Source of the DNA: an uncultured beta proteobacterium
Lineage (GTDB): Bacteria; Pseudomonadota; Gammaproteobacteria; Burkholderiales; Burkholderiaceae_C
Length of the DNA: 54,482 nucleotides
Direction: 5' to 3'
NCBI GenBank assembly: GCA_903914615.1
Contig: CAIWPS010000719.1
Location: forward strand, 1 to 54,482
Below the pieces are notes generated by a model. The model saw only the letters and a program-made list of their open reading frames with translations. It was not told the origin of the DNA and did no database searches. The position numbers and the translations under genes are program-made. Shown in pieces: positions 1-54,482 of the stretch; positions within the stretch are counted from its first letter, which is position 1, and the number at the start of each line of letters is the position of its first letter.

Positions 1-141
1 CAGCGAGCAGTCCACGGGGCCTGGCAGCATCGGCCTCGAGCACTGCGATGACAGCCTGCTGAACGACCGCAGCCGCCTTCGCCACCTCCAGGTCGTGCGC
101 CAGCGCCGCAGAGCACTCGCGCTCCAGCGCGAGGTCTTCGG
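1..141. repeat. Terminal direct repeat, left copy (circular contig overlap)
   Basis: 1-141 is identical to 54342-54482; one ORF reads continuously across the junction. Confidence 0.97.
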
Positions 142-277
142 CCGCCGTCCTGAGCTCACGCTGGGCGGCCAGCAGCTCGCGCCGAAGCGCCGCGATGCGC
201 TCGTCCGCGCGGTCGGCCCGCTTCTGCTGCACCTGGGCGACGCGGAAGCCTTCGCCTCGATCCTTCGAACGTGTCAT
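1..277 (-). CDS. Coiled-coil hypothetical protein; continues across the circular junction to a stop at 54304
   Basis: ATG at 277 (MTRSKDRGEGFRVAQ...), overlapping the upstream stop; open through the repeat. Confidence 0.55.
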   Translation of the reverse strand, partial: MTRSKDRGEGFRVAQVQQKRADRADERIAALRRELLAAQRELRTAAEDLALERECSAALAHDLEVAKAAAVVQQAVIAVLEADAARPRGLLA

Positions 278-507
278 GCACCACCTCCGAAGCAGCAGAG
301 ACCCAGGACACCGGCGCTGATCGGGCTGAAGCCGAGAGGCGGGCGCAGGAGGTTGCGCAACGTAGCCTCAACGGCGCGCTCGAGCTTCACGCGCGCCTGC
401 TCTCGGAGGACTGCGTCACGGAAGCTCTCTCGCATGTTCAGGCTGACGCCGTAGCGATAGGCCATCGCTCGGCGGAACTCTTCGATGGTCAGGCGGGTGT
501 CGGTCAC
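274..507 (-). CDS. Hypothetical protein
   Basis: ORF in a chain of genes with overlapping start/stop codons. Confidence 0.45.
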   Translation of the reverse strand: MTDTRLTIEEFRRAMAYRYGVSLNMRESFRDAVLREQARVKLERAVEATLRNLLRPPLGFSPISAGVLGLCCFGGGA

Positions 508-728
508 GGCCGCTCTCCTGGTTCCATGGGCTTCCACTCCTTGCCGTCGAAACGCTCGCCGCCCATCGCCGGCCAGTAAAGCAGGCAGTGGCCCCGATAC
601 GGGTCGCCAGGCTCCGAAATGCCCCAGTACTGACGGTCGTCTTTGAACCAGACCCGCAGCGTGTCCTTACGCCACGCGCGGCGGTGACAGTCGACCGCGT
701 CCTCCATGAGGCGCTGTGCTGTCGTCAT
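504..728 (-). CDS. Hypothetical protein
   Basis: MTTAQRLMED..., coupled to neighbours. Confidence 0.5.
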   Translation of the reverse strand: MTTAQRLMEDAVDCHRRAWRKDTLRVWFKDDRQYWGISEPGDPYRGHCLLYWPAMGGERFDGKEWKPMEPGERP

Positions 729-1018
729 TCGCCCTGCTCCCGCCACCTGGCCATCGCGATCACGTCGAGCGCCTCGCGATCAGCATCGAAGCACTCCGCC
801 AGCGGCTGCTCGATCGCTTCGGCCTGGCCTGCCGCCGAGCCCTCGACCAGGTCGACGCCGTGCTTGCTCGCGATGTGGATCAGGACGCAGGCCACGAGCT
901 TCTGCGCGCCGTCGCCCACATTGAGCGTGGGGTACCGACGATCGAGTTCGACGGTCCAGCCCTGAATCGTGGTGCGGCCCTCGACGTGCTGAAGCACACC
1001 TTCGACGACGACTCTCAT
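725..1018 (-). CDS. Hypothetical protein
   Basis: ATGA overlap with rusA stop. Confidence 0.55.
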   Translation of the reverse strand: MRVVVEGVLQHVEGRTTIQGWTVELDRRYPTLNVGDGAQKLVACVLIHIASKHGVDLVEGSAAGQAEAIEQPLAECFDADREALDVIAMARWREQGE

Positions 1019-1476
1019 GCGACCTCCTCGATGAGCGAGGCTTGGACCACCGGGAGCGCCAGCTGCTCGATGGCGACGATGACGCGCGCGCCGTGTTCGT
1101 CGGGCTCCATGCGCTCGAGCATCAGTCGCCGGATGCGCTTGTCGTCGGCGTAGACGATGCCCTGCAGCGCGTCAGACGTGACTTTCTCGCAGTTCCCGAG
1201 GTCAATGCACTGCACGGTGTCGTCCCACCACGCGCCGAGCTTCGACTGGCGCTTTTTCCAGTCTAGAGGCCGGTGCGGGAACAGGCGCATGTGCACGGCG
1301 ATCCGTCCCTCGAGCGGCGCAGCAATGCCGGCCGCGTTGGCGATCTTCGCGACGTCGCGCTTGAACTGCTTCGCCTCGTTGCTCAGGTGGACGAGGGCGC
1401 GGCGTGCGCCTGGCGGCACGAAGCTTTGCCAATACCGATTTGAAGAGCACGGATAGGGTAGAACCAGGATGATCAT
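1015..1476 (-). CDS. rusA: RusA-family Holliday junction resolvase
   Basis: LPYPCSSNRYW N-terminus; DLGNCEKVTSDALQGIVYADDKRI catalytic motif. Confidence 0.9.
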   Translation of the reverse strand: MIILVLPYPCSSNRYWQSFVPPGARRALVHLSNEAKQFKRDVAKIANAAGIAAPLEGRIAVHMRLFPHRPLDWKKRQSKLGAWWDDTVQCIDLGNCEKVTSDALQGIVYADDKRIRRLMLERMEPDEHGARVIVAIEQLALPVVQASLIEEVA

Positions 1477-2129
1477 GCGACCGCCTTGTAGCTGATCCCG
1501 AGAGCGCAACGCTTGGCTGCAGACTGATGCAATCCGAACTCGATGCCGAGCAATCGCCAGGAGAGCCCTTCGGCTCGGCGTCGACGCAGCGCGCGCACCT
1601 GTTCGTCGGTCAGAGATCGGTCGCTACGCGGCTTCTTGTTGGTACCGCGAGGTCCGAGCTTCTTACCCCGCGACCGCTCTGACTGAGCCTGACGAACGGC
1701 GATCGACTGAGGCTTGCCCAGCTTGGCCGCGCGTTGCTTGGCGCGCGTTTCGGCACTCGCTGTGCGACCACGTTGAGACGCCGCCATCCGAGCCTTTGTA
1801 TCTTCCGACCGCTTCCGGCCGAGGTGAGATCCAGCGATCGCCAGCACGTTCATGCACAGCGGATTGGCGCCGACCCCGGCATCGTCGAGTGCACGCTGTT
1901 CCAGTTCCAGCAGAACATCACGCCCGGGCGATTCGGCTGTCTGGAACACCTGGAACAGTAGGCGCGAAGGGTCAATGTTCCAGATGGCTTGTAGTCGTGG
2001 GTTCGGATGGTTCCCGTTCTTCAGTCGCTGCTGGTGCTGGATCCAGCGGCGCGCAGTGTTGACGCTGCTTCCCACGTAGAAGCGTCCACTCGCTGCGTCG
2101 CTGATGCGGTAGATGCCTGCGATGATCAC
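1473..2129 (-). CDS. GIY-YIG homing endonuclease with NUMOD3-like DNA-binding repeats
   Basis: GIYRIS...FYVGSS...RW..H; HLGRKRSEDTKARM and SAETRAKQ repeats. Confidence 0.88.
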   Translation of the reverse strand: MIIAGIYRISDAASGRFYVGSSVNTARRWIQHQQRLKNGNHPNPRLQAIWNIDPSRLLFQVFQTAESPGRDVLLELEQRALDDAGVGANPLCMNVLAIAGSHLGRKRSEDTKARMAASQRGRTASAETRAKQRAAKLGKPQSIAVRQAQSERSRGKKLGPRGTNKKPRSDRSLTDEQVRALRRRRAEGLSWRLLGIEFGLHQSAAKRCALGISYKAVA

Positions 2130-2362
2130 GCTGCTTCCCTCCGGGGTACGGGATTCGATACAGGCCCACGAGCGTCGATGAAGGTCGGGCAGCCGGGGCC
2201 GGTCGGATTGCGCAGCACCGTGGCGTCGACGGGGCTTCGGCGGTCGCACAAGGCGGCGTCGTGGCGGGCGCAGTGCTGGGACTGCGGGCAAGGCTTGCTT
2301 GGCGCGCAGCGCTGGAGGTGCAGCGGGGTGGCTGCCTCGATGGGGATGGCGGCGCGCAGCAT
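2126..2362 (-). CDS. Small Cys-containing hypothetical protein
   Basis: ORF filling the gap with overlapping start/stop. Confidence 0.35.
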   Translation of the reverse strand: MLRAAIPIEAATPLHLQRCAPSKPCPQSQHCARHDAALCDRRSPVDATVLRNPTGPGCPTFIDARGPVSNPVPRREAA

Positions 2363-2574
2363 CAGAACTCCAGCGGGTCGTCGCGCTCGGCCGGCTCGGA
2401 GTGCGGGCGTGCGGCTTCCCGGGTGGGCAGCGGCAGAGGCTTGGTCGTGCCACCGCCGCGCAGGTGATCGCTGCACAAGCGCCGACCGAAGTCGGACGTC
2501 CAGCGCTTGGCGCAGCCGTCGACGCAGCACAGGAGCGAGCTCTCCTGCTCCTCGGACTTGGCGCGGGCCCTCAT
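2362..2574 (-). CDS. Small putative Zn-binding protein
   Basis: CCVDGC...LCSDH motif; coupled to the upstream gene. Confidence 0.55.
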   Translation of the reverse strand: MRARAKSEEQESSLLCCVDGCAKRWTSDFGRRLCSDHLRGGGTTKPLPLPTREAARPHSEPAERDDPLEF

Positions 2575-3152
2575 TGCAGCCTCGGCGCGAACATGCCTTC
2601 GAGCAGCGCCTGCACCTCGGGCGACGGCGCGGGCAGCGCCGGATGCACGGTCTGGGCGTAGTCGAGGCCGATGCGCCCGCGCTCGACCGCCACGCGCAAC
2701 GCCTGCTCGCGGCCCCGCGGATCGTGGCCCAGCGAGATTTGCCAGTCGGGCGCCCTGCCTGCGTCGCGCGCGGCGGCCACCAGGCGGTCGTAGGCCTGCT
2801 TGAACGCCATGCGTGCGCCGATACCGTCGCCGTCGTCCAGCAGGGGCTGGCACACGCGTAGCGCCTCGGCCATCTCGGTCGTCCAAACGACGCTGTCGGC
2901 CTCGGTCTTGGGCAGCATCGCCCAGGCTTCCTCGGCGCCCAGGCGGCCGTCCTCCAGGCGGGAGACGACGTCCTGCACGGTGAGGATGCCGCGCACCTCG
3001 CGCCGGCAGCGCCGCAGTGCGCCCAGCACCTGGTGCTCCGGGTAGGTCGAGATGTCCTCGACGAAGAGCTTCGCAGCGGGCTCGGTGAACACGCGGCCAC
3101 ACAGTTCGGCGGTCACGGCTACGGCCTGGAGGAGGGAGAGACTGGCCATCAT
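2571..3152 (-). CDS. Putative helicase loader / replication protein P analogue
   Basis: Directly downstream of the initiator; ALRRCRRE...LTVQDV...AEEAWA motifs. Confidence 0.7.
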   Translation of the reverse strand: MMASLSLLQAVAVTAELCGRVFTEPAAKLFVEDISTYPEHQVLGALRRCRREVRGILTVQDVVSRLEDGRLGAEEAWAMLPKTEADSVVWTTEMAEALRVCQPLLDDGDGIGARMAFKQAYDRLVAAARDAGRAPDWQISLGHDPRGREQALRVAVERGRIGLDYAQTVHPALPAPSPEVQALLEGMFAPRLQ

Positions 3153-4144
3153 TCGGTTCCCTGCGCTTCACGCGCTTTGGCTTCGGCGATCAGCGGCGCG
3201 AACGCGCTGGCGTTGGTCTGGGTGCGGTCGGCCTGGGCGGCAGCCGTGTGGGTCGTCTGGCGGCCCTGGGCCCACTGCGTGCGCAGCCCCTCCGCGTCCC
3301 TCAGCAGCAGGTCGACGGTGTGGGTGGCGCGGACGTAGTCCTGGCGCTGGTGGGTGAGGTACCAAGCCGCGACGCGGGGCGCCTCCTCGATGCCAAGGCG
3401 CTGCACCAGCTGCGCGATCTGGGCGTTGACCTTGGCGTTGCGCACCGGCGCGTCGCCGTATCGGTCGACATAGGCCGTGCTGTAGGCGTTCCACGTGGTA
3501 GCGCCCACCGGCTGGCCAGGCTTGGCGGCTGCGGGCTTCGGGGCGCGAGCAGCGCGAGTCGCAGCCGGCTTTGGCGAGGGTGCCGGCGTAAGGGTTTTCT
3601 GCGCTTGAGCGTGCTCCTGCTCTTGGGCGTGCTCCTGTTGCTGCTCCTGCTCCTGTTCCTGGCTTAGGAGGGGCTTCGAAGGGGCTTGGCGGCGGTCAAC
3701 TATTTCGCCCTTCGGATCGCGCCGGCGGGAAAGATGGAACGCCTCGGAGTAGCGGTCGTGGAACAGCCCCAGGAATGGGCATTCCGGCACGCTCTCGTAC
3801 TCGCGCTGCAGTCCGGCGCACCGGTTGTCTGTCGCCTTGAGTCCGTCAGAAACCTGCCACTTCGCCATCTCGATGACGAACACCATTTCGGTGTCTTCGT
3901 CGTACAGGCAGAATCCGACGTCGATGCAGTCCTGAAGCCCCTTCCGAGCCCCTTCCACACCCAGGCCGGTCTCGTGCGCCATGAAGAGCACCGGCTGGTA
4001 GTACAGGCCGAGCATGTTGGAGCCCGGCGCGGACATCAGATAGAGGGCCACCAAAGGGCCTTCGACCCCCCTCTTGCGAAGGGCCTTGCCGGTTTCGCCC
4101 GACCAAAACGTCGGTGCCACCTTGGCGTATTCGCGCATGCTCAT
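3149..4144 (-). CDS. Phage replication initiator (O-like)
   Basis: MREYAKVAPTFW N-terminal domain, EQEQEQ linker, C-terminal helical domain. Confidence 0.8.
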   Translation of the reverse strand: MSMREYAKVAPTFWSGETGKALRKRGVEGPLVALYLMSAPGSNMLGLYYQPVLFMAHETGLGVEGARKGLQDCIDVGFCLYDEDTEMVFVIEMAKWQVSDGLKATDNRCAGLQREYESVPECPFLGLFHDRYSEAFHLSRRRDPKGEIVDRRQAPSKPLLSQEQEQEQQQEHAQEQEHAQAQKTLTPAPSPKPAATRAARAPKPAAAKPGQPVGATTWNAYSTAYVDRYGDAPVRNAKVNAQIAQLVQRLGIEEAPRVAAWYLTHQRQDYVRATHTVDLLLRDAEGLRTQWAQGRQTTHTAAAQADRTQTNASAFAPLIAEAKAREAQGTE

Positions 4145-4698
4145 GCCGCAATGCTCACGATCTGCGCATGGAAGCGCTGTTGCTGGATGAGCGCGTTGGC
4201 GCCGCGGCGCTCGGCCTGGCGGTTGCGCTCGCGAATGGCGGCCATCTCGGGCGCCTGCAACGACTTGATCTGCTCGAGCAGCCCAGCCACCGTCGCGGGC
4301 TCGACGATGATTTCCTCGGTGCGCGTCAGGCACGGCGCAAAGATGCCGAAGTCCTCGATCGCTCTGATCTGCGTCGCGGCGATCTGGGGCGCAGCGTCGA
4401 ACGGCCGGAAGTCGAACGACCGCTCGGTGAGGTGGATGTGCATGTCCGTGGCGGCGTGCCGGATGTAGAACTCCGGCACCTCCCCGTTGTCACGAAGGAA
4501 TTGCCACGGCTGCGCCTCGGCGATCATGAAAAGCCGCGCCGGCTCGAACCGCAGCGCGATGCGCACCGTCATAGCGTTGAAGTCCTGCTCGGCCGAGAGC
4601 TGCCACCCGGCTTGCTGGAGCTGGGTGGTCGTGCTCTCCCAGCCCGCGAAGATCACGCGGCAGGGACGACTCAGGAGCCGAGGCTCAGAGAGTGCCAT
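4141..4698 (-). CDS. Hypothetical protein
   Basis: 185-aa ORF coupled on both sides. Confidence 0.7.
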   Translation of the reverse strand: MALSEPRLLSRPCRVIFAGWESTTTQLQQAGWQLSAEQDFNAMTVRIALRFEPARLFMIAEAQPWQFLRDNGEVPEFYIRHAATDMHIHLTERSFDFRPFDAAPQIAATQIRAIEDFGIFAPCLTRTEEIIVEPATVAGLLEQIKSLQAPEMAAIRERNRQAERRGANALIQQQRFHAQIVSIAA

Positions 4699-4873
4699 CG
4701 GCGATCTGCGCCTCGATGTCCGCGAGCTTCAGCTTCTCGGCGCGCACGACGTCTTCGGCCGAGGCGACGACGCGCATCTGGCGCAAGAGCGCGTCCTTGG
4801 CCTTCTTGGTCGCCTCCTCGTTGAGTTGCTTGTTCGCTTCCGCCTTGATGGCGGCGATGTCGATGGCGCTCAT
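4685..4873 (-). CDS. Small coiled-coil protein
   Basis: 62-aa ORF in the operon. Confidence 0.65.
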   Translation of the reverse strand: MSAIDIAAIKAEANKQLNEEATKKAKDALLRQMRVVASAEDVVRAEKLKLADIEAQIADGTL

Positions 4874-5046
4874 GATTTCTTCCAGGTGATGGTGAAGGGC
4901 AGCACGTCGGCGACGCGTTGCCAGAAGGAGCGATTGCTCCGGGCGCGCAGTCGCGCCAGTTCGGCGTCGACCGCGATTCGGTGCTGCTCCTCGAGCAGCT
5001 GTGCGCGGGCGGCCGCGATAATCTGGTTGAGCTGATCGGTATTCAT
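4870..5046 (-). CDS. Hypothetical protein
   Basis: MNTDQLNQII..., ATGA overlaps. Confidence 0.55.
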   Translation of the reverse strand: MNTDQLNQIIAAARAQLLEEQHRIAVDAELARLRARSNRSFWQRVADVLPFTITWKKS

Positions 5047-5900
5047 GCGGCGTGTCCTGAGAAGAGTCCGCCGCGGCTGCGCTCGAGGGCGTCGCTGAGG
5101 GCTGGGTTGAGCCAGACGACCTCGGTGCGCAGGCCTGTGCCGCGCCCGGCGCTGATCCGCGCGCGGGTCTCGTGCCGCTGCCAGCCGGCCAGCGCGAGGT
5201 CGTAGAGCCTGGTGGGGTAGCCGCACAGCACCACCATGCCGTCGACGGCGTTGAGCGCTTCGAGCAGCTGCTGGTGCTGGAGGGTGTTCAGCTCGTGCCG
5301 GTAGCCGCCGCCCTTGCGCAGGATGCGCGTCTCCGCGACATAGGGCGGATCGACGAAGTGCAGCGTGTCCGGGCCGTCGTGGTCAGCAATCACGGACAGC
5401 GCGTCGCGGTTCTCCACCAGAACGCCGGCGAGACGTTCGCCGATGGCGCCCAGCGCTCCCGGATAGTCGGCCCAGTTGTGCTGCGCCGTGCCGTACTTGC
5501 GCCGGGTGTCGGTGCGGAAGCCAGATGATGCGCCGCTGGCTGCCGCACCGCCGAAGCCCATCCCCGCGCGCACAGCGGTGCGCCGCGCGCGCTCCAGCGG
5601 ATCGTCGGTCGGCTCGTAGGCCTGGTCGAACTCGTCGCGGGCGTAGGGCGTCAGCCTGCAGGCCTCGACGAGTTCCGCGCGCAGCGTCGGGTCGCGCAGC
5701 ACGCGGAAGAAATTCACGATGTCGCCGTCGAGGTCGTTGTAGACCTCGGCGTAGACGCGCGGCTTCTGCAACAGCACGCCAGCCGCACCGCCGAACGACT
5801 CGACGTAGCAGCCATGCTCGGGGAAGAACTGCAGCAGCCACGGCGCCAGGCGGAACTTGCCGCCGTGGTACCGGAGCGCGGGGCGGGTGACCGTGGTCAT
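5043..5900 (-). CDS. DNA adenine methyltransferase (Dam/D12 class)
   Basis: RYHGGK, ESFGGAAGV (motif I), VYND, DPPY (motif IV). Confidence 0.93.
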   Translation of the reverse strand: MTTVTRPALRYHGGKFRLAPWLLQFFPEHGCYVESFGGAAGVLLQKPRVYAEVYNDLDGDIVNFFRVLRDPTLRAELVEACRLTPYARDEFDQAYEPTDDPLERARRTAVRAGMGFGGAAASGASSGFRTDTRRKYGTAQHNWADYPGALGAIGERLAGVLVENRDALSVIADHDGPDTLHFVDPPYVAETRILRKGGGYRHELNTLQHQQLLEALNAVDGMVVLCGYPTRLYDLALAGWQRHETRARISAGRGTGLRTEVVWLNPALSDALERSRGGLFSGHAA

Positions 5901-6202
5901 TGAATTCGCCCCCATGCCGAGTGAATCTCAAGACCGAGTTCGCGGGCGACATGAAGCTCAAGGGTTGCCCCGCGACTTGAGTGGTGCCCTTGCAGCAGCC
6001 AAAGCGCATCGCACGTCACCAGTGCGGCCAGATCGCGGCGCAGGCAGGCATTCCAGCCTTCGTGGTCGCGACCGCGGTTGATCTCAACCGGACTGACGAC
6101 GTCCCATCCCTCGGCACGCAGGCGATCGGCCTCGGCGTTGAAGGCGGGAAAGTTGAGGTCGGGCAGTCCGGTCATAGGTCCGGCGATGTAGATGCGCTTC
6201 AT
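5897..6202 (-). CDS. DUF4406 / nucleoside 2-deoxyribosyltransferase-like protein
   Basis: IYIAGPMTGLPDLNFPAF...CDA..L.G...SRGATLE. Confidence 0.85.
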   Translation of the reverse strand: MKRIYIAGPMTGLPDLNFPAFNAEADRLRAEGWDVVSPVEINRGRDHEGWNACLRRDLAALVTCDALWLLQGHHSSRGATLELHVARELGLEIHSAWGRIQ

Positions 6203-7872
6203 GCGGCCTCCCGCATCAGCGACGCGTCGCGGTAGTTCGCCCCGACGATGAGCGCGATCGACAGAGGCGACACCGAGTTGCCGCACATGCGCACCTGGGC
6301 CGTCTTGGTGAGGCGCTTCCCCGTCGACGTGCGGTCGATGATGTAGCTCGGCGGGAAGTCCTGGGCGTTGTAGAGCTCGCGCGGCACCAGCATCCGCAGG
6401 AGGATGTCGGTCACGACAACCGGGGGGCGGCCGCGAAGATGCACCGTCACCAGCGCCAGCCGATCTCGAGTCGTGATCGTTGTCAGCGGGTCGCGCAGGT
6501 CTGACCACTGGCCGCCGGTGCCGTGGTACCGCATCAGGAAGGCCGCAACGCGCAGCGCACCGGCCTCGTCTTCCTCGCTCAGGCAGTACTCGACCAGCGC
6601 CTGGTGCTCGCCACCAGCCGAGATGGTGGTGAGCGGATCGCGCGCGTCGCGCCCGATGCTGTGCTTGCGCAACGTCGTCAGGTGGGCGGCGATCAACTGC
6701 TGCTGGCTGCCCTTGGTAGTCACGGTGGACATCGGGTCGCGGATGTCGCGTGCGTGGGTCTCGTTGAAGCCGCCGTTGGCAGTCGTGATAGTGCGAAGCG
6801 GATCGCGGACGTCGAAGGCCACGTCGCGCATGTGGGTCACGTGCACCAGCACCGGCGCAGCGAGCATCAGCTCGCCGCGATGGGCGGCCGTCACGGTAGG
6901 CAGCGGGTGGTGGATGCCGCGCGTGCGGTTGCTCGCGTCGGTGTGGGTGGCCGGCACGATGAACGGGTCCGCGCTCTCGAGGACGAAGTTCTTCAGGCCG
7001 TAGGCGATGCGCCGCATGGTGGCGTCGACCAGATCGCGATCGCGTCCGAAGATCGACCGCGCAGGGATCGACCAGTCGATGCACTCCGCCGCGGCGCGCC
7101 AGCGCTTCTTGCCGCCCGTGCCGTTCTTGCTGTGCGTCAACTCGGGCCAGACGATCGGCTGGCCATCGAACCGGATGATCACGTAAAGGCGCTCGCGCGT
7201 GCTGCGCGCGCCCAGGTTCGCGTTCTTGATCACGCGCCACTGCACGTTACCGCCGAGGCCGCGAAGGTGCTCGATGAAGTGCCGCCAGTTCCGGCCCTTG
7301 CGCTTCGGGTTGGGCACCAGGAACTGATTGCGCCGCGGGACATGCTCGCCCTTGGCCGCGACGCGGTAGCTTTTTTTACCGGTCTTCTCGTCGATGGTGC
7401 GATCGAGCGTGACGACGCGTCCGGTGGCAGGGTCGCGCTTCGCGATCAGCGGCGACCAGTGGAGCATCTGCTCGACGTTTTCCAACGTCACGACACGCGG
7501 GCCCTGCCCGCTCTTGCTGAGCTTGCCCACCCACTTCGGGACGACCCAGGCGAGCGAGCGGATCTCTTGATCGCGCGGTTGGCCGCCGAGGGCCTGGCTG
7601 TGGTGCGTGCAGTCAGGTGATGCGTGCACGAGGCCAACGGGCTGGCCGGCGGTGACCTTCAGTGGATCCACCTTCCAGACGTCCTCGATGAAGTGACGCG
7701 TCTGCGGATGATTGATCTCGTGCATGCCGATCGCGTCGGGATCGTGGTTGATCGCGATGTCGACGTGCCGGCCGATCGCCTGCTCGATGCCCGTCGACGC
7801 GCCGCCGCCGCCGGCGAACAGGTCGATCACGAGCTCGGAGGCGATGCCCAGGAGGAACTGGTTGCCGATCAT
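6199..7872 (-). CDS. C5-cytosine DNA methyltransferase (phage type)
   Basis: DLFAGGGG, ASPDC, ENV, RERL, GNSV motifs. Confidence 0.93.
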   Translation of the reverse strand: MIGNQFLLGIASELVIDLFAGGGGASTGIEQAIGRHVDIAINHDPDAIGMHEINHPQTRHFIEDVWKVDPLKVTAGQPVGLVHASPDCTHHSQALGGQPRDQEIRSLAWVVPKWVGKLSKSGQGPRVVTLENVEQMLHWSPLIAKRDPATGRVVTLDRTIDEKTGKKSYRVAAKGEHVPRRNQFLVPNPKRKGRNWRHFIEHLRGLGGNVQWRVIKNANLGARSTRERLYVIIRFDGQPIVWPELTHSKNGTGGKKRWRAAAECIDWSIPARSIFGRDRDLVDATMRRIAYGLKNFVLESADPFIVPATHTDASNRTRGIHHPLPTVTAAHRGELMLAAPVLVHVTHMRDVAFDVRDPLRTITTANGGFNETHARDIRDPMSTVTTKGSQQQLIAAHLTTLRKHSIGRDARDPLTTISAGGEHQALVEYCLSEEDEAGALRVAAFLMRYHGTGGQWSDLRDPLTTITTRDRLALVTVHLRGRPPVVVTDILLRMLVPRELYNAQDFPPSYIIDRTSTGKRLTKTAQVRMCGNSVSPLSIALIVGANYRDASLMREAA

Positions 7873-8438
7873 TCAATCCGCTCCCCGAGCCGGTCCAGAT
7901 ACCCGACGATCTGCTGCGTCTCGTGCCGCGTGAACTCGATGCGCTCGCTGCCCCGTTCGATCACGAACTGCCCGTCGCTCCAGAGGGCGATTCGAAGCAC
8001 TGCGGAACCAACTGCATCGCCGCAGCGCGGAACCAACTGCATCGCCCCAGTGCCGGGCTTTGGGCCGCGCTTCTTGGGTGCGGGTGCCGGCGGCGGCAAC
8101 GTGTCCAGGCCGGGCCAGCGCGGCAGGTCAGGTAGCGCCGCGCCTTCCGTCTTCACCACACGCTGCCGTGGCGGATCGTCGTCGTCTGGCACTGGTAGCG
8201 GCACGCCGTTGCCCAAGCGCCAGTAGAGCCGGGTGCCGCGCTTCTCTCGCGCGAGCATGCCGTGCTTGACGGCGTACTCCAGGCACGACGGGAGGCATGC
8301 TGACTCAATATCGACAGCCTCGGCGAGCACCGCGGTGGGCAGTTCGGCGCCGGGCGACAAGCCTTGAAGGTGCTCGATGACGAGCGCGGGTGCGGAGCCA
8401 GCTCTCGGAGCATAGGTGATCATCGCGGCGCCCTCCAC
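7869..8438 (-). CDS. Hypothetical protein with a winged-helix-like N-terminus
   Basis: LPTAVLAEAV...L..AVKHGML..EKRG..LYWRL. Confidence 0.6.
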   Translation of the reverse strand: MEGAAMITYAPRAGSAPALVIEHLQGLSPGAELPTAVLAEAVDIESACLPSCLEYAVKHGMLAREKRGTRLYWRLGNGVPLPVPDDDDPPRQRVVKTEGAALPDLPRWPGLDTLPPPAPAPKKRGPKPGTGAMQLVPRCGDAVGSAVLRIALWSDGQFVIERGSERIEFTRHETQQIVGYLDRLGERIE

Positions 8439-8535
8439 TGCGGCGGTAGGCCATGTGCTGGCTGGTGCTCAACGGCGTAGACCGAGGCCGCTGCGTCGCC
8501 GAAGTCGGTCGTCCGGCCGGAAAAAAAGAGCGAGT

Positions 8536-8937
8536 TCATACGAGTCCCGCCCGCTTCAGCAACGCCCCGAAGTGCGCCAGCTGCGGCGCCAGCTCGGCCA
8601 GCGCGGCGTCGTGGCCGGCCTCGGCTTTGTGCAGGAATTTCTCGACCAGGTAGTAGATCGGCGTGGTGTCGCCCGTCTTTTCGATGTAGCGCTCAAGGTC
8701 GTCGACGCCGAATTTCCGCTTCTTGTTGTCCGAGTCGATCTGGGCGCTGAGCTGCACCGACAGGTTCGAAGGCGCGCAGTCCAGATCGATGGCAACCTTG
8801 CCGAGTCCTCGCTGATAGACGCCTGTTGCGATGCACTCGCGCAGGCTCGGGTAGATCTCGACCAGGCCGGGTTCGAAAGACAGCGTGAGCTGCTGTGCGG
8901 GCACCGCCGGCGCCACGCGGTTGGACGTGCGCTTCAC
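8536..8937 (-). CDS. CII-like phage regulatory protein
   Basis: Downstream of cro; HTH-like KVAIDLDCAPSNLS. Confidence 0.65.
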   Translation of the reverse strand: MKRTSNRVAPAVPAQQLTLSFEPGLVEIYPSLRECIATGVYQRGLGKVAIDLDCAPSNLSVQLSAQIDSDNKKRKFGVDDLERYIEKTGDTTPIYYLVEKFLHKAEAGHDAALAELAPQLAHFGALLKRAGLV

Positions 8938-9067
8938 GAGCGGCCTCCGGATTGGGTTATAAGCGGTGAGCTCAGCTCGTATCGCGCGTTATCACTGTTG
9001 GGCAAAAAAATGGAGGCATGGACAACGCCACACAACCACGCCGCAGCCAGGAACAGCAAGACCATGA

Positions 9068-9247
9068 TCAGCCGCGCGCCGTGGCGCGCTCCCAGAGTTC
9101 GTCGAGCTGCTCGAGCTGCTTCTTGCTCAGCGAGCGACCGGCTTCGACTTGGGCACGCACCGAGACGAGGAAGTCGTGCTCCCACGAGTTCAGGCGCTCC
9201 TCGCGGTGCTCGCAGTCCTCGAGCAGCTGCAGGGTGTCGGCGTCCAT
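9068..9247 (-). CDS. Small hypothetical protein (59 aa)
   Basis: Read by hand: MDADTLQLLEDCEHREERLNSWEHDFL...LSKKQLEQLDELWERAT. Confidence 0.6.
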   Translation of the reverse strand: MDADTLQLLEDCEHREERLNSWEHDFLVSVRAQVEAGRSLSKKQLEQLDELWERATARG

Positions 9248-9248
9248 T

Positions 9249-10040
9249 TCACGACTCCAGGCGACGGCCGAACGCGATGCGGTAGCGCGCGCCCTTGGCC
9301 GAGTGGGTCTCGTCGCAATAGCGGCGGAAGGCGTCCTCGTGCAGCTCGCCAGGACGCATCTCGATGCCGTGGCCCGTCGTACCGCCCTTCCAGGAGCCTT
9401 TCTCGGGGCCGACCTCGGCGCTGAAGTTCAGGTCCAGCCTGCGGTAGACGCGGGGCCGCGTGAACAGCGACAGCCACTTGAACCAGCCCTCGCCGAGCCG
9501 CGTCTCGCGCTCTTCGATGTGGGTCGTCGCGACGATGCGCTGGCCGTCGTAGTCGGCGAACTCGAAGCGGGCCTTGGGCACCGAAGCACGGCCTGCGTCG
9601 AACGCCGCCCAGTTCTTGAAAATGCCCTCTGGAGGCGCGCTCCAGATGTGCTCGCCCTGCAGGCCGTAGAAGCTGTGACGCACCTGGCGCCACTGTGTCC
9701 ACGGCAGGAACTTCGACCAGCTCTTCGTGGTCGTGCTGTCGTGCGTCTGGGGCCCGAGGAAGACCTGCAGGAAGCCGTCGTTCAGGCTGAAGCCGTACTT
9801 GCGCGCGTGACGATCCCAGGACTGCTGCGGGTGCGTCCAGTGCTGGAACAGCTGAGGCAGCTCGAGGATGAACGAGTAGCCGCGCACCGCCAGCCAGAGG
9901 TGGCAGCCCGGGTGCTCGTCACCGTCACCAGAGCTGAGCACGGCGCGCCACGGGCGCCAGCTCTTCTCGTCCGGCGCGAAGACCGTGATGTACGGGCCGA
10001 GGTGGTGGTCCCGGTCGGAGTACCTGCGGTATCGGCGCAT
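9249..10040 (-). CDS. Hypothetical protein
   Basis: 263-aa ORF with an AAGGA RBS. Confidence 0.7.
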   Translation of the reverse strand: MRRYRRYSDRDHHLGPYITVFAPDEKSWRPWRAVLSSGDGDEHPGCHLWLAVRGYSFILELPQLFQHWTHPQQSWDRHARKYGFSLNDGFLQVFLGPQTHDSTTTKSWSKFLPWTQWRQVRHSFYGLQGEHIWSAPPEGIFKNWAAFDAGRASVPKARFEFADYDGQRIVATTHIEERETRLGEGWFKWLSLFTRPRVYRRLDLNFSAEVGPEKGSWKGGTTGHGIEMRPGELHEDAFRRYCDETHSAKGARYRIAFGRRLES

Positions 10041-10043
10041 GGC

Positions 10044-10259
10044 TCAGTCCTTCCTACGTTCGACGTCGACGCGCTCGCGCCAGAAGTGCTGGCTCTGCTC
10101 GTAGCGCTCCAGCGACTCGGCCATCAGGCGACGGCGGCGGTTGGTCTCACGGCGCTCTTCGATGCAGGTGACGAACCACGCGACCACCACGGCCAGGGCC
10201 GCGACGACCAGGAGCAGGACGGCCTGCAGGAAGCCGGTGTACGGGGATGGGCACTGCAT
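10044..10259 (-). CDS. Small membrane protein
   Basis: One hydrophobic TM segment. Confidence 0.5.
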   Translation of the reverse strand: MQCPSPYTGFLQAVLLLVVAALAVVVAWFVTCIEERRETNRRRRLMAESLERYEQSQHFWRERVDVERRKD

Positions 10260-10262
10260 GGG

Positions 10263-10469
10263 TCAGGCCCCCTGCCCTGCCGGCTGGTCGTCGACCGCGG
10301 GCGCGGCGAGCCCCTGAGATTTGCGCCACAGCGCCGCTTGCACGCGGTCCGTGATCCGTGCCGGAAGTTCATCCGGCCACTTGTCCACCGCCTGGTAGGT
10401 GACGCCAATTGCCTCGGCGGCGGCGGGTATGGAACCGCCGAGGAGTTCAATGGCTTCGGTCTTGAGCAT
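10263..10469 (-). CDS. cro: Cro-like repressor
   Basis: MLKTEAIELLGGSIPAAAEAIGVTYQAVDKWP; divergent from cI. Confidence 0.9.
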   Translation of the reverse strand: MLKTEAIELLGGSIPAAAEAIGVTYQAVDKWPDELPARITDRVQAALWRKSQGLAAPAVDDQPAGQGA

Positions 10470-10477
10470 GCGCTCAT

Positions 10478-10538
10478 TGAACCATAGTTCACGGGTTGCA
10501 TCAACCGAAGTTCAGTCCATCCTTTCAACCATGGTTGA
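10478..10538. promoter_or_regulatory. OR-like region with three 14-bp operators
   Basis: TGAACCATAGTTCA (10478), TCAACCGAAGTTCA (10501), TCAACCATGGTTGA (10525). Confidence 0.85.
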
Positions 10539-10551
10539 TGAATTCAGGGCT

Positions 10552-10989
10552 GTGGAATATGGAAAGCGCTTCAAGTCCGCGATGGACGCTTGGGCAAAGG
10601 CAGATCGTCCCGAACGCACGGTGCACAGGGTCGCCGAGCAGCTTGAGATCACCTACCAGGGCGTGATGAAGCTGGCGGCCGGCAAGGTCAAGGCGCCCGG
10701 CGCCTACACCAACGCCAAGGCAGCGGAGCTTTTCGGCGTCGGCCCGGACTGGCTGGCGATGGGCGATCCGTACCCGCGTGAGCGAGGGAAATCAGCGAAC
10801 GTGAGACCACTGCCGCATCGTCCCGAACTACCTTGGCCGCTCGACGGGGTTGACGAGAAAGCCGTTCGAGCTCTCGACCCAGAGGACCGAAGGAGACTGG
10901 CTGACGCAGTGGTCATAGCCGCTGGGTTTCTGAATTTGAGCGTCGCAAGCGCCAGGTCATCGCGCCGAGCAAACGGCCGGCGGCCGTGA
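10552..10989 (+). CDS. cI: CI-like HTH repressor without an S24 peptidase domain (start may be 10531)
   Basis: HTH VAEQLEITYQGVMKL...AAELFGVGPDWLAMG; divergent from cro. Confidence 0.8.
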   Translation: MEYGKRFKSAMDAWAKADRPERTVHRVAEQLEITYQGVMKLAAGKVKAPGAYTNAKAAELFGVGPDWLAMGDPYPRERGKSANVRPLPHRPELPWPLDGVDEKAVRALDPEDRRRLADAVVIAAGFLNLSVASARSSRRANGRRP

Positions 10990-11109
10990 TCCTGTCCTTT
11001 TCAGCTTACGGTCGAGCAGGCCGTAGGCCTAGACGGGAATCCGATTGCGACGAGCGTGTCGGGATTTGCCGCGTGATTCCGTTTACAGGCAACCGAATAG
11101 GAGACTGAG

Positions 11110-11304
11110 ATGTCATCCTTTCACCATGCACCGTTGATCGTGGATTTGATTCGAATGGTCGCCTCTCCGGAGGCTGGGCCCGAGCGGTTACTGGTGCTGC
11201 AGGACGAGCACGGATCCTCCGTCACGATCCGGGTGACCGACAAGGCATTGCGCAAACTGGCTGAAATTCTGGATAGTCCAGAGGCGACTCCGCCAGCGAC
11301 CTGA
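11110..11304 (+). CDS. Small hypothetical protein
   Basis: AGGAGA RBS; 64 aa. Confidence 0.45.
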   Translation: MSSFHHAPLIVDLIRMVASPEAGPERLLVLQDEHGSSVTIRVTDKALRKLAEILDSPEATPPAT

Positions 11305-11495
11305 TGAAGCCGCCGGCCGGTCCAGGCACAAGACCGTACTTTTGCAGAAGGCTCGATTCTTCGTCCGGTGAGGATGAATCGCTGATTCGTCGCATGGCAC
11401 GCCAGTAGACGGTGCTCCAGACCTTCACCTTGTGTTCGTATTCGTCCCTGCACCTGCAATATTCGCCCATCAACAGCTCCTAGGAATTCGGCAGC

Positions 11496-11518
11496 GCCCG
11501 CAACACGCGGGCTTTTTT
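11496..11518 (+). terminator. Intrinsic terminator
   Basis: GCCCGC-AACAC-GCGGGC followed by TTTTTT. Confidence 0.8.
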
Positions 11519-11529
11519 GCGAGTTTGCT

Positions 11530-11569
11530 TGAACCATGGTTGACAGACAAGCGTGAACCGTAGTTCAAT
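11530..11569 (+). promoter_or_regulatory. PL/OL-like promoter with two operators
   Basis: TGAACCATGGTTGA (11530) overlaps TTGACA (11540); TGAACCGTAGTTCA (11554). Confidence 0.8.
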
Positions 11570-11608
11570 GCGTCCGTGCTCTGCATTTCGACAGAGCAGG
11601 AGACCGAG

Positions 11609-12127
11609 ATGCAGCTCAAGGAAATCGACGACGCCGCCGCGGCGCTCGCCAACGTCAAGATCCCCGCGATCGCCACCCTCTGGCCCGACCAGGGAGGCCG
11701 CAACGGCGGCCTGATGCGCGGCATCGATGGCGGACCCGACTACTTCCTGATCTACGCCGACGACCAGGCGGCGGAGGCCGAACTCGAGTGGGGCGGCTAC
11801 GGCAAGGAAGAGTCCGGCGCCAAGTCCGACCATGACGGCCTGGCCAACACGCGCGCGCTGATCGCCAGCGAGCACAGCCACCCGGCCGCAGAGTTCGCCG
11901 GCGAAGCGCGCGCGGGCGGCTTCAGCGACTGGTACATCCCGGCGCGCCGCGAATGGCGCGTGCTCGCGGGCAAGGTGCCCGACGCCTTCAAGCCCGACTG
12001 GTACTGGTCCTCGACGCAGTACTCGCGCACCAACGCGTGGGTGCAGGACTTCGGCGTCGGCTACCAGATCCTCGACGGCAAGTTCTTCTCGCGTCGCGTC
12101 CGGCTCGTCCGCAGATTGTTCCTTTGA
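11609..12127 (+). CDS. DUF1566/CLec-fold DGR target protein 1 (remote target)
   Basis: DWYIPARRE, WYWSSTQYS...AW...RVRLVRR; C-terminal variable repeat. Confidence 0.9.
   Translation: MQLKEIDDAAAALANVKIPAIATLWPDQGGRNGGLMRGIDGGPDYFLIYADDQAAEAELEWGGYGKEESGAKSDHDGLANTRALIASEHSHPAAEFAGEARAGGFSDWYIPARREWRVLAGKVPDAFKPDWYWSSTQYSRTNAWVQDFGVGYQILDGKFFSRRVRLVRRLFL
12014..12117 (+). repeat. DGR variable repeat VR1
   Basis: 104-bp ungapped match to 19235-19338 and 19881-19984. Confidence 0.92.
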
Positions 12128-12176
12128 TCCTTCAGTCCTTCTGAAGGCCCAAGCGAAGCAACTACGGGAGAAGAGC

Positions 12177-12653
12177 ATGGCAGCACAAGAGAGCCTCGGG
12201 CTTGTGGGCATTCACGCCACCTGCCCCCAAGCCATCGCCAGCGTCGCGCTGATGCACGCCGCGATGGATGACACGGCGGACTACGCCGTCAACCACGCCG
12301 CGGGCGCCCGCTTCACCGATGCTCAGATCGAGCAATTCACCGACCAGGCCGACGCCGCGGCGCGCCTGGAGGCGCTCGACGACATGCGCCACGCGCTGCG
12401 CATCGTCTGGAACGAGGCGCTGGCGTCGCTCGGCCGGCTCAACCCGCGCAAGCTGCCGATCGTGGCCGGCGGCAAGGTCGCGCTGATCTCGCTGCCCGAG
12501 GTTCTGACGCTGTGCGGCGAGACGAACCACCTGTACGTGCTGCTGGCCGACGTGCTGCGCGGCGCGAACGCGGACGTGCTGCACATCCACCTGCGCTCGG
12601 CCTACATCGAGCGCGTCGCCGAGCAGCTCGTCGACCTGGGGTGGCAGCAGTGA
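12177..12653 (+). CDS. Hypothetical protein (start uncertain)
   Basis: ORF with a GGAG upstream. Confidence 0.6.
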   Translation: MAAQESLGLVGIHATCPQAIASVALMHAAMDDTADYAVNHAAGARFTDAQIEQFTDQADAAARLEALDDMRHALRIVWNEALASLGRLNPRKLPIVAGGKVALISLPEVLTLCGETNHLYVLLADVLRGANADVLHIHLRSAYIERVAEQLVDLGWQQ

Positions 12654-13123
12654 GCGCGACCTCCATCTTTCCGCGCGCCGACAAGGCCGCGCGCGAGGTC
12701 GATCCGATGATCCTCGCCCAGGCGCTGGACCACATCGCGAAGTCGGCGGCCAGGAGCCGCACCAGCACGCGTCGCCTGCGCTGGATCGAGCAGCGCGCGA
12801 TCTTCGCGCTGGAGGGCCGTGAGTATCGCGACATCGATCTCGACCTGCCCAAGGATTCCGGCAACACGTCGGAAAAGAACGCGCGACGCATCGCCTACCT
12901 GCTCTCCGCGCTGCATCGCATCAACGCGCTGGGCCCGACGCCGTCAGTTCAGCAGATCGTCGACGAAGCGCTCGGGATCGCGGAGGCGCAGAGTTTTCCG
13001 GCGGACGTGCTGCCGGCGCGCCAGACGATCACGCTCGGCGCCGGTGACTCCAACGAATTGCCCTCAGGCAACCGCGAGGTCTTGGATGGCGCCCTGTGGC
13101 TCGATCTCGGGAGGACTGCCTGA
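12650..13123 (+). CDS. Hypothetical protein
   Basis: GTGA overlap start. Confidence 0.6.
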   Translation: MSATSIFPRADKAAREVDPMILAQALDHIAKSAARSRTSTRRLRWIEQRAIFALEGREYRDIDLDLPKDSGNTSEKNARRIAYLLSALHRINALGPTPSVQQIVDEALGIAEAQSFPADVLPARQTITLGAGDSNELPSGNREVLDGALWLDLGRTA

Positions 13124-13575
13124 TGGCCAGCGTTACTCACGGCATGCACAACACGCGTACCTACGTGATCTGGCGCGCGATGAAGGCTCGCTGCACGAAT
13201 CCAAACGTCGACAGCTTTGTCCGCTACGGCGGCAGCGGCGTCACCGTGTGCGCCGCCTGGCTTGCGTCCTTCCAGGCCTTCCTGGGCGACATGGGCGAAG
13301 CACCGGCCGGGATGTCGATCGATCGATTCCCGAACAAGACCGGCAACTACGAGCCCGGGAATTGCCGGTGGGCGACTTGGCGACAGCAGAACGGAAACCG
13401 AGTCGACAACCTCGTCCTAGAGCTCAACGGCCGTAGCCAATGCGCTGTCGCTTGGGCGCGGGAGATGGGCTACGAGAAGTCGCTGATCGTCGAGCGCGTG
13501 CGCCGGGGCTGGTCCGCCGAACGCGCCATCTTGACGCCTCCTCGTGACAACCGTGCCCCGCGGAGGTGCGCATGA
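13123..13575 (+). CDS. HNH-type homing endonuclease
   Basis: HGM...W..MK.RC.NPN...YGG.G..VC..W...SIDR...GNYEPGNCRWAT. Confidence 0.88.
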   Translation: MASVTHGMHNTRTYVIWRAMKARCTNPNVDSFVRYGGSGVTVCAAWLASFQAFLGDMGEAPAGMSIDRFPNKTGNYEPGNCRWATWRQQNGNRVDNLVLELNGRSQCAVAWAREMGYEKSLIVERVRRGWSAERAILTPPRDNRAPRRCA

Positions 13576-13639
13576 AGGCCGCGCTTCACAGCCTTTTGGT
13601 GTGGTTCACCGGGATGCCCGACGAGTGGGAGACGCTGCA

Positions 13640-13879
13640 ATGACCCGCGGCTGCACCGGAGCCGGCTGCCGCCAAGGCCGCATGCCCGAGGCCTGCGACT
13701 GCGAGCTCTCGCGCGAACTGGGCGTCGACCCAGACTACGTCATCCCGCCGCCCATGCTGACGCCAGACGACCACGCGGCCATCGCACGCGTGCGTCGCTG
13801 GACCCTCGTTGCCATTGCCGCCGGCTTCGCCCTCCTCGGCGCGCTACTGGGCATCTCCGACGCGAGGTTCACGCCGTGA
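13640..13879 (+). CDS. Small Cys-rich membrane protein
   Basis: C..C.QGR...C.C followed by a C-terminal TM segment. Confidence 0.45.
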   Translation: MTRGCTGAGCRQGRMPEACDCELSRELGVDPDYVIPPPMLTPDDHAAIARVRRWTLVAIAAGFALLGALLGISDARFTP

Positions 13880-14076
13880 ACGCGTACGAGCAAGCCCTCG
13901 CACTCGCCGCCCAGGCTGGCCACGCGTTCTACGTGAATCGGCATGGTGAACTGTTGCTGGCCCAAGCTCACAGGGAGCGCCTGTGCTGTGCGATTGCGCA
14001 TCCGAGCGGCACGCTGGAGTGGGTGGTCCAGGGCTACTCGCACGCGGTGGCGCTGAGCGCAGGCGGTGCGACATGA
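13876..14076 (+). CDS. Hypothetical protein
   Basis: Overlapping start/stop chain. Confidence 0.45.
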   Translation: MNAYEQALALAAQAGHAFYVNRHGELLLAQAHRERLCCAIAHPSGTLEWVVQGYSHAVALSAGGAT

Positions 14077-14912
14077 ACGCCCCCGACCGAGTCATCCCGA
14101 TCGTGGCCGAGCCTTCGCTGGTCGTCCGCGCCTCCAGCTGGGGCGGCCTCTTCGACTGCGCCATGCGTTGGGAGGGCGAGCAGATGCTGGGCATTCGCAA
14201 GGCGGCCGGCCTGCGTGCCCACCTTGGCACCTCGGTGCACGCGTCGACGGCAGCCTACGACCTCGGCCGCCTGCCGGGCGGACAGCCGATCAGCGTCGAC
14301 GATGCCGCGTCGGTCTTCGTGGACACGCTGCGCAACCCGGGCCGCGACGTCGACTTCGGCGTCGACGACCTCACGCTGGTCGAAGCGGAACGTACGGGCC
14401 TAGCGCTGCACACGGCCTACTGCTACGACTTGGCGCCGCAGTTCACGTTCCAGTCGGTGGAGATGACGCTCTCCCCGCTCGACATCGACTGCGGCGGTGG
14501 CACGGTGGTGCGCCTGACCGGCCAGATGGACCGCGCGCGCGTCGCCGAGACGCCCGCTGGACCGGTCATCGCCGACGTGAAGACCGGAACCCGCGTCGTC
14601 GTCGACGGCAAGGCGAGCACACGCGGGCGCAGCCCGCAGCTGGGCACCTACCAGCTGCTGTACGAGGAGACGGCGCAGCAGCCGTCCGCTGGCGCACAGA
14701 TTCTCGCGCTGCCCACCAAGGGGAAGGCCGTCGCCCTTGCCTCGGAGGTCTTCGACGCGCGGCGAGTGATGGTTGGCGTCGACGGCCAGCCCGGACTCAT
14801 CGACTTCGCCGCGCAGATGTTCCGCGCCGGCCTGTTCCCTCCGAACCCCTCTTCCAACCTGTGCTCGCAGAAGTACTGCGCGCGCTGGGCCACCTGCAAT
14901 TTCCACGAGTGA
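14073..14912 (+). CDS. PD-(D/E)XK exonuclease (RecB/Cas4-like)
   Basis: GTSVH, TGQMD, ADVKTG, QLGTY, C-terminal CSQKYC..W..C. Confidence 0.88.
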   Translation: MNAPDRVIPIVAEPSLVVRASSWGGLFDCAMRWEGEQMLGIRKAAGLRAHLGTSVHASTAAYDLGRLPGGQPISVDDAASVFVDTLRNPGRDVDFGVDDLTLVEAERTGLALHTAYCYDLAPQFTFQSVEMTLSPLDIDCGGGTVVRLTGQMDRARVAETPAGPVIADVKTGTRVVVDGKASTRGRSPQLGTYQLLYEETAQQPSAGAQILALPTKGKAVALASEVFDARRVMVGVDGQPGLIDFAAQMFRAGLFPPNPSSNLCSQKYCARWATCNFHE

Positions 14913-14926
14913 AGGACTACGCGAAC

Positions 14927-16105
14927 ATGACCGCTACCACTGACATCACCCAGCTGCGCACGCCGCGGCCGCCAGTCGCCGAGCCCGACCAGGCCGTCGA
15001 CCTGTTCACCGCCAAGGGCTTCGAGCTCGCCATCCGCATCGGCAAGGCCTTCGCCACCTCGAACGCGGTACCGGCCCAGTTCCGCAACTTCACCGAGAAG
15101 AAGGAAAAGGGCGGTGCGATCGTGCTGGTGGAGAACCCGGCCGCACTCGGCAACTGCATCGTGGCCATCGAGACCGCGCGCGCCGTGGGCATGTCTATCA
15201 CCGCCGTGATGCAGCAGGCCAACATCATCGAGGGCAAGCTCTCGTGGTCGGCCCAGTTCGTCATCGGCGCGATCAACGCCTCGGGCCGCTTCACGCCGCT
15301 GCGCTTCGACATGAAGGCCAAGGGGCCGATGAAGGCGACTTACCGCGAAAAGCAGGGCTGGAACAACGAGAAGCGCGGCTTCGACTTCGTCGACCGGACG
15401 GTCGAGGTCGACAACGTCGAGTGCATCGCCTGGGCGTTGCCCCGAAACTTCGCGTGCCCGCCCGGCATCTACACGCTCAAGCAGGCGCGTGACGCAAACC
15501 TGCCGGTGATCGAGTCGGCGCCGGTGTCCATGAAGATGGCCGTCGAAGAAGGCTGGTACGCGAAGCCGGGCTCGAAGTGGCAGACCGAGATGCGCACGCT
15601 GATGCTGCAGTACCGCGCCGGCGCCTTCTTCGGCCGCATCCACGCGCCCGACATCGTCATGGGCATGGGCCGCACGACCGAGGAGGTCGTCGACATGCAG
15701 ACGATCGAGGTGGCCAGCGACGGCGCCGTCACGTCGGTGACGACAGAGCAGTTGCGCGGCGACCGCAAGGTGCAGCCGGCCGAGGTGGTCAACCAGGTCA
15801 ACGCGGTGGGCGCTGACGACGAGCCGACGGGCGAGGTGCCTCCGCCGCCGCCGCCGGCGACCGCCGCCACGCCCACGCCGGGCCCGGCATTCGACGCCGA
15901 AGGCCTGGCCGAACGCATGCGCGCCGCCAAGGATCGTTCCTCGCTGGACGCCCTGGGCAAGGAGCTGCAGGCAGCCAACGTTGGCGAGGAAGTGAGCGCC
16001 CCGCTCGAGGAGCTGTTCCTCGAGCTGCTCGACGCACTGCCGGCCGCGCCGGCGCCGGCCCCCACCAGCCGTCGCGCCTCGCGTCCCGCCGCCTCGATGG
16101 AGTGA
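14927..16105 (+). CDS. Putative RecT-like ssDNA annealing protein
   Basis: Follows the exonuclease; NC.VA...A...MQ...IIEGK, W...ML.YRA..FF.R..APD. Confidence 0.75.
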   Translation: MTATTDITQLRTPRPPVAEPDQAVDLFTAKGFELAIRIGKAFATSNAVPAQFRNFTEKKEKGGAIVLVENPAALGNCIVAIETARAVGMSITAVMQQANIIEGKLSWSAQFVIGAINASGRFTPLRFDMKAKGPMKATYREKQGWNNEKRGFDFVDRTVEVDNVECIAWALPRNFACPPGIYTLKQARDANLPVIESAPVSMKMAVEEGWYAKPGSKWQTEMRTLMLQYRAGAFFGRIHAPDIVMGMGRTTEEVVDMQTIEVASDGAVTSVTTEQLRGDRKVQPAEVVNQVNAVGADDEPTGEVPPPPPPATAATPTPGPAFDAEGLAERMRAAKDRSSLDALGKELQAANVGEEVSAPLEELFLELLDALPAAPAPAPTSRRASRPAASME

Positions 16106-16111
16106 CCCGCC

Positions 16112-17923
16112 ATGCGCATCACTTCCATCACCGTCGAGAACTTCCTGGGTGTGCGCAGCGCGGCGATCGCGTGCGAGACCCCCGTCACCTTGGTGGCCGG
16201 TCCCAACGCCGCCGGAAAGTCCAGCATCCGCGACGCGGTCGCACTCGCTCTGACCAGCGATCTGGGCCGCGTGAGCCTCAAGAAGGAGGCCGGCCAACTC
16301 GTGCATGCCGACCAGGTCGCAGGCTACGTCGAGGTCACCAACGCGGACGGTGACCTGTGGGGTGTCACGATCACGGCCGCTGGCAAGATCACCGACACCC
16401 AGAAGCGCAGCGAGCCCGACCCGGTCTTTCCGTACGTGCTCGACGCCCAGCGCTTCGCACGCCTGAGCGAGACCGAGCGCCGCAAGTTCCTCTTCGACCT
16501 CATGGGCGTCAAGATGGCGCCGGCCGAAATCAAGACGCGCCTGATCGATCGCCTGTACCCGAAAGGCTGCAGCGGTGCCGAAATGATCCGCATCGACCGC
16601 GTGCTGCCGTTGCTGCGCGCCGGCTTCGAGTCCGCCAGCAAGGAGGCCAAGGAAAGGGCCACGACCGCCAAGGGCGCTTGGCGCGCGACGACGGGCGAGA
16701 CCTACGGCGCGGTGAAAGCGGCGACCTGGCGGGCGGCCACGCCGGCGTTCGACCAGGCGGCCTTCGCCAAGGCCCAGGCCGCGCTGGCGAGTGCCGACGA
16801 GAAGGTGGCGGTGGCCCAGCGCGAGCTCGGTGCCAAGCAGGCCGAGAAGAAAGCCCACGACGACCAGCAGGCGCGCATCGATGGCCTGAAGGAGTCGTCG
16901 GGCAAGGTCGACCGCATCAAGACCAAGCTGGCCAAGGACGAGGAAGACCTCAAGACCTGGGGACTCGAGGTGACGCAGCTGAGGCAGAAGGCCGGTGCCG
17001 GGCCTCGGGTGGGCCTCGTGCACGACCTGGCCGCGGCGCTGAACAAGGTGCGCTACCTGCTGATCCCCGGAACGGCGTCGGTGCTCGAGACGGAGATGGT
17101 CGAGGGCGTGCTGGACGCCTACGAGAAGGAGCACGGCAAGTTCGGCGCCGCTGGCGACAAGGAAGCCGCGGCCAAGCTGCCCCAGGCGGTCAAGTCCGTG
17201 GAGCTGTACACGAGCGCCGTCCTCAACGGCAAGCGTGACCTGGCGCTGGCTGAGCGCGCCGCCGAGGATCTGAAGGCGATCGAGGGCTCGACATGGACGG
17301 CCGCGCCACTGACGCTGGCCGGCGACCAGCTGGTGGCCGCTCAGCTCGAGAAGACCGAGGCCTTCAACAAGCTCGACGCGCTGCGCACGGCCAAGACCGC
17401 GGCCGAGGGCGCCGCGAAGAAGACGGCTGACGCTGCAGCGCACCACGCCGACGTCACCGCTTGGGACGCGATCGGCGACGCGCTCTCACCCGACGGCATC
17501 CCCGCCGACCTGCTGACGGAGGCCATCAAGCCGATCAATGACCGCCTGGAGCAGTCCGCGGCCGACGCCGAGTGGCTGCAGGTCGTCATCGAGCCCGACA
17601 TGCGCGTCACCAGCGCCGGCCGGCCGTACGCACTGCTGTCGGAATCCGAGAAGTGGCGCGTCGACGCGATGGTGGCCGAGGCCATCGGACACCTGTCGGG
17701 TGCTCGCCTGCTGGTGTTGGACCGCATGGACGTGCTCGATCCTGCCGGCCGAGTCGACCTGTTCGCCTGGCTCGACGTTCTGGCCACCAACGGCGAGATC
17801 GACACCGCACTCGTGTTCGGCACGCTCAAGGCGCTGCCGGCAGAACTCCCCGCCACGGTCTCCGGTCACTGGATCGAGAACGGCGTCGTGGCCAACCCGC
17901 AACTGCTCAAGGAAGCCGCTTGA
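16112..17923 (+). CDS. SbcC/Rad50-like ABC ATPase
   Basis: Walker A GPNAAGKSS, long coiled coil, LSESE signature, LLVLDRMD Walker B. Confidence 0.88.
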   Translation: MRITSITVENFLGVRSAAIACETPVTLVAGPNAAGKSSIRDAVALALTSDLGRVSLKKEAGQLVHADQVAGYVEVTNADGDLWGVTITAAGKITDTQKRSEPDPVFPYVLDAQRFARLSETERRKFLFDLMGVKMAPAEIKTRLIDRLYPKGCSGAEMIRIDRVLPLLRAGFESASKEAKERATTAKGAWRATTGETYGAVKAATWRAATPAFDQAAFAKAQAALASADEKVAVAQRELGAKQAEKKAHDDQQARIDGLKESSGKVDRIKTKLAKDEEDLKTWGLEVTQLRQKAGAGPRVGLVHDLAAALNKVRYLLIPGTASVLETEMVEGVLDAYEKEHGKFGAAGDKEAAAKLPQAVKSVELYTSAVLNGKRDLALAERAAEDLKAIEGSTWTAAPLTLAGDQLVAAQLEKTEAFNKLDALRTAKTAAEGAAKKTADAAAHHADVTAWDAIGDALSPDGIPADLLTEAIKPINDRLEQSAADAEWLQVVIEPDMRVTSAGRPYALLSESEKWRVDAMVAEAIGHLSGARLLVLDRMDVLDPAGRVDLFAWLDVLATNGEIDTALVFGTLKALPAELPATVSGHWIENGVVANPQLLKEAA

Positions 17924-18618
17924 CCGCCGACACCATCGAAGCCGAGTCGATCGAAGCCAAGATCGACGCCCACACCCGCGCCGAGCTGCGCGACCTGGGC
18001 CTCTTCTACGACACCGAGACCACGGGTCTGCCGCTGTTCGAGAAGCCCAGCGAAGACCCGCGCCAGCCGCACGTGGTACAGCTCGGCGCGCTGCTGGTCG
18101 ACATGGACTCGCGCGAGATTCTCGAGCAGTTGGACGTCATCATCCGCCCCGATGGCTGGCACATTCCCGAGGAAGCCGCCAAGGTGCACGGCATCACGAC
18201 GCAGTTCGCGCTCGAGGTGGGCATCCCCGCGAAGGAAGCGTTCGAACACTTCCTGGCCATGTGGGGCGCCAACGGGGTGGTAACGCGAATCGGATTCAAC
18301 GAGCCCTTTGACGCTCGCCTGGTGCGCATCGGCATGTTCCGCCACTTCGATGCCCAGGCGGCTGACGCGTGGAAGCTCGGCCTGGCGCACGACGTCATGC
18401 GCGTGGTGTCGCCCATCTGCAAGCTGCCGCCCACCGAGGCCATGAAGCGCGCCGGCCGCGGCAAGCAGTTCAAACAGCCCAAGCTGAGCGAGGCCTACCG
18501 GCACTTCTTCGGCGAAGAGCTGACCGGCGCTCACGGTGCGCTGGCGGACGCGCGGGCCACGATGCGCATCCACTTCCACCTCGAAGACCTCAAGCGGGCC
18601 GAACGCGCCGCGGCCTGA
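17920..18618 (+). CDS. DnaQ/DEDDh 3'-5' exonuclease
   Basis: YDTETTG, FNEPFD, AHGALAD. Confidence 0.92.
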   Translation: MTADTIEAESIEAKIDAHTRAELRDLGLFYDTETTGLPLFEKPSEDPRQPHVVQLGALLVDMDSREILEQLDVIIRPDGWHIPEEAAKVHGITTQFALEVGIPAKEAFEHFLAMWGANGVVTRIGFNEPFDARLVRIGMFRHFDAQAADAWKLGLAHDVMRVVSPICKLPPTEAMKRAGRGKQFKQPKLSEAYRHFFGEELTGAHGALADARATMRIHFHLEDLKRAERAAA

Positions 18619-18730
18619 CCCAGTTTCCAGCCCGCAACCGAGCCGCGCGTCTCCTCCCTTCGCACAACGATTCCGGCTGCCGCGCTTCAGCGCAAGGGCT
18701 TCTTCTTCCACCGCCAACGAAAGGCACCTC

Positions 18731-19348
18731 ATGAACGCACCGCAATCCATCCAGACGCAGGTCGCCGCGCTCACCACGCTGACCATCGGCACCAAGCTCG
18801 AAGTCGGCTTCTTTGCCGGCTACATCAACACGCCCGACGGTGTCTTCGGCATCGAGGCGGCGCCCAAGGCCAGCGAGTTCGAAGGCATCTGGCTGCCGAC
18901 CTACACCGACTTGCCGGGCGCCCGCAGCTACTTCGACGGCGCCGCCAACACCATCGCGATGGCGAATGCGGGCAGCGAGATCGCCAAGAAGGCGCTGGCC
19001 ACCGAGATCGGCGGCCTTCGCGACTGGTACATCGCGTCGCGAGACGAGCTCGAGCTGCTCTATCGCGGTCTCAAACCGACTCGGGAGGAGAACTACGTCT
19101 ACCGCAACGGCGAAAACCCCTCGTCTCTCCCCGTGGGCTACCCGTACACCGAGGCACTGCCGGCACAGACGTCGGTTGCCATCTTTCAGAAGGGCGGGCC
19201 CGAAGCGTTCGACACGGCCTGGTACTGGTCCTCGACGCAGTACTCGCGCTACGTCGCGTGGATGCAGCACTTCGCCGGCGGCGGCCAGAACTACGTCGGC
19301 AAGAGCTTCTCGCGTCGCGTCCGGCTCGTCCGCAGATTCAAGGCTTGA
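18731..19348 (+). CDS. DUF1566/CLec-fold DGR target protein 2
   Basis: DWYIASRDELE, WYWSSTQYS...RVRLVRR. Confidence 0.9.
   Translation: MNAPQSIQTQVAALTTLTIGTKLEVGFFAGYINTPDGVFGIEAAPKASEFEGIWLPTYTDLPGARSYFDGAANTIAMANAGSEIAKKALATEIGGLRDWYIASRDELELLYRGLKPTREENYVYRNGENPSSLPVGYPYTEALPAQTSVAIFQKGGPEAFDTAWYWSSTQYSRYVAWMQHFAGGGQNYVGKSFSRRVRLVRRFKA
19235..19338 (+). repeat. DGR variable repeat VR2
   Basis: Matches VR1/VR3; differences only at codon positions 1-2. Confidence 0.92.
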
Positions 19349-19403
19349 TCCTTCAATCCTTTCAACCTGTGCCGGCTGCCGACGCCGGCCAACGGAGACC
19401 TCA

Positions 19404-19994
19404 GTGATCACGATCCAGAACATGCACGTCACGCTCAGCGCGCACAACCCGATGGCCTCGGCGTTCGTTGCTGCGCTGCTGGCCGGCGCCGATGATGCGC
19501 CATCGACAGAAGACGCCGCGACCAGCGCCATCCCACCCATTGGTGCCATCTGGCCTGGCGAGGGCGGCCGCAACGGCGGGCTCATGCGTGGTGTCGACGG
19601 TGGCCCCAACTACTGGTTGATCCTGGCCGAGGGCGCCGCCGCGACGGCCGAACTCGCTTGGGGTGGCTACGACCAGGACACCGGTGCGACGTCGGATCAC
19701 GACGGCCTGGCCAACACGAAGCTGCTGGCCGAGAGCGGGCTGGACTTTCCCGCCGCGAAGTTCGCCCACGCCGCGCGCCTGGAGGGCAAGGACGACTGGT
19801 ACCTGCCCGCGATCCGCGAGTGCCGGCTGCTCTCGGCCAACGTGCCCGAACTGTTCGAGACCGGCTATCACTGGAGCAGCACGCAGTTCTCGCGCGACCT
19901 CGCGTGGGTGCAGACCTTCGGCGTCGGCACCCAGGGCACCGGCGACAAGCTCAGCTCGCGTCGCGTCCGGCTCGTCCGCAGATTGTTCCTTTAA
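19404..19994 (+). CDS. DUF1566/CLec-fold DGR target protein 3 (paralog of target 1)
   Basis: WPGEGGRNGGLMRG, DWYLPAIRE, HWSSTQFS...RVRLVRR. Confidence 0.9.
   Translation: MITIQNMHVTLSAHNPMASAFVAALLAGADDAPSTEDAATSAIPPIGAIWPGEGGRNGGLMRGVDGGPNYWLILAEGAAATAELAWGGYDQDTGATSDHDGLANTKLLAESGLDFPAAKFAHAARLEGKDDWYLPAIRECRLLSANVPELFETGYHWSSTQFSRDLAWVQTFGVGTQGTGDKLSSRRVRLVRRLFL
19881..19984 (+). repeat. DGR variable repeat VR3
   Basis: Matches VR1/VR2. Confidence 0.92.
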
Positions 19995-20013
19995 CCCTTG
20001 AATCCTTCGAGCC

Positions 20014-20376
20014 ATGATCCACACCGATCTGCCGATCTACGCCAAGGGCCGCGACCTGCTGTCGCTGGCTCTTGACGTGCAGCGCCAGCTGCCACGTGAC
20101 ATGAAGCGTTCGATCGGCGAGCGCATTCACATGCACTGCGTCGACATGCTCAACGAGATGGCTCTCGCGAACGCAACGAAGCAGGCCTCGCGCGTGAAGC
20201 ACATCGAACGGCTGCTGGAGCTGCAGCGAGCCACTCAAGTCTTGCTCCGCGTGAGCCATGACAAGGGATGGGTCGCGCACAAGCTCTGGGGTCGCGCGGT
20301 ACTCCTGCTCGACTCGATCGGCAAGCAGGCCGGTGGCTGGCTCAAGTCCGCATACGGCAAGGCGCCTGCAGCATGA
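20014..20376 (+). CDS. avd: DGR accessory variability determinant (four-helix bundle)
   Basis: HTDLPIY...PRD.K..IGERI...IGKQAGGW; directly after the target genes. Confidence 0.88.
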   Translation: MIHTDLPIYAKGRDLLSLALDVQRQLPRDMKRSIGERIHMHCVDMLNEMALANATKQASRVKHIERLLELQRATQVLLRVSHDKGWVAHKLWGRAVLLLDSIGKQAGGWLKSAYGKAPAA

Positions 20377-20409
20377 CGGTCAAGGCCCTCATGCCCGCGC
20401 GCATGAATC

Positions 20410-20439
20410 TGGACAGCGCACCCGCGGCGGACGTACACT
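20410..20439 (+). promoter_or_regulatory. Putative sigma70 promoter of the C4 cassette
   Basis: TGGACA-N18-TACACT. Confidence 0.55.
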
Positions 20440-20496
20440 CCACTCGCACCCACTCATTGGGTGTCGGGATTGGCGTCCTGAAGCATCCGCGGCGAG

Positions 20497-20518
20497 AGCC
20501 GCATCCCTGCGGCTTTTT
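20497..20518 (+). terminator. Leader terminator/attenuator hairpin upstream of the C4 RNA
   Basis: AGCCGC-ATCCCT-GCGGCT followed by TTTT. Confidence 0.65.
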
Positions 20519-20536
20519 CATGCCCGGTTCGGTTTA

Positions 20537-20617
20537 TGGCGGCCCAGGCGGGGAACCGCAAGGTTCACCGGTTCCGCTCCGCGGGTGCCCGGTACGCCAA
20601 CCCGTCTGGGCTGCCGC
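20537..20617 (+). ncRNA. C4-like antisense RNA
   Basis: Closing stem GGCGGCCCAGGCGGG/CCCGTCTGGGCTGCC, GAACC-GCAA-GGTTC hairpin, ACCGG..CCGGT hairpin; ACGCCAA complements TTGGCGT at 20470 and 20623. Confidence 0.85.
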
Positions 20618-20669
20618 CCCGATTGGCGTCGTGACGGCAGTTGACACAACTGCACCCACGGAGCCGATC

Positions 20670-21179
20670 ATGGACTCATGCCCTGTCGTCGAAGAATGGC
20701 GACCCATCCCCGAATTCCCGCGCTACGAGGTGAGCAACTTCGGCCGCGTGCGCTGGCGCCATCGCGTGCGCAAGCCGTTCCCCAGCGTTGATGGCTATCC
20801 GCTGGTTTCGTTCTGGCGGGACGGCAAGTCGGTGCATCGCTTCGTGCATGTTCTGGTCGCCGAAGCCTTCATCGGCCCAAAACCGGAGGGGTTGGTCGTT
20901 CGCCATCGCAACGGCATCAATTCGGAATGCCACGTCGGCAATCTGGCGTACGGGACGTACCTTGAGAACTCGGCCGACATGGCGACTCACGGAACTGTCG
21001 TCAACGGCGAGCGCCACCCAGCCAGCAAGTTGACCTCGGATCAGGTACTGGAAATCCGCCGCCGCCACATTCCGCGCGACCCGCGCCACGGGCTCAATGC
21101 GCTGGGCCGCGAGTTCGGGCTCGCCACGAAGTCCGTACAGGCCATCGTCCAGCGCAGGACATGGAAGCACCTGCCGTGA
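20670..21179 (+). CDS. NUMOD4-HNH homing endonuclease
   Basis: EEWRPIP...YEVSNFGRVR; VHVLVAEAFIG..P...VRHRNG...NL; GERHPASKLT. Confidence 0.92.
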   Translation: MDSCPVVEEWRPIPEFPRYEVSNFGRVRWRHRVRKPFPSVDGYPLVSFWRDGKSVHRFVHVLVAEAFIGPKPEGLVVRHRNGINSECHVGNLAYGTYLENSADMATHGTVVNGERHPASKLTSDQVLEIRRRHIPRDPRHGLNALGREFGLATKSVQAIVQRRTWKHLP

Positions 21180-21322
21180 CGATCAACAGCTACCTCGGCC
21201 TGTTCCGCCAGACGCCAGCCAGCCACCACGTCCGCGCCCAGTTGGCCAACGCGGCCCGCCGGCGCGGCTTCTCAGTCAACGCCTCCCTCACCAAGGTCTA
21301 TCGCAAGACCGCCAACGCCTGA
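21176..21322 (+). pseudogene. C-terminal remnant of a DGR reverse transcriptase
   Basis: Read by hand: VTINSYLGLFRQTPASHHVRAQLANAARRRGFSVNASLTKVYRK; NSYLG is a thumb-region motif; lies where the RT would end after avd. Confidence 0.75.
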
Positions 21323-21335
21323 AAGGCACATCACC

Positions 21336-21596
21336 ATGATCAAACCCACCATCGGTCGCGTCGTCATCGTCCAGCGCGGCAGCCACGACGCGCAGCCGGA
21401 CGGCTGGCCCGCGTTCGTCAACAAAGTGCACAGCGACCGCTGCATCAACGTCGCGGGCTACAACGAGTGGGGCACGACGGTGTCCTTCAACTCGGTACCG
21501 CTGCTGCAGGACGACGACACGCCGCCGGCGGCCGGCCCGTATGCCGAGTGGATGCCGTACCAGAAGGCCCAGGCCGAGAAGCACGCCGCCAGCTGA
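21336..21596 (+). CDS. Conserved phage hypothetical protein
   Basis: MIKPTIGRVV...W.WMPYQ type small protein. Confidence 0.75.
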   Translation: MIKPTIGRVVIVQRGSHDAQPDGWPAFVNKVHSDRCINVAGYNEWGTTVSFNSVPLLQDDDTPPAAGPYAEWMPYQKAQAEKHAAS

Positions 21597-21723
21597 TTTC
21601 AACGGGCGCGGGGCCGGATGAGCCACAGCTTGCGCGGTGCGAGGCCGAGAACGCGACTCGGCGCAATAGACGACCGCTGAGGCAACAGGCCGGCCCCAAG
21701 CCCACCACTTCGGAAAGACCACC

Positions 21724-21900
21724 ATGAACGACACCACGAAGAAGCCCCGCGGCTTCGCAGCCATATCGCCCGAGCGCCAGAAGGAGATCGCCAGCCAGGG
21801 CGGCCGCGCCGCGCACGCCGGCGGCAAGGCCCACCAGTTCACGCCCGAGGAGGCCCGCGCGGCCGCCGCGGCGCGGGGCGACCGCAAGCCCAAGGCCTGA
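21724..21900 (+). CDS. KGG-repeat stress-induced protein (YciG/GsiB-like)
   Basis: Read by hand: RGFAAISPERQKEIASQGGRAAH..GKAHQFTPEEARAA. Confidence 0.85.
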   Translation: MNDTTKKPRGFAAISPERQKEIASQGGRAAHAGGKAHQFTPEEARAAAAARGDRKPKA

Positions 21901-21923
21901 CCCATCCACTCCAGGAGAAAACC

Positions 21924-22253
21924 GTGTCCGAAAACAAACGTCTCGCCCTCTGGATTTTGACGGGCCTTGTGCTGGTGATCGCCCTTGGGTGGCTGCTCAC
22001 CGCCAACGATCTCGCGCTCAACAAGGTCTTCATGCCGGCCCAGGAGCAGGTCCGCCACGACACCTTTAAGCAGTCGCAGGCCTACCGCGACGGCATGGTC
22101 GCCGAGCTGGAGAACATGCAGATGGAGTACGTCCAGGCCGACGCGGCGCACAAGCCAGCGCTGGCCGCAATCATCCTGCACCGTTCCGCCTCGGTGAACC
22201 GTGCAGATCTCACCCCCGAGCTTCGCTCGTTCCTTCAGGAGATCCAGCAATGA
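21924..22253 (+). CDS. Membrane-anchored protein
   Basis: AGGAG RBS; N-terminal TM segment. Confidence 0.75.
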   Translation: MSENKRLALWILTGLVLVIALGWLLTANDLALNKVFMPAQEQVRHDTFKQSQAYRDGMVAELENMQMEYVQADAAHKPALAAIILHRSASVNRADLTPELRSFLQEIQQ

Positions 22254-22744
22254 ACCGCATCCTTCTCGCGTGCGCCCTTCTCGCCGCGCTCGTGGCCTGC
22301 GGTGGCGCCCAGTCCTCCGACCAGGTGCAGACCCAGCAGCAGGAGTCGATCCTCGCCGAGGCGACCGCGCAAACCGGCATGCCGGCGATCAAGAACTTCC
22401 GCGAGCGCAAGTTGCTCAAGGACATCCTCGAGCTGCGCGACCAGAACGGCATCGTGACGTTCACCTACATCGTCGCGGAGCAGACCGGCAAGCTCGTCTT
22501 CATCTGCAACAGCATCGGCTACGGGCTGCCGGCGGCCACGCAGTACACGGCCCCGGAGAAGCCCTTCCAGTTCTACAGCGGCCACGAAGGTTTCGCGGTG
22601 CCCCAGGCGGATCCGAACGGCCTGTTCTCGCCAGCGAGCGCCGAGGGGACGTGGGTGCTGTGCGCTGATCCTGCTGGAGGCGCGAAGGCCCTGCCGCTCT
22701 ACGTCGAGCCGCGAGTCATCGTCTCGCCGTTCAAGCTCGGCTGA
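22250..22744 (+). CDS. Lipoprotein
   Basis: Lipobox LVAC; NPADPNG-like QADPNGLFSP motif. Confidence 0.8.
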   Translation: MNRILLACALLAALVACGGAQSSDQVQTQQQESILAEATAQTGMPAIKNFRERKLLKDILELRDQNGIVTFTYIVAEQTGKLVFICNSIGYGLPAATQYTAPEKPFQFYSGHEGFAVPQADPNGLFSPASAEGTWVLCADPAGGAKALPLYVEPRVIVSPFKLG

Positions 22745-22746
22745 CC

Positions 22747-22968
22747 ATGACGCCACACCGTCTCATTCGCGAGGCCGTGCGCTTCCGAGCAACCTACCAG
22801 GGCGATCAAGACGTTCTGGAGCGGGTTGTCTTCCGCGTCACGGAATCCGAATGGGACGAGCTGGTGCGCTACTTCCAAACCACAGGCCTGCGTTTCGGCG
22901 ACCGTGGACAGCTGCTCATCTGCGGCATGCGAATCGTCAACATCGATCGCATCGACGACCGAATCTGA
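22747..22968 (+). CDS. Hypothetical protein
   Basis: 73-aa ORF. Confidence 0.45.
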   Translation: MTPHRLIREAVRFRATYQGDQDVLERVVFRVTESEWDELVRYFQTTGLRFGDRGQLLICGMRIVNIDRIDDRI

Positions 22969-22988
22969 ATCACCAACCAGGAGAACTC

Positions 22989-23927
22989 ATGACTTTCGAA
23001 CTCACCCAGATGACCGCCGTGCGCGTGCTCGACGTGCGCACCCTAGCCGCCAAGAACCGAGAGCCCGGTGACCTGGTCGGCGCACAGCTACTCCTGCGGG
23101 CAACCCTGCCCATCGCGAGCCTCGCGATGTTCGACCCAGCGCTGCCGGGCATGTTCGCCCGCAAGGCCGCGCCGAAGGTGCAGGGCCAGCTCGATGGCGT
23201 CGAGGAGCTCGAGCTCACCGAAGTGGGCCAGCACGTCAAGAGCATGCCCTGGGTGTACGACCAGTCGGGTAACACGATCGAGATCGACCGCGGCCTGGGC
23301 GGCACGAGCAACCTCAAGCTCGTCGACTGCACCGTGCACAGCGTCTCGTGGAAGGTGCAGGAAGGCGTCTCGGCGACGTACACGTGGACCGTCGACGCGC
23401 CGTCGCTGGCCGAGACGATCCGCGGCAAGCTCACGAGCCTGAAGCGCACGGAGATCCCGATCACGCAGGTGGCGCCTCAGGCTGAAGGACAGCAGGACTT
23501 CGACGCGCCTGCGCCGCGTCTCACGCCCGCCCAGCCGCGCCAGGCCAACGCCGAGGGCAAGACGGTGGCGCAGAAGGCGGCCGAGGTCAAGGGCGCGGCC
23601 GGCATGAAGCCGACCGTCGCGTGGCCGTTCCCGCAAGACGGCACACCCGGATCGGGCCCGAACGCCAAGAGCGTGCCGCCGGCGGACGCCACCAGCGCAC
23701 TGCTGGCCGACGTCGCGAAGAAAGGCCCGGGCCACAGCGCCAACCCGAAGCCGAAGGCTGCGGCCAAGAAGACGGTGGTGAAGAAGGTCGAAAGCCGTCG
23801 TCCCGCTGCGTACAAAGACCCGAAGTCGGGCCAGACCTGGACCGGCCGCGGGCTCAAGCCGCTTTGGTTGACGCAGGCGCTCGCCGGCGGTGCGAAGCTG
23901 GATGACTTCCAGGTGAAGGCGCACTGA
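22989..23927 (+). CDS. Protein with a C-terminal H-NS DNA-binding domain
   Basis: YKDPKSGQTWTGRGLKPLWL...G.KLDDF. Confidence 0.85.
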   Translation: MTFELTQMTAVRVLDVRTLAAKNREPGDLVGAQLLLRATLPIASLAMFDPALPGMFARKAAPKVQGQLDGVEELELTEVGQHVKSMPWVYDQSGNTIEIDRGLGGTSNLKLVDCTVHSVSWKVQEGVSATYTWTVDAPSLAETIRGKLTSLKRTEIPITQVAPQAEGQQDFDAPAPRLTPAQPRQANAEGKTVAQKAAEVKGAAGMKPTVAWPFPQDGTPGSGPNAKSVPPADATSALLADVAKKGPGHSANPKPKAAAKKTVVKKVESRRPAAYKDPKSGQTWTGRGLKPLWLTQALAGGAKLDDFQVKAH

Positions 23928-23929
23928 TC

Positions 23930-24589
23930 ATGTTCAAGCCGCTGTTCATCACGTTCACCGGCGTCGACGACGCCACCGATCCAACCGACCTGGTCGCGCT
24001 GGCCGACGACTACCCGGTTGAATTCGGGCTCCTGTTCTCGCCCAAACGTCAGGGCATCGAGCCGCGCTATCCGAAGCTGTCCACTATCGAATGGATGGCC
24101 GACGAGCTGCCCCTTCGCTGGGCTGCGCACCTGTGCGGCGCAGACGCACGCGACGTGGTCAACGGCGAATCGTCCCACCATGATGGGCTGATGCAGTGCT
24201 TCGCGCGCGTGCAGATCAACACGGCAGATCCAGCCGTCAAGCCGAGCTGGGTTGGCGACTGGGCCGCGAAACGCAACGTGCGCGCGATTCTTCAATGCCG
24301 TGGCGCGTTCCCGCGGGTCGCTTCGGTTGACGTGCTTTTCGACGCCAGCGGCGGCCGCGGCATTGTTCCCAACGAGTGGCCTGATGCGGTCAAGACGACA
24401 TTCTGCGGCTTCGCTGGCGGCTTGCGGCCCGACAACGTCAAGGCCGCGATCGAGAGCATCCAGCACCGTGTCTCGGCGCCGTACTGGATCGACATGGAGA
24501 GCGGCGTGCGCGACGAGAACGACCTGTTCTCGGTAGCGAAGTGCCGCGCGGTGTGCGAGGCGGTCTACGGCAAGGTCGGCCGTGGCTGA
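23930..24589 (+). CDS. TrpF (PRA isomerase)-like TIM-barrel protein
   Basis: ITFTGVD, LFDASGGRG, GFAGGLRPDNV, WIDMESGVR. Confidence 0.75.
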   Translation: MFKPLFITFTGVDDATDPTDLVALADDYPVEFGLLFSPKRQGIEPRYPKLSTIEWMADELPLRWAAHLCGADARDVVNGESSHHDGLMQCFARVQINTADPAVKPSWVGDWAAKRNVRAILQCRGAFPRVASVDVLFDASGGRGIVPNEWPDAVKTTFCGFAGGLRPDNVKAAIESIQHRVSAPYWIDMESGVRDENDLFSVAKCRAVCEAVYGKVGRG

Positions 24590-25289
24590 ACGCCCCATCC
24601 TCTTCTCCGCGCCGATGGTGCGCGCCATCCTGTCCGGTAAGAAGACGCAGACGCGGCGAGCCGTCAAGCCCATGTCATGGAAATTTGCGCCCAGGCCCGA
24701 GTTCAACATCATGATGGACACAGGGCGTCACGTCTGGCTCGCGCGTCGCGATGGCTCGCCGAGCGACTTCAAGTGGCTGTCGTGCCCCTACGGGCAGGCG
24801 GGCGACCGACTCTGGGTGCGCGAGACGTGGATGCCAGACCCACCGATCAACGATGAATGGTGCAGCACCGTGTTCCACGGCACCCGGAACGGCAGTCTTT
24901 CGCTGATCCCGGAGTGCTATCGGAAGCCTTGGCATACGCTGTTCCGGGCCTCATGGGCGGGTCACGAGCTCGTCGGCTGGCGCCCGAGTATCCACATGCC
25001 CCGATGGGCCAGCCGCATCACGCTGGAGATCACCGAGGTGCGTGTCGATCGCCTGCAGGCGATCAGCAACGACGACGCCGGCGCCGAGGGTGTCGACCGC
25101 ACTGCCGCATGGCTACGCGATGAGCCGGTCTCCAACCTGACGGACTGGCGCCTCGTCGGAAAGCCGCGGGGAGCGCCAGGCGTTCCCGTGGAGCGATTCG
25201 CGCGTCTGTGGGAATCGATCAACGGCGCCGGATCTTGGGCGGCCAATCCCTGGGTCTGGGTCGTCGAGTTTCGGCGCCTGGAGACCTGA
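24582..25289 (+). CDS. ASCH/PUA-like domain protein
   Basis: PILFS..MVRAILSGKKTQTRR, GDRLWVRETW, WRPSIHMPRWASRI, NPWVWV.EF. Confidence 0.88.
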   Translation: MAERPILFSAPMVRAILSGKKTQTRRAVKPMSWKFAPRPEFNIMMDTGRHVWLARRDGSPSDFKWLSCPYGQAGDRLWVRETWMPDPPINDEWCSTVFHGTRNGSLSLIPECYRKPWHTLFRASWAGHELVGWRPSIHMPRWASRITLEITEVRVDRLQAISNDDAGAEGVDRTAAWLRDEPVSNLTDWRLVGKPRGAPGVPVERFARLWESINGAGSWAANPWVWVVEFRRLET

Positions 25290-25291
25290 CC

Positions 25292-25567
25292 ATGCCCTGG
25301 TACGTCGTCAACGGATGTCCCGTGCACCTCAAGCTGAGCGGCAAGGCAGCCAAGAACCCGCCGTCGCAGTGCGTGGCGCGCGTCGAGCGCGACGGCCGGC
25401 CGGCGAAGTGCTGCGGCATCAGCACGCTGCTGTGCGACTGGCCCGTCGACGGCGGAACGTGCGACGCGCCGCTGTGCGCCGAGCACGGTGTCGAGGTCGG
25501 ACGCGATCGCCACTACTGCCCGCGCCACGCGGCCGCCGCGCGCGAGCGCGAGCCGGAGTTGTTCTGA
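25292..25567 (+). CDS. Cys-rich Zn-finger protein
   Basis: LCDWP....TCDAPLC..H.....HYCP.H. Confidence 0.7.
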   Translation: MPWYVVNGCPVHLKLSGKAAKNPPSQCVARVERDGRPAKCCGISTLLCDWPVDGGTCDAPLCAEHGVEVGRDRHYCPRHAAAAREREPELF

Positions 25568-25854
25568 TGCCGACGACCCGCTGCCCCGTCGTGCGACCTC
25601 AGGCCTCGAAGTACGGTCCGCTGGTCAACGACTACCACTCGTTCGAGGGCAACACGATGCGCGCGGTCTGCAGGCACTGCGGCCAGACCCGCAAGGAATG
25701 CCAGACGGCGAAGCACGACCGCTTCTGGGGTGAGGGCATGGAGGCGGCCGCTGGCCGCGCGCCGCCGCACGAGCGCTTCGACGCGCCGTTGAATCCCGAT
25801 CGCTGGGCCAGCGTGACTTCCCTTATCTCGCCCGCACAACGGAGCCTCATCTGA
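25567..25854 (+). CDS. Hypothetical protein
   Basis: TGATG coupling; CRHCG. Confidence 0.5.
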   Translation: MPTTRCPVVRPQASKYGPLVNDYHSFEGNTMRAVCRHCGQTRKECQTAKHDRFWGEGMEAAAGRAPPHERFDAPLNPDRWASVTSLISPAQRSLI

Positions 25855-26177
25855 TGCCCATCGCCCCTGAGAACCGCGCCCGCTACCCGAAGGACTGGAA
25901 GGCGATCGTCGAGCGGGTGCGAGAGCGCAGCGGCGACCGGTGTGAGGGTTCGCCGGCGTTCCCTGACTGCCGCGCGCCAAATGGTCAGCCACACCCGGTC
26001 ACCGGCTCGCGCGTCGTGCTCACCACCGGCCACCTCGACCACGTACCAGAGAACTGCGACCTGGCCAACCTGCGCCACTGGTGCCAGCGCTGCCACCTGG
26101 TGTATGACGGGCCGCACCACGCGGAGTCACGCGCAGCGCGCAAACGCGCCGCGGCGGCCACGCAGGAGCTGTTCTGA
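25854..26177 (+). CDS. Small HNH-like protein
   Basis: MPI.PEN..RYP.DW...R....CE...LTTGHLDH.PENC...NL..WCQRCH. Confidence 0.8.
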   Translation: MPIAPENRARYPKDWKAIVERVRERSGDRCEGSPAFPDCRAPNGQPHPVTGSRVVLTTGHLDHVPENCDLANLRHWCQRCHLVYDGPHHAESRAARKRAAAATQELF

Positions 26178-26593
26178 TGGACTGGCAGCCTCATCCCCTC
26201 GACCACGAGAGCCGCGCCCTGTGGCACCTCGAGGAGGTTGTCGACCAGGCCGTGGGCGAGCACCCGCAGCTGCGCCAGCCCATCGTGCACCGGCGCGACG
26301 GCGAGGACTACTCGTACAAGGGCATCTCGAGCATGCTGCGCCGGGTCTTCGCGAAGGTGCGCGCCGAGGTGCCGGCGCTGGCCGCGATGGAGTCGTTCGG
26401 GTTCCGCGACCTCAAGGGCAAGGGCGCCACGGACATGTGGCTGGCCGGCGAGGCCATCGAGCGTATCCAGCTGCTGTGCGGCCACGCCAAGGCCTCAACG
26501 ACCGAGATCTACATCAAGGCCCGGTGGCGCGAGACCGCCAAGCCCAACGCCTCCGAAATACTCCTGCCGCCGCGTTCAATATCCAGTATTTGA
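26177..26593 (+). pseudogene. int: N-terminally truncated tyrosine integrase
   Basis: FRDLKGKGATD...QLLCGH...TTEIY; only 138 aa; adjacent to attP. Confidence 0.8.
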
Positions 26594-26699
26594 TCCAGCG
26601 CGCAGCCCGGGTAAACTCACGTCGCTGGAAAGAAGAATATTGGAAAGAAGCCGGGGCGCAGCGAGCATTCATGCGGCTTGCAGCCAAACCCGACGCGGC

Positions 26700-26746
26700 G
26701 ACTGTTAATCCGTAGGTCCCTGGTTCGAGCCCAGGTCGGGGAGCCA
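26700..26746 (+). other. attP core = 3' half of tRNA-Asn(GTT)
   Basis: GACTGTTAATC anticodon loop, GGTTCGAGCC T-arm, CCA end; 5' half absent. Confidence 0.9.
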
Positions 26747-26766
26747 TCCCTCATGCGAAGAGAATC

Positions 26767-26796
26767 AAGGCCTTGCAGCGATGCGAGGCCTTTTTT
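26767..26796 (+). terminator. Intrinsic terminator after the tRNA fragment
   Basis: AAGGCCTTGCA-GCGA-TGCGAGGCCTT followed by TTTT. Confidence 0.8.
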
Positions 26797-26866
26797 GTTG
26801 CCCGCTCGAAAACCGTCGATATTGGAAAGATATTGGGATGATTCCAATATCCAGTACCGTCGCACC

Positions 26867-27160
26867 ATGCGAGTCATCGTCACCAAGCTCATGGACAAGG
26901 GCCTGCCGCGCCGCTCGCGCGCCATGCCGATCGACGCCCTGCTCCGCTCGCACCGCGACGAGGCAGGCCGCCTCGTCTACCAGCTCTTCTACCCGGACGG
27001 CGGCGGCTCTGCGGCCATCGTCGGCTCGCACCTGATCGCGCCGCAGTGCGGCGACGTCGACAAGAAGGCCATCTACTACGGCTTCGAGCGCGCCGGCGGC
27101 ACCGTCGACGGGCCTCTGGTGGCGCAGGCGTGGGAAGTCGAGCTGCCGGCGCGGCGCTGA
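26867..27160 (+). CDS. Hypothetical protein
   Basis: MRVIVTKLMDKG...; 97 aa. Confidence 0.55.
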   Translation: MRVIVTKLMDKGLPRRSRAMPIDALLRSHRDEAGRLVYQLFYPDGGGSAAIVGSHLIAPQCGDVDKKAIYYGFERAGGTVDGPLVAQAWEVELPARR

Positions 27161-27286
27161 CCCCCACCTGGGATGACGATCCGGTCGAAGACTTTTCTCC
27201 CGGGACAAACCCTCGAAAATTGAAAGCCCGGCGAGCAGGATGCTCACCGGGCCTGAAGACGCCTTGCCGGGCGCCGGTTTCGAGCG

Positions 27287-27670
27287 TCAGGCGCTGGGCG
27301 CGCTCGCGCCGGTCGATGCGGGCATCGGCGCCGCGGGCGTCAGCGCAGCAGTGACCTTGGCCTCTTCGGTTTGCAGCGCGCCGGCGGCGGTGTCGGCCGC
27401 GTTCCCGATGGCCGTGATGGCGTCGATCTGGGCCTGCGTGGCGGGCTGACCGGAGGCGACGGAGGCTGCGAGCGCAGCCAGAGCCGCGTCGGTCTTCGCG
27501 TTGGCGTTGGCGACTTCGGTAGCGAGGGCCGCAACCTTGGCGGCGGTGTCGGCGGTGGCTTGGTCGATCGTGGTCATGATGCTTCTTTCGAGGTGGAGGA
27601 GAAATTCCGCGAGGTGCCGGTTGGTGATCGGCCCGCTCCCGGGGTTGTGGAAAAGTTCGCTGAGGGTCAT
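27287..27670 (-). CDS. Ala-rich coiled-coil protein at the end of the lysis cassette
   Basis: Heptad Ala/Thr-rich ORF. Confidence 0.6.
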   Translation of the reverse strand: MTLSELFHNPGSGPITNRHLAEFLLHLERSIMTTIDQATADTAAKVAALATEVANANAKTDAALAALAASVASGQPATQAQIDAITAIGNAADTAAGALQTEEAKVTAALTPAAPMPASTGASAPSA

Positions 27671-27700
27671 GGCTTGGGTCGGTGGTAGCTGTCGGAGCCG

Positions 27701-28240
27701 CTAGAACCGCACGCCGGCACGCAGTTGGGCCTGCACGCGTCCGTCCTGCTGCCGCGCCAGCTGCGCGCCCAGCACCAGCTTGCCGACGTCGCGATCGATC
27801 CAGACGCCTACCGAATGGTCTGTGCCGTAGCTCAGCCCCGCGGCCCAGGGCTTCGGCGGCAGCGGCACCAGGCCGGGTTCGATGGGGATGTCCAGCGCGC
27901 TCACCACGGTGCCGTCCGGGCTGCTGGCGATGACGCGGCGGCCGTTGTCCGGCATGCGCACCAGCGACAGGTCGACCTCGACGCTGGAGGCGGCCGGCGC
28001 AGGCGCCACGACGATGGACTCGCGGCGCTCCTCGACGGCGCCCTTGGGCAGCACGTGCCGCGGCGGCGCCGGCTTCGGATCTGGCGCGCGCTGGGCGATC
28101 ACGCTGCCGTCGGCCTGGCGCACCTGTGGCGCCGGGGTGACGATCTCGTGCACTGGCGCTGGCGGCCACAAGGCCCACGCCAGCACCGCCGCGACGATCG
28201 CCAGCACGCCGACGATCTCGAGCCAGCGCAGCGTGGACAT
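27701..28240 (-). CDS. Membrane-anchored lysis-region protein (possible spanin-like)
   Basis: N-terminal TM, Pro-rich linker, C-terminal beta-strands ending AGVRF. Confidence 0.55.
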   Translation of the reverse strand: MSTLRWLEIVGVLAIVAAVLAWALWPPAPVHEIVTPAPQVRQADGSVIAQRAPDPKPAPPRHVLPKGAVEERRESIVVAPAPAASSVEVDLSLVRMPDNGRRVIASSPDGTVVSALDIPIEPGLVPLPPKPWAAGLSYGTDHSVGVWIDRDVGKLVLGAQLARQQDGRVQAQLRAGVRF

Positions 28241-28596
28241 CACGCCGCCGGCGTCGCTGCGGACGCCTTCGCCGCGACCTGGCGCGCGCTGAGCGCAGCA
28301 ACGGTCTGGGCGGCCAGCGCGTCCTTCTTGGCCATCGCGGCAGTGGCCTCGGCGATCTTCGCGAGCTCTGTCGACTTGTCGGTGGCCCACAGGATGAAGC
28401 GCTGGCCGGCGGCCACGATGTCGGCCTCGAGGTCGGGCAGATCCGCTTTCACGGTGGCGGCGACCTTCTTGGCGTCGGCGATCGCGACGCCTTCGGCCTT
28501 TCCGACGGTGCTGGTGGGCGCGAAGCGGTGGATCAGGAAAAGGACGGCGAGTACCGCGACGGCGATCAGGATGGCTTGGGCGATGGTGGGGGTCAT
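28240..28596 (-). CDS. N-terminal TM + coiled-coil protein (Rz/i-spanin-like)
   Basis: TM segment then Ala/Lys-rich helix; lysis context. Confidence 0.5.
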   Translation of the reverse strand: MTPTIAQAILIAVAVLAVLFLIHRFAPTSTVGKAEGVAIADAKKVAATVKADLPDLEADIVAAGQRFILWATDKSTELAKIAEATAAMAKKDALAAQTVAALSARQVAAKASAATPAA

Positions 28597-28883
28597 GGGG
28601 TTTCCTTTGTCGTGGTTGTGGTGGTAGAGGAAGGGGCGGCCACGTCCGCCGCTGCCTGCGCTTGAAGTTGAATCGTCTCGTCCTTGGCGGCGCTGCTGGA
28701 GCTGCTGGAGAAGTACCAGGCAAGCACCGCCTTCGACTCGGCGAAGACGTAGCCGATGACAATGCCGATCTGGCCGGCGGCGGCGGGATCCTTGTTGACG
28801 TGGCCGGTGACGACCGCCAGTCCCAGGCCCACGCTGCCTGCGACGGTCAGCATGGCGAGGGTGGTGCGGACGTCGAGGCGCAT
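28593..28883 (-). CDS. Putative holin
   Basis: Two TM segments; WYFSSSSSS motif. Confidence 0.65.
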   Translation of the reverse strand: MRLDVRTTLAMLTVAGSVGLGLAVVTGHVNKDPAAAGQIGIVIGYVFAESKAVLAWYFSSSSSSAAKDETIQLQAQAAADVAAPSSTTTTTTKETP

Positions 28884-29194
28884 CAGGTCACCTCGCCGTT
28901 GGTGACGAAGCCGTGCCAGGGACAGCTGGGCGTGCAGTCGACGCTGGGCTTCAAAGTCAAGTCTCCGAAGCCCGTGCCGCTGACTTCCCAGCGGGAGGGT
29001 TTGCCTTCGCGGCCCTGCGATCCTTGGTCGTCCGCCAGACCGCGGCCCGCGAAGCTGACCAGCACGTGGTGGCCGCGGCCGTCACGGCAGACCGGGCATT
29101 CGAACCAGATCGACTGCGCCTGGTCGAACCGCACGCCCATCAGCGTGCGGCCCTCGTGGCGCAGAAACTCGGGGGCGAGGTCGACGAGCCGCAT
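28883..29194 (-). CDS. DUF6527-like metal-binding protein
   Basis: CPVC...H...TLKPSV...CPWHGFVTNG. Confidence 0.65.
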   Translation of the reverse strand: MRLVDLAPEFLRHEGRTLMGVRFDQAQSIWFECPVCRDGRGHHVLVSFAGRGLADDQGSQGREGKPSRWEVSGTGFGDLTLKPSVDCTPSCPWHGFVTNGEVT

Positions 29195-29637
29195 CACGGC
29201 ACCTGCTGCCATTGACCGGTCAGGAAGGCAGCAGCGCAGCGCTCGGCCCGGCCCGGCGTCTGCGAGTGCCACTTCGAGGCAAGCACGCCGTCGTGAGCCC
29301 CCTGCCAGTCGCCGGCCGCCAAGCAGCCCAGCGTGTGCGGAAATCCCAGCACGCCGCCGACACCCATCTGGAACGCCATGGACACGACGTAGGCCTGGCG
29401 CACCGGGTCGAGGCCTTTGACCTGCGGCCAGTGCGCGGCGATGCCGTCGCGAGCGTAGGCGAAGTCGACGGCGAATACCGCGTCGACCTTCTCGTCGCTC
29501 CAGACATCGCCCGGGTGCGGCTGGCCGTCGGTGTACTTGTGGCCGATGCCGTTGGTCCAGAAGCCCTGGTTGTCGATGTAGGCCTCGGTCTCGCGACCCT
29601 CTTCGGCCACCAGGAGGGATTCGTTGTCGGTGATCAT
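29194..29637 (-). CDS. Endolysin, GH24 lysozyme
   Basis: EEG....YID..GFWTNGIGH...MAFQMG...SKWHSQTPGRA. Confidence 0.92.
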   Translation of the reverse strand: MITDNESLLVAEEGRETEAYIDNQGFWTNGIGHKYTDGQPHPGDVWSDEKVDAVFAVDFAYARDGIAAHWPQVKGLDPVRQAYVVSMAFQMGVGGVLGFPHTLGCLAAGDWQGAHDGVLASKWHSQTPGRAERCAAAFLTGQWQQVP

Positions 29638-29650
29638 GGTGTTTCGTCCT

Positions 29651-29845
29651 TCAGGGAAATCTCTTGGGTGGAGCAATGGGGAGCGGCATGTCCGTTCGCA
29701 CCTTGCCCTCGGCGTTCTCGAAAATTCCGGGCGATCCGGGCCGAGGCCGCCATTCCGGGCCTGGCGTTGGCTTGGGCTTCTCGACCTTCTCGCCGAACGG
29801 CTTGAAGGGCGGTTCGGGATTCAGGTCGTCGGTGGTGCGGGTCAT
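29651..29845 (-). CDS. Small Pro-rich protein
   Basis: MTRTTDDLNPEPP... Confidence 0.45.
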   Translation of the reverse strand: MTRTTDDLNPEPPFKPFGEKVEKPKPTPGPEWRPRPGSPGIFENAEGKVRTDMPLPIAPPKRFP

Positions 29846-30153
29846 CGCCGGTTCTCCTTGGCTCCCTCGAGCGCTGTGACGCGCCGACCCAGCTCGTCGA
29901 TGCGCAAGTCCTGCTTGATGTCGATTCCGTCCTTGGCCGCCATCAGCGCAGCCATCGCCTTGACCTGTTGCGTGAGGTCCTGGATCTGGTCCGACTGGTG
30001 GCGGATCTCGGCGGCTTGCAAGGCCTGGCCATTCCAGACCAGAACGGCCTGCACGAGCAGTCCGCCAACGACGCTCAGGACGCCCCAAAGCGGGATCTTT
30101 CGATCGATGGTGACCGCGTCGGGGTCGGTTTCCCGGGTGTGGGTCGAGATCAT
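29842..30153 (-). CDS. TM + coiled-coil protein (holin/antiholin-like)
   Basis: IDRKIPLWGVL TM segment; lies before the endolysin. Confidence 0.6.
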   Translation of the reverse strand: MISTHTRETDPDAVTIDRKIPLWGVLSVVGGLLVQAVLVWNGQALQAAEIRHQSDQIQDLTQQVKAMAALMAAKDGIDIKQDLRIDELGRRVTALEGAKENRR

Positions 30154-32177
30154 CAGCTCACCCCCGGGCCGCTGACCCAGTAGACGTTGGGCGCAAGCAG
30201 CTCGCATTTGGCGATACCGTTCGGAGCGACCGTGCGCGTGCCAGTGGTCGCCGTGCCGGTCAAGATGATCGTCACGCCCGAGTCGGCGATCAACGACAGA
30301 TTCGCCGTGGTGCCGCCGTGGAAGGCGTAGAAGACCGAGCCGGGCTCGATCTGTGCGTCCGTGGTGTTCGGAAGCGTCCACGAGACCGCGGTGACGCCGT
30401 TCTTGATCTTGTAGCGGCCGATGTCGGACTGCTTGAACGTGTAGGCGACATTGCCGACGACGTCCTGGTTCACGCCGCCGGGCGTGGCCCAGTTCTCAGC
30501 GTTGCTGTAGGTCCCGCGGATCTTGTACTGCTTGCCCACCGACGCGGTGTCGTCGGTCGGAACGCGCACGCTGATCGAGTTGCCCACCTGTCCGGCGGTG
30601 TCGTTCTGCACGATCAGCGGCTGGGCCGTGACGATGTCCGTGATCGTCAAGTCCTCGACGCGCCAACCCTTGAACAGCATGCTCGTGTCAGCGGTCTTGA
30701 TGACCGGAGAGGCCACGCCGATGCTGCCGTGCATGTTGCAGTAGCAGTTGCGCATCGTGACGTTCTCGGGCTGGAAGCGCACGTTGCCCGTGGTGTTGGT
30801 GCTCTCGGCGTAGACCATGCACTGAGAGCCGCTCGACGACAGCTCGGCGTACACCGAGTCGATCGTCACCGCGCTGGCGAACCCGCTCAGGTAGATGCCG
30901 TAGTTCGACCACTGGAACCCACCGCCGACGATGCGGCACTTCACGCCGTTGAGGTAAGCGAACACGCCCAATTGCTGGCCGCCGAGCGCCGTCATGAAGC
31001 AATCGCGGATCGTGACCCGAGAGTTGCCGCCGTCGTAGCCCGTCCGGTTGGTCGGATCGATGGCGTATGGCGGGCTGCCGCTGGGCGTGCGCGCCAGACC
31101 GTTGAACGCAATGAAGTTCTCGCCGCCGCTGCCATTGAGCACCAGCAGCCGGCAATTCTCGACGATGGCATCCCAGTTTCCGTATTGGCCCAGGATGCAG
31201 TAGCTGGTGCCGTTGCCGCAGTCAACAAAGGTGCAGTTGCGGATCCGCGGCTCGGTGATGAATTCGTTGATGTAGATAACGTGCGCCGCGGTCGTGCAGT
31301 TTTCGAAGCGCAGACCGTCAACGGTGTACTCGGCGTTGAGCTGGATGTTCGAGCCCGATAGACCATCGGGCCCCAGCTTGATGGCGTAGCTGGTGCCGGT
31401 GTAGTTGAGCGTCGCGGCCTGGTTCGAAAAGATCGCCACGGGGCGCGTGAACCAAAGCGTGCCGCTGTACTTGTAGAACCCTTGCGTCAGGAAGACGGCC
31501 ACGGGGTAGCGATCGGTGTTCGGGATGGCATTGATGAACGTGACGAAGGCCTGCCAGGCCGTGTTGTCGTCGGTCACTCCGTCGGCCTTCACGCCGAACT
31601 GCCTGGGCGCGTAGAGCGCCTGGGTGGACAACTTCCAGCGGCCACCATCAGCCGCGACGAAGATGCTGCCGCCGTTGTCGGCGCTCGTCGTGTCGGTGGG
31701 GTCGTAGTAGTACTGACCGCCGCCGCCGTCGCCCGCTGCGTAGTAGCCCAGCACCTGGGCCTTGCCGACGCCTGTTTTCACTAGGGCCTTGAGCGCCGCC
31801 ACGTTGGCAACGACGCGCCCGGACCCGCCTACAAGATCCGCGCCGAATCCGTTGCCGGAGTTCTGCAGCTGCGCGATCGGAGAAATCGGGATGTTGTCGA
31901 TTGTCCAGTACGGGCTGGTAGGCGGGTCGCTGTCGTTCGCCGGGGATACCGTCACCTTGTAGGCCAGAGTCTGGTCGAGCCAGATTGGCGCCTCGCCGCG
32001 CGAGTCCAGGATCACCGGATTCTGATTCGGTGTTCCGCCGGTCGAGTCGGTGTAGCTGTTCTGCTTCGTGGTCGTGCCGGCGGCGTAGGTGAAGACCTTG
32101 CCTCCGCTCAGCGGGTTGCCGTTCGAGTCGGTGAAGCGCTGCTTGGGCAGCGGAGAGAGTTGAACGCTCGCGGTCAT
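30153..32177 (-). CDS. Tailspike / receptor-binding protein (beta-helix)
   Basis: GGKVFTYAAGTTT..NPVILD.RGEA head-binding domain; GYY..GDGGGG; FG.KADG.TDD; beta-helix repeats. Confidence 0.88.
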   Translation of the reverse strand: MTASVQLSPLPKQRFTDSNGNPLSGGKVFTYAAGTTTKQNSYTDSTGGTPNQNPVILDSRGEAPIWLDQTLAYKVTVSPANDSDPPTSPYWTIDNIPISPIAQLQNSGNGFGADLVGGSGRVVANVAALKALVKTGVGKAQVLGYYAAGDGGGGQYYYDPTDTTSADNGGSIFVAADGGRWKLSTQALYAPRQFGVKADGVTDDNTAWQAFVTFINAIPNTDRYPVAVFLTQGFYKYSGTLWFTRPVAIFSNQAATLNYTGTSYAIKLGPDGLSGSNIQLNAEYTVDGLRFENCTTAAHVIYINEFITEPRIRNCTFVDCGNGTSYCILGQYGNWDAIVENCRLLVLNGSGGENFIAFNGLARTPSGSPPYAIDPTNRTGYDGGNSRVTIRDCFMTALGGQQLGVFAYLNGVKCRIVGGGFQWSNYGIYLSGFASAVTIDSVYAELSSSGSQCMVYAESTNTTGNVRFQPENVTMRNCYCNMHGSIGVASPVIKTADTSMLFKGWRVEDLTITDIVTAQPLIVQNDTAGQVGNSISVRVPTDDTASVGKQYKIRGTYSNAENWATPGGVNQDVVGNVAYTFKQSDIGRYKIKNGVTAVSWTLPNTTDAQIEPGSVFYAFHGGTTANLSLIADSGVTIILTGTATTGTRTVAPNGIAKCELLAPNVYWVSGPGVS

Positions 32178-33499
32178 TCGGCCTCCATCTGGGTGGCGTA
32201 GCCGAGCTTGTGCAGCTCGGGCAGTTGCTTCTGAACCTTCACCCCGATGTCGTTGCGCACGATCATGTTGGGCAGGCTGATCTCGTCGATCACGCCGTAG
32301 ACCGCCTTGCGCGCCTTCTCGATCGTCTTGCCCAAGCCGGTGGCCACGAGCACGTATTCGCCGGTGGTCTGGAACTGCGGCGCGTCGACGACCTGACCGT
32401 CTTTCATCGCCTCGCCCTTGCCCACCATGACCTGCACCGGGTGGATGTCGTCCCAGACCGCCTCGAGGCCCTGGATCGGGTTGCCCTCGACCATCTCCGG
32501 CGTCGACGTGTCGTACGGGTATTGCGGCTGCGAGCAGACGACGCCGATCGCGACATCGCGCGAGACCTTGAGCGTGTCGTGACCCAGGCATGCGTCGCGC
32601 ATCCACTGCGCCGGGTCGCCCTTGTGCATGGCGGTTCGGATGTAGGAGTCCGGCCACCCGGCCCGGCAGGTGAACTCGAACGGGTAGTACTTCCCGTCCT
32701 TGGCGACGCCGCCGTTGACGGCGAGGTCGCCGGTGTGGCCCATCTTGCGGAACTCGTCCTCGAGCGGCTTCAGGATCTCTTCGGCTGGCTTAAGCTCGTC
32801 GACGTACTGGCACACCGTGCCCTGCTCGCCGGTGTTCGGGCCGAAGTCGCCGGACATCAGCTTCTTGTGCTCGAAGCTGATCTCCCACTTGCCGGGCAGA
32901 AAGCCGTCGCGGCCCATCCAGCCCGCAGCGCCCACCTCGGCCACCATCTCGACCTTCTCCTGCAGCATGCAAGGTCCCTTGAGCACGAGGCCTTGGGCCT
33001 GCTTGCGGCGAAGCCAGCCAACGAGTTCGGCGGGATCCTTGGCGACGAACGACAGACTCTTGTCTTCTTCGTCGCCCATGGTCTTGAAGACGTAGGACTG
33101 GTCGGCCTTGCGCGCGTGCGCCTCGGCGGCCTTGAGGCTGTCGAAGATCTTGAAGGGCGGGATGTTGGCGCCGACTTTCTCCATCAGCTTCATGCCGGCG
33201 GAGCGGTTGATCTCCATCTGCGCCGACTTGAACGACGGTGAGAAGATCGGGAAGCCGAATTCGCGAAAGGCGTCGAGCTCCTTGAGAAACTTGTGGTTGG
33301 CCGTGGTCAGGATCAGGCCCTGCTTGGCCCACTTCATGTGGTCGCGCCACTTCGTGACGAACTCGATGCCCTTGAAGCCCTCGCCGTCGCGCACCGGGCG
33401 CTTCGAGTACCGGAACCACTTCACCGCGTGGCCGGCGTCGACGCAGCGCTGAGCGAAGTCGAGCCCGCAACGGTCAGCATCGATAAGCAAAATGTTCAT
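32174..33499 (-). CDS. PurD/GARS-like ATP-grasp ligase
   Basis: EHKKLMSGDFGPNTGEQG, EFTCRAGWP, ARKAVY..I..I......RNDIG. Confidence 0.85.
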   Translation of the reverse strand: MNILLIDADRCGLDFAQRCVDAGHAVKWFRYSKRPVRDGEGFKGIEFVTKWRDHMKWAKQGLILTTANHKFLKELDAFREFGFPIFSPSFKSAQMEINRSAGMKLMEKVGANIPPFKIFDSLKAAEAHARKADQSYVFKTMGDEEDKSLSFVAKDPAELVGWLRRKQAQGLVLKGPCMLQEKVEMVAEVGAAGWMGRDGFLPGKWEISFEHKKLMSGDFGPNTGEQGTVCQYVDELKPAEEILKPLEDEFRKMGHTGDLAVNGGVAKDGKYYPFEFTCRAGWPDSYIRTAMHKGDPAQWMRDACLGHDTLKVSRDVAIGVVCSQPQYPYDTSTPEMVEGNPIQGLEAVWDDIHPVQVMVGKGEAMKDGQVVDAPQFQTTGEYVLVATGLGKTIEKARKAVYGVIDEISLPNMIVRNDIGVKVQKQLPELHKLGYATQMEAE

Positions 33500-33534
33500 G
33501 ACAATTGACCCGCATTGACCAAGAATCGAGGCCC

Positions 33535-34029
33535 ATGAAAGCCTTCACGCGCGAGCAATCCATCGACCTGTTTTCCGCCAAGTTCTCGAAGGGCGATGGC
33601 TGCTGGGAATGGACGGCCAGCAGAAACCGCAACGGCTACGGGAATTTCAGATCGCGCACCTTCTTCCCTGGCGAGCTGCTCGCGCACCGCATCTCGTGGC
33701 TCATCCACAAGGGCGACATCCCTGCCGGACTGCAGGTGCTGCACAACTGCGACAACCCGTGCTGCGTTCGCCCGGACCACCTGTTTCTTGGCACGATGGT
33801 CGACAACATGAAAGACATGGCCGCCAAGGGCCGCCATGCAACGAAACGGGGCACGGAGCATCTTCCGCGAGGCGCGGCGCACCACTATGCACAACGCGGC
33901 CCGAAGATCACGCGCCAGCAGGCGTGCGACATCAGGGCGTCGCGTGCGTCGAACAAGGCACTTTCCGACTTCCTCGAAGTCGACAGGTCGCTGATCTCGA
34001 AGATCCGCACCGGCCGCATTTGGAAGTAG
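33535..34029 (+). CDS. HNH homing endonuclease (opposite strand)
   Basis: CWEW...GYG...AHRISW...VLHNCDNP.CVRPDHLFLGT..DNM.DM. Confidence 0.92.
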   Translation: MKAFTREQSIDLFSAKFSKGDGCWEWTASRNRNGYGNFRSRTFFPGELLAHRISWLIHKGDIPAGLQVLHNCDNPCCVRPDHLFLGTMVDNMKDMAAKGRHATKRGTEHLPRGAAHHYAQRGPKITRQQACDIRASRASNKALSDFLEVDRSLISKIRTGRIWK

Positions 34030-34040
34030 AGCGCGTTCGG

Positions 34041-34415
34041 TCATCGCACCACCCCGTAGCCATCAAGGCCCAGCTCGCGGGCCATCAGGTGCTCCACGAG
34101 CATGGCGAAACGGTGCTCATTGCGGTACGGCGCCAGCGGGTGGTCTCCGGGCTCGTCGTCATCGGCCAGGCCGAGCGCGGGCGCCGTCACCATGTCGAAC
34201 TGATCCACCTGCGCCACGGTGATCTCGCGATCGATGCACAGCAGCGCTTCGACGAGTTCGTGAATCGCCACGCAAAGCTGGTGCTGCCCGGTAGGCATCG
34301 CCGGCTCGTCGCTGCTCACCCGGATCTGCAGGGTGTGGTCGGCGTCGAGCCACCAGTCTCCCCACGTGTCGTAGCGCTGCTGCGACGAGGCAATGGTCTC
34401 GATGACGATCTTCAT
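34041..34415 (-). CDS. Hypothetical protein with an HExxE metal-binding motif
   Basis: QRYDTWGDW, AIHELVE, EPGD...APY..EH. Confidence 0.75.
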   Translation of the reverse strand: MKIVIETIASSQQRYDTWGDWWLDADHTLQIRVSSDEPAMPTGQHQLCVAIHELVEALLCIDREITVAQVDQFDMVTAPALGLADDDEPGDHPLAPYRNEHRFAMLVEHLMARELGLDGYGVVR

Positions 34416-34433
34416 GACGCTACACTCCCGCCC

Positions 34434-34670
34434 ATGCCCACCTGGTTGATCGGAAAAGCGCTGGCGCCCTTCGTGGCGCTGCTGCTCGTGGCGTTCGTCA
34501 CCAGGCCCACCAGCCGCTGGGTGCAGCGGCGCATGCGCGAGGGCTGGCTCAAGCGCCTGCTGCTGATCGACAGCAACAGCAACCGCTTCGCGTACTCGAT
34601 CGGCTGCGTCGTCTTGATCGGGATGGTCTTGGCCATGTGCGTCTGGGCTTCCGTGTGGACCGGTCATTGA
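34434..34670 (+). CDS. Small two-TM moron-like membrane protein
   Basis: Two hydrophobic segments; TACACT 7 nt before the ATG; convergent with the ejection gene. Confidence 0.55.
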   Translation: MPTWLIGKALAPFVALLLVAFVTRPTSRWVQRRMREGWLKRLLLIDSNSNRFAYSIGCVVLIGMVLAMCVWASVWTGH

Positions 34671-36886
34671 CCGTTGGCTGAGTAGCTGCCGGCGCCGACG
34701 GCAACCGGCGGCAGCGCGCGCTGGCCGCCGAAGTTGAGCGCCGACATCGGGATGGATCGCTGAAGCTCCGCCCGGCGCGCGGCCGCCGCAGCCGCCGTCT
34801 GCGGATCGGTCAGGAACTGCGCCAGGCGCGCCTGAATACGCTCTTCGACCGGCTTGGCTGCCAGGCTCACCCAGCGGTTGGCCAGCGTGTGCGCGACAAC
34901 AGACTCCGCGAACGACTTGGGCATACCCAGCGGGCCGGCGACCTGGCGCATGGCGTTCTGGCCGGCCAAGTACTGCGCGGTCGGGCTGCCGCGCACCGCT
35001 GCGCGCTCGGCGGCACCCGTCTCGCTGCCCACGTCCTGACCCACACGGATCAGGGTGTTCATCTCGTCGGTCGTGAGGATGTCGGCCAGCTTGGCGCCCT
35101 TGAAGCCGATGGCGCGCTGCGCCATCAAGTCGCCCTCCTTGAGGGCCTTGGCGTAGGTGGCGCCGGTCTGCCGCCCCGCGCCGAGATCGGTGAGGGCGGG
35201 GATCAGCTTGTCGTACATGTAGCGGCCGATCTCCATGCGGCTGATCGGCTTGGAGTCGGCCGCGTAGGTCACTCTCGCGGCCTTGTAGTCGGGCGACAGG
35301 TTGTCCATCACGCCGAGCAGCTTCTTCTGCGTGTCGAGAAGCCTCGAGGCCTCCGCGTTGTCGCCGGCGGCCTTCGCCTTGGAGATCATCCCGTCGAGGG
35401 ACTTCTTCATGTAGTGCAGGCTCTCGATCGAGCCCGACTTGAGCTTGGCCGGCGTGAGGTTGACGCCCTCCTCCTTGGCGATGCGCAGCGCGTCGGCCTG
35501 AGCAGCCTGGATCGATGGTCGCTTGAGGAGCGCGGAGATCTCCGGCGCTGCGGTCTTGGCCAGCGCTGGATCGACCTTGCCTTTGAAGGCCTCGCCGTAC
35601 AGTCGCTGAGCGGTCGCCTCCCGCGCGGCCTCGAAGAACTCTTTCTCGTGCGAGTCGCCAGCAACCGTGGCCAGCGCGTCCTTGCGGGCCTGCAGGCGCT
35701 TTGCAGCCGTCTCGGCGAAGACGTTGGCCGAGTCCGGTGAGGCGGACTGTGCGGCGCGCTGCAGCTGCGCTACGCCCGGGTCGCCAGTGACCTCGGCCAA
35801 CGATCGTGGCGAGCCCGGCACCAGTTCGGCCGTATCCAACGGCTTGGACAGCACGTTCGGATCGTGGGCGAATCGCCCGATCGTGTCGAGCGCGATGCGC
35901 TCCTGGCCCGCCTGGCGGAACGGATCGACCAGCGCCTTGTAGATGCTGGGCGCCGCGCGCACGCCGCCCGTGATGGCGCCCGCAGTCACTCCACCCTCCA
36001 GCGCGTTGCCACCGCGCTCGGCCAGACTCTCGGCAGGTTGCAGCGCGCCGTAGACCGCACCCACCGCGCCAGCGCCCGCGACCGTGTTCGCGCCTGGGAT
36101 CAGCGAGGCCGGCAGTGCCGTGGCGATCGCGCCGCCAGCGTTGCCCAAGCGGCCTGCGGTGGTGGCCATCAGCGGCGCATCCTCACGGCGCATCTCGTCG
36201 ACCTCGCCCGGCTTCGTGCCGCCGATCGCCGCCGGCAGCATCGAGCGCACGCCGGTTCCGAGGTCGGACATCGCCTTGCCAGCACCGGCGCGCGCGCGAT
36301 CGAGCGTCGACATGCCGTTGGTTGGATCTGCCTCGCGGCGCTGCGCCTCCGTGGGCGCGACGCGGAACTCGGTCTGTCCCATGAACTGCTCGCGCGCCAG
36401 GTCGCGGTCCTTCTTTCCAACCCGCGGCGAGACGACCTGGTCGAAGTACTGTTGGCGCGCGGCGTCGCGCTGCTCGGGCGTGAGCTTGCGGAACTCCGGG
36501 CTCTTGGAGACCGCGCTCCAGGGCTTTGGAGGCGCGAGGCGGCCCGGATCGAGCTGCACCTGGCCGCCCATCATGCTGGTGAGCTTGCCGTCCTTCGGGA
36601 TCTCGCCGTCGATCTTGACCGGGATCAGGCCGAAGCCTGAGGACTGCATCGCGAAGGCGCGGTGGCGGCCGTCCTGCGCCGTCACCTTGCCGTCCTTGAT
36701 CTTGAGCGAGGGCGCCTCGGCGATCGGCTCACCTTTGCCGATGCTCTCGCGAAGCGACTCGGCCTGCGATCCAGCCTCCGGCTTCTTCAGGTCTGGCGAG
36801 AGGTCGAGGTACTGCTGCGGCGTCATCCAGACTATGCCGTCGCCGGTGGCGGCCTTCGGATCCATGCGTGCGTTGGTGTCGGGCAT
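34664..36886 (-). CDS. DNA ejection protein (gp16-like) with an N-terminal ParB/Srx-like domain
   Basis: Position; Ala/Gly-rich helical body; QDGRHRAFA motif. Confidence 0.7.
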   Translation of the reverse strand: MPDTNARMDPKAATGDGIVWMTPQQYLDLSPDLKKPEAGSQAESLRESIGKGEPIAEAPSLKIKDGKVTAQDGRHRAFAMQSSGFGLIPVKIDGEIPKDGKLTSMMGGQVQLDPGRLAPPKPWSAVSKSPEFRKLTPEQRDAARQQYFDQVVSPRVGKKDRDLAREQFMGQTEFRVAPTEAQRREADPTNGMSTLDRARAGAGKAMSDLGTGVRSMLPAAIGGTKPGEVDEMRREDAPLMATTAGRLGNAGGAIATALPASLIPGANTVAGAGAVGAVYGALQPAESLAERGGNALEGGVTAGAITGGVRAAPSIYKALVDPFRQAGQERIALDTIGRFAHDPNVLSKPLDTAELVPGSPRSLAEVTGDPGVAQLQRAAQSASPDSANVFAETAAKRLQARKDALATVAGDSHEKEFFEAAREATAQRLYGEAFKGKVDPALAKTAAPEISALLKRPSIQAAQADALRIAKEEGVNLTPAKLKSGSIESLHYMKKSLDGMISKAKAAGDNAEASRLLDTQKKLLGVMDNLSPDYKAARVTYAADSKPISRMEIGRYMYDKLIPALTDLGAGRQTGATYAKALKEGDLMAQRAIGFKGAKLADILTTDEMNTLIRVGQDVGSETGAAERAAVRGSPTAQYLAGQNAMRQVAGPLGMPKSFAESVVAHTLANRWVSLAAKPVEERIQARLAQFLTDPQTAAAAAARRAELQRSIPMSALNFGGQRALPPVAVGAGSYSANGQ

Positions 36887-36889
36887 GGC

Positions 36890-38179
36890 TCACTTCCACA
36901 GGTTGGAGAAGTCGGCCGCATCCTGCTGCTCGGCCGCCTGGTCGCTGGCGCCGCGCGCGCCGGGCTTGATCGGGGTCTTGAGAACCTCGTCGACGTAGTT
37001 GAAGAAGGCCTTGAGCTGACCCATCTTCACTTCGCGGATGTGCTTGGAGTCGCCCTCGACGGGGATCGCCTTCTGCGCCTCGCGGACCTTCGACTCGGAG
37101 ATCTGTCCGCGGCCCATGGACTGGGCCGACGCAATCGCCTGGCCGAGCTTGTTGGCATAGACGTCGAACTCCTGTTCCTTCTCCGGCGCGATGAACTTGT
37201 TGATGAGGCGGCGGCCCGCGCCGGCGCCGTGCTCGTCGGCGTAGAACGGCGATCCCTTGTCCAGGGCGTTCTTCTCCATGAACTCGATTGCCTTCTTGCC
37301 TTCCTTCACGTCGAGGGTGACGGTGGCCAGCATCACCGGGTTCATCTTGTCTGCCACCGTCAGGTTGGTGCCTTCCTTGCGTGCGGCGGGCCCGCCCGGG
37401 ATCACCTCGAGCTGCGAGCCGTCCTTGCTCCAGCGGTAGCCGGCCGGGGCCTTGCTGTTGCCGTGCTCGAGCGCGCCGGCGATGCGGGCGTCGCGCTTGG
37501 CCTGCTCGCCCTCGGTGAAGCGCTCGTGCTTCTCGCGGTCGGCTTCCTTCTTGGCGGCCAGCTCATCGGCTTTCGTCTTTTCCTCGCTGGCGCGGTAGTC
37601 CTTGAAGGACTGCGACCTGGTGCTCACGCGCTCGTAGTCGAACGATGGAGGGAACTTGTCCTGCTCGTCCTCGGAGAACAGCCCCGAGGACTTGGCAGCC
37701 TGGATGCCCTTCGTGTACTCGGTCTGTGCGACCTGCGTGGCCTGGGCCGGCGGGATGCCGGCTTTGATGGCCTTCTCGTAGGCGACCATCGCAGGATCTC
37801 GCACCGTTGTTTGGATGAAGCCTTCCTTCTTGATCGCCTGCTCGGTCTGCGCCGTGCCCATCTGCGCGTGGTTCTTGTCGATCGTCGAGCGCTGGACGTC
37901 GTTGGTCATCATCTGCTCGCGCAGCTGCATGCCGGTCTTCGGGTCGACCTGCATGATCTTGGCGACCGCATCGGGCCTCATCTGCCCATCCGGGCCCATG
38001 CTGTTCGGGTCGGAGAAGATCGTGCGCAGCGCGTTCTGCTGCTGTTGCACGAGCTGCTGTTGCTGCTGGCGCATGCGCATCTGCTGGGCCATGTCCTGCA
38101 TTGATAGGAGGCGCTGCGGGTCCCAGGCTTGCGCGTTGGACTGGACCGCGGCCAGGGGGATGGAGGCGTCGACGGGCAT
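36890..38179 (-). CDS. DNA ejection protein (gp20-like)
   Basis: Gln-rich helical protein; APAGYRW...LEVIPGGPA. Confidence 0.7.
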   Translation of the reverse strand: MPVDASIPLAAVQSNAQAWDPQRLLSMQDMAQQMRMRQQQQQLVQQQQNALRTIFSDPNSMGPDGQMRPDAVAKIMQVDPKTGMQLREQMMTNDVQRSTIDKNHAQMGTAQTEQAIKKEGFIQTTVRDPAMVAYEKAIKAGIPPAQATQVAQTEYTKGIQAAKSSGLFSEDEQDKFPPSFDYERVSTRSQSFKDYRASEEKTKADELAAKKEADREKHERFTEGEQAKRDARIAGALEHGNSKAPAGYRWSKDGSQLEVIPGGPAARKEGTNLTVADKMNPVMLATVTLDVKEGKKAIEFMEKNALDKGSPFYADEHGAGAGRRLINKFIAPEKEQEFDVYANKLGQAIASAQSMGRGQISESKVREAQKAIPVEGDSKHIREVKMGQLKAFFNYVDEVLKTPIKPGARGASDQAAEQQDAADFSNLWK

Positions 38180-38180
38180 G

Positions 38181-39035
38181 TCAGACCTTCGAGTAGTCGA
38201 CCATGAGGAAGCCGTCGGCGTTGAGCGCGACGGCCGACGGATCGGTGAGTGCGACCTCCTGTGCGATCACGCCCTGAGCGCGTCCGCCGCCGACGCGCCA
38301 CGTCCACTCGTAGGTGGGGTAGCCGCGCGGCGAGACGCCGATGCGCTGGATGTCGGTCTTGAGCCAGACGTCCGACAGTGAGTAGTCGGTGGAGCCCCAG
38401 CCCTGGCCAACGCTGGAATAGCCCGGCACCGACCCGCTGTTGCCGCCGCCGCTGTTCATCGAGTTCATCAGCAGGTAGTTCTGCAGGCCGTTGCTGATTC
38501 CGCTGTTGATCGCGCTGGCGCTTCCAACTTGGCCTGCTGCGATCGCGTTGCCGGCGCCGATCGTGTTCTGGCCAATCGAGTTGGCCGTGCTCGCGCCGAT
38601 GTTGCCCACGCCCGCAGCCGACGTCTGGCCGAGGTTGGCCATCTGCATCAGCTGGTTCCAGTACGTGTTGGAGTAGCTCGCCGCGGTGCCCTGGCCGTAG
38701 TCGGACAGCGCCTTCAGCGTGTTGCCGGTCAGGCCGCTGGCTGATGCGCTGTTGTCGATCGCGGCGGTGCCCTGCTGCATCTGGAACTGGTAGCCAGGCA
38801 GTTGTGACACCATCGACGGGTTGGCCATGAACTTGTTGATGTCGCCCAGCGCCATCGTCCCCTGCTGCATGTACGGCGCAAGGTCGGTGCGCGTTTGCTG
38901 GTACTGCTGCTGTTCAACGGCCGTCGCGTTGTTGGCGGCGTTGGCCTGCGTGTTGGCCGCGCTCTTCGAGGCGTCCGAGCTGATGAGGCCGCCGACGATA
39001 GCGCCCCCTGCTGCGATTGCTGCACCCCATGGCAT
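38181..39035 (-). CDS. DNA transfer protein (gp7-like) with a C-terminal S74 chaperone domain
   Basis: PGYQFQ..QG...; SDVWLKTDI...GVIAQEV...VDYSKV. Confidence 0.8.
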   Translation of the reverse strand: MPWGAAIAAGGAIVGGLISSDASKSAANTQANAANNATAVEQQQYQQTRTDLAPYMQQGTMALGDINKFMANPSMVSQLPGYQFQMQQGTAAIDNSASASGLTGNTLKALSDYGQGTAASYSNTYWNQLMQMANLGQTSAAGVGNIGASTANSIGQNTIGAGNAIAAGQVGSASAINSGISNGLQNYLLMNSMNSGGGNSGSVPGYSSVGQGWGSTDYSLSDVWLKTDIQRIGVSPRGYPTYEWTWRVGGGRAQGVIAQEVALTDPSAVALNADGFLMVDYSKV

Positions 39036-39036
39036 A

Positions 39037-39186
39037 TCAATACCCCCCTTTCAGCGTCTTCCGATAGGCCGGCTTCGGCGGTTGAACCTTCTTTCGGCGC
39101 GGCTTCTTCTTCAGCTGCGTTGGCTCGCCTACCTGGAGGCTGGCGAACACCGCGGCCGGAAGGCCAATGACTGCTGCCCACGGCAT
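39037..39186 (-). CDS. 49-aa basic ORF
   Basis: Read by hand: MPWAAVIGLPAAVF...KKKPRRKK. Confidence 0.35.
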   Translation of the reverse strand: MPWAAVIGLPAAVFASLQVGEPTQLKKKPRRKKVQPPKPAYRKTLKGGY

Positions 39187-39187
39187 T

Positions 39188-39733
39188 TCAGGCCACCTTT
39201 CTTTGCGGGCGGATGCACACGATCAGCGTGATCCGCTCGTAGTTGGAGTCATTGGTCACCCAGTGGGTGTGCGCGTTGTCGAACCAGAAGACGTCCCCGG
39301 GCTTCGTCACCAGATGACCATCATCGAAATGGAAGGCCTGGCCTGGGGCACTGGCGATCTGTACCGCGAACTTCTCGTAGTGGCGCGCGTGCCAGCCCGG
39401 GTCGGTGTGCGGACGGCACAGGCCGCCAGGCGGGATGCGCGTGATCAGCACGCCGCCCAGCTCGAGGCCGCCGACGGCGCGCACGAGCGGCTCGACCAGG
39501 TCGCGCAGGTGCAGCACGTCGGCGCACGGGTACCAGACGGACTGGTGCGGCTGCTGGCCGTCGACGCCCGGGGCGGCGTAGCGCGCCCAGATGTCCGACA
39601 GCCCGTGATGCGGCGAGCGCGGATCGGCGGTGCGCGCGGTGTTCTGGTCCCACAGCTCAGGGTGCTCGAGGAGCGCCCAGTGCACGGCAGCCACCGGCGC
39701 GCCGGATCGGATGAGCTTGATGTGCTGGCTCAC
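39188..39733 (-). CDS. Aspartyl/asparaginyl beta-hydroxylase-like 2OG-Fe(II) dioxygenase
   Basis: PHTD...GDVFWFDN...H.V.N...ERITLIVC. Confidence 0.85.
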
Positions 39734-39918
39734 AGGAGGCCTTCCTGCACGCGGCGATCGCGCTCGGCGAGCATCGCGTCGGCGATCGCGGCGCACTGCA
39801 CGGTCGTGCGCGGCACCGCGGCGTCACGCGTGGTGCCGGGGTGCAGGCTCATGCTGACGACCGAGGCGAAGTAGGTGTCCCAGGCGACGCGACGCATCAT
39901 CTGTTCGTGCTCGTTCAT
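39730..39918 (-). CDS. Small hypothetical protein
   Basis: WD.YFA...HPG...A..AD.ML.ER. Confidence 0.6.
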
Positions 39919-40406
39919 CGCGGATTCACTCCCCTGGCGGTGTAGGTGACGGGCGGAATCTGCGAGGCGCCAGGCAGCGCTGCGGTTTGGCTGACCTGCA
40001 CCGCGGCCGCCAGTGTCGTGGCGTTGGCGTTGACCGTCTGGGACACCACCGAGACGGCGTTCTGCGCCGCGATCGCCGAGGTGCGCGTGGAGTCGACGGT
40101 GGCCGTGATGTCGCTCATCTTCGGACCGGTCGGGCCGCCCAGCTGCGTGTTGATCACGTAGTCCAGGAGTCGGTACCAGACCGGGTCGACCTCGACGGTT
40201 CCATCGGGCCGGACGCGGCCGAATGGCACGTTCGCCTTGGGAAGCGAGCCCGCCGCCGCCTCGGTGCTGATGAGCCCGGATCCGCCGGCGTACTGGTTGG
40301 CGGCCTGCGTCGCGCCGCACTGCACCACGGCCATGGCTGTGCCCGCCTTCTTCGACGTTCCGGACTGCGTGAAGCCGCAGCTGAGGGTGGCGGTCTCGCT
40401 GGCCAT
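39915..40406 (-). CDS. Tail-associated protein (possible gp26-like)
   Basis: P.WYR.L motif and coiled coil; position after gp10. Confidence 0.55.
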
Positions 40407-40984
40407 CAGAAGATCAGCCCGTAGCTGTCCGCGCTCAGGGTGTGCGAACCCTGCGCGGCGTAGACGTCTTCGACGATGGTGGCCAGCGAGGAGTTGCTGG
40501 GCTGGCCGGTGAGCACGATCGCCGCGCCGCCCAAGGTCGCCGAGACCTGGAACGTATCGGTGGCCGTGCTGACGACGAAGTAGACCTGGCCCTCCGTCAG
40601 CGGCGCCGGCACCGTGCCGTTGAAGAAGACGATCTTCTGGCCGTTGGCCAGGCCGTGGGCCGGAGAGCGCACGTTGTTGTTGACCGTGTCGACCACGTAC
40701 AGCAGCTGCGCCCCGCCGTTGGCCGCGTAGCCCACCCAGACGCCCGACGACCAGAAGCCGAACCAGCGCACGGTGGTGGCAGGCACGTTGAAGGTGGCCG
40801 CGGCGCTCAGCGCGCGCGAGCCGCCGGCAGCCGCCGCGAACGACACCGAGACGCGGGCATACGCGGGCGACCCGCCGGAGACCTCGTTGGCACCGGTCAG
40901 GCCCGGGAAGGCGGTGTGCAGCGAGCACGTGTCGATGCTCAGGGCGTTGAGCATCGTGTTCTTGGCAGTGACGGTCAGGCTCAT
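40406..40984 (-). CDS. Tail fibre-like / virion protein
   Basis: [18 protein letters not shown]; HGL..G...YFV....DTFQVS. Confidence 0.7.
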
Positions 40985-42414
40985 TGCGCCTCCATGTCGG
41001 CACCGATCAGTGCTGCGCGCACCGGATCGCTGCTTGAGATTTCGAAAGTGCGGTCCAGGCCCGTGGACTCGCGGGTTTGGCCCAGGCGTCGCCACTTCAC
41101 GCGGTTGGCGGTCGCTCCGGTGACACCCCAGGCCTCGAGGTGTTCGTTGCTCCATGAGTTGCCGCCGTCGTCCGACCAGCGCAATGCGATCTGCGGGTTG
41201 GTTCCGGCCGGCACCGTCATGCCCGTCTCGAGGTCGAGCTGCAGGGAGTCGAAGGTGACCGGCTCGGTCGAGGCCTTGTTCGGCGGCAGCGCGCGCCAAG
41301 AGCGCAACCACTTGCGCGGCCTGCCGTTGTCCGTGTAGACCTCGAGGTCAAGCGCGTAGAGGTTGCTGCTCTGCCAATCTCCGATGACGTGGCGGCCGCC
41401 GTAGAAGGCGTAGCTGTTGCCATCGTGCCGGTTGAACGCACCGTTGACGAAGGCCGCGCGCTCGTGCCACAGTCCCGTGACCATGTCCCAAGTCCAAGTG
41501 ACATTCGCGCTCGGGAATGTGAGCACGTAGAAGGTGTGGCCCGCATCTTGGTAGACGTATCCGATGGCATCGCTGATCGTCAGGCCCGCGGCGACATAGC
41601 CCTTTATGGCGTACTCGATGGCGTGCGTAGATACGCGCTTGGCGCGGTAGCCCTCGCTGACCAGCACCACGCCCTGCCCGTACTCGTTGGAGCCCAGCCA
41701 GATGAGCGACTCTTCGATGTTGGCCACCGAGAACGTTGCGCAGCAGCCGGCCTGCAGGAAGACGCCCTGCAGGCGTTGGAACGTAAAGCCCGAGACGCCG
41801 GCGTTGACCCAGACCTCGGTGTATTCCTGGCCGAACAGCCAGACCTCGCGGTTCTTGTCGCCGATGGCCACAACCCAGTCGGGCTTGGCGTCCTTGGTGC
41901 CGAAGTTCAGCGCGTTCCAGGTAGTCAAGTCCTTGTAGTTGGACTGCCACCAGGTCTGCGTGCCCAGCTGGTTGACCAGGCCGAAGCCGTCCTGGTAGTT
42001 GGCAGAGACCGGGCCGGTTGCCGGCAGGCTGATGGCGACGAATGCAGTACCCGTCCAACAGTAGCCGGCGACGCCGTCGAAGACCGCGATCTGGGTTCCG
42101 TTGTCGATGATGCACACCGGCCCGGTGCTGGTGCCCAGGTTGCCCAGCAGCGTCGACGCCCAGGTCGACGCGGCGACGCTGTATAGACCGCTGCCGCTGA
42201 CGACGTAGAGCAGGCCGCCGGGCCGCGCTCGCGAGCCGCGGTGCGGACCCGTTCCGACGCTGGCCAGCAGCGTCTCGCCCGGGACACTGTAGAAGCCACC
42301 CACGGCCTTGCCGTCCTTGGTCTCGACCAGCTCGGGATAGAGGTTGATGCAGCGCTGGTTGGCCAGGTTGGCCGACCGCGACATGTAGGCACCGCCGAGG
42401 AAGGGAGTCTTCAC
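40981..42414 (-). CDS. P22 gp10-like tail hub / DNA stabilisation protein
   Basis: CINLYPE, GHTFYVLTFP, WHER, WSDDGG.SW, WRRLG. Confidence 0.88.
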   Translation of the reverse strand: MKTPFLGGAYMSRSANLANQRCINLYPELVETKDGKAVGGFYSVPGETLLASVGTGPHRGSRARPGGLLYVVSGSGLYSVAASTWASTLLGNLGTSTGPVCIIDNGTQIAVFDGVAGYCWTGTAFVAISLPATGPVSANYQDGFGLVNQLGTQTWWQSNYKDLTTWNALNFGTKDAKPDWVVAIGDKNREVWLFGQEYTEVWVNAGVSGFTFQRLQGVFLQAGCCATFSVANIEESLIWLGSNEYGQGVVLVSEGYRAKRVSTHAIEYAIKGYVAAGLTISDAIGYVYQDAGHTFYVLTFPSANVTWTWDMVTGLWHERAAFVNGAFNRHDGNSYAFYGGRHVIGDWQSSNLYALDLEVYTDNGRPRKWLRSWRALPPNKASTEPVTFDSLQLDLETGMTVPAGTNPQIALRWSDDGGNSWSNEHLEAWGVTGATANRVKWRRLGQTRESTGLDRTFEISSSDPVRAALIGADMEAQ

Positions 42415-43145
42415 GAGCCACTCCCCCTGCCGTCGCGATAGATGTTGTACGTGCCACTCGCCTTTCCGACGATCACGCCGTCGTAGCTGGACTCGACGGC
42501 TTTGATATTCGTGCGCTTGACTGCGGCCTTCGTCTGGCTTGCCAGCTCGATGATCACCGGGTCGATCTGCGCGCCCTTGAAGTGAGGCTTCAGACGGATC
42601 GTCAGGTTGTGCACCAGCGCGTCCTCGTAGCCGGCGGGCAGGCTCACGACTGTCGTGAGGTTCGGAAACTCCTGGAGCTGGAGCGTCGCGACCCAGTACA
42701 GCGTGTACGCGATCGTGGGCACCGGAAACAGGTTCAACACCGCAACAGGGAACTGCGGGTCGTAGAACAGCGTGTCCGGAATGTTGGACGTCGTCGTGCG
42801 GTTGCCGATCTGGTTCCAAACGTCCTGAGGAACCACGTCCACGGGGTAGTTGTTGCCCAGGTTGTCCTGCAGGTACGCGGCGCCCTGGCCGTCCGCGATA
42901 TTGATCGGGCGCGTTGCCTGGAACGTGCTGCCGGGCCCGACGTTGTAGGCTGCGCTGCCCGGGACCAGGACGCCGGACTGAGTGAGCGTTGCAAAGCACG
43001 CCAGCGTCTCGTTCGACCACGAGTCCATCATCCGATTGAGCAGGCGCAGGCAGAGTGCGGAGTCGGCCGCACCCACCGTCTCGCCAGGCGCATAGACCCG
43101 CGCCTCGCTCAGCGAGTCGGAGATGATGTCGAGTGCGGTGGTCAT
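42411..43145 (-). CDS. P22 gp4-like head-to-tail adaptor
   Basis: TALDII..SL...LN.M.DSW...LP.GY..AL..NL. Confidence 0.8.
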   Translation of the reverse strand: MTTALDIISDSLSEARVYAPGETVGAADSALCLRLLNRMMDSWSNETLACFATLTQSGVLVPGSAAYNVGPGSTFQATRPINIADGQGAAYLQDNLGNNYPVDVVPQDVWNQIGNRTTTSNIPDTLFYDPQFPVAVLNLFPVPTIAYTLYWVATLQLQEFPNLTTVVSLPAGYEDALVHNLTIRLKPHFKGAQIDPVIIELASQTKAAVKRTNIKAVESSYDGVIVGKASGTYNIYRDGRGSGS

Positions 43146-43169
43146 GGCCTTAGGTCTCGGTGTTCAGCC

Positions 43170-43895
43170 TCAGGCGACGGCGTCGGCAGAACTGGCAAGG
43201 GCACCCGTTCGGTCTCGGTACGACCTTCGCGACTTGACTGGTTCCTCGCCCTCCGAGGATTCGGCCTTCGGCGCCCTGCTCGCCCGCTTCTTCGAAGCCG
43301 GTTGGTCCGGCTGAGCCGATTGCGCCGGAGGTTCCTGCGTCGGCTGCATCTGCGCCGCAACCGCGGCCGGCACCTGGTAGGCCACACCGTTGACGATCAC
43401 CTCGCACATCGCAGGCGCCGCAGGCGGCTCCGCAACGTAGGGCGCCGGCGGCGTCTCGGCCTTGAGCTTCATCGCAGCTTCCTGCGCCGCGCTCGTCACC
43501 AGCACATCGCCCACCCATTTCGGGTACTCCTGGAAGTTCGTCTGCGGCTTGCCCGGGTCTTGGACGAGCACGCCGTCGACCCACTTCGGGTACTCGCTGA
43601 AGGCGTAGCCCGGGGGCTTGCGGTTGACGATGTTGTCGTTGACCTGCTGGGTGAAGGCCTGCGCGTCGCCGCCGAGCGGCCGGTAGCCTTGCGCGGCGTG
43701 GTATTCCTCGTCGTCGGCGTTGTTGACCGTGACGGGCTGGAAGCGAGCCGGCTCTCCGTGCTCGGGCACGTGACGACCGGTGGTCGGCACGCCTCCGGCG
43801 GGCACCGGATCCCACACCCACTGCGAGATCACCGCGGGACGCTCGCCCGGATGCTTCATCACCATCGGGTAGCGCTGGTACTGCGGCGCGTTCAT
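43170..43895 (-). CDS. Hypothetical protein with YPKW repeats
   Basis: Two EYPKWV motifs. Confidence 0.7.
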   Translation of the reverse strand: MNAPQYQRYPMVMKHPGERPAVISQWVWDPVPAGGVPTTGRHVPEHGEPARFQPVTVNNADDEEYHAAQGYRPLGGDAQAFTQQVNDNIVNRKPPGYAFSEYPKWVDGVLVQDPGKPQTNFQEYPKWVGDVLVTSAAQEAAMKLKAETPPAPYVAEPPAAPAMCEVIVNGVAYQVPAAVAAQMQPTQEPPAQSAQPDQPASKKRASRAPKAESSEGEEPVKSRRSYRDRTGALASSADAVA

Positions 43896-44194
43896 TGCAC
43901 ACCGCCTTCCGGGCTCTCGGCCGGCGGCGTGTCGGCCGGCGTCGTCTCCGGCTCGGAGTCGATCGGCGCTTCAGGCGCGCCGGTGGGCGCCGCGCCGGGC
44001 GCAGCGAGTTCAGCCTCTTCCTCGGCGGTGTGCACGAGGCGCAGACCGACCCACTTCGGGTACTCCTGCGGCTCGTAGAGGTCGCCCAGGTCGTCGCTGA
44101 GTTCGGCGATCGACGCCGCATAGGCGCTGGCGATCACCTTGTCCTGGTCACCCAAGCCGGCAACGGCCTTGTTCCAGAGTTCTTGCAGAGTCAT
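43892..44194 (-). CDS. Hypothetical protein with an EYPKWV motif
   Basis: QEYPKWVG...V.TAEEEA. Confidence 0.6.
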   Translation of the reverse strand: MTLQELWNKAVAGLGDQDKVIASAYAASIAELSDDLGDLYEPQEYPKWVGLRLVHTAEEEAELAAPGAAPTGAPEAPIDSEPETTPADTPPAESPEGGVQ

Positions 44195-44273
44195 CTCGTG
44201 CTCCCGTTCGTTGAGAAGCCGGTTGAAAAAGCGGGCGAGGCCTGAAGAAGAGGCCCCGCCCAATGGCAACGCC

Positions 44274-44558
44274 TTAGGACTTGATCAGCCCGAGCGTCTT
44301 CAGCGCCGCGACGAGGTCGCCCAGGCTGTAGGCCGTCGAGCCGATCGAGCCGTCGAACGTCGTGTTGACGAAGACCGCCGTCGTGGAGCCAGCAGCCACG
44401 GTGTGGACGTTGACCGCGGCGGTCGGCTGGACGGCCGGCGTCTGGCCGAAGAACGCGATCTTTTCGGGAAGACCGGCGGCGTTGGTGGTGCCACCCAGGA
44501 CAGTGCCCTGGGTGTTGCCGTCAGAGAGCTGCCGCGGAGCGGCGGAGGTGGTGGCCAT
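44274..44558 (-). CDS. Head decoration/fibre-like protein
   Basis: KIAFFG.TP.VQP...L..LGLI. Confidence 0.7.
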   Translation of the reverse strand: MATTSAAPRQLSDGNTQGTVLGGTTNAAGLPEKIAFFGQTPAVQPTAAVNVHTVAAGSTTAVFVNTTFDGSIGSTAYSLGDLVAALKTLGLIKS

Positions 44559-44571
44559 GACAGACCCTTTC

Positions 44572-44784
44572 TCAGTGAGTGGTGTGGTTCAGGACGGCAA
44601 CGACGTGAGGGCTGGACCACTCCTTCTCGCGACCGAGCGCGATCTGCTCGCGAATCGTTTGCGCGAACTGGTCAGCCGCCTCTTTCAGGATCGCGGGGCC
44701 CACGGCGATGGGCGCGCCATCGAGCGTGCGTTCCACGACGACCTGGTAGAGGGGCTGCTTCAGCGGGGAGCGGGGAGTCTTCAC
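44572..44784 (-). CDS. Small hypothetical protein
   Basis: ORF after the coat gene. Confidence 0.5.
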   Translation of the reverse strand: MKTPRSPLKQPLYQVVVERTLDGAPIAVGPAILKEAADQFAQTIREQIALGREKEWSSPHVVAVLNHTTH

Positions 44785-44815
44785 GTCGTTTCCTTGGGGT
44801 GTGCCGCGCGCGGCT

Positions 44816-46000
44816 TCAGTTGGTGAGGCGAACGCCCAGTTCGGGGTAGAACGTGGAGGTGCCGTACAGCACATCGATCCGACATGGGAAAACATCGTTC
44901 GTCACATCGTAGGCCCGGATGATTCGCAGCGAGATGTTCTTGTAGGTCTCGCGCGCGGCGAAGTCGACGCCTTGCGGCAGCTCCAGCGGCACCGTCACGA
45001 GACCGAAGCAGTCGCGCGTGAAGCCGATGTTCTGGGCGTACGACGTCGAGGCCGAACCCTTGACCGTGATGGCCGCGCTGTTGGCCGGCGAGCCACTCAC
45101 GGTCTGGTAGGCGCCGGACGTGGTGATCGCCGGGTAGATGCCGATCGTGGAGTTGCCCGAGCCGTCCGAGCTCGCCGTCGCGGTGACGACGAAGTTCTGC
45201 AGCTGGCCAGTGGACTGCCGGTTCTTCGGGTTGACCGCGAAGACGCCGGCGACCGTGAACACGTCGCCCACGTTGAGCAGCGCGGCGATGCTGTTGCCCC
45301 AGCCGTTCGTGACCAGCGAGGACCCGGTCTGGCCAGCGCCGTTGACCAGTGGCGTGCCGCTGTAGGCCCCCACGGTCTGGCTCTGGACGTTCTGGTCCAT
45401 GAAGATCTCGAAGTTCGCGATGTTGGCCAGGAAGCCCTTCAACGCGGGCTCGGACACGCTGCGCACGTAGAGCGTCGACAGCGCGTTGGCCATCGACCAG
45501 TACGCGGCCGGGTTCAGGATCAGCACGCGGCCGTCTTGCGGCACGCCGCCTTCGTCCATGCGCTGGCCCACTGAGGCGAGCGAGGCGAACGAGTTCGGCA
45601 CGGTGCCGGGGGTGCCCACCAGGTTGCTCACGGACTGGAAGTTCGTGAGGACGTCGTAGTCGATCTGGTTGGCCAGCTCCGCCATCGCGGGCTTGAGGTA
45701 GCGCTCCGAGAACTCTTCGATCGTCAGCGTCAGGTCTTGCGACGTGAACTGGAAGTCCACGTGCTTCTGGTTGCTGATGGTGATCGAGGTGCTCGGCTCG
45801 CTGATGTCCTGGATCTGCAGCGCGGGGCCGCTGGACACCTTGAAGCGGTTCGGCTTGCGGATCGTCAGCGAGCTGCCGATCTTGACGAACTGGTTCTCGA
45901 ACTGGCGGTTGACCTTGCCAGCCGCCACGAGGTTGTTTTCCAGCATCACCAAGCTTTCCTTGGTGATGACGGTGGGAGTGAGTAGGGTTTGGGACGACAC
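44816..46000 (-). CDS. Major capsid protein (P22 gp5 family)
   Basis: KIGSSLTIRKP, YLKPAM..LANQID, CRIDVLYG. Confidence 0.93.
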   Translation of the reverse strand: MSSQTLLTPTVITKESLVMLENNLVAAGKVNRQFENQFVKIGSSLTIRKPNRFKVSSGPALQIQDISEPSTSITISNQKHVDFQFTSQDLTLTIEEFSERYLKPAMAELANQIDYDVLTNFQSVSNLVGTPGTVPNSFASLASVGQRMDEGGVPQDGRVLILNPAAYWSMANALSTLYVRSVSEPALKGFLANIANFEIFMDQNVQSQTVGAYSGTPLVNGAGQTGSSLVTNGWGNSIAALLNVGDVFTVAGVFAVNPKNRQSTGQLQNFVVTATASSDGSGNSTIGIYPAITTSGAYQTVSGSPANSAAITVKGSASTSYAQNIGFTRDCFGLVTVPLELPQGVDFAARETYKNISLRIIRAYDVTNDVFPCRIDVLYGTSTFYPELGVRLTN

Positions 46001-46154
46001 GGTGTGTTCTCCTCGCCGCCCCGCTTGGGCGACATCAGGTGGTGTTCATGGGTGGGGTTCCTTCCAGCCCGGCGTGCGCCGGTAAAACAGCCTGAGATCG
46101 CTCAGTGCGCCCTGCGTGTGACCGCAGCAGGGAAGCGGTGTGAACTGCGAGACG

Positions 46155-47222
46155 TCAGTGCGTCGCGCCGCGCAGTTCTGTTCGACGACGCGCTGCGTAC
46201 TCGTCCATGGACTCCTCGTCGGGGCCCTTGCGAGTTGCGGCAGCGCGTGCGCCGACGGTGCGAACAGGGTCAGGCGCCTTGGTCAATTCAGGCGGCTTCG
46301 GAGCCTTCAGTTCGGCGGCCAGCACGCCCATCTCGAAGACGGCTTGCGGCGGCGGGAGCGCGGCCAGGCGAGCCGCGAGCTCCGGGTTCTTGCCAAGGTG
46401 GTAGGCCAACTGGGGGCCGTCCTCGCGCGTGGTGATGACGCTGGCCATGGCGAGCGAGATCTGCAGGTCGGCGCGCTCGGCGACTTCGGCGTAGTCGGGC
46501 ATCTGCTCGATGGCCTTGGCGCGGTTGGCGTTCCAGTCGGCCTGCATCTTCTCGACGCTGGCCTGCTCGGCTGCCTTCTTCGCGTCGTCGGCGACCTTGG
46601 CTGCTGCCTCCTCGGACGCCTTCTTCGCAGCATCAGCGGCCGCTGCGGCCGCCTTGGTCGCGGCGCTGTTGGACGTCCACTCGATCAGCGCGTCCTCGTG
46701 CGCGTTGAGCGCCGCATCGAACGCGTCCGGGTCTTCGAAGTTCTCGCGCAGCGGACGCTTCGGACGCGGTGCCTCTGCTGGCGGGGGCGGCGCCGGGGGC
46801 GTTTCGGCCGCAGGCTTCGGGATGGCCTTCAGCGCCTCCTCGAGCCGGCGATCGGCATCGGCGCGCGCGCGCTCGGCTTCTTCGGCGCGCGTTTCCGCGG
46901 CGCGCCGGCGGTTGCGCTCCTTCGTGATCTCGGCCTTCTGCCAGGCTGGCGTGTTGTCCTTGCCCTTGCCAGCAGCGTCGCCATCGTCGGCTTCGGTCGC
47001 GGCAGCTTCAGCCGCTGCAGCGTCGTCCGTCGAGGTCGCGGGCGCAGCAGCCGGGACGGTCGCGGCCGGCGCAGGCGCGGGCGACAGCACAGGCATGTCG
47101 CTGGTGGCCGACAGCGCCGGCGAGCGCAGGTTCAGGACGTCGGCCGCCGGCGCAGCGACCGGGGCTGCGGGTGCTGCAGGGGCAGCTGGCGCCGCGGGCG
47201 TGGAGGTGGTGGTGTCAGCCAT
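46155..47222 (-). CDS. Scaffolding protein
   Basis: Ala/Pro/Glu-rich; GPQLAYHLGKNP; SMDEYAARR. Confidence 0.85.
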   Translation of the reverse strand: MADTTTSTPAAPAAPAAPAAPVAAPAADVLNLRSPALSATSDMPVLSPAPAPAATVPAAAPATSTDDAAAAEAAATEADDGDAAGKGKDNTPAWQKAEITKERNRRRAAETRAEEAERARADADRRLEEALKAIPKPAAETPPAPPPPAEAPRPKRPLRENFEDPDAFDAALNAHEDALIEWTSNSAATKAAAAAADAAKKASEEAAAKVADDAKKAAEQASVEKMQADWNANRAKAIEQMPDYAEVAERADLQISLAMASVITTREDGPQLAYHLGKNPELAARLAALPPPQAVFEMGVLAAELKAPKPPELTKAPDPVRTVGARAAATRKGPDEESMDEYAARRRTELRGATH

Positions 47223-49452
47223 GCTGTTGGTTCTCGGAGCCCGGCGTCATTTCGCCGGTTGGATTCCCGGTGGCGCCCGGTGCGCCCGCATTGACCGAAG
47301 CGGGGGCGGATTTGCCGGCCAGCGAGAGCAGCTGGTCGGCGAGGTTGGAGACGTGCTTGTTCGTCGCGTCGTCGGCCTTCTGCAGGATCTGGAGCAACTT
47401 GGCCTCGAAGTCCTTGTTGACCTTGTCCTGCGCGACAGCGCGGTCGGCGGTGCGGTCGTTGAGCGCGGTCATGAGCTGCTGGCGCTCGGCCGACAGCTGC
47501 TTGACCTGCTGGTCGAGGGACTGCAGCAGCGCCTGCATCTGCGGCGGCACGTCCTTCTGATCGGGCGTCAGCAGGTTGGCCGGCACGGCCTTGGCCAGGC
47601 GGCGCGCCATCTCGTCGGCGCCAGGCCAGTCCTGGTTCTTGGCGATCAGGTCGGCGATCATCGACGCCGTGTTGGGCATCGCCTTGGCGAACGCCATCAT
47701 CGATTCGGCGGCCTCGATGCGCTTGGTGGCATAGCTCGGGCCCATCGTGACCGTGACCGAGAACTTGCCGACCTTCGGATTGAAGACCTTCAGCGTCTTG
47801 CCGGTCTGCTGGTTCTTCCGCTCCTCGTACGCCTTTTCGGCGTGAGGATCGATCAGGATCAACTCGTCGCTGTCGTCGTCGGCCAGCACCGTGGCATAGC
47901 GCTTCGTGTCGAGGTAGGACGGCGCCAGGTCGATCAGGATCTCGCCGGTGTGGCGCTGCGCGCGCGACAGGTTGTCGAGGTAGTGGAAGGCGCCCAGGTC
48001 GCCGGTGCGGCGCAGCTCGCGGATGGCGCGGCCGCTCTCGTCTTGCATGCGCTCCTGGTTCGTCGCATTGAAGCGAATCCCCGTGGTGCCCATCATGTCT
48101 TGCGAGGCGCCCTGCTTTGCCTGCACGACGCCCGTGGGCACTCCGGCGAACTGCTGGCGCTGCGGCGGCGGCGCCGGCTTGCCGGCCAGGTTGACGCCCT
48201 TGTACAGGAGGTATGGGTACGACTTGCGGTTGGCCTGCTTCCAGCGATCCTCGTGACCTTCGACCTGGCCCTCTTCCATGATGAAGGGCGCCTTCGGCGC
48301 GAGCGCGATCAGCTCGGTCTCGCAGGTGAGCCAGTAGTTGTACATGCGCTGCGGATCCTTCGCGTTGCGCACGACGCCCGACTTCTTGACCTTGCCCTGC
48401 ACGTCGATCTCGTCACCGACGCACTCGACGATCGGGATGTAGCGGCCCGGCCAGGGCTGCTCCTCGAGGATCTCGACGGCCGTGGCGCTGTACCAGGTCT
48501 GCTTGGGCACCTCGGCGCGGCGCTCCTTGATCACCTGGATCTTGCCGTCGGCGATCGCCTGAAGCACATCCGGATGCAGCTCGTCGCGCCAGCCGATGTG
48601 GCCGTTGGACAGCGCGACCAGGTCGCGGTGCTCCATGCGGATCTCGTAGTACTCGGCGACCCGGATGTTGTCCTTGTCGGCCCAGTTCTTCGAGTCCTCG
48701 CCCACGCCGTTCTGAGTCCAGGGAATCGGGTTCGCGTCCGGGTACATGTCCTCGAACTCGTGACGCGGGATCATCTCGGTGACGAAGCCGTACTTGGCGT
48801 CCGAGCCCTCGGGCTGCAACCGGTCGGGGTCGAGGTAGACCGTGAACTGGTTGCGCACGCGCCGGATGCGCAGCACCTTGTCGAACGAGTCCGGGCTCTC
48901 GTACTCGCTGACGATGCGCCAGAAGCCCCAGCCGCTCGTGACGGCGCAGTCGAACGCGGTGTCGTAGGCGATGTCGGCGTTGGAGTCGCGCTCGACCGCG
49001 CGGATCCAGCCGCGGTAGATCTTGGCGGCCTCGCGGTCGCCCTTCTCGCCCACCGGGCTGATGTTGATCTGCGGCCGGTTCTGGCGCTGGTCGTTCGTGA
49101 TCTGGTGCACGAACGTGGGCATGTAGTTGGCCGTCAGGATCGGGCGGCGCTCGGCCTCGCGCTCGGCGCGCGTGCCGGCTGGCCACTGGTCGCCCGACTT
49201 GAACTTGATGTCGTCGAGGGCCTCGGTGCGGTTGTCGCGCTCGGCGCTGATGCAGCGGTCGAAGCGCTTTCTCATGCGGGCGAGGATCTCGGCCTTCTTG
49301 GCGGCGTCCTTCTCCTTGCCCTTGGGCTCGTTGTCGTCATCGGAGCCCTTGCCGCCGCCCACGTCGGGCGCCGGCATCTTGTTCATCCCTGCGTCGACCT
49401 TCGGAAGACGGATCTTTCCGTCGTCCTTGGGCTTGAGCGGATCCTGGGCCAC
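47215..49452 (-). CDS. Portal protein (P22 gp1 family)
   Basis: GDQWP, RP.LT.N, AKDPQRMYNY, GPSYATKR. Confidence 0.93.
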   Translation of the reverse strand: MAQDPLKPKDDGKIRLPKVDAGMNKMPAPDVGGGKGSDDDNEPKGKEKDAAKKAEILARMRKRFDRCISAERDNRTEALDDIKFKSGDQWPAGTRAEREAERRPILTANYMPTFVHQITNDQRQNRPQINISPVGEKGDREAAKIYRGWIRAVERDSNADIAYDTAFDCAVTSGWGFWRIVSEYESPDSFDKVLRIRRVRNQFTVYLDPDRLQPEGSDAKYGFVTEMIPRHEFEDMYPDANPIPWTQNGVGEDSKNWADKDNIRVAEYYEIRMEHRDLVALSNGHIGWRDELHPDVLQAIADGKIQVIKERRAEVPKQTWYSATAVEILEEQPWPGRYIPIVECVGDEIDVQGKVKKSGVVRNAKDPQRMYNYWLTCETELIALAPKAPFIMEEGQVEGHEDRWKQANRKSYPYLLYKGVNLAGKPAPPPQRQQFAGVPTGVVQAKQGASQDMMGTTGIRFNATNQERMQDESGRAIRELRRTGDLGAFHYLDNLSRAQRHTGEILIDLAPSYLDTKRYATVLADDDSDELILIDPHAEKAYEERKNQQTGKTLKVFNPKVGKFSVTVTMGPSYATKRIEAAESMMAFAKAMPNTASMIADLIAKNQDWPGADEMARRLAKAVPANLLTPDQKDVPPQMQALLQSLDQQVKQLSAERQQLMTALNDRTADRAVAQDKVNKDFEAKLLQILQKADDATNKHVSNLADQLLSLAGKSAPASVNAGAPGATGNPTGEMTPGSENQQHG

Positions 49453-49456
49453 GAGC

Positions 49457-49816
49457 TCAGACCCCCATCGTCACGGTGACTTGCGCGCCCGTGCCCGAGA
49501 TCGCGGAGACGAACGCCGTGTAGAACTGCCATGGCTGGGCGCCGTTGGCAACGCCCTGCTGTGGCGACGCGCCCGAGGCGATCGTGATGGCCGATCCGTA
49601 CACGGTCCAGTTCACCCCGTCGTTGGAGGCGTAGATCTGCACGGTCGCGCTCACATTCCCGGTGGTGGCAGTGGCCACAACCTGGAACGTCTGCGTCTGC
49701 GGGTTGATCGGCGCCTGGCCGGCGCTCGGGTTGACCGACTGCGCCAGGCCCGTTTGAAGCGCCGCGGCGAGCGTGGCGGCGGCGACTGCCGTCTTGCTGA
49801 GGACGTACGTGGTCAT
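49457..49816 (-). CDS. Probable small virion protein
   Basis: beta-rich; ASNDGVNW. Confidence 0.6.
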   Translation of the reverse strand: MTTYVLSKTAVAAATLAAALQTGLAQSVNPSAGQAPINPQTQTFQVVATATTGNVSATVQIYASNDGVNWTVYGSAITIASGASPQQGVANGAQPWQFYTAFVSAISGTGAQVTVTMGV

Positions 49817-50064
49817 TGCAGAACCCGAACCTCTCCGGGCTGCAGGCCCTGGTTGATGGCTTGATCGATGGCTTCGGCCGCGTCGCGCAGCGCAGCGCGG
49901 TAGCTGCGGCCGTCTTCGCAGGACAGCTCCATCCAGAACTCGTGGCCGGCGCCGTTGAACATCGACACGCGCGCGACTTGCTCGCCGCGCACGGGAGACC
50001 AGTAGCGGTACTCGCTGACGCGGAAGGTGGCCAGACCGTCGGCAGAGCGCACGGTGTTGCTCAT
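49813..50064 (-). CDS. Hypothetical protein
   Basis: ATGA-coupled ORF. Confidence 0.6.
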   Translation of the reverse strand: MSNTVRSADGLATFRVSEYRYWSPVRGEQVARVSMFNGAGHEFWMELSCEDGRSYRAALRDAAEAIDQAINQGLQPGEVRVLQ

Positions 50065-50546
50065 GTCGCGATCACCTTCGGCTCGCCGATCGCGTCGACG
50101 TCCACCGGCCTCGTCGACGTCCAGCAGCTGGCCAGCGGGTCAAGCACGCGCTCGCAGAACTCCTCGACCGATAGCAGCAGGTGGATCGGCAAGCACGCGA
50201 TGCACACGCCGTGGTCGTCGCACGTGAAAGCGATGGTGACGATCTCGACGCCCTCGTGATTTCGCGTCGGCGGGCTGACCACGACCTTGCTGACCAGGTG
50301 GCTGGTGTCGGTCAGGCGCACCATTTCGCGCTGGATGATCTGCGGAGTGATCGCGTGGTCGGGGCTCATGTGCGGCGCCTTATCGATGGGCTGCCGCGGA
50401 TCGCGGCGGAACAGGTTGGTCTTGAGACCGCCATCCCGCATCTCGTCGATGCGGCCGCACACCGCGCACGGTTGCATCGTGACGATGGTCAGCACCTCGA
50501 AGTCGCCAGCGTTCGGGAAACACTGTTCGCAGAGGCAGGTGCTCAT
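50061..50546 (-). CDS. Hypothetical protein
   Basis: ATGA-coupled; N-terminal Cys pairs. Confidence 0.5.
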   Translation of the reverse strand: MSTCLCEQCFPNAGDFEVLTIVTMQPCAVCGRIDEMRDGGLKTNLFRRDPRQPIDKAPHMSPDHAITPQIIQREMVRLTDTSHLVSKVVVSPPTRNHEGVEIVTIAFTCDDHGVCIACLPIHLLLSVEEFCERVLDPLASCWTSTRPVDVDAIGEPKVIAT

Positions 50547-51946
50547 GACGCCATCCAGTTGTGGCTGGCCGAGCTGCTGCCGGAGCCCACGGTGATCACG
50601 CGGCGCTCTTCGGCCGCGGGCGGCCGCGCCGGCTTGTGGGAGACGGCCAGGTAGCGCAGCGCGTCGGCACAGTGGCTGCACCAGTCGTGCACCGGCGTCT
50701 CTGTGAACTCGCCGAGGCGGGCGTTGAAGCTGCGGCGGTAGCGCTGCAGGGCCAGCAGCGCGGCCTCGCACTTGCGCTCGTCAATCCACAGGCGCGGAAA
50801 GAGCATGCGCGTGGCGTGGATGCCTTCCTCCACGCCAATGTTGGGCACGACCTCGAACCTGATGCCGAGCGTGGCCGCGGTCTCGATGCGGCTGCGGCCC
50901 GAGCCCAGCTCGCGCACCTGGATGTCGTGTGGTGCGTAGTGCTTTCCGTAGAGGTAGCCTCGCTTGTCCAGTACCTGAGCGTAGTGGGGCAGGCCCTCGC
51001 CGCTGGCCTCGTAGTAGTCGATGAGGCGAACCTCGCGGCCCACCGTCTGCACGAAGAAGATCGCGGTGGCGTCGCCGATGCCCAAGTCCCAAACCGTGTC
51101 CACGCGCAGCGTCGGGTCGTACGGCACCGACGTGACGCGGCCTTCGTTGCGGGCCTGCGAGACCTGCGTGAAGTAGATCGCGCCGTCGACGCGCGGCTCG
51201 TCCCAGCGGCCGTCCAGCAGCGCCGCGCGCGTCTGGTCGTCGAGCTTCATCAGCTTGGCTCGGTAGTCGCTTCCCAGGTACGGGTTGTCTGCAAGGCGCG
51301 CGGGGACGAAGCGCCGACGCATGACGACCTGCTCTTTCGTGCCGTCTTCTCGCTCCATGTCGACTCGCTCGACCTTGAGCGACGGGCCGCCCTCGGGCTT
51401 GATGCCCCAGTGGTTGGCGATCCAGCGCGCGCCCGGGCCGTCCGGGTTGCAGGTGGCGCGCGTGTAGCAGGTGAGCGGCACATTCTTGGGAACGCGCAGC
51501 CGCGTCTGCAGGTAGGCGTACGGCTTGGGCGTGGGCCACTGCGCGAGCTCTTCCCAGCCGATCCACTGGAACTGGCGCGACTGGTAGCGGTAGACGTCGG
51601 CGTCGGCGTCGAGGTAGCCGAGCTCGATGCGCGCGCCGCTCTGGAACTGCCAGTAGCGGTCGCCGGAGCGGTAGGTGGCACCGAGCGCGACCGTCGGATA
51701 GACCGCGGCCATGCGATCGAGCACCTCGCGCAGTTCGTCGTACGTGCGGCGCAGCAACAGGCCGCGGTACTCGGGGATCAGGATGGCGTCCTGCTGCAGT
51801 CCCAGCGCGTCGATCACGAGAGCGTCGGTCTTGCCCCCGCCGGCGGCGCCGCCGTACAGCACCTCGTCCTCGCCGGCGGCGAGGAACTCCTCCTGGCGCG
51901 CGTTGGGACGCCAGGCTGCCGTGTCGGGGGCGAGTGCTTCAGCCAT
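50543..51946 (-). CDS. terL: Terminase large subunit
   Basis: GGAAGGGKT Walker A, IGWEEL Walker B, ATCNP, WDLG.GD, H.ADA.RY. Confidence 0.95.
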   Translation of the reverse strand: MAEALAPDTAAWRPNARQEEFLAAGEDEVLYGGAAGGGKTDALVIDALGLQQDAILIPEYRGLLLRRTYDELREVLDRMAAVYPTVALGATYRSGDRYWQFQSGARIELGYLDADADVYRYQSRQFQWIGWEELAQWPTPKPYAYLQTRLRVPKNVPLTCYTRATCNPDGPGARWIANHWGIKPEGGPSLKVERVDMEREDGTKEQVVMRRRFVPARLADNPYLGSDYRAKLMKLDDQTRAALLDGRWDEPRVDGAIYFTQVSQARNEGRVTSVPYDPTLRVDTVWDLGIGDATAIFFVQTVGREVRLIDYYEASGEGLPHYAQVLDKRGYLYGKHYAPHDIQVRELGSGRSRIETAATLGIRFEVVPNIGVEEGIHATRMLFPRLWIDERKCEAALLALQRYRRSFNARLGEFTETPVHDWCSHCADALRYLAVSHKPARPPAAEERRVITVGSGSSSASHNWMAS

Positions 51947-52289
51947 CGCGCGGCGCCTGCTTCTTGGGCACGTAGACCGTGCAGGCGACCTGCAGCGGCT
52001 TGTCCGGATCTCCGACGTGCGTGACGGTGGCGAGCTTCGGATGCACGTAGGGCGCAGCGTCCTTGGCCACATCGGAGGCTGCGCGCATCAGGCGCCGGCG
52101 CGCGGCCGGCGTCTTCGCCTTCTCGGCGTCGGCGACGAGGTCGCGCATGGTGCGCAGCATCACGTCCTTGGGCATCACGCCCTCGGCCGCGGCCAGCGCC
52201 TCGGTCATCTTCGAGACCTTCACGGCGTGGGCGCGCACACCGTTCTTGGGCGGGACGCTCTTCTTCGGGTTGGCCTTGCGCTCAGTCAC
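51939..52289 (-). CDS. terS: Terminase small subunit
   Basis: AAPYVHPKL motif; directly upstream of terL. Confidence 0.8.
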   Translation of the reverse strand: MTERKANPKKSVPPKNGVRAHAVKVSKMTEALAAAEGVMPKDVMLRTMRDLVADAEKAKTPAARRRLMRAASDVAKDAAPYVHPKLATVTHVGDPDKPLQVACTVYVPKKQAPRDG

Positions 52290-52484
52290 GGAGCAAGTCC
52301 CCCTTGAGGATCTCGAGCGCGCCGAGCGTGCGCATCTTCGAGAAGGTGCCCGTGCTGAGCGTGCCGACGACGCCGCCCTTGACGTAGACGATCAGGACTT
52401 CGTCCGGGTCGGCTTGGGCGCACTCGGCCAGGACGCGTTCCACGTCTCGCTCCATCGGGGCGCGCACGCGGCTGAGCGGCGTGG

Positions 52485-52790
52485 TCACTTCGAACCTCCG
52501 AGGTAGACCGGAGGTTCGTGGGTCACGCGCAGCGGCGTGGAGCCCCACCGGAAGTGCAGCTCGAAGCCAGGCAAACTGCGCGTGACGCGCACCTTCAGCA
52601 TGAAGCGGGCGAGCAACCAGCCGCGTGCGAAGCTGTCGTTCATGATCTGGTACTGGCGACCGAACCACGGAACCAGCGGCACGACCAGGAAGAAGTCCTT
52701 CGCGTTCTCACGCGAGAACAGCCGGCGCGACAAGCCCAACGGGATCAGGCTGTCACGTTCGGCCAGGAGCGGGCACAGGCTGCGCATCAC
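52485..52790 (-). CDS. Hypothetical protein
   Basis: ORF in a coupled chain. Confidence 0.35.
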   Translation of the reverse strand: MMRSLCPLLAERDSLIPLGLSRRLFSRENAKDFFLVVPLVPWFGRQYQIMNDSFARGWLLARFMLKVRVTRSLPGFELHFRWGSTPLRVTHEPPVYLGGSK

Positions 52791-53000
52791 GACCTCCCGA
52801 ACCTGACGCCGCCGTCATAACCGTTGCACGCAAGGTGCACGAGCATGGTTGCGCGCTTGGCCGAGAACGGGACCGGGCCGAGCGCTGCGGGCCGCGGGGT
52901 GAAGCGCTGGCCCGCCACGCGCGGCCTAAACACCGGCACCCAGCGCCACGTGCCGTCGGCGCTCTGGCGCGGCTCCTGGAGCATGCGCACGGCTGTCGCC

Positions 53001-53174
53001 TTACTTCAGCGAGCCGGGCGGCTTGCGGCCGAGGTTGTGCGGGTGCGGGGGCGCACTCGTGGGGATCTTCACCTTCGACTTGGTCGGGCGCGAGCCGCTG
53101 CCAACCGAGGTGTTCTGCTTCATGGACGATCCCTTGGTGTGCGGGATGGTCGGGGACTTCGAGACGAGGGCCAT
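53001..53174 (-). CDS. Small basic protein
   Basis: AGGAG RBS; MALVSKSPTIPH... Confidence 0.5.
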   Translation of the reverse strand: MALVSKSPTIPHTKGSSMKQNTSVGSGSRPTKSKVKIPTSAPPHPHNLGRKPPGSLK

Positions 53175-53269
53175 GGTCGCTCCTGCAGGGAGTGCGGCCG
53201 AGGATCACGGCCATGGTCGAGGAATGTAAGCACGAGTCGGCCGCAGAAGGGCCGCAATCCCGTACAGCG

Positions 53270-53512
53270 TCAGGCGATGCGCACGGCCTGCGTGATGTAC
53301 GGCCGCACGATCTCCATGAGCGCGAGCAGCGCCTTGCCGTCCTCGTAGTTCGGGACGGAGCCGCGCTGCCAGGTCTGCACCGTGCTGTGCGCGACGCCGA
53401 GGGCGCCGCCGATCTGGCGCAGGCTGAATCCAGCGTCCTGCATGGCCTGGATGACGTTGGGCCAGCGGATCGGTGGCTCGCGATGGATGAGGGAAAGGGT
53501 GCGGGCGTTCAC
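53270..53512 (-). CDS. HTH regulator (possible late-gene regulator)
   Basis: SLRQIGGALGVAHSTVQTW..GS.P....G.ALL. Confidence 0.75.
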   Translation of the reverse strand: MNARTLSLIHREPPIRWPNVIQAMQDAGFSLRQIGGALGVAHSTVQTWQRGSVPNYEDGKALLALMEIVRPYITQAVRIA

Positions 53513-53684
53513 AGCTTCTCCTGAAACCGGCTCGCCAATAGAGCGATCTCGCCTTGGCCGTCGTCCTGCAGCACGACCACGCCATTGACGCCGAAGCTAC
53601 GACGGATCTCGTAGCGCTTGCCCAAGGTGAGGCGCTGCTGGACGATCTTGCTGTCTGGCAGCGAGACGAGCGTTCGGATGTGGG

Positions 53685-53924
53685 TCATAGCCTGAAGGGC
53701 CTCCTGCAGTAGCTGCACTCGTTCATGCTGCGGATGAATGACATCGTCGGCTCGAACTTGTGGACGGGCCTGACGATCCACGGCGCTCCACAACCCTTGC
53801 AGGTGCCCTCGGACTCCGCTTTCGGGTCAACATACAGGCCACTCGGGGATGGACGAACGCTTGCGTGGGCCGCGATGGCGCCTGCTGCGGCGGCAGCTGC
53901 GGCGGCAGCTGCGCACCACATCAC
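53685..53924 (-). CDS. Small Zn-ribbon protein
   Basis: CKGCGA...CSYC. Confidence 0.5.
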   Translation of the reverse strand: MMWCAAAAAAAAAAGAIAAHASVRPSPSGLYVDPKAESEGTCKGCGAPWIVRPVHKFEPTMSFIRSMNECSYCRRPFRL

Positions 53925-54310
53925 CTCACTCCGTTCTTCGCCCAGCTGAAGCCGCGTGGCAGCGGCAACCGCTCCATCGAGTACGAACTGATGTTGTTGG
54001 AGATCATGATGTCTCGCAGGCACGCGAGCGCCGGCTCTTTGAAGCGTTCGAGCTCGGGGTTCGGGTTCCCCGCCAGGACGGGCCGCACGCGGCCGTCGAC
54101 GTGCCACTGCTGTCCACCGGCGCGGATGTCGTAGCGCAAGGCGAACTCGCTCTCTTCGATGTCCCATGCGTAGACCTTGCGCACAAAGTCACGCCAGTCC
54201 GGCGGTGCCACGATGCGCATCAGCGACTCGGCGCGCACGATCGCCGGCGCGGCAATGAGCGCCAGGCCGGCGCCGAGGAAGCCGCGGCGGGAGAGTTCGG
54301 GTGTCAGCAT
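53921..54310 (-). CDS. Protein with a twin-arginine-like N-terminus
   Basis: LSRRGFLGAGLALIAAPAIVRA. Confidence 0.65.
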   Translation of the reverse strand: MLTPELSRRGFLGAGLALIAAPAIVRAESLMRIVAPPDWRDFVRKVYAWDIEESEFALRYDIRAGGQQWHVDGRVRPVLAGNPNPELERFKEPALACLRDIMISNNISSYSMERLPLPRGFSWAKNGVR

Positions 54311-54341
54311 GGCTTGCCTCCCGCGAAGATCGAACGCAGGC

Positions 54342-54482
54342 CAGCGAGCAGTCCACGGGGCCTGGCAGCATCGGCCTCGAGCACTGCGATGACAGCCTGC
54401 TGAACGACCGCAGCCGCCTTCGCCACCTCCAGGTCGTGCGCCAGCGCCGCAGAGCACTCGCGCTCCAGCGCGAGGTCTTCGG
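54342..54482. repeat. Terminal direct repeat, right copy
   Basis: Identical to 1-141. Confidence 0.97.

Follow-up and report, generated by a model that had tools for sequence, protein, structure and literature searches.

An orphaned diversity-generating retroelement in a pond phage, with a C4 RNA and a predicted HNH endonuclease gene in place of template and reverse transcriptase

Results

Three lectin-fold target genes and an intact avd in a complete phage genome

The window, i.e. the whole stretch of 54,482 nucleotides analysed here, is a contig that represents a complete, circular 54-kb pond phage (141-bp terminal repeat). Three of its genes end in variable repeats (VRs) of the type found in diversity-generating retroelements (DGRs), and an avd gene follows the third. 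The mismatches listed are those to the template repeat (TR) of a sister phage, L009, at positions 1-99.

11609-12127, + strand: target gene 1, 172 aa, Lcl_C/DUF1566 C-type-lectin-like fold (Pfam PF07603, 36.5 bits, cut-off 34.9; phrog_4245)
12014-12117, + strand: VR1, 15 of 15 mismatches on template A
12118-12143, + strand: short direct repeats with an 8-base period, directly 3' of VR1 and found likewise 3' of VR2 and VR3
18731-19348, + strand: target gene 2, 205 aa, Lcl_C (Pfam and phrog matches)
19235-19338, + strand: VR2, 15 of 15 mismatches on template A
19404-19994, + strand: target gene 3, about 196 aa, Lcl_C (Pfam and phrog matches)
19881-19984, + strand: VR3, 17 of 17 mismatches on template A; two alleles among six sequencing runs
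20014-20376, + strand: avd, intact, 120 aa (PF22296, 42.6 bits, cut-off 40; phrog_3206), 118 of 120 residues identical to the sister

Target gene 1 opens the early operon, with avd 8 kb downstream. The AlphaFold model of its product (pLDDT 93) has as its best Foldseek match the Lcl C-terminal domain 8q4e (E 1.8e-4), and the lower ranks are mostly C-type lectins, which points to the same predicted fold. No relative of target 3 was found by sequence in the PDB. The targets are probably small lectin-fold proteins of the early operon rather than parts of the virion. Against NCBIfam NF033474, avd scores 44 bits, under the cut-off of 80 for that model.

The variable repeats match a natural template in a sister phage

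The original prediction described three 104-nt repeats, starting at 12014, 19235 and 19881, that align without gaps, and the alignment was confirmed. Fourteen codons vary (13 NNC and one NTG), giving 22 variable nucleotide positions that all lie at codon positions 1 or 2, and a 3' block of 29 nt is the same in all three repeats. These were interpreted as DGR variable regions carrying adenine-specific changes, and a missing template was reconstructed from them. The sister phage L009, which is 90% identical to the window phage, retains a real template together with its reverse transcriptase (RT), and this template (L009:9507-9610; the same in the metagenome contig L083) bears out the interpretation: it has A at 22 of the 22 variable positions, all 47 VR mismatches within positions 1-99 fall on its adenines, and it shows no non-A mismatch to any of the three VRs. 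The chance that the 23 mismatch positions would all be template A is 2.5e-17.

That the pattern arose without any DGR, by common drift of paralogues or by gene conversion between the three genes, can practically be dismissed: a T shared by all VRs at one template-A position (76) and the 16 further bases that targets 1 and 2 share upstream would suit it, but the repeats have sharp boundaries and no third-position change, avd and an RT remnant adjoin them, and the template present in L009 and L083 already refutes drift. The contrast between codon positions rules it out as well, since a comparison of target genes 1 and 3 gives 29, 28 and 41 differences at first, second and third positions upstream of the repeats, and 8, 10 and 0 inside them (Fisher p=2.5e-4).

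The reconstructed template agrees with that of L009 at 83 of 84 positions, and its four R-ambiguous codons are all GAC in the natural sequence. It is wrong at position 76, where the template has A and VR1, VR2 and VR3 all have T (the natural template equals the VRs at 61 of the 62 invariant positions within 1-84), because three VRs alone cannot reveal such a site. Either the lost template had T at this position, or three A-to-T events coincided. The prediction that retrohoming was recent holds in relative terms only: each VR is identical to the sister template at its 33 non-A third positions, against 11-30% divergence from L009 at the four-fold sites of genes nearby. These patterns suggest that, in a recent ancestor, the VRs were written by mutagenic retrohoming specific to adenines.

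The 3' ends of the VRs carry a constant GC-rich block that resembles an IMH/IMH*-type boundary, and the TR diverges at positions 101-102. No compact GC-rich hairpin was found directly after the VRs; the 8-base direct repeats stand in its place. C(C/A)TT units occur at least twice in 55 of 89 distinct VR flanks compared with 1 of 38 TR flanks, and the repeats, which sit where other DGRs have the hairpin, are a putative target signal.

Neither the window nor the 866 contigs of the host bin G000 contain a TR (50 of 82 invariant sites at best, self matches aside), and the TR-RT DNA of the sister, compared with the window and G000, matches only the three VRs. No DGR RT was found in the window phage or G000 apart from a C-terminal remnant at 21176-21322. 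The eight RT matches of G000 resemble group II intron RTs by eye, and only one of them matches the sister RT, at 23%. A caveat is that the G000 assembly is fragmented, so that a second DGR prophage in the host could be unassembled. The exact 3' block occurs in the L009 contig alone among viral contigs, and in L083 and L084 alone among metagenome contigs; both are near copies of the L009 contig, and L083 also has TR-RT there. In 222 genomes of the genus, the best foreign match to VR3 DNA is 74%, in L086, which has its own TR. Two CRISPR-like links between phage and host (C50 and C521) were rejected, their matches falling in ordinary genes.

A C4-HNH cassette lies between avd and the RT remnant

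The alignment of L009 to the window runs at 89.9% identity up to position 20412 and resumes at 21185 with 91.7%. Just downstream of avd, a segment of 772 bp (20413-21184) stands in place of the 1,205 bp that hold the template and RT of the sister, leaving the last ~48 codons of the RT; the swap junctions are at 20412/20413 on the left and about 21178-21184 on the right. The template is thus missing because this cassette replaced it together with most of the RT.

20360-20412, + strand: 5' hairpin and linker of the RT-15 RNA, surviving 53 nt; identity to L009 stops at 20412
20410-20439, + strand: promoter-like site, by consensus match only; its -35 hexamer spans the left junction
20433-20484, + strand: putative upstream C4 target region, c4-a1b1-like (RF03163, 30.7 bits, below the gathering score of 46.7)
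20532-20621, + strand: C4 antisense RNA (RF01695, 59.3 bits, gathering score 45)
20670-21179, + strand: predicted NUMOD4-HNH endonuclease gene, 169 aa (PF07463, NUMOD4, and PF13392, HNH_3, over cut-offs; phrog_59)
21176-21322, + strand: C-terminal remnant of the DGR RT, 48 codons (tblastn 86.5% to residues 312-363 of the L009 RT; 43 of 45 residues identical); its GTG overlaps the HNH stop

The RT-15 RNA is full in L009 (RF03018, 165.8 bits) and partial in the window, where it scores 42.5 bits, below the gathering score. An ATG at 20373 within this remnant overlaps the avd stop; the HNH gene is in frame with it, and the frame is open throughout. The promoter-like site is the sole match in 10400-21600, with 0.5 expected in shuffled sequence. 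Seven-base complements of a C4 segment lie at 20470 and 20623, upstream and downstream of C4, respectively. In C4 modules of the P1/P7 type (RF01695, c4-a1b1) the cargo is an antirepressor. In the window the parts come in the same order, from a promoter-like site and an upstream target site to C4, a second target site downstream and the cargo gene, but the cargo is a predicted HNH nuclease and the module lies within a DGR scar.

That the absence of TR and RT reflects an assembly chimera is highly unlikely; there are repeat-length joints between VRs in contigs of runs X2 and X3, but independently assembled contigs of X1, X2 and X3 span both junctions and X4 spans the left one. The cassette shows no differences in the contigs of X1 and X3 and two in X2.

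No close relative of the window HNH was found elsewhere, the nearest being 33-43% identical, and none of the eight loci with HNH relatives has a C4. The cassette DNA has no match in 50,697 phage records. A similar C4 leader is present in 7 of 400 family genomes, always with other, varied cargo. Three other HNH genes are present in the same phage, so HNH genes are common cargo in it.

HNH cassettes replace template and RT at the same linker in two other lineages

We surveyed loci found via avd or the RT-15 5' end, a procedure biased toward junctions downstream of both. The survey gave 94 distinct avd loci; an RT start lies within 1.8 kb in 86 of them and is missing from that range in 8. HNH cassettes are present in three of these eight, namely the window, L118 and L148, the latter two carrying different cassettes inserted no more than 12 bases from the spot in the window. 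L118 has a C4 (46.4 bits) and a phrog_3377 HNH; L148 has a C4-like leader without a C4 model match, and an HNH 53% identical to that of L118. Neither HNH aligns with that of the window. The L118 genome and the L148 record both contain VRs, with no TR and no DGR RT. At the three left junctions, 8, 7 and 18 bases are kept from the start of the GAATCTG linker; 19 are kept in L018, a clean deletion.

Each of the replaced loci pairs with a separate RT-bearing sister in the avd tree, and a single clade is rejected (p-AU 1e-103; 2e-6 for L118 with L148). HNH cassettes were swapped in at the same RNA linker in two further, independent cases. Of 65 intact loci in which an ATG overlaps the avd stop, 63 read open via RT-15 and the TR into the RT, and all three cassettes have their cargo in frame with this RT-opening start codon (chance about 0.033, a modest value with n=3).

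The RT was lost without an HNH gene in the other five RT-less loci and in L155; such losses include L018, L155, L177, L019 and L056. Because L018 lost its RT at the same spot as the cassettes, the hot spot needs no nuclease gene. Two gapped scans for an RT-15 start combined with a C4 site, covering part of the possible spacings, each returned no viral contigs. The RT-15 start pattern has no match in 400 genomes of the order and 15 in 400 of the family, most of which are not DGR loci.

VR3 occurs in two alleles

A second VR3 allele (B) is present in X2 and X6, which come from two studies. All six of its listed changes lie on template A (p=2e-4), and two of these revert to A. The contigs with allele B carry 11 differences over 560 nt and 7 over 626 nt, of which 5 and 1, respectively, are unplaced. 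In addition, joints between VRs in X2 (skipping 646) and X3 (skipping 7221) cross shared repeats and may be assembly artefacts.

Discussion

The DGR prototype is that of Bordetella phage BPP-1. The order targets-avd-TR-RT with DUF1566/CLec2 targets is architecture B1, category 'd', in the DGR classification of Wu et al. 2018 (PMC5758913). The window resembles B1 DGRs in its avd, in C-type-lectin-like genes with a VR at the 3' end, in differences from the TR at adenines only, in the constant 3' block, and in having several targets, one of them non-adjacent, in the same phage. Unlike them, it has no TR or RT in cis; its VRs are followed by 8-base direct repeats instead of a GC-rich hairpin, an inverted repeat that follows the IMH in 34% of DGRs according to the same classification; its targets are small stand-alone proteins of an early recombination operon and not tail genes; and its intact relatives start the RT frame at the avd stop, reading through the RNA and TR. 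RT-15 (RF03018) is among the RT motifs of Weinberg et al. 2017, whose motif description leaves the element type open (PMC5737381). In L009 and its relatives it lies between avd and the TR, i.e. in a DGR, with an open frame.

We consider it probable that the window holds a disabled DGR, which kept its three lectin-fold targets and avd and whose TR and most of the RT were replaced by a promoter/C4/HNH unit, likely a selfish homing cassette. Illegitimate recombination in the unpaired linker that follows the first RT-15 hairpin would have brought the cassette in, and the cassette would have captured the avd-coupled start codon from which the RT frame is normally read. C4 likely holds the cassette down. 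Homing is inferred: in mixed infections the predicted HNH would cut sister genomes that still bear template and RT, and the cassette would spread (intronless homing). The cognate alleles in L009 and L083 have TR-RT and no cassette at that locus. The cassette occurs with two VR3 alleles. Swaps at the same spot in two other lineages indicate that nuclease genes likely switch DGRs off repeatedly.

Free-standing homing endonucleases (HEGs) such as seg and mob, and intronless homing, are described for T4-like phages (PMC2988022), and interchangeable HEGs at one locus have also been described (PMC10448857). As in T4-type HEGs, the HNH gene is free-standing, missing from the sister allele, overlaps its neighbours by start and stop codons and has an RNA-structured leader; as with the interchangeable HEGs, different HEG classes share one locus. 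Unlike T4-type HEGs, the cassette deletes a dispensable retroelement core instead of lying beside an essential gene, and its homing is putative.

A passive replacement is less probable: the RT-15 linker would be a hot spot of deletion and insertion, or only in-frame, non-polar junctions would survive, and C4-led HNH cargo would have been captured untargeted. The clean deletion L018 and the losses in L155, L177, L019 and L056 would fit this, as would the varied cargo of the C4 leaders in seven genomes and the occurrence of the window cassette in no relative. Against it, all three insertions at the junction carry HNH genes, from two unrelated families, and none of the seven other C4 leaders did.

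On the reading that a selfish cassette disabled the DGR, the phage could not diversify alone, and its VRs would be frozen unless a co-infecting sister provides TR and RT. Compatible with that reading, although we regard it as unlikely, is that the targets are still rewritten in trans by TR RNA and RT from a co-infecting or resident sister. The six changes of allele B would fit, and the sister TR fits all three VRs. X2, which has allele B, also holds the cassette at similar depth; X1 has low-depth sister contigs whose VRs belong to the same template (all 7 listed changes on template A); X1, X2 and X4 have contigs resembling a diverged RT C-terminus; and avd, TR and RT of Bordetella function in trans, as stated in the DGR survey (PMC5758913). 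On the other side, there are only two alleles across the six runs X1-X6 (as contigs, which lose rare variants), VR2 is invariant in X1, X2 and X6 where covered, a TR-bearing contig is absent among the pieces listed, and the same picture results from homing into a sibling that has a different VR3 or from recombination with a sister. Two VR3 alleles with all listed changes on template A may thus reflect either rewriting in trans or homing into a diversified sibling.

More generally, antisense-controlled HNH cassettes might be recurrent parasites of one DGR family, cutting template-RT alleles, replacing them at the fixed RT-15 linker, taking the RT start codon and homing, while the phages keep avd and targets and borrow hypermutation from sisters; we put this forward only tentatively.

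The window thus holds an orphaned DGR of known type, and the recurrent endonuclease replacement is apparently undescribed in the literature searched: no HNH or C4 cassette replacing TR-RT was found in titles and abstract openings. DGR relics that have lost the RT, as 8 of the 94 loci here have, escape surveys based on the RT. The window phage and L009 form a natural pair that allows testing whether the DGR of one phage rewrites the genes of another, and whether the template RNA of this DGR family doubles as the translated start of the RT message. If nuclease cassettes do repeatedly replace the DGR core at clustered sites, this would be a case of one selfish element disabling another, and a route to fixed phage variable proteins.

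Variable repeats and their template

The original prediction of three 104-nt variable repeats at 12014 (VR1), 19235 (VR2) and 19881 (VR3) that align without gaps is borne out, as are the 14 differing codons claimed for them, which differ at 22 bases, none in third position, and include 13 NNC codons. Between target 1 and target 3, the genes ending in VR1 and VR3, differences at codon positions 1/2/3 number 29/28/41 upstream of the repeats and 8/10/0 within them (p=2.5e-4). The template proposed from the repeats was correct at 83 of 84 positions when compared with the natural template repeat (TR) of L009, a sister viral contig with intact TR and reverse transcriptase (RT) that carries A at 22/22 variable sites. 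Mismatches had been predicted only at template adenines, and all 47 window mismatches (positions 1-99) fall on an A of this TR. Of the loci retrieved for comparison, L009 and its near copy L083 are alone in having 0 non-A mismatches to the window VRs, the next best having 11. A-to-T changes account for 21/47 of the VR substitutions in window VR1-3 vs. 9/32 in L009 (raw counts).

Direct repeats with an 8-base period were also observed 3' of the window VRs (12118-12143, 19339-19365 and 19985-20010) and in related loci. Across the window and related loci they follow 55/89 VRs and 1/38 TRs, and they are a candidate target signal replacing the hairpin.

Replacement of the template and reverse transcriptase

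L009, whose Avd is 98% identical to that of the window, has the gene order target-target-avd-RT-15 RNA-TR-RT. Identity to the window breaks off at 20412 and returns at 21185, such that 1,205 bp give way to a 772-bp cassette containing a promoter-like site that straddles the junction, a C4 antisense RNA with target sites on either side and a NUMOD4-HNH gene; only the final ~48 codons of the RT remain. Both junctions are covered by contigs from three sequencing runs. The TR is absent from both the window contig and the host bin, and no diversity-generating retroelement (DGR) RT is evident in the host bin, whose 8 RT matches resemble group II intron RTs. Four-fold sites of the adjoining genes differ from the sister by 11-30%, whereas the VRs show zero non-A drift, which suggests that the TR-RT loss is recent.

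Avd searches (54 viral, 29 genomic), RT-15 pattern scans and relatives, after 97% dereplication and removal of Avd matches <30%, gave 94 avd loci including the window. An RT starts within 1.8 kb in 86 of these and in 8 it does not. Two other loci carry HNH cargo: the L118 insert combines a C4 with a small ORF and an HNH of phrog_3377; L148 has a C4-like leader and an HNH related to that of L118; neither HNH aligns to the window HNH. The left junctions of the three HNH loci and of L018, a clean TR-RT deletion, lie ≤12 bases apart, at or just past the unpaired linker that follows the first hairpin of RT-15, a clustering conditional on avd retention, as the search is biased to avd-retaining loci. 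The RT-less loci L019, L056, L177 and L208, together with L155 (whose contig begins after avd), break elsewhere or have no assignable break point. In an avd tree (64 rows, matches ≥45%), the three HNH loci each have a separate RT-bearing sister, and descent from one origin is rejected. Neither TR nor DGR RT was found in the L118 genome or the L148 record, both of which hold VRs and may be incomplete.

Homing by the HNH cassette is our proposal for these replacements, although the nuclease-free deletion in L018 uses the same spot. A search of HNH relatives, phage records and family genomes turned up no second copy of the window cassette, and gapped scans found no more cases of truncated RT-15 with C4 at the spacings they covered.

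Several other arrangements were observed. L018 has a second, unrelated complete DGR (8800-10864, minus strand), and the orphan VR does not fit the template of this second system. A DNA methyltransferase-like gene lies between TR and RT in G015 (L068, L073), and another follows the TR in L208, with no RT within 1.8 kb.

A reading frame from the avd stop

Among the 85 intact loci examined, 65 carry an ATG that overlaps the avd stop. This ATG shares the RT frame in 64 of the 65, and in 63 the frame stays open across RT-15 and TR into the RT despite length changes. This frame spans ~80-105 codons (for example L009:9334-9624; that of L012 has one stop). The RT core lacks a nearby ATG in 56 of the 63 open-frame loci. 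The arrangement suggests that the RT is translated from the avd-stop ATG. The first cargo gene lies in the same frame, with no stop, in 3/3 cassettes (chance about 0.033), and thus the nuclease module likely inherits the translational slot of the RT; frame phase is the sole informative part here because C4-module leader frames are naturally open.

State of the variable repeats

In six sequencing runs, each examined as contigs, VR3 is identical to the window in X1, X3, X4 and X5. A second allele is common to X2 and X6, and its 6 listed changes all fall at template A; the unlisted contig differences (5 in X2, 1 in X6) lie near contig ends. The cassette is also present in X2. X1 holds low-depth VR contigs from a sister with the same template, and diverged copies of the RT C-terminus occur in X1, X2 and X4. 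Such a picture could arise from a single rewrite in trans, from homing into a sibling that had diversified differently, or from recombination with a sister; two VR3 alleles in six runs do not demonstrate continuing hypervariation. One X2 contig joins VR2 to the VR3 flank (window 19299/19946), omitting target 3 (646 nt), and is either a real recombinant or a repeat artefact.

Genome context

The window is an entire contig with a 141-bp terminal repeat, and hence the genome is probably circular and complete. One strand carries the terminase, portal, head, DNA-ejection and lysis genes and the opposite strand a recombination operon, and we read the phage as a P22-like podophage. The VRs form the ends of three Lcl_C genes, of which target 1 opens the early operon and targets 2 and 3 lie immediately upstream of avd. 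For target 1, a model built on 44 aligned sequences (pLDDT 93) has the Lcl C-terminal domain as its best match. Other features are:

9249-10040, minus strand: Acb3 CBASS inhibitor (PF25187, 240.7 bits)
10470-10535 and 11530-11567: similar palindromes flanking a Cro-like gene and a 152-aa ORF, ahead of target 1
13096-13575, 25854-26177 and 33535-34029: three further HNH genes
22989-23927, plus strand: protein with a C-terminal H-NS DNA-binding domain
26177-26593: C-terminal integrase piece (138 aa), the only integrase sequence found
26700-26746: attP-like stretch (47 bp), exactly matching the 3' terminus of tRNA-Asn on host contig G000:C530
32174-33424, minus strand: PurD-like ATP-grasp gene amid structural genes

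The palindromes are possible operators; the 152-aa ORF has no family match. Two DNA methyltransferases lie near the Acb3 gene, and no phage sequence was found 3' of the tRNA-Asn on the host contig. The HNH at 13096-13575 is 42-46% identical to those of L118 and L148.

Discussion

The system in the window behaves like the target side of an ordinary CLec2-type DGR, without being a functional one in cis. For DGRs, published work describes systems with several targets or with a non-adjacent one, DUF1566 among the target types, action in trans (PMC5758913) and signs of recent activity in 50-75% of cases (PMC8144416). Also described are RT motifs without an assigned element (PMC5737381), and intronless homing and nuclease turnover at a single locus (PMC2988022, PMC10448857). 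A literature search, judged from titles and abstract openings, found no description of nuclease cassettes in place of TR-RT. The relic state of the window DGR is ordinary; what is new, as read from sequence, is that putatively RNA-regulated HNH cassettes have repeatedly replaced TR-RT at a single site and in frame, together with a template region that would itself be translated.

Follow-up and report, generated by a model that had tools for sequence, protein, structure and literature searches.

A C4-type antisense RNA and an HNH endonuclease in place of the TR and RT of a phage DGR

In a phage genome that still carries three diversified target genes, a unit made of a C4 antisense RNA and an HNH endonuclease gene has replaced the TR and RT of the phage's DGR. 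The DNA analysed (54,482 nucleotides, hereafter the window) is the entire circular genome, with a 141-nt overlap of its termini; its gene content includes lysozyme, Cro-like, integrase-like and recombination genes, and the C4–HNH unit lies in the rightward early operon, after two Lcl_C (DUF1566) genes and a bAvd gene recognized by Pfam. The HNH protein is probably a homing endonuclease of the free-standing kind, directed at DGR alleles that are still intact; here it would stand under C4 control, which is predicted to restrict it to a brief pulse after phage entry. That it is likely to be a selfish nuclease follows from its position in the TR–RT slot together with the presence of close kin in the same slot of unrelated phages.

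Results

The remnant belongs with BPP-1-type DGRs (RT-15 subgroup, Lcl_C targets), of which the window keeps three VR-containing targets, avd, the 5′ hairpin of the RNA, the coupled RT start and the RT tail, but neither the TR nor the RT core. All of these parts, like those of the C4 unit and the nuclease, lie on the + strand. The orphaned Lcl_C target genes (DUF1566; PF07603) occupy 11609..12127, 18662..19348 and 19380..19994, with VRs at 12014-12113, 19235-19341 and 19881-19980. Measured against the TR of L017, a locus that has both TR and RT, the three VRs differ at 15, 15 and 17 positions, every one of them a TR adenine (47/47), a record of past DGR activity; the VRs were therefore copied from an almost identical TR, and its loss is recent. 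The target at 11609-12127 is the first gene after the early promoter, 7 kb from avd, and shares its 3′ end with the other two targets.

Homology to L017 frames the replacement on both sides. The two loci are 90% identical over 18615-20412 and 92% identical over 21185-21365, and between these flanks L017 has its RT-15 RNA, TR and RVT_1 (about 1205 bp) where the window has C4 and HNH (about 770 bp). To the left lie an intact avd gene (20014..20376; Pfam bAvd over cut-off; product 98% identical to L017 Avd) and the remnant of the RT-15 RNA 5′ hairpin (20360..20412), which a permissive Rfam scan picks up as a sub-gathering RT-15 match to the 5′ hairpin only (20360-20441, 42.5 against 82); identity with L017 stops at 20412, which places the left junction immediately after it. 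To the right, the C-terminal 48 codons of the RT remain open (21176..21322, identified by tblastn), beginning with a GTG that overlaps the HNH stop; at the DNA level this right arm is 91% identical to the end of the L017 RT and 67% identical to the tail at a second locus, L306. Contigs from a second study span the passage from avd into the leader (19963-20521) and that from the C4 target sites a2 and b2 into HNH (20619-20949), so the left junction and the C4–HNH link are no assembly artefact; none of the second-study pieces listed spans the right junction.

The TR and full RT of an active DGR are absent from the window and from its host bin, G000. A trans-acting RT or TR in that bin was considered and rejected for the G000 assembly (98% complete, 866 contigs), in which the TR–RT DNA of L017 matches the three VRs only and, among eight RVT_1 matches, none is DGR-RT-like beyond one at 23%. 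With the TR and RT core gone and neither found elsewhere in G000, the DGR is therefore inactive in cis.

The ancestral arrangement can be read from related loci. A full RT-15 RNA was found in 17 of the 18 Avd loci scanned, and in 63 of 78 RT-15-pattern loci an ATG overlapping the avd stop opens an RT frame of 440-475 codons. At L017 (4360-5742) and 62 other RT-15 loci this frame continues without a stop across the structured RNA and the TR, so that the DGR RNA doubles as coding sequence. The 78 unique RT-15-pattern loci resolve into 69 with an RT core, five that have lost it without gaining an HNH gene, three chance matches and the window. Loss without HNH thus affects 5/74 other true RT-15 loci (L026, L260, L027, L271 and L294), and these cases could be either neutral deletions or escape products of cutting. 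Two of them, L026 (912-925) and L260, have kept the RT tail, so tail retention needs no homing, and the end-points of the L026 deletion fall within about 12 nt of the window junctions. Seen from the DGR side, HNH alleles are rare: none occurs in 54 Avd loci.

The gene that fills the slot encodes a 169-aa, I-HmuI-like NUMOD4-HNH endonuclease (20670..21179; Pfam NUMOD4 and HNH_3 over cut-off). I-HmuI (1u3e) is its only solved relative, both by profile search (E 1.7e-20) and by comparison of an AlphaFold model (E 4.9e-9), and the match runs over the full length, with the layout NUMOD4, HNH and a C-terminal helical (helix-turn-helix) DNA-binding domain. His79, Asn100 and Asp103 are invariant across 15 close relatives. 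Two of the four I-HmuI motif positions differ: Asp74 of I-HmuI corresponds to Arg78 in the window, arginine being common in the family (35/66), and Asn83 corresponds to Cys87, where 49/66 relatives keep asparagine. The corresponding I-HmuI residues are catalytic or metal-binding; with three positions invariant and two motif positions substituted, nuclease activity of the window protein is likely, not certain. It is under strong purifying selection, with a dN/dS of 0.058 between the window and L306 genes and of about 0.04 between those of L317 and L320.

A longer frame also leads into this gene. From the former RT start, an ATG that overlaps the avd stop, translation stays open through the C4 leader into HNH (20373..21179, 268 codons), and a fusion of RT start to HNH is found again in the proteins P0067 and P0071. 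We predict that this frame serves as a read-through expression route. A 303-aa frame from 20268 was rejected as the protein, since its first 35 codons overlap avd and relatives conserve the ATG at 20373.

Further features of the phage genome may be recorded here. Within 26177-26760, a 138-aa integrase fragment that looks truncated is followed by an attP-like stretch resembling the 3′ end of a tRNA, in which ARAGORN finds no full tRNA. An endonuclease-like gene with a Pfam HNH_3 domain lies at 33505-34029, on the strand opposite to the virion genes, and a second, at 13125-13575, was judged endonuclease-like by eye and has zero Pfam matches.

We then collected 174 HNH loci by protein similarity, not by context, and searched each by profile for C4, for the core and the tail of the RT, and for Avd and Lcl_C. 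The top 11 (at least 127 bits) have Lcl_C upstream in 11/11, an RT tail in 10/11, avd in 4/11 and an RT core in 0/11; among the other 163, Lcl_C, RT tail or avd occurs in 0/163. The boundary, 127 versus 114 bits, was taken from the data themselves, and the 11 loci represent nine distinct neighbourhoods and five lineages. All lineages besides the window's own, 42-59% identical to the window protein, lie in DGR slots. At L318 (2227-3022), the sole exception of the 11, the nuclease comes directly after two Lcl_C genes and no RT tail is detected. In a quick midpoint-rooted tree, one 45-row group (SH-aLRT 89), 32 rows of which come without DNA context, holds every DGR-slot HNH, and rows outside that group have DGR context in 0/42 cases.

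The closest comparison is L306, the locus of P0067, which is the other member of the window protein's 90% cluster and starts with the RT's first residues. The phage of L306 is unrelated to that of the window, the two being 70% identical in avd and about 50% in the distal flanks; the locus reads Lcl_C, Lcl_C, avd, RT-15 hairpin, HNH, RT tail, with the same right junction as the window and without C4. Two phages in culture that belong to the L317 lineage, Medea1 and Aurca01, repeat the layout; it was not found at five weaker HNH matches examined beside them. Near-identical nucleases (94-100%) recur in backbones whose distal flanks are only about 50% identical: between L315 and L316 the stretch that starts in mid-avd and reaches the RT tail is identical, with divergence outside it, and L317, L320 and L322 are 94-97% identical in HNH and 48-51% in their distal flanks. 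DGR-derived leaders are also carried by HNH proteins taken without DNA context (P0067, P0071, P0159 at E 3e-6, P0290 at E 3e-25 and P0306 at E 3e-4). In wider searches, the clade profile gave four weak matches in 400 genomes at order level, all of them outside DGR slots. At the DNA level the complete cassette has no match among 50,697 annotated phages, and among 200 family genomes 12 match short parts of it; a search of viral contigs for the HNH-end pattern found nothing.

Two hallmarks of free-standing homing endonucleases are thus present, an empty cognate allele (L017) and spread across divergent genomes with co-converted flanks. The preliminary description of this DNA had guessed at intact DGR alleles as the target of the nuclease, and that guess now has strong genomic support from the empty allele, the recurrence in DGR slots and the VRs. 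The main competitor is a cassette swap without DGR-directed cutting, in which the slot is an exchange hotspot that took up an HNH gene on a single occasion, the gene then spreading through ordinary homologous recombination, with selection against hypermutation as a possible aid, its real target lying elsewhere or its role being DNA binding only. Conserved arms would permit the exchange of any cargo, the RT is also lost by plain deletion (5/74), the middle Asn is replaced by Cys, and junctions vary with nuclease lineage, right ends being spread over about 60 nt, avd being kept or lost and P0290 even keeping its TR, so that one shared cut site is not proven. Yet no cargo other than this HNH group fills the slot in the loci examined, identical tracts sit in unrelated backbones, purifying selection is strong with His79, Asn100 and Asp103 conserved, and five lineages, 42-59% identical apart from the window's own, have all stayed in DGR slots. 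We regard such a swap as unlikely, though it is the alternative that deserves the most weight.

Turning to the RNA, the preliminary description had proposed a C4-type antisense switch ahead of the HNH gene, and Rfam bears this out: C4 (RF01695) at 20532..20621 is the window's sole match above cut-off (59.3 bits against a gathering score of 45; model positions 1-87 of 87), and the first gene behind it is the NUMOD4-HNH gene. Of the two covariance models that the description had named, C4 is therefore matched above gathering and c4-a1b1 only below it in a permissive scan (20433-20484, 30.7 against 46.7 bits, E 6e-6), as is isrK (20446-20519, 43.5 against 50). Along the window come promoter, a1, b1, terminator, C4, a2, b2 over the GGAG and then the gene at 20670, an order that agrees with what is described for P1/P7 C4 in parts of PMC5320573 and PMC12197685 and with the IsrK/SeqA–CI comparison in part of PMC4825925.

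The sigma-70-like promoter (TGGACA-18-TACACT, 20410..20439; one found against 0.1 expected) shares its first TGG with the DGR remnant, and its −35 hexamer recurs, identical and at equal spacing, upstream of the C4 unit in contigs of the runs X8 and X10, from other studies. The a1/b1 leader (20446..20494), with IsrK/SeqA-like hairpins, is recognized from the sub-gathering isrK and c4-a1b1 matches and from pairing; a1 is the TTGGCGT at 20470-20476, and b1 (20483-20492) forms 10/10 pairs with the C4 loop, one of them G-U. An intrinsic-terminator-like hairpin with a T run (20496..20518, stem 20496-20515, fold −12.3 kcal/mol) confirms the one described near 20497; a consensus terminator scan does not list it. 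Within the RNA, b′ is the loop at 20577-20588 and a′ is ACGCCAA at 20594-20600. Downstream, a2 (TTGGCGT, 20623-20629) shares one predicted hairpin with b2 (20652-20663), assigned by pairing, which includes the Shine-Dalgarno GGAG at 20660-20663, 6 nt ahead of the HNH ATG at 20670. The complementarity reported between ACGCCAA (20594) and the TTGGCGT copies at 20470 and 20623 is correct, and so is that between the loop and b2 with the HNH Shine-Dalgarno, at 11/12 positions (12/13 with one added base). The computed energy of the whole loop–b2 duplex is −25.8 kcal/mol; because of a central C-A mismatch its longest unbroken run is 6 bp, which does not exceed the 4-8 bp that the same loop reaches at foreign loci.

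Four features were absent from that description: b1, the promoter, the open frame from 20373 and an extra loop-complementary site in the promoter spacer (20418..20429), a near copy of b1. This site forms 10/10 pairs with the C4 loop, coincides with codons 16-19 of the avd-coupled frame and exists only on read-through transcripts; the spacers shown for the C4 unit in X8 and X10 lack it. Through this site C4 may reach the read-through route that would bypass the switch. In anatomy, 20532-20621 is a genuine C4 switch, and from its sequence we predict that C4 represses HNH and so limits the nuclease to a short burst after phage entry. Downstream of HNH and on the same strand lie genes for a KGG stress-repeat protein (21724-21900) and a protein with an H-NS C-terminal domain (22986-23927), both of which may be under the C4 promoter.

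The pairing exceeds chance. TTGGCGT has 12 copies on the + strand of the window, of which just two lie within 200 nt of each other, one on either side of the C4 RNA; complements of the loop at 11/12 or better number only two in the 54 kb, both within 160 nt of the loop. For comparison we assembled 53 other C4 loci, three below-cut-off matches being excluded and 11 loci coming from one genome. Among the 40 of 54 loci that the pairing script parsed, a′ matches its own upstream a1 in 37/40 and its own downstream a2 in 32/40; it matches the a1 site of another locus in 3/1270 pairs.

A first gene was called at 48 of the other C4 loci and not at five. Antirepressor-type Pfam domains (AntA, Bro-N, KilA-N, Rha, ORF6C) mark 14/48 of these genes, and the rest comprise five HTH_36, one SymE, one weak CsrA match and 27 of no family, a variety that identifies C4 units as general leaders. 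The earlier emphasis on an HNH gene instead of an antirepressor therefore needs dividing: an HNH first gene is seen at 0/48 of the other C4 loci, and the lack of an antirepressor-type domain, shared with 34/48 other loci, is not special. Nor is an open frame rare in itself, since the leader is open in 14/49 C4 loci. One 2.7-Mb genome, G059, contains 11 above-cut-off C4 units (loci L106, L116, L119 and L121-L128), which front AntA-type and HTH_36 genes with identical first few residues; this suggests that in G059 the promoter–leader–start unit moves, fusing to new genes.

A further reading would make the nuclease a general toxin or anti-competitor directed at host or unrelated phage DNA and silenced by C4 in the lysogen, in the manner of a toxin–antitoxin pair. 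P4 kil is lethal when released, which is one point in its favour, and C4 fronts a SymE toxin in one sampled locus. The full-length I-HmuI architecture with its long-site DNA-binding domains argues against it, as does the wiring of C4-less copies to the strong avd coupling site or directly behind target genes, and it leaves the strict DGR-slot location unexplained; we give it very little credence. The SymE locus itself, L137 (1635-1832), has its C4 unit ahead of the SymE-family gene, a possible C4-based toxin–antitoxin arrangement.

How regularly do C4 and this nuclease travel together? On DGR-slot HNH loci C4 is confined to the window (1/11), so the nuclease element in itself does not include it, and an Rfam scan of nine DGR-slot loci found none. 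Nor does it occur in 54 Avd loci, or upstream of more general NUMOD4-HNH relatives in 88 loci. The earlier description of an RNA-silenced nuclease module holds for the window, where C4 fronts HNH, and does not extend to the 10/11 DGR-slot loci that lack C4. The pairing does recur in the wider nuclease group. In P0071 the RT start is followed by a leader that matches C4 units in translation (E 3e-9) and then by an HNH 53% identical to that of the window, and P0175 has a similar translated-C4 leader (E 2e-6) on a more distant HNH; both are known as proteins only, and the best C4-leader match among control stretches was E 0.006. In a 16.7-kb soil contig of run X11, the C4 unit leads into a related NUMOD4 gene whose sequence diverges after its first 27 codons. 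The unit in contigs of X8, X10 and X12 has one to four differences over 151-234 nt, and across these four runs, from three other studies, the upstream DNA is different where shown. From these sequences, C4 appears to have joined the nuclease group more than once. Within the window lineage the order of events is suggested by L306, whose left junction holds eight more DGR bases than the window and no C4, which fits HNH first and C4 later; the C4 unit appears to have entered at the TGG common to the DGR RNA and the −35 box.

That C4 is rare on this nuclease bears on whether it serves the nuclease at all. C4 might instead be kept for the distal early operon (genes from 21336 on), with HNH filling the icd/kil/orf45 position of P1, P4 and Gifsy-1 and its control a by-product, a situation compatible with homing. 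C4 units front very varied genes, 10/11 DGR-slot HNH loci do without one, no + strand terminator is listed from HNH to 21800, and the RT tail frame would maintain downstream coupling. Against this, C4 leaders recur on this HNH group (P0071, P0175, X11) as against 0/48 sampled C4 loci, and b2 directly covers the HNH Shine-Dalgarno. We judge this account improbable, less so than the toxin reading.

Discussion

The account we favour, a homing endonuclease directed at intact DGR alleles, would work as follows. The enzyme would make its nick at a conserved position within the RT core, in the interval from the TR end to the NSY motif; the RT core is the one part lost in every nuclease lineage. Repair would proceed through the only sequences common to unrelated DGR phages (the target-gene end, avd and RT-15 hairpin on the left, the RT tail on the right), copying HNH in, deleting its own target and freezing the VRs. 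HNH would thereby inherit the expression signals of the RT, being translationally coupled to avd, as at L306, and in turn coupling the RT tail that follows. A later C4 insertion at the TGG microhomology would have given HNH its own promoter in the window lineage.

On entry, HNH and the distal genes would be expressed until processed C4 binds a1/b1 and a2/b2, a shut-off independent of the phage repressor, for which P1 provides a precedent in its repressor-independent C4 pulse. A superinfecting genome could thus home into a related prophage that is already resident in the cell. In early transcription of the lytic cycle, ribosomes coupled to the avd stop would read in frame through terminator and C4, bypassing the switch; because the avd-coupled RT start runs in frame through the leader into HNH, C4 silencing may be evaded in this way. 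P4 eta/kil, where a frame likewise runs through the RNA region into the next gene, is a parallel for such bypass by coupled translation. In Gifsy-1, orf45-anrP has a frame of the same kind (PMC4825925).

The C4 units of P1/P7 (RF01695, with c4-a1b1, RF03163), the P4 CI RNA with seqA/seqC and Gifsy-1 isrK-orf45-anrP share with the window the promoter, a1/b1, the terminator, the three-stem RNA and a b2 over the ribosome-binding site (PMC5320573, PMC12197685 and PMC4825925, each in part). Where the P1, P4 and Gifsy-1 units have icd/ant, kil or anrP, the window unit has an HNH endonuclease as first gene; it is also joined to what is left of a DGR and has an upstream frame from the former RT start. 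Compared with P1/P7 immI (c4-icd-ant), it has no icd, and the next genes have no antirepressor-type Pfam match.

The window resembles free-standing phage homing endonucleases (T4 mobA/mobE, segF/segG) in that its nuclease gene stands alone, recurs almost unchanged in unrelated backbones together with tracts of its flanks, and has RNA structure at the ribosome-binding site (PMC2988022). The same paper describes homing by free-standing HNH enzymes, marker exclusion and the control of nuclease translation by RNA. The window differs from these endonucleases in that its HNH gene takes the place of about 1.2 kb (TR and RT core) of another mobile element, where theirs lie in introns or between essential genes, in that its predicted target is deleted from its own allele, and in that its predicted control is a diffusible antisense RNA where theirs is a cis hairpin plus a late promoter.

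A literature search in which subscription journals were thinly covered yielded no paper on C4 with HNH or a homing endonuclease and none on DUF1566 with HNH, and for DGRs with HNH or homing endonucleases it returned reviews and unrelated genomes only. The part of PMC8867640 that mentions HNH concerns retrons; PMC2864571 lists the C4 and c4-a1b1 motifs, and the searched part of its supplements holds no descriptive text on C4 gene context. The parts of the system are individually known; the conflict between mobile elements to which their combination points, a selfish nuclease removing a hypermutation machine, was not found in print.

More tentatively, and with distinctly less confidence than in homing itself, we suggest a homing-endonuclease lineage specialized on DGRs, which would cut and replace the RT core, take over the RT's coupling and freeze the diversified genes, and which would have recruited C4 more than once, gaining a repressor-independent pulse on entry that might allow a superinfecting phage to convert a prophage DGR even in an immune lysogen. 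Medea1 and Aurca01 are cultured carriers of the nuclease lineage. Should DGR RT genes prove to be its specific target, the enzyme would be a tool for switching DGRs off. A phage immunity RNA would here time a homing event in place of an antirepressor, and displacement by an HNH gene could explain how so many phages came to carry orphan VRs beside the remains of a DGR.
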